The position numbers were made by a program, and so were the translations under genes. Source: Macrostomum lignano (lineage: Eukaryota). From it: a DNA stretch of 45,937 bases. Where the stretch lies: assembly GCA_002269645.1 (NCBI GenBank), contig NIVC01004437.1, positions 1-45,937 on the forward strand, in the 5' to 3' direction. Of the stretch, positions 1 through 45,937 are shown piece by piece. The notes below the pieces were generated by a model. The model was not told the DNA's origin. It searched no databases and was given only the letters and a program-made list of their open reading frames with translations. How positions within the stretch are numbered: position 1 is the stretch's first letter; every line of letters starts with the position of its first letter.

Positions 1-42
1 TTTTACTCTCACTTCCATTCATCCCTATTTCTCCGCTTTCAG

Positions 43-3000
43 CTGACAAGGTATGCCGCCGCTAAGTTTGCTCACATTTAGTGTGCTTCTGTTATAAGTC
101 ACTGTACGATTTTCCTATCACGTTGCTTTACGGGGTGCTTCTTTCTTGCCTGATAGGGGTCTCGTCTGATTTGCGGTTTTTGTTTAATGAAAATTCATCA
201 ACCAGTCAATGCTTAAACACAAGCCAATTAAGAGTGGAGGCTAGGGAAGGGAGTGTAGAGGTGTGAGGTTGGTGTGGAACTGAGGCATGAACTTCTAACC
301 GTTATTGGGCAGTCAATGTACAAACACGAGCAATTAAGAGCTGGAGGGAATGGGGAAGGGAGTGTAGAGGCGTGAGGTTGGTGTGGAACTGAGGCATTAA
401 CTTCTAACCGTTATCAGGCATTTGATGTACACACAAGCCTTATTTGATTGTAGGGGTTTGAGGCTAGGGGTAAGGGAGTAGATAAGCTAGTTAATCGTTA
501 TTGGGAAGCCAATGTACACACGAAACCCATGTACACTTTTAGTGGCCATCATGTCGTGTGGCTAATTTGGTACATTTACAATCAACAGACTAGTTAAAGA
601 ACTTCAGTAATTTTATCGAAATTTAACTTACGAAAAATCTTCAAGGTTCTGGTTACTTGTTCCTCTATCCTTCGTGTGAATTCTTATCGCTAAAAGGTTT
701 CTATAATGCAACCCAATGGCACAGCCCCCAAAAGCTAAATTATTGATTTAGCAAATCACTTCCCAATGTCCCCTGTTAAATGCCTGCTCAATTTTATGAG
801 CAATGTTTGTTTTCAGAGAATTGCGAAAGTCTGTCACCATTGTTCTGCCTGACATATCAGATGATCAGGTGATCCCGTTGAATATTGCGACGAAAGTGTA
901 TTCTTGTTTTACTCAAAGTCTAACAGTTGTTTATGTAAATATCTCGCTTTGATTTAGAGCCTTCCGCTTGAAGTTTTAGCAATGTTTAAGTTTTGATGTT
1001 CAACATCGAACAGATCTTGTCTGCGTTTTGCTTTGCTGTCTGTCAGTCTTGATGCTGTCCACCTGTGCTTCTCGAATAGTTCGTGAAACTGTCAGCACAT
1101 ACTGCTACAGGTTAATTGAGAGGCTGAGTAGCCATGCACAGAATTATTGCTAAATGTTGCTTTGTATTATTTTTATAAAAAATTATCAATACAGATAGCT
1201 ATTACATAAATAAAAAAATTAATTCAATTTTTACTTTTTTTAGCAAGCTGAAAATGTTCCGAGCAACAATGCTGCCGATGCTGGAAATTTCTTTCTCACC
1301 CAGGAAACAGTCGGTAAGTTTCTTTGTATGGTCTTTTCTTTTGCAGACATGCGCTTACTTGGCTCAATAACGTAGAATTACGAGCGTACATGTACTTGCT
1401 ATAAAAATAGTGTTGTACGACACTGCAAAATTAGACTGCCGAACATAAGTCTAACCTAAATCATATTCTAAACCTAACCCTATTATGATAACTCTAAAGA
1501 ATAGTCCAAATCTAATCCATAACCCTAGTCTGAACCAAAACCGAAACCTAAACCACCACCCAAACCTAAACCATGACACTAACCCTAAACCAAAACCCTA
1601 ACCTTAACAATGACCCTAACCTAAACCATAATCCTAAACTAAACCAAAACACTGATCTAAACGATAACCTTAACCTAAAATCGTCGGCAGGCATATACTT
1701 TAGGTAATTTAGATAAAATAAGATGTCTTTGATCTTAGATGTGAGCGTCTACCGCGGCATTTTCTCTCATACTATATCTCCAGCAGCAGGTTCATCTGCC
1801 AATCAGGACGCACCAGACGTCTCGCATGTTCAAGTCCAGGAATCCGAACCTGAACCTGCTGAAGGTCAGGATGAACAGCAAATTGCAGAACCTGTCGCCA
1901 TGGAAACTCAGCCAGATACGGAGGATTTATCAGGCTTGCCGGAAGAGCAACCATCCGACGAGACGCCTCAGGCCGATGAAGCAGCTTCCTCGCCGAAGCC
2001 TGAGGCGACAGAAACTGACGAAAAACTTCCCAACAATGATGAAGAATTCGCCGAGGCCCCTGCTGAAAGCGCTAAAGAAGTCGATGCCAGTGATGCCACC
2101 GTGAACGAAGAAATTTCACCACCGACTCCGGAAGCCTCTGAAGCCTCGGAACCGGCTGGTCTGGACGTCGTTGACGCGCCACCACCGCAGGCAACGTCGC
2201 TGGAAGAAGAGACGCCAGCGACAGGCACGGAGAGCAAATCCCCGACCCGGCGCCGTCTCCGCCTGTCGAGGACGCTATTGAAGAAGCTAATGAGACGCTC
2301 GTGGTTAAAGCCGTCTCTCCAGAAGTGGTTGAATCAAATGGCACTTTGAGTGATGCTCCTCTGAGTGTCTCTGTCCCAGCACAGAATCGAACCACACGTG
2401 AAGACGCCGAGAAGCTGCAATCCCTTGTGACGCGACCGTTGGAATTAAGGTTTCATCAGCAGGACAGGACGAGACGGATATCGTCTGGAAACAAAAGGTG
2501 AAGATTTTTTCCCGGCATAGGGTTTCAAGACTGACTGTTAGAGAGGCAGGGTGTAAGCATTGTTGGCTGATTGGCTCAGTGGAGGTTTTGCTCTCTAAAA
2601 TTTAATTTGAAAATGTTGGCTTTCCAAACCTCCACTGATGTTTGGAGGTTGGAGGGGTTAGGCCCGAAAGGCAGGGCGTGGGGTGGTTGGTTTACGTGGG
2701 GATTAGAAAGAAGGGGCGTGGGTTGGTTGGCTCAGTGTGGGTTAGGCCAGAGAGGAAGGGCGTGGGGTGGTTGGCTCAGTAGAGGTTAGGCCGGAGAGGA
2801 AGGGCGTGGGGTGGTTGGTTTCGTTGGGATTAGGCCGGAGAGAAGGGGCGTGGGGTGGTTGGTTCAGTAGAGGTTAGGCCGGAAAGGCAAGGCGTGGGGT
2901 GGTTGGCTCAGTGGGGTTTTGCTGGAAAGGCAGGGTGTGAGGTTTTTGTCGATGGATTCAAAGGATTAAAGACCCATTATATTGTAGGGTTGCGTTTGGT

Positions 3001-6000
3001 TTGGGCCGTCGGGGTGGGGGCTGCTCTATTAGTATATGTACTTGCATCTCGCTTTCTTCTCTGTACATGCCCACCACCCCAGTTGGGTGAGTCACTTTAA
3101 TCGATCTATCATCGCTGACTATTTAATCGCTCGTAAATTATCGTGCATCAAAATATACTTCGTAAACTTACTCTAAATTCTCGGCTCTTACATTGGTGGC
3201 AGCGAGAACCCAGTGCAAGTGCACTCATGGCCCAGAACACCCTTCTACCGCCAAAGTTCAGTGGAACAGACGGCACTGACGTGAGAAAGTGGCTGCGCAT
3301 CTTTGAGGAATTCGCCAACGATGCGAAATGGGACGACGCGACCTCAGCGTCGAAGGTGAAGCTGCTGCTCACGGGAGAAGCCCAACTTGTCGTCTGGGAC
3401 CTGGCCGAGACAAGACAAAAGAGTTTTAAAAGTATAAAGGAGGACCTCACAAAGTTTTATGGAGGCGAAGCCGACAGCTTTAAGGCCATGAGCGACTTCT
3501 ACGCGGAAAAACGTGGAGATGCCGAGACACTGCGTGAGCTCTGCTTTAACCTGAAGCTGCTACACCAGAAAGCCAGACCGGAGGACTCAATTGCTCAGCG
3601 AGACCGAGATGTGCGCTTCAAGCTTCTGCAGCTGCTCAAGGCCGACATTCGTGACAACCTGCTTAAGGCAGATGACGCAGAGACCTGCAGCCTGGAGACT
3701 CTGCTGCAGCGGGCGGCTCGGCTGGAGGAGCTGGCTGGGCGACAGTCGGTGGCGGCAGTCGCAGCCGTCAGCGCTACATCATCGGCAAAACCAAGCGAGG
3801 ACCGCCTGGACCGACTGGAGAAACGCATGGAGGAGCTCATCGCGAGGGTCAGCGTACAGTCGGGTACTGACACTCGGCGTCGCCGTCAACAGCGAGGAGG
3901 CGGCTGCTTCAACTGCGGCCAGCTCGGACACCGTGCAGCGCAATGTCAGCAGCGAGAGAAACAGCCGGGTCCGATCATCTGCCACAAGTGCTCTGGGCGG
4001 GGGCACAAGGCCTCTGTCTGCCCATCGAAGGCTCCGGGAAACTTTTAAGGGTTGGTGCAACGGGTGCGGGACCCACACCAACCCCAAGGAGCAATCCCGT
4101 GCTTCATGCTATTTTTATACCTGGAGAGGCAAACGGCAAGCCGTGCCGCTGGCTGCTGGACACCGGAGCGCAGACCTCGCTGATCAGCGACGTTGCTTTG
4201 AGAGAGCTAGACGGTCGCTGCGAGCTGAAGCCGGCAGATGTCAGGCCTGTGTCCATGGACGGCTCCGTTCTCGAGCTGTTAGGAAGCGTGAGCATTACGG
4301 TGCGACTCAGTCATCAGCTGCGCAGACAAATGGACGTGCTGGTGGTCAGAGGGATTCGCCCAAACTTCATCCTGGGGATGGATTTCGTGAGCAAGGCGGC
4401 CAGATCGCAGTTCAGCATCGACCAGGGTGCCAAGACAGTCGCATTCGATGGTGAGGCGGTTCCGTTCAGTAACTGCGATTCCAAGCAAGATGGCCCGCTG
4501 TCTTGTTGCTTGGTACCCACAGTGATCATCGCCAGAGTTCAGGGCGCCGTCGTGGTACCGCCAAGGTCAGTTAAAGTGGTGGACGTGACGACCGAGACCA
4601 AGCAGGCACATGGCATCTTCGAGCCGTCACAGGAGTTCATCGATAGAATCGGAGTGCTGCCCGGCCGCGTGTTCACGGTGTCTTCAGAAAGCGGCAAGAT
4701 TCCGGTTCAGGTGTGCAACCTCAGCTGCAGCCCGGTCACGCTGTTCTCCAACCAGAGCATCGGCACCTTCGAGAGCGCGGAGGTTATCGACGAGGACGAG
4801 GACGTGCACGAGTGGCGAGGCCCCGCAGACCAGTTCAACATCAATCCGGAGCTGCCGGAGGAGGACAGCAACCGTTTAGCAATGCTGCTGAGGGCATTTG
4901 CCGACGTGGTCTCAGTCCATGAGTTCGACGTTGGTACGAGCAGCGCAGCGCAGCACAAGATTGAGCTGGACGACGGCGCTCGCCCGATTCGCCAACGGCC
5001 TCGGCGGGTGCCTCACGCCTTCAGGAGGCAAGTAGACGAGAAGCTGGAGCAGATGCGACAACACGGCGTCATCGAGCCCTCCACCAGCCCGTGGGCGAGC
5101 AACCTGATAATCGTCAGAAAGAAGAATAATGACATCCGAGTCTGTGTAGACTGGCGGGCGCTGAACAACCTCACAGTGAAGGACGCCCACCCGCTGCCGC
5201 ATTTGCACCAAGCGCTCGACTCCTTGGCTGGCTGCTCATGGTTCTCTACGATCGACATGCGCCAAGGCTTCCTTCAGGTGGAGGTCAGAGAGGAGGATCG
5301 GCCGTTGACAGCGTTCTACACTCCGAGCGGCCTGATGCAATTCCGCAAAATGGGATTCGGCATGTGCAACGCGCCTGCGACGTACCAGCGAATGATGGAG
5401 CTCATCATGACCGGCCTGAGCTGGGAGGAGGTCATCGCGTACATTGATGACCTGATCATCTTCAACAGGGACTTTGAGAACCACGTTCAGTCACTGTCCA
5501 AGGTGCTGCATCGACTGCGGTCTGCCAAGCTGAAGCTGAACCCAGGCAAGAGCTTCTTTGCCTACCGGAGCGTCACGTACCTAGGTCACCAAGTCTCTGA
5601 GAGCGGCATCGCACCTGCCGCGGAGAAGGTCGAGGCGATCAGGCGGATGCCGGAGCCGCAGTCTGAGGAGGATGTTCGACGCATCATCGGCATGCTCAGC
5701 TTCTACCGCAGGTTCGTGCCCAACTTCTCTGACATTGCCAAACCGCTGCATCACCTGGCTCAAAAAGGCGCGGGCGGCGGCTTCGTGTGGACGTCAGAGC
5801 ATGCTGCGGTGCTGAACAAGTTGAAGGACGCGCTGACCCAGGCCCCGGTGCTCCAGCTGCCCGACTTCAGCCGGCCTATCGTCATCAGCTGTGACAGCAG
5901 TGCTGTGGCCTTGGGTGCGGTGCTCAGCCAGGAGCGCGACGGCCAGGAGCTGCCAGTGGCCTACGCTTCCCGGACGCTGAGCAAGGCAGAGCGCAACTAC

Positions 6001-9000
6001 AGCACCACGGACCGGGAGCTGCTCGCGATTGTTTGGAGCCTCAAGCAGTTCCGCATGTACCTGAGCAACAGCTGCAAGATCCAGGTGTTCACCGACCACA
6101 AGCCGATCACTGGGCTGCTCAACGCGAAGGAGCCAACCGGTCGGCTGGCACGTTGGCTACAGCTCATTCAGGAGTTCCCCCTGGAAATCCTGTACCGGCC
6201 CGGCAAGGAGAACATCGTGCCAGACACCCTCAGCCGAGCAGCGGCGGTGCAGTTCCAGATCGCTAATCTGCCTGACGAGCAGGACCAGGACCAGGTTCTG
6301 CACGCGGTTCGGCACGCGATGCTCCAGCCCAACTTTCAAGTTCCGGCGGCGGTGAGTGCATCGGTCCTGAAGCTGCTGCCCTGTCTGACGCTGTCACCGG
6401 ACGGCGCACTGCTCCACAACGGGTTGCCGGTGATCTCCCAGCACATGAGAGCGGAGCTGCTGCAACAGGCGCACGACCGGCCGAGCGCGGGTCACCTCGG
6501 TCAGCGGCGGGTGCTGCGGGCTCTGCGCGAGCGTTCCTGGTGGCCGGACATGCGCGAGGACGTGCGGGACTGGGTGCGGAGCTGCCTGGTCTGCCAACGA
6601 CGCAAGGGAGCGCCAAAGCGAGCGCGCGCTGAGCTGGTGCGGCAGCCGCTACCGGCCAAGCCGTGGGCTGTCATGCAACTCGACATCAAGGGCCCACTGC
6701 CAGTCACCGAGTCTGGCAAGCGCTACATCATCTGCTTTGTCGACACATTTTCAAAGTGGGTGGAGGCGGCGGCCCTCAGCCAGATCGACGCCAAGACGGT
6801 AGCCGAGGCTCTGGTGACCTGTGTGGTGCTGCGGCACGGAGTTCCGGGGGTCGTGCTCTCGGACCAAGGTCGCCAGTTTGAGGCCGAAGTTTTCAAGCAG
6901 ACCTGCGCGCTGCTCGGAGCAGAAAAATCGAGGACCTCACCGTTTCACCCCAGCGGCAACGGGAACGTCGAGAGGTTCAATAGGACGCTGGGCAACATGC
7001 TCTCCGCATTCTGCTCAGAGAATCAGGCCAGCTGGGACGCCCTGCTGCCCTATGTCGTGTGGGCCTACAACAGCTCTGAGCACAGCTCCACGGGCGAGTC
7101 GCCGTTCAAAGTGCTACGCGGCATCGAGCCCAGACTGCCGGTCGACTTGGCACTCGGTGGGCAGCGCGACCAGCCGCGACTGCGCGGACCTGCAGGCGAG
7201 AATCAGGCGCGGCTTTCAGGTAGTGCATGCGCACCTGCACACGGCCCAGAAATCGCAGCACGAGTTCTACAACCTAGGGGCAGAGACTACCGACTTCAAG
7301 ACCGGTGACCGAGTGATGCTGACGCACCATGCGATGAAGCGCGGCCAGTGCAAGTCGCTGTCGAGCCGGTGGTCCGGCCCGTTCATCGTCCTTAAGAAGG
7401 TCAGCCCTGTGAACTACCGGCTGCAGGCTGTGAACGGCAGGCGCCGCTTGCTGGTCCACCACGACCGCTTGAAGCGCTTTATCGACCGACCGAATCTGAG
7501 CGGCAGGCCGCCAGCCAAGCCGGCCACCGAGGACGACTGTCAGAGCGTCGAGGACGCCGCGGGCCAGCTGGCCGGCCCGGACGCCTGGGAGCCGCTGCGC
7601 AACCTGGACGCGGCTGAACCCGGCAACACGGTGCGCCGGTCGGGCAGGCAGCGCCGGCGGCCGGATTTTTACACGGCGACCTGTTGACGTGCTTTTTTTC
7701 TGATCGGGACTTTTTTCGCGTTGCATGAACTTTTTTTGTTTGCTTTTGTTTTATCCCGTTTTTTTATCCCATGTATTTTTCTTGGGGAGAGTGATGTAGG
7801 GTTGCGTTTGGTTTGGGCCGTCGGGGTGGGGGCTGCTCTATTAGTATATGTACTTGCATCTCGCTTTCTTCTCTGTACATGCCCACCACCCCAGTTGGGT
7901 GAGTCACTTTAATCGATCTATCATCGCTGACTATTTAATCGCTCGTAAATTATCGTGCATCAAAATATACTTCGTAAACTTACTCTAAATTCTCGGCTCT
8001 TACAATATTTATTTTACTTTAATGCCCATTGTTAGTCGCATCGACCAAATCCTGGGTGGAAAATCATCTGCCTCCGGAGGCGGCGGTGGCGTTGGTGTAA
8101 GCGGCGGAGGAGGCGGTGCGACACGAACAGCAGGGGTGACAGCTGAATCAAGCGACGATGATGACACTGACGACGAGGACGAGGACGAGGAAGACGAAGA
8201 CGAAGAAGAGGAAATCTCAGAGGACGAGTTGATGGAGATGCTTGAAAAAGGACAAATTAAACTTGAGTGCGATAAGAGCGTATTTAGCGGTAAGACTGGC
8301 TGAATCGATCATTAAATATCCGATACTAGCGTTACCTGTAGTCAATTTTTGCTTTATGATTGTAGAAAAAATACTAACTAAACTAAAAACTATTTAATTG
8401 GAGTTAAATTGAAGGAGCAGTAAGTGGGCGCAGTGCCCAAACCGATATATTTATAGAACCTTTAACTTTGGGGGGTTGAGCCTAGAATAATAAAGAGAGG
8501 GGGTGGAGTGCGCGACTGAAGAGAGAGGCGAGAATGGAGAGCCAATCAGAAGGCAGCAAGGGAGAGAGAGATAAGAATAACAAGATTGAGCTGGACAGAG
8601 AAGAGAGAAAACAGAGTAAACAGAGACAAGTGAAGGTGAACTAAAGAAATGACTAGGAAAGTCGCGACACTCCCCCCAAAAAAATGGAACATTTTTTTAA
8701 TTTTCGAGTACCATTACCAATTGAAATTAATGAGTTAGAATTAGGTCGAATTAAATTGAAAAACACATTCACAATAAATGGTGTATAAAACGATTTGAAA
8801 AATACATAATGACTAAGAATTTGAATACAAAAACAGTAGAGCGAATGCAAAATATTTAGACCGAATTTTAAACTTAGATTTTTATTGAGTAGTTTTTGAA
8901 CCATAGCAATGAGAAGACTGAAAAGACTGAATATATCCGCCCTCCCCCCTAAAAATTAATTTAATTTTTTACATTGTGACTACATGGTGAAAGAAAAAAT

Positions 9001-12000
9001 TGAATGACGAATTAACGAGGCGATCTGGCAGGCGATGAGCGAAGAGACGATCCGGCAGGCGATGAGCGAAGAGACGATCCGGCAGGCGATGAGCAAAGAG
9101 ACGATCCGGCAGGCGAGCCCCGAGGCGCCCCGGCCGAGAATTTGAACCGAGAGAGACCGAGGACACCGCAGGACGCACCCCCGGCAGACGATGAGCGAAG
9201 AGACGATCCGGAAGGCGAGCGAAGAGACGATCCGGCAGGCGAGCCCCGCGGCGCCCCGGCAGAGAATTGGAAACCGAGAGAGACCGAGGACACCGCAGGA
9301 CGCACCCCCGGCAGACGACGAGCGAAGAGACGATCCGGAAGGCGAGCGAAGAGACGATCCGGCAGGCGAGCGAAGAGACGATCCGGCAGGCGAGCGAAGA
9401 GACGATCCGGCAGGCGAGCCCCGCGGCGCCCCGGCAGAGAATCTGAACCGAGAGAGACCGAGGACACCGCAGGACGCACCCCCGGCAGACGATGAGCGAA
9501 GAGACGATCCGGCAGGCGAGCCCTGAGGTGCCCCGGCCGAGAATTTGAGACCGAGAGAGACCGAGGACACCGCAGGACGCACCCCCGGCAGACGAAGCGA
9601 TGAGGCCGACAGACGAAGCGATGAGGCCGACAGACGAAGCGATGAGGCCGACAAACGAAGCGATGAGGCCGACAGACGAAGCGATGAGAAGACTGGTGGA
9701 GGGCTACGACTATGACGATGGCATGGCCTTTGCCAGCCTTACTGAATTGACTTAATTATTTTACATTGGGCGCCATGTAGAAAAAATACTAACTAAACTA
9801 AAAACTATTTAATTGGAGTTAAATTGAAGGAGCAGTAAGTGGGCGCAGGGCCCAAACCGATATATTTATAGAACATTTAACTTTGGGGGGTTGAGCCTAG
9901 AATAATAAAGAGAGGGGGTGGAGTGCGCGACTGAAGAGAGAGGCGAGAATGGAGAGCCAATCAGAAGGCAGCAAGGGAGAGAGAGATAAGAATAACAAGA
10001 TTGAGCTGGACAGAGAAGAGAGAAAACAGAGTAAACAGAGACAAGTGAAGGTGAACTAAAGAAATGACTAGGAAAGTCGCGACAATGATTTTGCTGAACG
10101 ACTTGGTACTTATTGGTTATTTTCAACAGGTGTAAAATATCGACAGAAGGACTTTGAACGTATGCCCGACAAGAGAACAGAATTCAGAGAGGTGACCAAG
10201 CACCTTGTTGTTAAACAGGAAATCACAGTAAGAGAGATTTGTTTTTAGTGATGATGGCTTCATTATTTATTAATCTGCTTTCATAAATGAAAAAACTTAA
10301 TTTGTTTTTTAATTGCTTTTTTTAATTGCAGGGAAAGGACACAAACGAGGTACGTTTTGTACTGTTCTACTATTTTGTATCACATGATGCAACAACGATT
10401 GATTGAAGTATGGAATGCTAGATCACTCCAGCTAGGTATCACCTCTACTAATTTGGTACTTTTCTCTCTCTAAGGATCTGTTCACGCCAGGACTTGAGAA
10501 GTTAATAACCTCTTGAAAATTAGTTTTGCTACTACTTCGTTGCACTCAGCGTCCCCGTTGGAAGCAACAAATAATGGAAGATTTTTTTGAATAAACTACA
10601 TATAGCTTCTGATCTGTCAGCCTTAAACACAGCAATTCCCCCGTGAGCCTTGACATCTCAGCAATCCCCCAATGAATCTTTTATGCTCGACATGGCGCTT
10701 CTTTCACGTTTGACATGACGCTTCCTTAGTTCGTTAAGCCAATCCAAATGCAAATATGAACATTAACCAAAACTGCATCCTCAGATTCTGCACATTGAGC
10801 CCAACATGACGCCTGAGCAGGCTGACGCATTCGTGAAGCTCTTCGATGAGCTTGACATCAACAAAGACGGTCGCATCGCCATGGAGGAGGTGCAGAAACG
10901 ACTCGACGTTTTCAAATCGAAAAGAAAAACTGACGTAAAAAAGTTCATTCGCGTGAGTGACCATGCGCGCACCTGCCGCAACCCAGCGGTGAAGCGATTC
11001 TGCCCATCCCGCTAACTCTTAAGCACACTCAAGCACACGGATACTGTACGCAAGTTTGCATTCATACGCATACTCACACAGAGTACAGAAATGTACACTC
11101 CCTGTGGCTTGGGTGTTGGCCCTCATGGATGTGAATCGAGCGGCAACTCACCAGCAAATTGCTCCTAGTGATCCACGAACTTCATTCAACTTATTAATTC
11201 TGCAAGCAAACATTTTTCAGGTATTCGACTTGAACGGCGATCGCACGGTTGATGTTCGCGAGTTTCTCGCCGTTGCAGCCCTCAATGACAGCCTGTGCAA
11301 GCAGAAGACCACAGATCCAAAGGCCGATTGGAACCTGAACTTGGATTTGTGCTCATATTACATCACCGTGTACAAGGTAGGCATCGCCTTGTGAGTTAGT
11401 TCACTTGCAAGTACGGACCTTTTCCGCTCGATCAAATATAGCACCTTTTTGGAGTTTCAACTACAATACCGACGTACCGAGTTAAGTAAAGATGGTCTGG
11501 GTTAGTAATTGAGAGAGAGACACAAAGTGACCCGAGCTCCTAGTGACACCCTATAGCTAGTGACGCTCTGCACAAACTGTACACAACCCTTGCCGGTCAT
11601 TTTGTGGTGGGAACGGCAAACACACTTTTTTTATCCATAAATGCAGGAAATGTTTGAAATGGCCGACCAAAGCAAGAACGGCAAGCTTGGACTCGAAGAG
11701 CTGATGGTCATTGTTGCGGTCAGCTTGGACACCGAGTCTGGCACCGATGTTCAACTAATCGAGGATATTCTCAACTCAATGGACAGGGATCACAGCGGTA
11801 AGCCATCTCTTTACGAATCGAATTTAAACAAAACAGATATATTTTACTCCCTCGAAGCATTACTCGAGGACTTACTACGAGTATTTTACTAACGTTTGAT
11901 TTTTTCTAACGGCGACTGCTTTAAACGGCGCTCAGAACTTTTTATTCGGCATTTCTCTGCTAATGAATGTTTTGCTTAAATATCGGGGCCATCTTAGACT

Positions 12001-15000
12001 CTCATATCCAATTCCATGCGGTTTTTCAGTTTTGTTTAGCTCTTATTGTCTAACATATGACTGTCATGTGACGTTTGCACATTATTGACTTAGTATTGAA
12101 AAATGGATAATATGCACTTAATAATTGTATTACTGATCTGTAGCTTGTGTACTCTAGAGTTAATGTAGTCTTTTGAAAATGAGTTCACCAAAAAGACACA
12201 CTCTTGGAGCTCTAGACACGGACAGTTAAAGCACTCGGACGCTATATTGGATTTTCCTAGAAATGAGCTAGGAATCCGGTAAGGAATTTCATATTTGTAG
12301 TTGCATTTATTATGCTCTAGAGCATGGCTCGGAAAACTTTTTTACCTCAAGGGTCAAGATAGAGAACCCAGCGCATAACTGCTGGCCAGAGGAGGGAAGA
12401 AAGGATATGGAATAGAGAGGAGAGATAGGAGAAAGGAGAGATGAGGAAATAAAAGAGAAGAAAGCAGAAGAGAAATGAAATATGATAGGAGAAAAGGAGA
12501 AAAGGCAGAGAGAAGGAGAAAGAGGAGAGGAAAGGAGAGGAAAGGAGAGGAGAGGAGAGGAGAGGAGAGAGGAGAGGAGAGGAGAGAAAAGGAGAGGATA
12601 GGAGAGGAGAGGAGAAGAGAGGAGAGAAGAGGAGAGGAGAGGAGAGGAGAGGAGAGGAGAGAAAAGGAGAGGATAGGAGAGGAGAGGAGAGAGGAGAGGA
12701 GAGGAGAGGAGAGGAGAGGAAAGGAGAGGAGAGAGGAGTGGAGAGGAGAGGAGAGGAGAGGAAAGAGGAGAGGAGAGGAGAGGAGTGGAGAGGAGAGAGG
12801 AGAGGAGAGGAGAGAGGAGAGGAGAAGAGAGAGGAGAGGAGAAGAGAGAAGAGACACAAACCTTGAGCGGGCCGGATTGCTATTGTGAAGTTTAAAAGGA
12901 CCCGAGGGCCGGATAGAGAGGCTCTGCAGGCCGCATGTAGCCAGGGTGCCGGAGTTTGCCGACCGCTGCTCTAGAGAAATTGGATTTGTCTATGGCAAAA
13001 CCTTACCAGCAGTCTGTTCATTTCTAAGAAATGCGAATTTCGCGTCCCTGTGTGCATCAACTGTCCATGGTTCTATCTGTCAGTCAAATAATTCAGTTTT
13101 GTTAGCTAAATTGAAAGCAGTCAGAATTGGTGGTAAAATATATTCAGAACACTTTAGCTTCTGCGTATATTGCGGACTTCCTGCAAAGATACCCCCTTTT
13201 GAAATTAACTTTTAACCATATAAGTAACATATTTTTTCTCTAGCAAAATTTTTTTTTTGACGAAAAAATACGGATCTTGGCTGCCTTTCCTCCCGCTTTA
13301 ATTTACGAAATTTATGAAACGGTAAATTTATTGATAGCTTAATTGTTCCAACGCGCTGTCCACGTGTCCGTGCCAGCAGTAGCTTGTATTATTTTCTATG
13401 TAATTTCCTACCTAAATCTTTGGTTTATATATAAATTTTTATTATTGGGTATCTCTTCAAATCTAATTAATCAGACGCCATGCGATTAACCACTTTTTAC
13501 AGATTTGTACAAGAATCCAGGTAAATTAAACGATTACCCTCCCAAAGAATCAATCTTAGAAGGTGCCGTTTTTTAGAGAGCATGGTGATAGATCAGTCCA
13601 TGATCATTTCACAACCGTGACTGACTAACACTATTACAGCAAAACTAAATTTAGTTTTATTATTTTTTTGATTCTCCGGTCACAAAATTTATCGATTCTT
13701 TTTCTGTACGCGCAAGCCTTTTCAATTTTAAAGCTGGTAAACTATGTAAACTGATTTATTTTTATGAATTGCCAATATGTAAAATATGGCTTTGCCTCAG
13801 TTGTGATAACATAATCTAGACTGCTGCTTAAGCCTGTAACTGTTGGCTGCTTCAAGTTTAGCTTGAGTCTATCTTGAGTACCGATATACATTAAGAGCTA
13901 CTTCAAAACTATATGGCAAATCAAATTAAACTTCATCTTGATCGCTAAATCAGTTTTGTACTCGCGAATTTTGCACCCTCGCAACTAAGCTATCAGTGAT
14001 TATTGTCTTATTGTGCTTAGCTACAAGTTTATAGTACTTTAGCCCGCGCTTTCCTATGTTATAGCGATTGTACCCACCTGTAGCCATACTTTTGATGTGC
14101 AGTGCATGTTGTCGTCTATATTTACCGACTAACTACTAAAAAGTATAGACTGAAAATGATGGTTTACGAAACTCTTAAGGAATCATTTTTCCACATCGCA
14201 TCGGATAAACGTTTTGATCAATATTCCAATATTGATTTGATTTGAATCTCGGCTTGGCTCTGCTCGTGCAATTAACACCCTTTAAGGCCAACCGCCAAGG
14301 CACAGTGAAGTGTACATGCCTAACGATAATATAAAGTTAGGGCTGCTGTACACTCCTGTGTGAGTGTGTGCCTGTGCGTATGACTGCGTACGTATCCGCG
14401 CGCTTGTGTGCCTGCTCAGGGGAGTCGGTGAAATGGGCAGCAATGCCTCTCGCCGGTTGTGTGACAATGTCGCTTAAAGTGCACACAGACCCCTGCAATT
14501 TTAACTAATCAAACCAAGCAGGGTGAACTCTTCCTTTGTAATTCGACGGGTGGAAATGGCTTGGTATTCCCACCGTTAATGGTTTTATAGGTAGGATTAT
14601 GATCGATTCTATTTAAGTAAATGATGTCGTTCGAGCTTGATATATCATTCACCAAGGATCCAATTCAGAACAGAAGAAATTTTGAAGCTATAAACTATTG
14701 ATACTTAGGTAGAAAGACACAAAAGATGGACTTCTTAAAGTCTTTTTCGATTCGTACGAATTGCAATTTTGAAATAACCGTTTTTTTGTTGAAATCGACC
14801 ACACACAGATATTTCGAAAACATTTTTATCATTTAAATTTAGTGGTGACCATCTGGAATGGTTTTAATATTTCACCGAATATTTTTTTCAATTTACCTTC
14901 GCACGCATCCATTATCATCTTCTCATCAAGAGCGAATTTCGCTAATTCAAGTTCGCCCAACTCAAACGCTCGACAGGTGAAATTGACTTTGTGGAATACC

Positions 15001-15122
15001 TGACCTACATTCCCGTGTTCCTCAAGCTGCACCAGTTCCTGCTGAAGAAGCCGATGCTGGTCGAAGATTTGGAAAAGGCTCGTCGGCTAATTAAGAAATC
15101 AATTCGCGGCAAACGGAAGTGA
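43..15122 (+). CDS. Multi-exon gene (5'-partial): long acidic/Pro-rich low-complexity N-terminal region followed by four EF-hand Ca2+-binding motifs
   Basis: Phase-compatible GT-AG exons: 43-50, 817-868, 1244-1313, 1784-2497, 8036-8289, 10130-10227, 10332-10349, 10785-10952, 11221-11376, 11647-11797, 14977-15122 (TGA). EF loops: DINKDGRIAMEE, DLNGDRTVDVRE, DQSKNGKLGLEE, and DRDHSG|EIDFVE, which is only formed across the last intron. Exon 1784-2497 is 1 nt short of phase; the acidic frame switches near 2230-2234. Confidence 0.8.
203..520. repeat. Degenerate tandem repeat, ~107-bp unit, ~3 copies (intronic)
   Basis: Block cagtcaatg...gaggttggtgtggaactgaggcat.aacttctaaccgttat recurs at ~203, ~310 and, degraded, at ~419. 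Confidence 0.7.
1450..1680. repeat. Degenerate (CCTAAA/CCCTAA)n telomere-like simple repeat, intronic
   Basis: Repeated aacctaaacc / aaccctaaac / taacctaa units; interstitial and heavily degenerate. Confidence 0.6.
2660..2935. repeat. G-rich ~43-bp minisatellite with a GC-box-like GGGCGTGG in each unit
   Basis: Unit approx. gttaggccggagagaagggcgtggggtggttggctcagtagag, ~6 copies; five exact GGGCGTGG plus one variant. Confidence 0.75.
2983..3192 (+). repeat. 5' LTR of gypsy element
   Basis: TGTAGGG...CTTACA, 210 bp, identical to 7795-8004. Confidence 0.97.
3194..3204 (+). promoter_or_regulatory. Primer binding site TGGTGGCAGCG (tRNA-Leu type)
   Basis: Lies 1 nt after the LTR-terminal CA; complementary to the ...CGCUGCCA-CCA 3' end of animal tRNA-Leu. 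Confidence 0.8.
3227..4048 (+). CDS. gag: Gag polyprotein, 273 aa, with two CCHC zinc knuckles
   Basis: MAQNTLLPPKFSG...; knuckles CFNCGQLGHRAAQC and CHKCSGRGHKASVC; first ATG 22 nt after the PBS. Confidence 0.92.
   Translation: MAQNTLLPPKFSGTDGTDVRKWLRIFEEFANDAKWDDATSASKVKLLLTGEAQLVVWDLAETRQKSFKSIKEDLTKFYGGEADSFKAMSDFYAEKRGDAETLRELCFNLKLLHQKARPEDSIAQRDRDVRFKLLQLLKADIRDNLLKADDAETCSLETLLQRAARLEELAGRQSVAAVAAVSATSSAKPSEDRLDRLEKRMEELIARVSVQSGTDTRRRRQQRGGGCFNCGQLGHRAAQCQQREKQPGPIICHKCSGRGHKASVCPSKAPGNF
4036..4084 (+). promoter_or_regulatory. -1 programmed ribosomal frameshift signal (slippery G GGA AAC plus stem-loop)
   Basis: XXXYYYZ heptamer at 4036-4042 in correct gag phase (CCG GGA AAC TTT TAA). 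After a 6-nt spacer, GGGTTGGTG (4049-4057) pairs with CACCAACCC (4076-4084) around an inner GGGT/ACCC hairpin. pol lies in the -1 frame. Confidence 0.85.
4043..7687 (+). CDS. pol: Pol polyprotein: aspartic protease, reverse transcriptase, RNase H, integrase with GPF tail; one 1-nt frameshift in the integrase C-terminus
   Basis: LLDTGA (PR); YIDD (RT); CDSS...ELLAI...TDH (RH); H-H-C-C plus LDIKGP/SDQG/VERFN (IN). The frame switches at ~7159-7161 into the 6821-7687 frame carrying WSGPF and the terminal RRSGRQRRRPDFY. Confidence 0.93.
7784..7794 (+). promoter_or_regulatory. Polypurine tract
   Basis: GGGGAGAGTGA immediately 5' of the 3' LTR. Confidence 0.8.
7795..8004 (+). repeat. 3' LTR of gypsy element
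   Basis: Identical to 2983-3192; followed by the ATAT TSD. Confidence 0.97.
8361..10084 (-). mobile_element. Non-autonomous LTR retroelement (TRIM/LARD-like, 1724 bp) with internal tandem array
   Basis: 309-bp direct repeats 8361-8669 and 9776-10084 with TG...CA ends and 2 substitutions. 5-bp TSD ATGAT (8356-8360 / 10085-10089). On the minus strand: PBS TGGCGCCCAA (9775-9766, tRNA-Lys type) and PPT GGGGGGAG (8676-8669 region). No gag/pol motifs seen. Confidence 0.92.
9020..9690. repeat. GC-rich compound tandem array (24/27-bp units, longer higher-order blocks, terminal 21-bp units) inside the non-autonomous LTR element
   Basis: Units (gat)gagcgaagagacgatccggcaggc and gcgatgaggccgacagacgaa; the block gagagagaccgaggacaccgcaggacgcacccccggcagac occurs 4 times. 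Confidence 0.9.
12323..12968 (-). mobile_element. hAT (Charlie-like) MITE with internal (GGAGA)n-type polypurine tract
   Basis: Imperfect TIRs CATGGCTCGGAAAAC / GTTTGCCGACCGCTG; perfect 8-bp TSD CTCTAGAG (12315-12322 / 12969-12976). Body matches 36087-36613 in the opposite orientation. Confidence 0.85.
14241..14496 (+). mobile_element. 5'-truncated copy of tRNA-derived SINE (same family as 42195-42552)
   Basis: About 250 bp matches the reverse complement of 42205-42465 (e.g. ctcggcttggctctgctcgtgcaattaac, ctgctcaggggagtcgg); tRNA head absent. Confidence 0.8.
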
Positions 15123-16754
15123 TCTTGCTTGGAAGTTGCTTGTTCAATGATTAATTCTTTATTTTAATTACCATGTCTATAAATCGACAACATTAGCCAC
15201 AAATATGTTACAATTATCTGTAGAGATTCTGCAATCCTTTCAAGCATTGGTTCGTGAAAGACAAGAGTATATTTGGTTTGCCAAAATACCTCTTGTAGAG
15301 TAAGTAGAACAGAAACGGTGGGAAACTTACAAATATAATTTTCACTTTAATAAGCATATTAAGTTTTTAATGAAGGTTTGATGTATTTAACATAAAAATA
15401 TCAATACGCAAGCAAAGTTAATAGCTAATATAACCCGAGGAGTTTTATTTTTTTAAATCGCAACTTTTATCAAAGCAGTAAAACAACTTTTCTTAACGTG
15501 TCTTGCTAAAATACAGAACAAATTACTCAAAAAAAATTTAGTAATCAACCTCATCTCCGAAACAAATTTAAAAATACGATAGCTAGCTGTTTAGATAATA
15601 TCGGAAAAACTAAACATTTCATACGCAAGCACCGCGTCACAGGTTCTTGCGCCGATTATGATTGTAATTTGATACAGGAGTTGAAGAGTCATTTTTATAA
15701 TATGTTAAATAACAACACATTTTTGGGGTTTCAAAATACGCTGTGACATCTTATATATGCTGCTTAATATACGGTGTATATTGATTTTTTTTATTTTGCT
15801 TCAATCTAGTGAGTAGCTTTATACACTCTCGTAAAAATTGACAACGGTTTCACAAGCTAAAAAATCTTTGTTTTAATTTTGTCTATATTGTTTAAATAAG
15901 CTTCGTCTTTGATTTAAATTTGCAAAGAAAATTGGATCGCGCTTTATGGCTCACTTTGGCTTCAAATGCACGCAGATATTATTCCTTCGTCTGTATCCAT
16001 TTCTGTTAATTTGCTTTGCTTGCAAGTCTGCTTTATAGCTTCGATGGCTCCTTCAGCTGTTTATTTTTACGTGTTCCACGTTTTTAACCAATGAATGAAC
16101 TAACAAAAGATTAATAAACACATTAGACAAGTGGTTCGTTGACTACTTTGATTAAAACGTGAAAACTAGCTAATGTGTATTTGGTTAGATTTTTCAGTTT
16201 TTCGTGTGTAGGTGGTTTTCTTCAAAAATGCAGCACTGGGGAACCTAAAAAGGATATATACTTTTTTGCAGTACCTATCTGACAGATCCTCTTATACGTT
16301 ACAGGCATATCTACAGAATGTCTCAGCAATCTAGATTTAGCTATGGCCATAACTGGGCAACTTGATCAAATACATGAGAGGGAGATGATGCCAGACCTCA
16401 AATACATGGGAGGAGGCAGATAACAGACCCATTGAATCTACACTCGAACATGTACATCAGAAAGTTAAGCCTGCTCCCCATTTGGGCCATAGACTATGGG
16501 ATTAATATATCGATGTCGCGTGATAAAATGTACACCACCGTTTAAAGTAAAAGCTGTGAAGCTTTAGAAGTGTTGATTAAGGAGTCCTTATTCTGTTTCT
16601 TTCTTCACGAGAGCCACTTTTAATGTCTATGGCCGAATAAAGCTTCAAATTAACTCACGTCGTAGTTAAACCATAAATGATTAGATTTTAGCGCCTATTT
16701 TTGATTAGGATTTGTTGCTTGATAGACAAACGCGGATCTACATATCACTTCGAA

Positions 16755-19700
16755 ATGAAGCCGTCATTGCTGACTACAGTTGCTAGCATATTAGCAACCA
16801 TAGTGCTAATGCTGATGCTGTCTAGGCCAGTAGAAGCTGCTTACAAAGAGGTCACTTTTGGCAAGTTCATGTTGTACGAGCAGCTGCGCATCTACCGGAC
16901 CAAGTACGGAGTCTCCGGGTATTATGACTCTACGAAAGACACTTTAGTTCTCAACAAGAGCCAAGAAAGCGATCTGCCGGCAGTGCCCAGTATTGACCTG
17001 GTGCAGGACTCAAATCGACTCTCGTCGAAGTTGGCTGTGAGCAACATCGATTTGCCACGGGTGGCCTATCAAATATTCAATGGACTCTGCCAAGGCGACA
17101 ATGGCACCTTTGCCTGGGGCGTGCGGAGCGGTCACGTGAGATCTATCTTTGTGCTATAGGAGTGTCTTGAAGGTGAAGGTTATGGCGATATGGTAGAGCA
17201 TGCAGTCTTTTTCCGGGTCAGTTGGTCCTAGAGAGTTTACATTCTCCCCCCCCCCCTGTTTAATAATTCTCCCCACCAAAAACCCAAATTCCAATTCCCG
17301 GCCTGTATCCGTTGTTGGTTCTAAGCTACATACATGTACATGGAGATAGATTAAAGCTACAGAAAAATATTTTCCAAACTTAAAATCAACACCATCAAAG
17401 ATCCCAACAACCACAGACTTATAATTCTACCAAGACGTCACTCTTTCACTGGACTAATCTCCAAGAAGTCCGGGTTTTTCAAGTGTCGCTTTATCTGTAG
17501 ACATAGTATGAACTGAATTGTCAATTAAAAAACTCTTCGCCCGCAGAGCTCGGTGCCTCGTTACATTAAAAACGGCTGGACAGTGAAGAACGTGCCGCAA
17601 GGCTACTTGGTGCCAATGTGCGTGTGCAACGGGCGGCCAGCAGTACACCGGGTTATAACGCGACTGGCCAACTTTGAGCCATTCGTTCCATTGCTGGACA
17701 AAGGATTTAGTCACCTATCAACGATAGTGATGGAGTCCTGCCGGGAGCATAGCAGAATAGAAGTCTATTGGCCGCCTGGTTGCATCGATTGCAAATTAGA
17801 GACGACAAGAACGTGCACCGTTGTATCTAAGAATAACGAATCCGCCAATGTGATGTGCAACTGCTATCACGGCTTCGATCCGGTGTCCAAGTGTTTTAAT
17901 ATTGCCGACAGGTGCACGGAACGAGTGACGCCGCACAGTGCAGAGACTGGGCGCGATCTTTGTCAGGTAATTGGCTAAATTAGCCAGAGATCTAGGAAAA
18001 GATCAAAATGAAGTTACGGTTGCGTTCGGACACGAAACACTCGCTTTCTTAGGAAGTTTTTTTGAAGGTCCCATATCACTAAACCATGCATTAGATAGAG
18101 AGATAGAAAATCTACATTTTTAGGCACTGAATGGACGAATTTTTTACCTCATGGATCAAGCTCTAAACAAACGCATACCAATTTTATATGCATTTGAAAG
18201 CCCAAAATGTGAGATTATTGACAATTGAGTGCTAAGTTTCTATCTCGTTCCAAGTGCCCGTTTAAATGAAATTTAGGCCTTCTAATGAATTGTCCATGGT
18301 ACTCAAGTGTTACATCCGAATACAAGCGTAACTTCCAGTGTTCCGAGGATCTACTTTTTAGGTCTTAGATCTCAGGATAAGTACTTAACAGAAGCATGGC
18401 TAAATAAAGCTCAAAAGACTAAGCCTAACGTAACCTAGGTAGTTTGCCGTACAAGCTCTTCAGAACGACTTGCATGTTTCATTAGGTTAGAGTGCACCAG
18501 TGAATAATAGGTCAGACTTTTCCTGTATTTTTACGTGGTTATGTCTGTTGCATTTTTTTCCAATAAACGCTTTGTAAATAATGTATCAGATTGTTAGACT
18601 ACTAAGTCTCCTAATCTCAACTCAACAGGCCGACATTGGCAACAAGTGCACGACGGACGGAGACACCTACATGTGCACGTGCTTCATGCCCTACTTCGAA
18701 AACAAAACTGTGTCCAACTTCCCCAATTGTCGAGGCAGTCGCGGCAAAGGCAGAGGCGCCGCGGCAAAACTCGCGGCAAGAAAATGCCAGAGCAAAGTCT
18801 GCGGCAACGGCGTCTGCGTTGGCCGCGAGCGCGACGTCGAGTGCAAATGCGACGAAGGCTACGCCGGGCACGACTGCCGCGAGATATTTTCAACGCTGTC
18901 TGACTGGTCCGAGTGGAGCGACTGCTTCCCGGCCTGCGGCAACATCGGCGGCCAGTTTCGCCAGCGACCTTGCCAGTCTGCCGACTCACACGGCCGATTC
19001 TGCGAAGGATTCCGACGCCAGCACCGTCGCTGCCAACCAGCCCGGTGCTTCGAGAACGAATCGTTTCCAATTTTCGTGCGCAGCTTGCACGACCCGTTGC
19101 CGGCTAGTTTATACATTCGATCCGCTGCAGTCTTTATCGGAACATTCCTATTTGTCTACTGTCTCGGTTTGCTAATCGCGCTGGGCTTCAACTTTCAAGA
19201 CTGGAAGCTCGAGTCGGTCAACCAGGCCGGTAAGCTTGCCTACGCAGTCGATCAGGTCTGCGACGAGTTGATGATCCGGCACGCCGAGCTGGAGGCCCAT
19301 CGTCGGCAGGACAGGATTGAGAAACTCAAGCGTGGACGGAAAAAGGGGGGCAACGACGCTTCTTACGCCGACGATGCCGACAACGTCGAAGAAGAAAGCG
19401 ATGATGAGGATGATCTTCAAGGCGAAATTTTAGGGGAGAGCGAAGACTTTTTTCGTATGGGCGTCTTTGTTCCTCACCCAGTGGTCGATCACCTGACTGG
19501 CGTGAGCTCTCTACAGCGGCGCAGACTTAGGCAGGCGAAACTGTCAAAGACAGAGAAGAAAAAACCAACTGAGCAGGATGGCAAGAAGAGCCTGAGCGAG
19601 CCGCCACAGGTGGGCAAGATCGACTCTGACAGGCTGTTCGTCCCGCTGGCAAAGAAAACTACCGACGAAGAAGATCTCATTGAGGAGCCGCCAGAGGGCG

Positions 19701-19801
19701 AAGACGATAACGAGGGTGAAGACGATAACGAGGGCGAAGACGATAACGAGGGCGAAGACGATTACGAAGAAGAAGGCGAGGGCGAGGGCGACGCTGTTTA
19801 A
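16755..19801 (+). CDS. Type I membrane protein (~657 aa): signal peptide, unassigned Cys-containing N-terminal region, EGF-like repeats, one TSP1 domain, TM helix, very acidic cytoplasmic tail
   Basis: Exons 16755-17135, 17547-17966, 18629-19801, all phase 0. SP MKPSLLTTVASILATIVLMLMLSRPVEA; EGF CQSKVCGNGVCVG...CKCDEGYAGHDC; TSP1 WSEWSDC..ACG...RQRPC...C; TM AAVFIGTFLFVYCLGLLIALGF; tail with EGEDDN repeats. Confidence 0.88.
18010..18335. mobile_element. Possible old MITE (imperfect ~30-bp inverted repeats) in intron
   Basis: gaagttacggttgcgttcggacacgaaacact (18010-) resembles the reverse complement of agtgttacatccgaatacaagcgtaacttc (-18335). No TSD resolved. Confidence 0.4.
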
Positions 19802-20690
19802 GGCAAGCGTTTGTACGGCAAAAATTGATATTATTAGACTGATTGTCAAACAAATCTTTTCTTTGTTATTTGTAGTTGAAGTTGGTGTTGAATTAGTGTT
19901 AAAGTGAAATGGTTCAGTCACTGCATCGTTGTACGAATTTGTTTGGCATCAAGCTTATCCCATTTCCTATCCATTATGCAGTTCCAACCAGCATGCTCAG
20001 AAATCAGGAACTGTCTTACAACTATGGGCATGTGAGAAGCAGCTGCTGTTTTGCTTAACAGAATGCTTGACCCAAATAATTCGCATTCACTTTATGGTCA
20101 GGTCACGTGAAGGTCATTCTCTACAGCAGAAATCAACGGAGATCTCCCGCTAACTTTATGGGATGAGCTCCAGCTCGATATTTGCATATAAATACGAGTA
20201 CGAGTACTTCCATTGGGGGGAAGAAGGACGATGAGCGCCCCTAGAACGGAGGCTGCACAAAAGGAAAAAGGGGAAGAGGGGAACGACTTTGAGTAGCCAG
20301 GCAATGTGTACTTCTGTACTATCCCTCTCTAAATATATCCCTTCCTTGTCTCTCTCTCTCCTCTTGGAGCAAGAATGTACTCTGAAGAAGTGAATAGACT
20401 ACAAGGAAAGCAAATTTAAATATGAACCCCGCCTATGTTCTGGAGCACTGACTTTCTCTCTCCCGTTGGAATAAAATTTGCATGCCAGCAGGCAAAACAA
20501 CTGCGAGTAACTTCCTCTTACTCTTATAATTTCACTCCAAATTCGACAAGCGCCTTAGAAGAACTGCAATGCGCAGTTTTTCTTCGGCTACGGTTTGTTA
20601 AACGTAGTTTTTAAACAACTCTCGCTTACCTGTGAGTTGCTCGTAACCCGGCCATCTATAGGGCCTTGATTTATAACTGTATTTTAAATC

Positions 20691-25034
<4,344 letters not shown>

Positions 25035-26868
25035 CTGGCTGTTACGAAGTGCACAACTTGATGTTAAAGAATTCGAATTGAAACTTCAAGTACATGTACG
25101 CTCAAAGAGCTGCAGTTAAAACAACATTTTTTCAACTGTTTTGTTTTAAATACAACACATTGAAAAGATCCAAAAGACATGCGCCTTGATGGTTTGATGC
25201 ACAGTTTTCTTTTAAGTAAATTTGATTTAGTTCAATATTAACAAAAGGAACAAAACTACAATACTTAAAGCTCCGTATCTACTCGAATTTACATGCTTAG
25301 AGTTGTCCCATCGGTGTACACCTCATAGCTATGCTATTTTTCAACGTTCATTCAATTTTTTTACGAGTTCTGCTACTTTTCGTGCTTCTGGTTAATATGC
25401 TACATCATAGCTAACTCTAAAAAATGCTTATAGTAGAGAATTTTACCATTTTTTATTGTTACAAATGTCCGTGCGTTTCTTTTTGTCTACTCATGGTAGC
25501 AGCAATAAAATATTTTTCATAAAGTAATTTTCACTGTACTGTTGCTGAACGTAACGAATTATTAAAGTATAATTCTTGTTGTTTTATTGATCTAATGCAT
25601 TCATATTCTTTTTTTTGCATTAGTAGGGCACAATTTACAATAAAATTGTAATACTGTAGATCGATACATTTTCCAACTCGTAGATTTTCGTCTTTAAGAA
25701 TCCCATTTGGAGTGGGACCTCCTGCTGCCATTGGAAACCCTTCAGGCATACGAGTATCAAACTACCATGGGAGCCAAGGAGCAATCGTGCTCAATATGGA
25801 TTAATATTTACACGACGTCCATTCTTCTCCCGTGTGGTGTATCTACGCTCGTAATGCCACAAAATAAAGTACAATCTATACATGGCAATTTCTCAGCTTG
25901 CAGCCATGCGTAAGCCTGTAAATTCAAGCGGTAGTTTCAATCTCAATTACACCGTCAGCTGTGAATTCGATTTTTTTCCCAAAGAAGTAAGCTGCGAGAC
26001 CTGAGGCTCAAGGGTTAGACGCATACACACGTAAGCTGCACGCTTATATTATTCTCTCAAACAGCAGTGTGCTAGTGTACAGTTGAGCACAAAAGACGAT
26101 GAAGTTACAAGCGAGTTGCTATTGGTCAACTGCTTCAGCATGATATAAAACAGCACGTTCTCTCTTGTTTTACACGCAATAACTCCTTGAGTAAGCATTT
26201 CTTGTTCATTTTTTGAGTCAATAGTGTTGAAACTACTCCGTGAAATGTGCATCAAACTTTAGATCAGATTAATTTTTTTCGTTTAGTAGAGATAGCTAGC
26301 TATCAGTTTGTTATTTTATTCGTTCAGTCTTCCAAACCGAATGGATGGAATTAGCGTCTCCTAAAAAAGCCGTGGATAGCACAATCTATAGCAACTACTC
26401 TTAGATATCTTGAGGCCATCTATATAGTAGACAGACAGTTTTCGGTTTCGATATTTGCCCTTTTAATGCGCAGAGGGATGGAGGCAAGGGAGGAGAGAGG
26501 GCGTACCAATGCACGCGATGCTTAAAATAGCTAGTACGAAAGGCCTTCATCAGTAGTCTGTGCACATTGTGCAGCGTAATTGTACATTGGGGACCAAAGT
26601 GGGAAAGAGAAAAGAAGGAACGATTCCAGGCTCCAGCTTGACTGGGATGGCGGTGAGGCAGGAGAGGATAGATATTACATATTAGTCATGCCCAGACGCG
26701 AGTTCAGACCTCTAGACCTCTGTGGCAAACGTATTCTTTGACAATAAGCTGGAGAAAACAATCAGACGTTACTATATAGAGTTGTTTTTGCTCCAGCCTA
26801 GAGATTCAGTCTGGTTCTTTTCTAGTTTGATTTTTATTTTGCTCTCCCATCCTCATCCTCAGGAAGCA

Positions 26869-29800
26869 ATGCACCCATACTTGCAATCGGTTAATCCATT
26901 AACAATCGCCATTGCAATATTAGTCGGCGTACTTGTGCTGGTATGGTTCTGCTGGTATAGTCCAAATTTAACGCCGGTGAGTATAAAACCCGTAGACATT
27001 GTTTACGATTTCAGCCTTTTTAGAGGTGAATCAGATGAATCAGACGAAATGTAATACAGAGTAATACGGAAACTACGAGTCAACAGTACAAATGACTCCA
27101 ACTCTTACCTCTCCCTCCTCCGCAGTCTGCCGATGCTTCAAGCAAAAAACGCAAGAGAAAGAAAAAAAACAAGAACAAAGCAACATCGGTAAGTTATCGT
27201 CAAATCACCATATCTAATCTTAGATGCGCTTCTTAACCAGCCTAAATAACCAGTGCTTTTTCTAGCAGCCAAACCAAAGTGACATCAGTCAACTTGACGC
27301 CGACAAGCAGACTACAACGGAGAGCAACACCAATGTGGAAAGCATGAGCTCCGTAGGAACGTCTCCGGAACGTCGAGCTTTCTGGGTTCAAAAAGTGAAA
27401 ATCAGAATCCCTCTTCTGACAGGGATTTAAGTACAAGTACATCAAGCCAACAGAGAGATGGCCAAAGTGGACTCTTGCTGGTGAAACCTGCCACTGACGA
27501 AATTGAAGACTATCCAGCACAGTACACGGAAAAACACACGACGCCTTCGCTTAACTCTACGAACCGTAAGTGACGATACGAGCTACAGTGTCAGGGTTTT
27601 CCGATATAAAAGACAGGCGCTGATTTATAGAATCTTTAAATAAAAAAATAGGTTTCGAGCTGCTGGATCAGCTGGAGAATTCAGATGCAGAGGACAACAA
27701 CATCAACACTGACAATTTTGATAGCATCATGTTAAAAAAGCGTAAGTTTTTTTGTTTTGAATTAATGAATGAATAGTTCAACTATTCTGGACAAACGTTT
27801 TTTCAAACTCAAACTACAGATCCACCGCTTCGAAGCGAGAAGGCATTTCACGAGCTTTCACGGGACCAAAAGTTTTTTGTGTACTTGCTATGCAAGAATA
27901 TCAAGGAGTCGACCCACGTCGATTTCAAAACATCCGTGAACGAGTCTAGTGACTGGAAGTTCCGTATGCTCAAGACCGCCTGTTCCATGTACAACGGACT
28001 TCACCCGGACCTGAGGGAGCCCAGCTTGACTGACAAGTCCTGTTTCAGCTCCTACATTGTTTATGGCGTGAAGGAGCTTGACAGAAAGACTGGTGACAAG
28101 AAGCACGAATTTGCTCCTCTTTCAAAGTACCCGGGCGAGGAAGAGATCCAGGATTGTTTCCGAAACAATACCACTCCATTTGTGAAATGCTATTTTCACC
28201 TAATCCGTTTTGATTCTGAGCTTTGTCTGAAGAACATGGGACTCACTATTCCAGCAGGTAGCTACGGCATACTAGAGATCCCTAGAGGTGAGTCCGGTCC
28301 GGCTGTGTTCAGGGACTGCCGTGCGAAGTCGACTGCCGACGCTTCTCGAAAAAGCAAATCCGAAAAACAATCAAAGCGACTGTTGTATGCAAGAAGCGAT
28401 GCACAGAACGTGCAAGAGTGTAACTGGGATGACGACTTTAGAAACTTGGTCTATTCTCAATTTGAATCAAAATGTGACGTAAGCCAGCTGTACTGGGCGA
28501 AAGAAGACATTATTCAAGCCAAAAACGCATTCCGAGTCTTGATAATCACAAAGTTTTCTGCAGCAAAGAACGCTAGAGAGCGTGAAACTCTTGCAAAGTC
28601 GCTTGGTCGAGGCACGTGGGACGTAGTTTCGGATTTCGATAGGGATAGCCGCAAGGAAGGAGGCATCTTCACCTTTATGGAAGAAGAAATGCGCAAGTTA
28701 GGTCGACTGAGCACGGTAAAGTCGTGGGAGGACCTTTCCACTCTGCAGACCCACGACATTGAAGAGTGCCAAAGCGGTCATCGAACAATTTACGTTCAAG
28801 TGATGGGATGCAGCGAGACAGGCAAAGCAGGACCGACTAATGAACACAAGCTCAAGAAGCTGCTGAGAACAAACTTGCTAAATGCCATATTTGAGAAGAA
28901 CCAGCGTCCTAGACCAGTGTTGTGTACGTCTCTATGCCTCTGCACCTCATTTTTGGAAATTGAAAATTTACCAATGAGTCCCACAGACGCTGAGTGCCAT
29001 CTAAGAGAGGCATTCTTGTCCGAGTCTAACAATGAAGATGCCTTTAAAGCGTATACCATGTACGTTCAGCAGCAAGTGCTATCCGGCCTAAGCGATCAGC
29101 TAAGGAAAGTCTATAAGAATCAAAGTCTGCAAGAACACTTGATTCTCGTTCCTGTGAATCAGTTATGCCATCTATTTGAGTCTATTTATCCTTCAATGGT
29201 TGCACTGAAACAATACGAGCTGCCTGGAAAGCACGGCCAAATATCTTTGGCTCGCGAGCAGTTCGCGACGTTTAAACCGTACCTCCGGCTTTACCACATC
29301 CAGTCTGGTCAGTCCAAGTACCTCAGCAAGGCCCTCGATCAGAAGGAACAGTACACTAATCAAGTTCGCCGTCAGTTCTTAGCTGGAAACGAACTCACAA
29401 AGGAGATGCTCCATCTGCATGATGAGTTACGATACCAAAACAGTGGAATATATGTTGAGCGAAGACAAGTTGAGACGCAGAAAGAAAAAGTGAGCAAATC
29501 TCTTAGCCATTGCGGCAACCGTTCTTTCACAAACTGGGACACCAACGTCAGGCAGATCATTCGCTTACCTCATGAGGCAGTATCTGGTGCGTCAACGATC
29601 GCCAAAATCGTGCTTTGGCGTCTTCGTAAAGAGTACCCTTGCATTGAAGTGAAGTGCTTCGATCGAATGCAGGAAGTGTCTGAAGGTATTTGTACCCTGC
29701 ACAAGAAGACAGAGCTACCTGTCCTAGTGCTGTTCGACTCTAAGGAATTCCCACACTCATCTGTTCACGCGTTTGCGTCAGAGTTGAACAGGCGCGTTTC

Positions 29801-31992
29801 TGCGCCAAGATTTGTTGCCGTTTGCGTGGAGCAAGTTCAGTCCAATAAAGAAACTAACAGGAAACGGTGCTACTTTGAGATTCCAGTTTTGACGGCAAAA
29901 CTTAGCCAGACGAGGCAAATGCATTCACAAAAATCTACATGGAATCCGGAGGCGATGAGAATCGCAAGTTGACGGACAAAGTCGAAAAGGAAACTGATCG
30001 AACACCGTTCCTTTTCGGCGTCTGGCACTTTAGAAAGGATTATGTGAAGATTAACGTTTTTATTCAGTCTCTTCTAGAGGATTGTGAAAATAAAAAGAAT
30101 TCTCTTCTGCGCTTTGCCTGCCTGACGAAGTACTTCACGCACTCATCTTTGAACTTATCGATAGCCGCCAAATTTCTGGACCTTCCTCCAGAGCAGAAGG
30201 ATCCTTTACAGGTGTTGGAACACTTGGAAGAACAGCGATATCTATTAACTGTGAAAAGAATGCGGAAAGGATGGGGGTTGGCCCCAATATCGATTGTCGG
30301 CGAGAAAATTCTTGAATATCTTTTTGAAGATATCAGTCCTATCGAGCGAGAAGGAGAACAAGTCAGAATGTTTGTGAGCAGTCTGTGCAAAATGGGTGAA
30401 GAAGGACCCGACTCTCTGCTTTCCTGCTTGACCTACCTGGTACGAAGGTTGATTTCTTGCCAGAAAAGGACAAAACATCCTAAGTTAACTGACTTCTTCA
30501 TGACTCTTCACGAGAACCTTCCATTGGAAGAAATTGAGCGCATATTCACGAGACTAGCAAATGCTTTTCCAGAAACAAAGTCTCACACGCTGGTCCACTT
30601 TGCTCGCTATGTTGCATACCACCAGAAGGATCATACAAAATCTATCGTTTTTGTCCGTAAGGCATTGGACATAACTGAAGATGCGACATTCTTCTCGGAC
30701 ACAACTTGCACTGATGATGTAGTCCTTGGTTTATCCGCTCACCTCATTAACTGTCGCGTGAGCTCCGGTCCAGAGATATCTTTTCAAGAGGCTCAGGCGT
30801 GGGCTGTCGAAAGCATTCGCCTGTGCAAGAAGATTCAAAAAAGAGTTCCCGCAAAGTCAACTGGAGATTTCGTTTACAAAGCGCACCCGTTTGTTTACGA
30901 AATTCAGGCGCAGCGCATACTGCTAAATCGTTTCTTCGAAACTGAGTGTCACTCTGACAGCGAAATTTACTTTCAGGAGATTGAAAACGACTGCTTCTGT
31001 GTTGCTAGAGAAGCACATCAGAAAATAATTGAGAATGTTTTAAACCTGGAGAAGATGCATGAAGAAGGCGAAGTGGACTCGGAAACGCTAACCGAAAAGG
31101 ATATGGGAAAACTAAATGATGCAAAAGAAGAATTTATCAGCCGCTATCGCTTCTCTCAATCGGCCATCAATGCAAGCAGCGTGAAGCTTCGAACAGACAT
31201 CAAGGACAATGCCTATGCGTGGACGATTGTGGATGTGTACACCCAGAGCAAGAAGGCATCTAAGGATTCGGCTCTATGGGATATTTATGAGTCCGATGAT
31301 AACAAGCTGCTGGCGCGACTTATGTGGGATCGCGTCTGGCGACTAAAAGGAGTGAATGCGAAGGACTCTGAGTCACTTTTAGAGATTTTGCTGCAGTGCA
31401 AATCGAAGCTGTCGCGTACTTACTTGGAAGCTTGTGTGCTAACTATCTTGTCTCGACCTACAAAGGACGTGCTAGAACGGGGCATTCAACTTGCTGCCGA
31501 TTGGCGAACGAAGTTCACTACTGACGTCATTGCCAATTTCATACACGGCGCGTTCTATCTGGCCTCTGCGCTCTCTCGGAAGCCAACGGATCCAAAGCGA
31601 AAAGAACATCTGCAGGAGGCCAAGCAGCTGATGGAAAGGTGCGATCGCCTGACGAAACGGGACGATCCGTGCCATCAGGGAAGCTCCAAGACATTTCCTG
31701 GACGAAACGTGCCCCGACTTGTTCTCGGCACAGGTGATAACTTGAAAGCTTTGATTTACCTACCGAGACGACGCTCGTTCGAAGAGCAACAAAAGTACAT
31801 CCTGAACGAGACTCGCTATAGAACATTCACTGGCTACCTGAACGACACCGATCGAGTGGTCTGCGAAGAACTTGACTGCTGGTGCTTCGAGTGCCCGAGA
31901 ACTCGTTGCGAAAAGAAGAATTTCGTCAAAGGCGCAAGGTGTCGTTTGCCATTGCGTTAGCCTACAGTGGACCTGTGCCTTTCATGATCTGA
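26869..31992 (+). CDS. SAMD9: SAMD9/SAMD9L-family protein (~1580 aa after repairing three 1-nt deletions): N-terminal TM anchor, AlbA/Schlafen-like domain, SIR2-like domain, STAND P-loop NTPase, TPR-like helices, C-terminal OB-fold region
   Basis: Exons 26869-26976, 27126-27188, 27266-27565, 27652-27741, 27820-31992. Motifs in SAMD9 order (human motifs recalled, not searched): HVDFK...ACSMYN...YIVYGVKE...VFRD (AlbA); WDVVSDFDRDS (cf. WFAVLEFDPES); IRLPHEAVSGASTIAKIVLWRLRKEYPC (cf. [28 protein letters not shown]); LPVLVLFD (Walker B); HFARYVAYHQKD (TPR); KVSFAIALAYSGPVPFMI* (cf. KVSFYLGFSIGGPLAYDI). Frameshifts near 27362, 29909 and 31875. The symbol denotes family, not proven orthology. Confidence 0.85.
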
Positions 31993-33269
31993 CGTCACTT
32001 TTTGGTCGATTGAAGTTTTGAGGTACATGTGACTGGTAACTACATAGTGCATAGGGATAATTTCCATCTGAAATTTATTCTGCGGCTAAGTTAAGTAAAG
32101 CAGGCAACACAAAAACAGAAAAAAAGATTTAAACTATACATCTGAAGTTGATTTTGTTAAAGTTTAAAACCCACCTTCAAGTTGACAATAAAAATATTTG
32201 TTTGGCGGAGTATCAGGAATTTCAAAACGATATTGAACGATACTATTCGATATGAATCGAGATTATATTGCCAATTTTGGCTACCAATTTCTGGAAGTTT
32301 GCCTGCCTAGGCTAAGTTTCTTTGTTTTATCAATTTTGATTAACTTGTCTGATAGATTATCCAGCTTTGCACTTTTATTCATTTTGCATGTTCACTATCT
32401 ATAAAAAGCTTTAATTTTTTAGAAAGAAAAAATAATGCAGTCAAATTTAAGCAAAATTAAATAACTGTTGCATGCGGGCCCTAGTTTTTGTGAAAAAATC
32501 TAATCTAATAAAACAAAAAGTTACTTATGAACGTTTCAATGATAGAAGTATTTTCTCTTCCGAAGTAAAAATTGTAAGAAATTATTTATTCTACGAGCTA
32601 ATAAAATCTAATTTTTTCTTTGTAATTTTTTTACTTTATCCGATGCGAAATTTAAGAGAAAGTGTTTTGTTTACTATTTGATTCTTTTTTACGAGCTATG
32701 TTTCTGTTGCGCTTCGACGAATTTCGATCGCATATTGATTCGCATATTGAAAAAAGTCGGTAAAATCTGCTTATTTTCTACAATATCAATCTAAATATAA
32801 TATATTTGGCGTTTCAATAAAAGTTGGAAAGTTACTACTTACTTACTACTTAAGTTTGGAAAGTTAGTTAAGTCCATGCTGACAGAATAATTCCACATTA
32901 ATGAATTAACTTAGGTTAGACATTACTTGGTAGATGACAAAATAACACCCTTCCAGTAATTGGTGTATGTTGATTAATATTGACGAAGTGTGACAAGAAC
33001 CGAGGTTGGGGTCATCCTAGAAGACGAAATGACGGATGACGAAATAAGTAGGAATTAAAAAAATTTATGCGTTATACTACTTGATTAGACAGCCGGTTAT
33101 GGTTGTCTATTTAGAAAAAAGATAAAATAGTTGAATAATTGTTAATTTTTTACGCATAAGGCCTGTAGAAAAGTAGTAATTAGGTAGGAAATTTTATTAT
33201 TCAAGTCGCATTTTCTATTACACCTGCCTTGGCCGGCATATGTGCAAAAGCTGCGACAGCACAGCTGTG

Positions 33270-33485
33270 GCTATTGCTGTTCAGTCGAAGGACTGGGGGG
33301 GTCGCCACACACACTCTCAGTTACCCCAGCTAATGCTGGTGCCAATTTTACAGCTGGATGAACTGAAGCAATGCAGAGAGTAAAGTGTTTTTGCTCAAGG
33401 ACACAAATTGTTCCGAGTGAGTCGAGAATCGAACCACCGGACCTTTCAGTCGTGAGTCTGACGCTCTAACCACTAGGCTACAACT
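33270..33485 (-). mobile_element. tRNA-derived SINE with Meta/V-domain-like core
   Basis: Minus strand: A box GTAGCCTAGTGGTTAGAGC, B box GGTTCGATTCT, then GTGTCCTTGAGCAA..ACACTTTACTCT...CAGCTGTAAAAT core and a (TG)n-containing tail. Core-family assignment is from memory. Confidence 0.8.
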
Positions 33486-34537
33486 GTTTCATAGCATATA
33501 GGTTTTTCCTTCACAGCTATGCAGCAAAGTCTGTCGATGTAGAAGTCAAATTATTTAATAAAACCAGACTGATATATTAGTCATTCAGAAGTCCTTGAAC
33601 CTCGCGGGAGTTGAGTTGCCAAAAAATCTTGCGACTAAAATTGGATCATGCCTTAGAACATGACTCTACAGAAGCATCGGCATTCCACTGAAATTTAGAA
33701 ATAAATAAACTACAAAGTCGATCAGTCGTGCATTGCATTTCAAATCCTAATAAAATATACATATAGTGCATATATGCAAGGAAAGAAGCCAAACGGTTAA
33801 TCGTCTTTCCAATTCAGTCTTGATAGCTAGATCATTTTTAACAGAATAACAGGTTATGCTATGCAATGGTTCACACTGAAGCTACACGTAGCCAAGCGTG
33901 TGCCAAAGTTCTTTTTATTTTAAGCCACTCTTTTCTTGGCAAAATTTTGCAAGCAGCAAATAAACTCCCGCGCTTAAGTCTCTCTGATTTGATAGCGCCT
34001 ACAGAATGTTAAATGAGAGTAGAACAGTTTTGAAAACAAGAAAAGTTCACTTTATCGCAATCGTAAAGGTAAAAATACGCCGAGCAAAATGCCATGCACC
34101 CACCACACTCGGGGCAGGTTTAAGGTCGCGGAATAAAAGAACATTAAATCAAATCGAATGCAGGCAGCTCTATACACGAATATATTTGCTGTTTAGGCCA
34201 ATAAATTTCGCAGGATAAAGAGTTGATCCTGGCCGAAGCCTACTCTCTGCGCACCTGTTCTTGGAGAGTCATATAAGCAAGCCGCCCTGGGGTCGTTTCT
34301 TTTTTCAAAAAGTGAGATACAGTATCTTATCAGCGCAGTTTAACCTTGCAGTCGAGGCTGAATGCGTGCAGTTGCCCATGAGTTTTTGGGCGAGACCCGA
34401 AAAGTCAAACAAGTGGTGTTGAGAAAACGCCCTTTGCCACAATTCCACAATCCGCGAATTTCGGTCTGATTCATGGAAAATTATTCGACCGAAAAATTGG
34501 CTCGGGGGTGGGAGGGCCGAGCTTTTAATCGGGCAGG

Positions 34538-34545
34538 TATAAAAG
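34538..34545 (+). promoter_or_regulatory. Candidate TATA box of the SLC6-like gene
   Basis: TATAAAAG about 134 bp upstream of the ATG at 34679, preceded by a G-rich element. Confidence 0.35.
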
Positions 34546-34678
34546 TGGTTGCGGTGTGCCAATTTTAGCATGGCAGAGCTGCGATAAACTTTGCAGAGCA
34601 GTAGTAGCCGTTAAATACTAATCGCAAAAAACTCCAGAGCAACAGTAGACTTGGCTGTTAAACCACTTTGATTCAGTT

Positions 34679-37600
34679 ATGACTGAGGTGGAATACGCTG
34701 GAAACAGGGTGAGCATCAAAGTTTAACAAATTCTTTATGTTCAAAAAAGTAAACTTGTTCCATAAATTTTGCTACATTCTTTCGTCCGAACAGCAACATG
34801 ACACGGACGATATTGAAGAGCCGAAGCCGCCACAGGCGTTTAGCTCGTCAGCTGCTATCGTTTTCTCCTGTCTCGGCACCGTCGTTGGCACCGGAAATAT
34901 TTGGCGATTTCCTAGAATCGCCGCCAGAACAGCGCCTCTCAGGGTGAGTCAATCTAGGAAATCCGTCATATTTGCTACTGAAGTTTCTACCGATCGGAAT
35001 CGTGTCTCCCGTGGTCTGGGGCTGCTGATTTACTAACCCATCTGCTGACATTTCCGCAACTTAAACTACTCACAGTAGCGTAATAGAAAATTTTGCGTTA
35101 TCCTTAAACTATGCCCTAATCGACAACTAAAGTTTTCACTTTTAGTTACCCAAACTTTTTTTTGCTAAACGTTAAACGCTGTTCCCGTCAAGCTGTAGTT
35201 TTAGTTCCACAAATGCGCAGTTTTATATTTATTTATATGTTGACTTTTGTAAGACCTTTAGTGGCTACATGTAGGTATCAAATGGCTAGCAAAATAAGAT
35301 TAATCACACTGCAGGTCTAGGGGATGCCATAATATTTACTAAATACCGCTATTAAGAGCTGCGTAACGACGCATTCGAACCTCAACCCGCAGGCACCCTG
35401 ATTTTTCTGGTCACGTGGTTTGTTTTTCTGTTCCTGTGGTCGTCGCCGATGCTTCTAATCGAGTACGCCATCGGGCGCTACTTCAAAAAGTCGCCGATCC
35501 AATCGTTTAGGAAGGCGATGGGCGACAAGTTTGTGTGGTGCGGCGCCTGGGTCACTTCGGTGACGTTTCTGATTAGGTAAGATCGACAGGTTTCTTACAC
35601 CAATTGATCAAGCCAGTCTGCAGTCGCAGCAGATTCAGGTTGACTTTCATAGTAGCAATAAATGAGGAAATTCTGCTATATTCGAACCAACGCCAGCTTA
35701 ATTATGATCAATTTTCTCATCGCATCAACATCGTTGGAAAAGTTACTGAAGCTCGAAACCTCTTGGACTTACAAAATAGTCATATGCAAGCGATGTGCGG
35801 TTCGCTCGAGTCTGGTTCCCTAAATTTAACGATAGGCATACAAAATGACATTCCAATAATTTTATACAGTTAAAATTCTTTCTACTATCAGTAGTTTATT
35901 CGCAGCTAGAGAGACAAAACACTTAAGGACAGAGGGTCAGAAATATATTAAAAAGTAAACTTAGCGTACTTTTTCTTCAAACTCTACTTACTCTGTAGTG
36001 TCATTAGCAAAGCCTGTGTGTCTCTGTGAAAAACGCTGAAATTTTAATTTACAAGTTCAAGAAAACTTGAGTGATATACACTAGTTCAGGGCTCGGCAAA
36101 CTTCGGCCCACGCAGGCCACATGCGGCCCGCAAAGCCTCTTTATCCGGCCCTCGGGTCCTTTAAAACTTCACAATAGCAATCTATCTCGTTTACGTCTTG
36201 TGTCTCTTCTCAGCTATCTGTCTCTACTCTCCTCTCTCTTCTCTCTCCCTTTCTCTCTCCTCTTAGCTCTCTCCCCATCTCCCCTCTCCCCATTCCCCTT
36301 CTCTCTCCTCTCTCCCCTCTCCCTTCTCCCATATTCCCCCTTCTCTCTCCTCTCTCCCCTCTCCCCTCTCCCCTTTCCCTTCTCCCCTCTCCCATCTTCT
36401 CTCTTACCTCTTCTCTCTCCCCTTTCCCCTCTCTCCTCTCTTATCTTCTCTCCCATTATCTTCTTTCTTATCTTTTCTTTCATCCCATCTCTCCTCTCCT
36501 CTGTCATCTTCTATTGTCTCACCTTTCTTCTCTCATCTGGCCCGAACCCGAAGCCCCGATTCTTTATCTGGCCCTTAAGGTAAAAATCAGCTGGCCCTTT
36601 TCACCGACCTCTGTAGTAGATTTAACAACTAATCATATTTATCATTGCCCAGCCAAGTCAAACTGTCATAAGCCGTACGTTTCACTTAGGCTCGTCGTCT
36701 CTCATTAATAGCCAACAAGGTGAAAGCCGAGGCAAACCCGACCGCTAGTAGGCAGCTAACGCATATCAATGCATAGTTCATCGGCCCCATCGATAGATTA
36801 GCCTCGATGGCCGGCTCTGAAATATCATACAAGGATAAGGGTTAATAGTTAAAAGATTTTACGTTATTTTACCTACTTACAGTAGAGCAGTTTGCATCTT
36901 ACTAAACTTTTTTTAACTCACTGTAGGCCAAGCATCTGTATCGCATCAGGAATCCTCTATTAGTATTTTTCCCACTATGATTGGGAACGTCGCTTAGAAA
37001 TGCAACTAGTAGGTGCTGCTTCGAACTGACGCTTCGATTTCTACGCGTTGTCGAGCAGAAACTGGGACTGCCGCAGTAACGGGCCGGGGAGTAGTCCCAC
37101 TGGCGCTTGCCTGCGAGTATCGCTTATGCAATTGATCCGATGCGGTCTCTTTTGAATTGTGAGAGTTCAAGGTTAGCCTATTGAGGAGATGGTCGTGGCT
37201 CAGTTTACGCAACTGGCATGGAAGGATGGGGTGGCGGTCCAAGTTTAACCTACTGGAGGAGGGGGTGGCGGCCCAAGTTTAACCAACTGGGGGAAGGGGC
37301 TGGCGGCCCAAGTTTAACCAACTGGGGGAGGGGGTGGCGGCCCAAGTTTAACCACATGGGGGAAGGGGCTGGCGGCCCAAGTTTAACCACCTGGGGGAAG
37401 GGGCTGGCGACCCAAGTTTAACCAACTGGGGGAGGGGCTGGCGACCCAAGTTTAACCACATGGGGGAAGGGGCTGGCGGCCCAAGTTTAACCACCTGGGA
37501 GAAGGGGGTCGCTGCCCAAGTTTAACCAACTGGGGGAGGGGGTCGCGGCCCAAGTTTAACCAACTGGGGGAGGGGGTGGCGGCCCAAGTTTAACCAACTG

Positions 37601-40600
37601 GGGAAGGGCTGGCGGCCCAAGTTTAACCAACTGGGGGAGGGGGTGGCGGCGCAAGTTTAACCAACTGAGGGAGGGGGTGGCGGCGCAAGTTTAACCAACT
37701 GGGGGAGGGGGTGGCGGCCCAAGTTTAACCACATGGGGGAAGGGGCTGGCGGCGCAAGTTTAACCAACTGGGGGAGGGGGTGGCGGCGCAAGTTTAACCA
37801 ACTGGGGGAGGGGTTGGCGGCCCAAGTTTAACCACATGGGGGAAGGGGCTGGCGGCCCAAGTTTAACCACCTGGGAGAAGGGGGTCGCGGCCCAAGTTTA
37901 ACCAACTGGGGGAGGGGGTCGCGGCCCAAGTTAAACCAACTGGGGGAGGGGGTGGCGGCCCAAGTTTAACCAACTGGGGAAAGGGCTGGCGGCCCAAGTT
38001 TAACCAACTGGGGGAGGGGGTGGCGGCGCAAGTTTAACCAACTGGGGGAGGGGGTGGCGGCGCAAGTTTAACCAACTGGGGGAGGGGGTGGCGGCCCAAG
38101 TTTAACCACATGGGGGAGGGGGTGGCGGCGCAAGTTTAACCACCTGGGGGAAGGGGCTGGCGGCCCAAGTTTAACCAACTGGGGGAGGGGCTGGCGGCCC
38201 AAGTTTAACCACATGGGGAAGGGGCTGGCGGCCCAAGTTTAACCACCTGGGAGAAGGGGGTCGCGGCCCAAGTTTAACCAACTGGGGGAGGGGTCGCGGC
38301 CCAAGTTGAACCAACTGGGGGAAGGGGGTGGCGGCCAGTTTGACCAACCTGGAAGAAGGGATTGGCGGCCCAGTTTAATCTTCGCAAACTCAGAACTGTC
38401 TTTAGACTTACCGTCCCGAACCTCAACAAAGTCCCTAGTGCACGAGGGACTCTCCTGCATTTCGTAGTCCAGCATCTCGAGTTCCACCCGATACTCCAAG
38501 CCCTCCTGCTGGTCCGTATCCTGGCAGTTGCATGAGGAAATCACCCAGCGGCAGGTGGCGCTGCTAAAAGTTTAATTAAACAATCAAATCAGCCACACAT
38601 CACACTTTCAATGGAAATTTAAAGACTTGATCAAACTCACTCTGGGTAGCTGTCGGGATACCTGGGACTGCTGATGTACTGGTAGGACAGTTTAGCGTAC
38701 ACCTGGTAGTACTCTGCACAGCTGCCAGAGGTTGCCACCCAGTCGCACGGGTCCGTGGCCGGAGACCGATTCTCACCTGAGAATAGATTAATTAAATTCA
38801 TAGAAAAGTGGCGCTCCTGTAATCTAATTTTCGCCTTGGCACCTAAAAGGCACACATGCAGACACCAAAAGTAGCACCAGGCATCAAAAATAGAGTTCAG
38901 ATATCCGAAATAGTGCACTATTCTAGACAACTTAGATGCGTCAAGACGCCCAAAAAGGCGTCAAGGCTCTCAAAGTGACGCCAAGATACCCACAGTGACG
39001 TCAAGACACCAAAAAAGGCGTCAAGGCTCTCAAAGTGACGCCAAGATACCCACAGTGACGTCAAGACACCAAAAAAGGCGTCAAGGCTCTCAAAGTGACG
39101 TCAAGCACCAAAAGTGACGTCTAGACACCCAAAGTGACGTCAAGACACCCAAAGTGACGTCAAAACACCCAAAGTAATGTCAAGACACCCAAAGTGACGT
39201 CAAGACACCCAAAGTGGCGTCAAGACAACCAAATTGGGTTAAAACACTCAAAATGACGCCAAGACCCACAGAAATCGTGAATTCATAACTGAAAAGTCAT
39301 CCTGACATCAATCTTCGAAAAAGAGGCTTTTCCAGAAATTCCGAGAGCCCAGCTTAAAAAAATGAAGCAACACGAAACTTACACGTTCCGGCCTTTAAAA
39401 CAGGCATACATTGGCACAGAATTGCGCAGGTAACAATCGCCATCGCAATGCGGTGGTCTTTTCTATAGATTAAAACCATAATGCCGATTTGCTAAACGAG
39501 GCTTGTGCTCAGGTGTTTCCTGGTTTTTGAGGATTTTTGTGTGCTCGCCTGTTTATACAGTCTCTGGGAGAGAAGTTCGGTCGATAAGGCACGAAGCGCT
39601 TATATAGATAAGATGACTGCTTGCGACAAAGTGAACTCTTTTTCTTCAGCCAACTATCGAACGCTATTTTGTTTTCGATACTACTTATTAAATCAGTAGC
39701 TTGTAAAGGCAAAAGTTACCTAAACCATAAACTTTCAGTTGCTACTATTCGGTCGTGCTGGGCTGGTGTTTCTACTATGTGTACAAAACGATTCAACTGT
39801 CCGCGACCGGAGAGCTGCCGCAGGCCGAGCCAGAGAGTCAGGAAATATTCGAAGCGTTTGCTGTAAGGCTTTGGCCCGAGTTCTCTTTTAAATTCACAGG
39901 TTGACTGCTTTTGACTCTGAAGAAACTGGAATCTGAGGCTTCCAGTCCTGAAGAAACAGGAAAATGCATTGGATCGAGGACACTCTACCCTGAAAAATTA
40001 GGGATTCCCTGCCCTGAACAACTAGGGATTCCCTGCCCGGAACAACTAGGGATTCCCTGCCCGGAACAATTAGGGATTCCCTGCCCGGAACAACTAGGGA
40101 TTCCCTGCCCGGAACAACTAGGGATTCCCTGCTCTGAACTTTATTCCCTGCCCTGAACAACATTCTCCTGACTATAGAGATGACTAGAGATTAACATAGG
40201 CTCCCAGTCCTGAAGAAATTTAAGGATTGAGTCTCCCAGTTTCGCAGTCCTAAATGAGCAGTTGCTTCGCCTTTGAGACGCTAAATTCAAAAGACGCGTT
40301 GGTAACGTTAACCGCCTGATTGACTTCTCAATTCCCAGGAGAAAAGCTACTGGCCAATCATGTGCCACGGTCTGGCCATCCTCGCATCCGGCGCTTGCGT
40401 AATCGGCGGCATCACCTGGATTGAGAAGGCCAACATGGTGCTGGTGCCTACCCTGCTGCTTATCATTATTGGCACCTACTGCTGGTCGGTTCTGAACAAA
40501 TATAGCGACTATGGCATTAAGTTCCTATTTACTCCGGATTTAGGTAAGTTCAGTTGTGCGCTCCTACTAGGGTGTCGTGAGGGATTTAACCCAGCGACTA

Positions 40601-43558
40601 AGCAATCCATGACGGCTAAAACAACTTGTAGAAGTTTCATTATGCAGCAATTCATTCACAGTTCGCAAAGACGTATTAACAACGCTAGATTTCCATTTTC
40701 AATTCCCTACAGAAGCGCTGCAAGACCCTCGGCTCTGGGTGGACTCGGCTTCCCAAAATGCCTTCGACACCGGAGCCGCTATGGGCCTTATCGTTCCCTA
40801 CGCAACCTACATGACTAGGAAGCATGGCGTCGTGAGGTTCTCGACGCTGATTCCCGCCATGAACAACTTTGTTAGGTAACACAATTTCAATCGTTTTTTT
40901 CTAAGTTTAGCAGGAGAACTTTTGTTGGAAACAAGGAATTTAAAAAGCTCTCATGGCAATTTTCATTCCGCAGCATGCTGTGCGCACTGACCATCTTCTC
41001 GACAGTGTTCTCCACTCTGATCCAGACTCAGAGCACTCTATCGCGCACCGGCATCGTGGAGATTATCAAGCAATCTGGACCGGCTTCCACTGGGCTCACA
41101 TTCATCTGGATTCCCGTGCTATTTGCTCAGGTTGGCGTCTTAGGAAAAATTCTCTGCGTCTTGTTCTTCCTCTGCCTCAGCTTTGCCGGTGTTAGCTCGT
41201 TGATCGCCAATTTCGAATTGACGTCGCTCACTCTGCAGGACTTTGGAAGTAAGCTGTCTACTAAATAAATAATTATTGCTCATGAAGGCATGAGCCGCCA
41301 AAGCTCAGAGTAACATTCGTACAAGCCTTCGGACGTGACGATGAGAAGTCAGGGCCGCTGTAGACTATGTATGACGTGTATGTGTACTTATCTGCGTCCG
41401 TTTGCATGCTCTGGAGTCAGTGGAGTGGCCATGACTGCTTGCCTTCTGGCTGACTTGGGATCAACTGTCGCTTGATTTTGCAGCGGACAGTATGTTTCTA
41501 CGGTTGTAGGAGATGACGCAATGTATGGGGATGTACGAGTGTACCTGACTGAGCATCCCCAATATGTTCATGAGCCAACTCTGTTAAGCAAAGAGTTTCA
41601 AAATGAACTTTAGCTACCTCTTATTTGCATCGTTCTAAATTCCAGTTCCACGAAAGTATGGCACACCGATTGTGATAGTTGCAACCTTCTTGATTGGTCT
41701 GCCGTCGGCTATGGAGATTGAAATTCTAAGAAACCAGGTACGCCGCATTTGGAAGTTAATTGTCTAATTAATACAATTTTAATATGAAACGTTTGTACAA
41801 CGAAATTGCAGGACTTTGTGTGGGGCTTCGCTCTAATGCTGTCTGGCATCATGTTCCAATTGTTGGTAATTAAGTACGGCGTTAGAAAATTCCAGCAAGA
41901 GGTTGTGAATGACTACGGCGAGAAGGACTGGCGTTTGACCATCGTTACTATGATTATCATTGTGTAAGCTGGCCGCTACAATTTCCACTTGAGTAATCGA
42001 TTTCTTAGTTCATTGGTGAATGACAGGCATATACTTGTATCCGGCCCTCGGGTCCTTTCAAACTACACAATGGCAATCTGTCTAGCTCAAGGCTTATGTC
42101 GCTTCTCCCCGTCTTCCGTCTTCTCTCTCCTATCTTCTCTTAACCCTCTTCTTTATCCCCTTTCTCCTCTCTCTCATCTTGTCTCTTCTCATCTTTTTTA
42201 TTATAGGCAGGGGGGTTGTGTGCACCCTGGCGCACTTTAAGCGACATAGGCACACAACCGGCGAGAGGCATTACTGCCCATTCCGCCGACTCCCCTGAGC
42301 AGGCATACAAGCGCGCGGATACGTACGCAGGCACACACTCACACAGGAGTGTACAGCGGCCCTAACTTTATATTATCGTTAGGAATGTACACTTCACTGT
42401 GCCTTGAGGGGTTGGCTCTCAAGGCCGTTAATTGCACGAGCAGAGCCAAGCCGAGATTCGAATTCAGCCCCAAATTAATGTGACTGAACTTGGAATCGAG
42501 CCTGGGTCGCTGGCACACCAGAGCCTGCGCTAGACCGCTGGGCTACGGCCCCCTTCTCATCTTCTCTCTTATATATTTTCTCTCATTCCATCTCTCGTCT
42601 TTCTGTTCTTTCTCCTCTCTTATCTTCTATTCCCTCTCATTTCCTCTCTCATTCTGGCTTTATTTGGCTCTTGAGGTAAATGTCACCGACCTCTTAACAT
42701 GAAGCGATGTCAACACGAAAAACCGGACCCTTTACGCCTAGTAAAACTTGTAGATTATAAAGCTTAATAGTTTAAAAAGCTTACTCAGCTACATTGTTTT
42801 ATCGTATTTTTATAAAACCTAGTTTGACAAGCTGACAAAGTGATTACAGATTAATGAATCAATTTATTCTCCGATAATTTTGTTTTCAGCGTCATCGCTC
42901 CACTCGAAGCGGTGGGCCTGTTGGTCTGGTGGGGGCTTGAGCTGATCCGCAGCACCGCGGATGAGGCACCAGGCAATCGCTGGTACGACTACGGCGTTGA
43001 GACCTTTGTCACCGTCATCACTGAGGTCAGTTGCTACGATGCCATACTCAAAGCGCCTTGAAAATGACTTTTCGTCTTAAGTTAGGACAAATTTAGTTGG
43101 TACGACTTATGAAGCACTAAGTGGTTAGCAAACTACGAGTCAATCCTTTGGTTTTAAGCAAGAACTGTTAAATTTTAAGTTCGATTCTAGAGCATTATAC
43201 TGATCTTGAGAGTTTAAATGGAGGATGTCGCATGCGAACTACCTAGAAAAGTAGTATTAGCCGCTGTCATTTACTGAAATAGTAAAATTTACTGAATTCA
43301 TGTGCCATCTTTCAATTCGTACTATTCTTTATTTCGCAGTGGGTTGCGCTGCTGCTGCTGCTATTGTTTGTCAACGTTCTTGTCTATTACCTGCGACCAT
43401 CCTGGATGAGGGAGGACACGGACGAGTCCAAGTACGCCAATGGCGAGGGCCAATTCGAATTGAAGTCGTCCGGTGCCTATTCACGACCGTTCGAGCCCGG
43501 GGCGGTCAACTCGGCCTACGTTAACAGCAACGAGAATCTGTCCGATGTCAAGTACTAA
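34679..43558 (+). CDS. SLC6/NSS (SNF) sodium-dependent transporter, ~576-580 aa, prokaryote-like subgroup
   Basis: Exons 34679-34708, 34794-34943, 35393-35576, 39739-39862, 40339-40543, 40713-40875, 40974-41248, 41646-41737, 41812-41963, 42890-43025, 43340-43558. Motifs GTVVGTGNIWRFP (TM1), IEYAIGR, CYYSVVLGW (TM3), WVDSASQNAFDTG (TM6), FAGVSS (TM8). The exon 2/3 phase needs either one extra G at 34941-34944 or a 13-nt microexon at 35262-35274. Confidence 0.9.
36087..36613 (+). mobile_element. hAT-type MITE, second copy, with internal CT-rich tract
   Basis: TIRs CAGGGCTCGGCAAAC / TTTCACCGACCTCTG; shares atccggccctcgggtcctttaaaacttcacaatagcaatc with the 12323-12968 copy. Flanks CACTAGTT/TAGTAGAT match at 5 of 8 positions. 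Confidence 0.75.
36686..39479 (-). CDS. Single-CUB-domain type I membrane protein (234 aa), nested antisense in intron 3 of the SLC6 gene
   Basis: Exons 39479-39383, 38776-38641, 38563-38412, 37110-36922, 36816-36686 sum to 705 nt, ATG to TAA, with all GT-AG phases matching. SP MAIVTCAILCQCMPVLKA; CUB ISSPRYPDSYPDSATCRWVI...VELEMLDYEMQESPSCTRDFVEVRDG...YCG...LLVAFLSD...RGFLMRY; TM YALICVSCLLAVGFASAFTLLAI; tail NERRRA. Confidence 0.88.
37225..38375. repeat. G-rich ~33-34-bp minisatellite, ~34 copies, in intron 3 of the nested CUB gene
   Basis: Unit ggcccaagtttaaccaactgggggagggggtggc, with recurring variants (accacatg, accacctg, gcgcaag) arranged in repeated order. Confidence 0.97.
38935..39265. 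repeat. 20-bp minisatellite (partly 60-bp higher order) containing TGACGTCA palindromes
   Basis: Unit aagtgacgtcaagacaccca; six exact TGACGTCA at 38996, 39056, 39096, 39135, 39155 and 39195. Confidence 0.92.
39990..40155. repeat. 24-bp minisatellite, ~6 copies, in SLC6 intron 4
   Basis: Unit ggaacaactagggattccctgccc. Confidence 0.92.
42039..42695 (+). mobile_element. Third, degenerate hAT-type MITE copy, interrupted by a SINE
   Basis: Left body atccggccctcgggtcctttcaaactacacaatggcaatc, CT-rich interior, right end ttgaggtaaatgtcaccgacctct. Left TIR not recognisable. Confidence 0.65.
42195..42552 (-). mobile_element. Full-length tRNA-derived SINE with TSD
   Basis: Minus strand head GGGGCCGTAGCCCAGCGGTCTAGCGC (A box) ... 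GGCTCGATTCC (B box); A-rich tail; 10-bp TSD CTTCTCATCT (42185-42194 / 42553-42562). Confidence 0.88.
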
Positions 43559-44249
43559 TGATGAAATTGCCTTGTTGTATAATATATAATATCCTCTATA
43601 ACTGATTCGATTGGGAATGAGTTGGATGCGTGTAATTAGTCTACCGTGTAATGTTTTTGGAAGGCTGGAACAAAATTGTCAGCATTATGAAAAGTCGCCT
43701 CCAATTGCTCCAGTAAGCAACATCTCACAGTCTACATTGCCGAGACATGCATTACATAATCACAACGCTGAGCAATAGGATGTAACACAATGATAGCATC
43801 GTTTCACTTTTTTATTAACATTATTGTTAAAGGGTGACAGGGTGACGGCTTTACAATTTTGCTGAGTAGATTTTCCTAGGTATGAATACTTTCTATTGGC
43901 AGAGCATGGGAAGAATATAATTTTGGAGATTACGCAGTCGTCGCAGTCTTAGCTATGGCTAATCTGCAATTCAAGCTGTAACTGTGTTGCTTTTCTCTGC
44001 GTTTCGGAATGTAATGTTTCTGATTAACTCGCGTTTTTTTCAAATTAAAAATAAATCGATCAATAATAAATATCTTGTCCTCAAGGATGGCAGAATCCGC
44101 AAAATAATAATTTTTTGAAGGGTTTTTCTTGAATTAAATTTATCGCAGTGTTTAGTAGTTCTTAATATATTTTCTCTTTCAGTATTTAAAGGAATTGTGC
44201 GTATCATAAAGTATTAATAGTAATAATTGATTACGCCTTGCCCTGTTGG

Positions 44250-44392
44250 ATAGTTGTGTCGCCACACACACACACACACATCCTCAATTACCCCATAATA
44301 ATCCTGGTGCCCATTTTACAGCTTGGTGAACTGATGAAGCAATGCAGAGTTGAGTGTCTTGCTCAAGGACACAAATTTAAGTGAGTCGAACC
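44250..44392 (-). mobile_element. Truncated second copy of the 33.3-kb SINE family
   Basis: gtcgccacacac...tggtgcccattttacagcttggtgaactg...aagcaatgcagag...gtgtcttgctcaaggacacaaat matches 33300-33410. Confidence 0.75.
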
Positions 44393-45102
44393 CCTATTAA
44401 TAAAACGCCAACAATATGCTACATGCGATATGCGATACGGAATTGTGTAAGTCATTTCGATATTTTAGATAATTTTAGGCAGCTTCTGCAAACTTAAAGT
44501 TCGACACAGAAACGAACGCTTCCAGGTTAGACTAAACTCTATAAAAGCCCACCTTTGCTTATATAACTGCCTAGATTGCATTATCTACAAGAATGCTGAT
44601 GATTTACAATACCTGTTACTGCATGCGCTGTAGACTTTTCTTCTCCCCCTCAAACTGTTTATCTCTCTGTAGTTTGGGTCAATTGTCCAAAGTCATTTAC
44701 CAAAATTACAAATCAAGCTTACGCACTACGAGCGTAAAGTATGACAAATCTATCCGCCTATTCGCTTCATTATTTTTCATGCTTCATTTTTTTCCTCTGT
44801 TTCAGCATTCGAGCTAGCTCTATGTGGCCTGACAAACAGTAAATCATGTAGAGTTGGTAGTAGTGACGTTTTCTTTCACGATTTAATTATTTAAAGCTTG
44901 CTCGAATGGTTTGCTTTATATAGGAGTGTTAAAACACAAAGCATGCTGATTAAATAATTGGGAAGTGATGTTTTATTTAAGCAGGGAGCAGGTGAAGAGG
45001 GATACTGGCTAACAGAACGGGTTTATCAAAGAAAAAATAAAACGGCAAGAACTGCATGTCGTGTCGAAATGTTCCAAAGAGATTTCGTCATTAATTTTAG
45101 CG

Positions 45103-45937
45103 TCAGTTTTCTTCAACTCTGTTCGAGTTGTTTTCATTTAGCTCAATGTGCTCCTCCAACTCAAGGGTCCGCTGGGCCTGACCGCCCCCTCGCTGCCACC
45201 AGGGCGATATGAATATCTGCGCGAACGTGTCTCGAAACTGCTTCGACATGGAGGTGTACAGCACGAAGTTACAGCTATTATTCACCAGCGAAAGCAGGTC
45301 TAGAACGTCACCGAGCGGTTCGTACACATTCTTTTGAAAGGAGGCCATGATAAAACACATCAACGACATGACGCCTTGCGGCAGTTCAGTCACCCAGAAG
45401 ATTATCACGATAGCCAGCAGCATCCTAGTTGTGCGCTGTTCCTCCGATCGTTGCGCTGCTCTCGTCTGGACGCTTCGCCCGCTTGGGCTTTGTTTAGTAG
45501 CATCCTGCGCCTCTTGGCCGCCTTGGACAGCTGCGAGATGAGCAGCACGGTCATCAGAGACAGCAGTCCGCACGGCAAGATTTTGTAGGCAATGGCGATA
45601 GTCCAGTAGTTGGACATTACCAGAGCTTTTGGCAGTGAAGCCGGTGTGCTGATAAAGTAGACTGTTGCGTTGTCATGATCAGCGGATATGCAGTATGCGG
45701 CCTCGTTCATCAGGTAGTTCGGCGCCGTGCTAAGCGTCAAAACGATCGTGATCCGGCGATGCTGATGTACGCATTCTTGATGCTGGCCAGGGTAACGCCT
45801 CTGGTTGGCAGGGCAATGTACAGATAGCGAAATATGGCCAGAGTCACGGTTAACCAGCTGGCTATTGTGTGAAGAACCAGAACCTGCGACAGAGAAGGCG
45901 AGTAGTAAATGAATGCGAGTAGACAACTTCTGGTTTT
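45103..45937 (-). CDS. Class A peptide GPCR of the myosuppressin/sex-peptide receptor (Srw-like) type, 5'-partial, with two 1-nt frameshifts
   Basis: TM3 HTIASWLTVTLAIFRYLYI; TM5 YKILPCGLLSLMTVLLI; TM6 RTTRMLLAIVIIFWVTELPQG; TM7 LVNNSCNFVLYTSMSKQFRDTF. Adding one G (minus strand) at 45753-45754 and at 45444-45445 joins the three frames. Confidence 0.85.

Follow-up and report, generated by a model that had tools for sequence, protein, structure and literature searches.

A probable lineage-specific SAMD9-family STAND NTPase with a signal-anchor-like N-terminus in the flatworm Macrostomum lignano

Our analysis indicates that the Mlig002174 locus of Macrostomum lignano probably encodes a lineage-specific SAMD9-family STAND NTPase, for which a scheme combining a signal anchor with a triggered nuclease can be proposed. 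The locus was studied in a 45,937-nt stretch of contig NIVC01004437.1 (the window), in which a five-exon gene with four canonical GT..AG introns occupies positions 26869-31992 of the + strand; all features of the gene described below are on this strand. The family is a known one, of which the encoded protein represents a lineage-specific variant, and this protein is already present in GenBank as a hypothetical protein: BOX15_Mlig002174g2 (P0001; 1577 aa), which has been public since 2017 and carries the UniRef label 'Sterile alpha motif domain...', is 99% identical to the window product over its full length. The preliminary description of this DNA had put the gene forward as a candidate for a new innate-immunity system of invertebrates. 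It is instead one lineage-specific paralogue within a family that is already on record from both animals and bacteria.

The window is ~98% identical across 10.5 kb to scaffold NIVC01000104.1, and application of the five-exon model to the locus on that scaffold (L001) yielded an uninterrupted 4734-nt CDS whose product is exactly P0001. Because this intact CDS was obtained from a ~98% identical locus, the model goes beyond what chance would produce, and the gene is real. The GenBank annotation of M. lignano consists of RNA-seq transcript assemblies and ORFs predicted by TransDecoder (PMC5730564). Gene cluster Mlig002174 has two or more near-identical copies, and the window locus is among them.

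Exon 1 (26869..26976), which contains the start codon and the signal-anchor-like helix, ends at the donor CCG/GTGAGT. Exon 2 (27126..27188; acceptor CTCCGCAG/, donor TCG/GTAAGT) encodes a juxtamembrane polybasic cluster, KKRKRKKKNKNK, at 27144-27179. Exon 3 (27269..27565) encodes a Ser/Thr-rich disordered linker; its model was validated on L001, and the acceptor of the annotated homologue lies at 27268/27269, the second AG in tagCAG. Exon 4 (27652..27741), defined from its splice sites and a paralogue alignment, encodes an acidic segment (FELLDQLENSDAEDNNINTDNFDS...) and is the first part that the P0001-type gene and the M. lignano paralogue P0002 have in common in the alignment. Exon 5 (27820..31992) contains the entire SAMD9-type core, which is distributed over three frames in the window: two long ORFs at 27879-29972 and 29939-31960, both reported previously and both present, and a terminal frame that stops at the TGA at 31990-31992. 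The four phase-compatible upstream exons that had been proposed do possess canonical splice sites and are joined to the exon starting at 27820, but exon 3 of the window copy is interrupted by a 1-nt deletion, and not every one of the four is in phase there.

Assignment of the P0001-type protein to the SAMD9 family of STAND proteins, over the stretch that starts with the SIR2-like domain and ends with the OB fold, is well supported by profile and model comparisons. A profile of 19 relatives matched human SAMD9 chains at E~1e-45, with the C-terminal motif included, and a profile built solely from flatworm sequences (A1) had human SAMD9 37ib_A as its sole PDB match (E=1e-6). The profile alignment to SAMD9 begins in the SIR2-like region (chain 37ht) and extends across the TPR region. 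In the AF2 models, pLDDT was 80-95 for the SIR2/NTPase part and 84.4 overall for the C-terminal half, and a Foldseek search with the latter placed human SAMD9 at the top (E 2.9e-22, 960-990 columns), followed by Avs5, IFIT and Avs4 at 1e-5 to 1e-4. In the search with the SIR2 segment, the top six matches were also human SAMD9 (9zjr/9zjw/9zjz/9zjs/9zjv; E 3.5e-19 to 3e-16, 478-507 columns). In both Foldseek searches the leading matches were thus human SAMD9 throughout, ahead of the next match by 13-17 orders of magnitude, and the structural match that the preliminary description had named as a check was obtained at E values of 1e-19 to 1e-22. Several divergent paralogues (36-43% identity) are present in M. 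lignano. Among the 264 relatives in the database, many have a length of ~1220-1240 aa, and one of these derives from metagenome contigs.

The order of domains is AlbA_2-like, SIR2-like, NTPase with a Lys-less Walker A, TPR/helical and OB. This is the SAMD9 order given in the preliminary description, and it is upheld by profile and fold matches to human SAMD9 that start in the SIR2-like domain and reach the OB fold; the AlbA_2 match lies just above the Pfam cut-off. The SIR2-like domain (28518..29330; P0001 residues ~420-690) was modelled with a pLDDT of 80-93. The STAND-type NTPase follows at 29358..30322 (residues ~700-1021). Its Walker A motif, H771-EAVS-G776-A-S-T779 (29571-29597), contains no Lys, and its Walker B motif reads ...VLVLFD826-S, with D826 at 29736-29738. 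A signature of GG[T/S] in place of GK[T/S] characterizes the family (PMC5445408). Across the 19 relatives, whose consensus is H-D-x-S-x-GGTT, H771 and T779 never vary and G776 hardly does; the second Gly is replaced by Ala in the window copy and P0001, and P0002 has SGATT. Both motifs depart from the family consensus and from human SAMD9, with G-A-S-T versus G-G-T-T in Walker A and D-S versus D-D in Walker B; the flatworm-only profile pairs PHEALSGAST with HHPGCGGTT of human SAMD9 37ib_A. The TPR array and helical domain (30338..31657; residues ~1027-1466) is all-helical at AF2 model residues 328-767. The C-terminal OB-fold-like beta domain (31718..31989; residues 1487-1577), which ends in ...KVSFAIALAYSGPVPFMI, falls, in the window copy, into the last of the three frames. 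It was detected as a second HMM domain in which the last ~120 profile positions fall onto the SAMD9 C-terminus ...KVSFYLGFSIGGPLAYDIE (i-Evalue 0.004-0.009), and its beta strands were predicted at model positions 788-876 (P0001 residues 1487-1575) with pLDDT values mostly of 83-93.

The putative nuclease at 27906..28325 (P0001 residues 216-355) is a borderline case. The motif E216-STHV-D221-F-K223 conforms to the E-x4-[ED]-x-K of Schlafen-type AlbA_2 (PF04326, profile positions 1, 6 and 8), with a G-V-K-E found later. Pfam scores were 26.1 bits for the window ORF, 25.4 for P0002, 28.8 for P0003 and 23.5 for P0001, so that three of the four sequences are at or above the cut-off of 25.3. Genuine vertebrate SAMD9/9L proteins score 26-29 bits with the same model; by this measure, the borderline AlbA_2 domain scores like that of true vertebrate SAMD9. 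Comparison of the AlbA region of P0001 with that of vertebrate SAMD9 by hhalign, however, gave a probability of 0.17%, without profile-profile similarity, and the region has a pLDDT of <50 in the AF2 model. Among the catalytic and RNA-binding residues of the human SAMD9 AlbA domain that were compared (E184, E196, E218, D241; K198, K214, R221), three were placed. By Pfam coordinates, E196 corresponds to D221 (Glu in the paralogues) and K198 to K223, so that P0001 has Asp at the place of the putative catalytic Glu; D241 (GVKD) may correspond to E272 (GVKE), by motif resemblance alone.

No SAM domain was found in P0001 or in the + strand ORFs of the 4 kb upstream, in agreement with the preliminary description. 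SAM is restricted to vertebrates and lies outside the ancestral core of the family (PMC5445408); its absence is therefore compatible with SAMD9-family membership. For the same reason, no domain has been 'replaced', and the earlier reading of the N-terminal helix as an anchor in place of the SAM domain is not supported.

Three additional exons stand in front of the core and encode a single very hydrophobic helix, the polybasic cluster and the disordered linker, and the anchor exons are spliced to the SAMD9 core in the RNA-seq-derived gene model, P0001, as had been proposed. The helix comprises L11-W29 (26899-26955). The peptide MHPYLQSVNPLTIAIAILVGVLVLVWFCWY, the basic cluster and the Ser/Thr/acidic linker were all recovered by translation. 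The 19-residue Kyte-Doolittle mean reaches 2.71 over LTIAIAILVGVLVLVWFCW, the sole segment above 1.6 in the 1577 residues of P0001. Residues 1-10 contain no K, R, D or E, whereas residues 30-54 contain 10 K/R and a single D, and a disordered linker of ~130 residues separates the polybasic cluster from the core. A single N-terminal hydrophobic segment and positive charge on its C-terminal side are both features of a signal anchor, and the N-terminus fits the N-out/C-cytosol orientation suggested previously. A comparable N-terminal hydrophobic segment was found in none of the 273 other family proteins examined. The architecture had been presented as one not recognized from earlier descriptions, and a transmembrane SAMD9 is indeed not described, nor are transmembrane segments mentioned, in the 2017 (PMC5445408) and 2025 surveys of the family; a text search likewise returned no description.

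An unlikely alternative is that this N-terminus does not serve as a permanent anchor of the mature protein: it may be a cleaved signal peptide, it may belong to one isoform beside soluble ones with a start further downstream (e.g. Met183), or proteolysis may free the protein, whose polybasic cluster would then serve as an NLS. P0002 and the other M. lignano paralogues, which lack a hydrophobic N-terminus, begin where exon 4 or 5 would lie, and the KKRKRKKK of the cluster resembles a classical NLS. In addition, differences between the two copies are 4 non-synonymous to 1 synonymous in exons 1-4 versus 6:16 in the remaining CDS, a ratio that suggests weak constraint on the N-terminal exons. However, the h-region is ~20 residues long and is not preceded by a basic n-region, and typical cleaved signal peptides have a shorter h-region and a different charge. 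A lumenal or secreted location would also keep a STAND NTPase away from the nucleotides and RNA of the cytosol. Moreover, the frame crosses four introns and reaches the core without a stop in 186 codons, which is very improbable by chance ((61/64)^186, or ~1e-4), and the exon junctions derive from transcript assembly.

Human SAMD9/SAMD9L (9zjr, 9zjs, 9zjv, 37ht, 37ib; AlbA 7ksp) is the best and nearly exclusive profile and fold match of the flatworm protein, and the two have in common the core order from AlbA_2 to OB, the Lys-less Walker A with a conserved upstream His and the C-terminal motif KVSF...GP..., although their identity is only ~15-16%. Among invertebrates, SAMD9-family proteins are described whose N-termini belong to the DEATH superfamily (CARD/Death/Pyrin/FIIND; Mekhedov, Makarova, Koonin 2017, PMC5445408). 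They likewise lack SAM and place a variable N-terminal module before the conserved core, but theirs is a homotypic adaptor domain rather than a putative membrane anchor. The nearest relatives with a recognizable N-terminal effector domain are the HEPN_DZIP3-SIR2-NTPase-TPR proteins P0007, P0008 and P0012 from ENA/Logan assemblies. They share the SIR2-like-to-TPR core (phmmer E 1e-28 to 1e-38) but have a HEPN RNase-type domain at the position of AlbA_2 and no membrane anchor. In the bacterial anti-phage STAND proteins Avs9/Avs5, too, the N-terminal effector is a nuclease or SIR2 and is combined with an NTPase and a TPR sensor, and the Avs5 filament (9nc9) and Avs4 (8dgf) were the next-best fold matches behind SAMD9. 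These matches are, however, much weaker than those to SAMD9 (E 1e-5 versus 1e-22), and the flatworm gene belongs to an animal and has introns.

Pairwise alignment with L001 revealed three 1-nt deletions in the coding exons of the window copy, which the preliminary description had overlooked. One lies in exon 3 after 27342 (GAAAGC-ATGAG versus GAAAGCCATGAG in L001) and shifts frame 2 to frame 1; the others lie in exon 5 after 29905 (CCC to CC) and 31880 (GGG to GG). The claim that the ORFs join into one reading frame therefore holds for L001, where the model is intact, whereas frames 0, 2 and 1 of exon 5 connect in the window only when a base is restored at each of the latter two sites. Read literally, the spliced window ORF meets a stop in exon 3 after 110 codons, and would thus yield only a 110-aa membrane peptide; with the three bases restored, no premature stop occurs throughout the CDS. 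Because of these frameshifts, the SAMD9-like protein may not be made at the window locus. Either the deletions are consensus errors of a long-read assembly, or a redundant duplicate has been inactivated very recently.

It is a serious possibility, though somewhat short of even, that the frameshifts are genuine and that the window copy is a pseudogene left by a recent genome or chromosome duplication, with the protein produced only from the BOX15_Mlig002174g2 locus. Three independent 1-nt deletions in a 4.7-kb CDS each break the frame and none is compensated, and the protein collection contains no product of the window copy. The assembly of M. lignano holds 180 Mb of duplicated blocks at >=95% identity (PMC5730564). 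In the same window, ~1 kb of exons of a neighbouring SNF transporter gene is undamaged, but at 0.6 events per kb no event would be expected there about half of the time. That density of indels in the CDS is far below the ~3.5 per kb of the flanking non-coding DNA. Furthermore, the two copies differ by 17 synonymous and 10 non-synonymous changes (pN/pS 0.16) without any nonsense codon, so that any decay must be very recent. Each of the three lesions under-calls a short run of C or G by one base, a typical residual error of PacBio assemblies, and the authors of the assembly state that ORF-breaking base errors occur in such PacBio-based sequences (PMC5730564).

With regard to function, the helix would act as an uncleaved signal anchor that places the 10-residue N-terminus in the lumen or exterior and, by the positive-inside rule, the whole SAMD9 body in the cytosol. 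The polybasic stretch would rest against acidic lipids, and with its flexible linker the STAND module would be able to operate beside the membrane. If human SAMD9/9L and bacterial Avs9 serve as analogues, the resting state would be closed and nucleotide-bound; opening or oligomerization of the protein, in response to a nucleic acid or a pathogen as the cue, would unleash the AlbA_2 nuclease on tRNA or other RNA, causing local translation shutdown. We regard as speculative the full proposal that the anchor and the lipid-binding patch permanently hold a SAMD9-type sensor-nuclease at a cytoplasmic membrane face, with tRNA-cleavage shutdown triggered at membranes and confined to them (e.g. to sites of viral entry or replication organelles), or that regulated proteolysis frees the protein, whose polybasic cluster would then serve as an NLS. 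If true, this would be the first membrane-anchored animal member of the SAMD9/Avs9 lineage.

It seems improbable that the protein, instead of sensing pathogens, is associated with membranes as a factor for housekeeping or growth control, for example in the dynamics of endosomes or the control of translation under stress. SAMD9L has been linked to early endosomes, and the locus has no link to infection; mammalian SAMD9/9L are also antiproliferative, with mutations leading to developmental disease. However, the activities characterized for the family are restriction of viruses and cleavage of tRNA-Phe triggered by virus or mutation (PMC12331169), and its bacterial counterparts are anti-phage Avs proteins (PMC12680541). 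The divergence of the M. lignano paralogues and the exchange of the effector in the nearest relatives (HEPN_DZIP3 for AlbA) are both typical of immune gene families.

In addition, a polypyrimidine tract with a CAG acceptor (26851..26862), located 6 nt 5' of the ATG, may be a spliced-leader trans-splice site. The spliced leader of M. lignano terminates in ATG, and its trans-splice motif is [T/C]TNCAG (PMC8629364). The CCTCAG of the window is a near match to this motif, the acceptor sequence (...CATCCTCATCCTCAG/GAAGCAATG) is unchanged between the window and L001, and an ATG supplied by the leader would share the frame of the SAMD9-like ORF.

The two long ORFs of the SAMD9-like gene (27879-29972, frame 0; 29939-31960, frame 2; both on the plus strand) lie where the preliminary description had placed them, followed by a short third frame (frame 1) that terminates at a TGA at 31990-31992. 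A homology search using the joined large exon identified the M. lignano protein BOX15_Mlig002174g2 (GenBank; P0001, 1577 aa), with 99% identity over its full length, and a paralogue, BOX15_Mlig021180g1 (P0002; 39% identity); both share the UniRef label 'Sterile alpha motif domain...'. The locus that encodes P0001 (L001) lies on scaffold NIVC01000104.1 of assembly Mlig_3_7. This scaffold is ∼98% identical to the window across 10.5 kb, and collinearity between the two extends over ∼24 kb. Four plus-strand exons with canonical splice sites precede the large exon 5 (from 27820), as had been proposed: exon 1 (26869-26976), encoding MHPYLQSVNPLTIAIAILVGVLVLVWFCWYSPNLTP; exon 2 (27126-27188), encoding SADASSKKRKRKKKNKNKATS; the Ser/Thr-rich exon 3 (27269-27565); and the acidic exon 4 (27652-27741), the intervening introns being 149, 80, 86 and 78 nt in length. 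When this five-exon model was transferred onto L001, it yielded an uninterrupted CDS of 4734 nt, the translation of which is exactly P0001. Because the GenBank annotation of Mlig_3_7 was generated by genome-guided RNA-seq transcript assembly and ORF calling with TransDecoder (PMC5730564), the junctions connecting the hydrophobic exon 1 to the SAMD9-like exons rest on transcript data, at least at the sister locus. The gene is real and its limits are correctly set, and the protein with its predicted anchor is already present in public annotation as a hypothetical protein.

In Mlig identifiers, the suffixes '.g1/.g2' mark duplicated loci that are almost identical (PMC5816591), and a reading of 'g2' as a second gene within a trans-spliced unit was therefore rejected. 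Duplicated blocks with at least 95% identity account for 180 Mb of the M. lignano assembly (PMC5730564); most simply, the window locus is another locus of the same Mlig002174 cluster. A text search for SAMD9 in Macrostomum, or for Mlig002174, found no literature. An acceptor-like sequence (CCTCAG/GAAGCA, 26851-26871) is located 6 nt 5' of the ATG. Since ATG forms the 3' end of the spliced leader of M. lignano, trans-splicing at this acceptor would supply an in-frame ATG, and the protein would gain Met-Glu-Ala.

The assignment of the core to the SAMD9 family is sound. Single-sequence phmmer searches with both window ORFs produced no matches among PDB sequences, so that profiles were needed, and a word-indexed homology search with a two-protein flatworm profile returned P0001 alone. 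When residues 186-1385 were compared exhaustively with 1.8 billion representatives by phmmer, 264 relatives emerged at E<=1e-3. The only PDB entries matched by a profile of 19 of these were human SAMD9 chains (37ib, 37ht, 9zjr and others; E about 1e-45), in an alignment that spans the end of AlbA, the SIR2-like domain, the NTPase and the TPR region, with a second aligned segment at the C-terminus (KVSFAIALAYSGPVPFMI versus KVSFYLGFSIGGPLAYDIE of SAMD9). SAMD9 was also the sole PDB match of a profile built from the two flatworm proteins alone (E=1e-6). AlphaFold2 modelled the SIR2-like domain and the N-terminal part of the NTPase with confidence (pLDDT 80-95), and residues 700-1577 with a mean pLDDT of 84.4 and a pTM of 0.75. 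For both models, Foldseek placed the recent human SAMD9 cryo-EM structures first in the PDB (E 3.5e-19 and 2.9e-22), followed by p97 (7e-6) and by the Avs5 filament, IFIT and Avs4 (1e-5 to 1e-4); the proposal of a SAMD9-type protein is thus borne out by profile and structural comparison alike. A Walker A motif without lysine is a hallmark of the family (PMC5445408), and a conserved histidine upstream of it is described in a SAMD9L cryo-EM preprint. P0001 has both (H771-EAVS-G-A-S-T779), although its Walker A is slightly deviant (GAST versus the family consensus GGTT) and its Walker B ends in D-S instead of D-D.

The AlbA_2 domain, a putative nuclease, is probably present but represents the weak link. 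With a cut-off of 25.3 bits, the Pfam SLFN_AlbA_2 model scored 26.1 bits on the window ORF, 23.5 on P0001 and 25.4 and 28.8 on paralogues. These values look marginal, yet genuine SAMD9/9L of vertebrates reach 26-29 bits with this model. However, the AlphaFold2 model of this region was unusable (pLDDT <50), and hhalign found no similarity between the flatworm and vertebrate SAMD9 AlbA profiles. In the shared Pfam model coordinates, E196 and K198 of human SAMD9 correspond to D221 and K223 of P0001, the paralogues having Glu at the D221 position; because of the negative hhalign result, the hand alignment of further catalytic residues serves as a lead only. Matches of an AlbA-only profile to ribosomal protein uS19 in the PDB were at chance level (E about 0.7-1.3) and were discarded.

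The sole segment of P0001 with a 19-residue Kyte-Doolittle mean above 1.6 is LTIAIAILVGVLVLVWFCW (2.71), which is preceded by ten uncharged residues and followed by ten Lys/Arg within 25 residues. By the positive-inside rule, this charge asymmetry predicts an uncleaved anchor with its N-terminus outside and the bulk of the protein in the cytosol, in agreement with the orientation suggested earlier from the helix and its lysine-rich cluster. No comparable N-terminal segment was detected in 153 other proteins recovered by the homology searches, mostly the nearest representative relatives, or in 120 vertebrate SAMD9/9L; in both sets, the hydrophobic maxima are internal strands of folded domains. 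Furthermore, the M. lignano paralogues start at what corresponds to exon 4 or 5, and only a retroelement, with no exon-1-like sequence, was seen upstream at the P0002 locus. These findings indicate that the anchor, polybasic cluster and linker constitute a module that was added to one paralogue in this lineage. The module evolves fast: exons 1-4 (26869-27741) of the window and L001 copies differ by four non-synonymous and one synonymous substitutions, and the core (27820-31992) by six and 16, respectively, which suggests that the anchor and linker are under relaxed selection, or selection different from that on the core.

Contrary to the earlier claim, the anchor does not stand in place of a SAM domain: within the family, SAM is limited to vertebrates, other animals having DEATH-superfamily modules or nothing at this position (PMC5445408), so that nothing has been replaced. 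The idea that a SAM or Death exon further upstream is spliced to the acceptor at 26862 was considered and rejected, as no such domain occurs in plus-strand ORFs within 4 kb upstream of the gene. The sole recognizable feature in that interval is an SH2-like stretch of 220 stop-free codons (23380-24039; 19.8 bits, just below the cut-off; stop at 24040), which probably represents the last exon of another gene and lies 2.8 kb upstream of the SAMD9-like start codon. Transmembrane segments in the family are mentioned neither in the survey of PMC5445408 nor in the 2025 cross-kingdom study, and a text search found none; the anchored architecture thus appears to be undescribed. The nearest non-Macrostomum relatives with a recognizable N-terminal domain (P0007, P0008 and P0012, from ENA/Logan assemblies) carry HEPN_DZIP3 (E about 1e-32) before the SIR2-like/NTPase/TPR core, where P0001 has AlbA_2. 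HEPN is likewise not mentioned in these two surveys, and its position underlines the modularity of the N-terminal effector/adaptor region.

Compared with L001, the CDS of the window copy carries 27 substitutions and lacks a single base at three points: in exon 3 following 27342 (CC to C), and in the large exon following 29905 (CCC to CC) and 31880 (GGG to GG). The latter two explain why the large exon is read in three frames. The preliminary description had joined these frames into one, which requires both bases to be restored, and the exon-3 deletion escaped it; read literally, the spliced ORF comprises 110 codons and meets a stop in exon 3. Once all three bases are put back, the CDS contains no premature stop, and 17 of the substitutions are synonymous and 10 non-synonymous (pN/pS 0.16), which excludes long-standing pseudogene status. 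The deletions are either residual homopolymer errors of the PacBio-based assembly, for which the authors mention base errors that break ORFs (PMC5730564), or a very recent inactivation of this copy. Single-base indels over the whole shared region (20 versus 15) show no bias in direction or homopolymer context. All six exon pieces compared of the downstream sodium:neurotransmitter symporter (SNF) gene (34836-41238) are intact relative to L001, although the ∼1 kb involved is too short to separate assembly error from decay. That the frameshifts are real and the window copy is a pseudogene is a serious candidate, which we place somewhat short of an even chance.

SAMD9/9L act against viruses and cell proliferation and are of medical importance; how they are activated and where they act is still debated. 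By analogy with SAMD9/9L (PMC12331169) and Avs9 (PMC12680541), the flatworm protein may be a membrane-tethered, autoinhibited STAND sensor; activation would release the AlbA_2 nuclease to cut tRNA or another RNA, and translation would stop near the membrane. A non-immune role of the protein seems unlikely. The hydrophobic segment of P0001 is too long for a typical cleaved signal peptide and has the wrong charge pattern, and we consider it similarly improbable that the N-terminus is cleaved or alternative, or that proteolysis releases the protein and the polybasic cluster then serves as an NLS. Members of the SAMD9 family are known to differ in their N-terminal module, which may be SAM, a DEATH-fold domain or none (PMC5445408), and a natural membrane-anchored version, if true, would be a new way to position a sensor-nuclease of this kind. 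The find is modest, being confined to one gene cluster in one species and predicted from sequence only. It raises the question of whether the toxicity or specificity of a tRNase coupled to a STAND module depends on its localization, and M. lignano, with transgenesis and RNAi, provides a tractable test case.

The window also contains a Ty3/gypsy-type LTR retrotransposon (2983-8004) bounded by 210-nt direct repeats with 100% identity (2983-3192 and 7795-8004). Its gag ORF (3143-4048) includes a CCHC zinc knuckle, and its pol ORF (3943-7308) is open throughout its 1121 aa and carries protease, RT, RNase H and integrase. The GC content of the element is 0.54-0.64 versus ∼0.4 in the surroundings, and the insertion appears to be young and may be active. 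Two 300-nt direct repeats with 99% identity (8361-8660 and 9776-10075; region 8361-10075) enclose GC-rich nested tandem repeats (9017-9688; periods of 21-175 nt) with minus-strand ORFs. A 406-aa ORF (18581-19801) has thrombospondin type-1 and EGF-like matches; no gene is called at its position in the L001 gene table. Simple repeats include a pure (ATAG)n microsatellite of 1 kb (21074-22081; ∼252 units) with extreme GC skew and, in an SNF intron, a 34-nt satellite of ∼34 copies (37224-38378). The 24-nt tandem repeat ATCTACCGACCTATTTACCACCGA (22570-22718) is present in ∼6 copies in the window and forms an array of ∼900 nt in L001 (about 4950-5860), a large difference in copy number.
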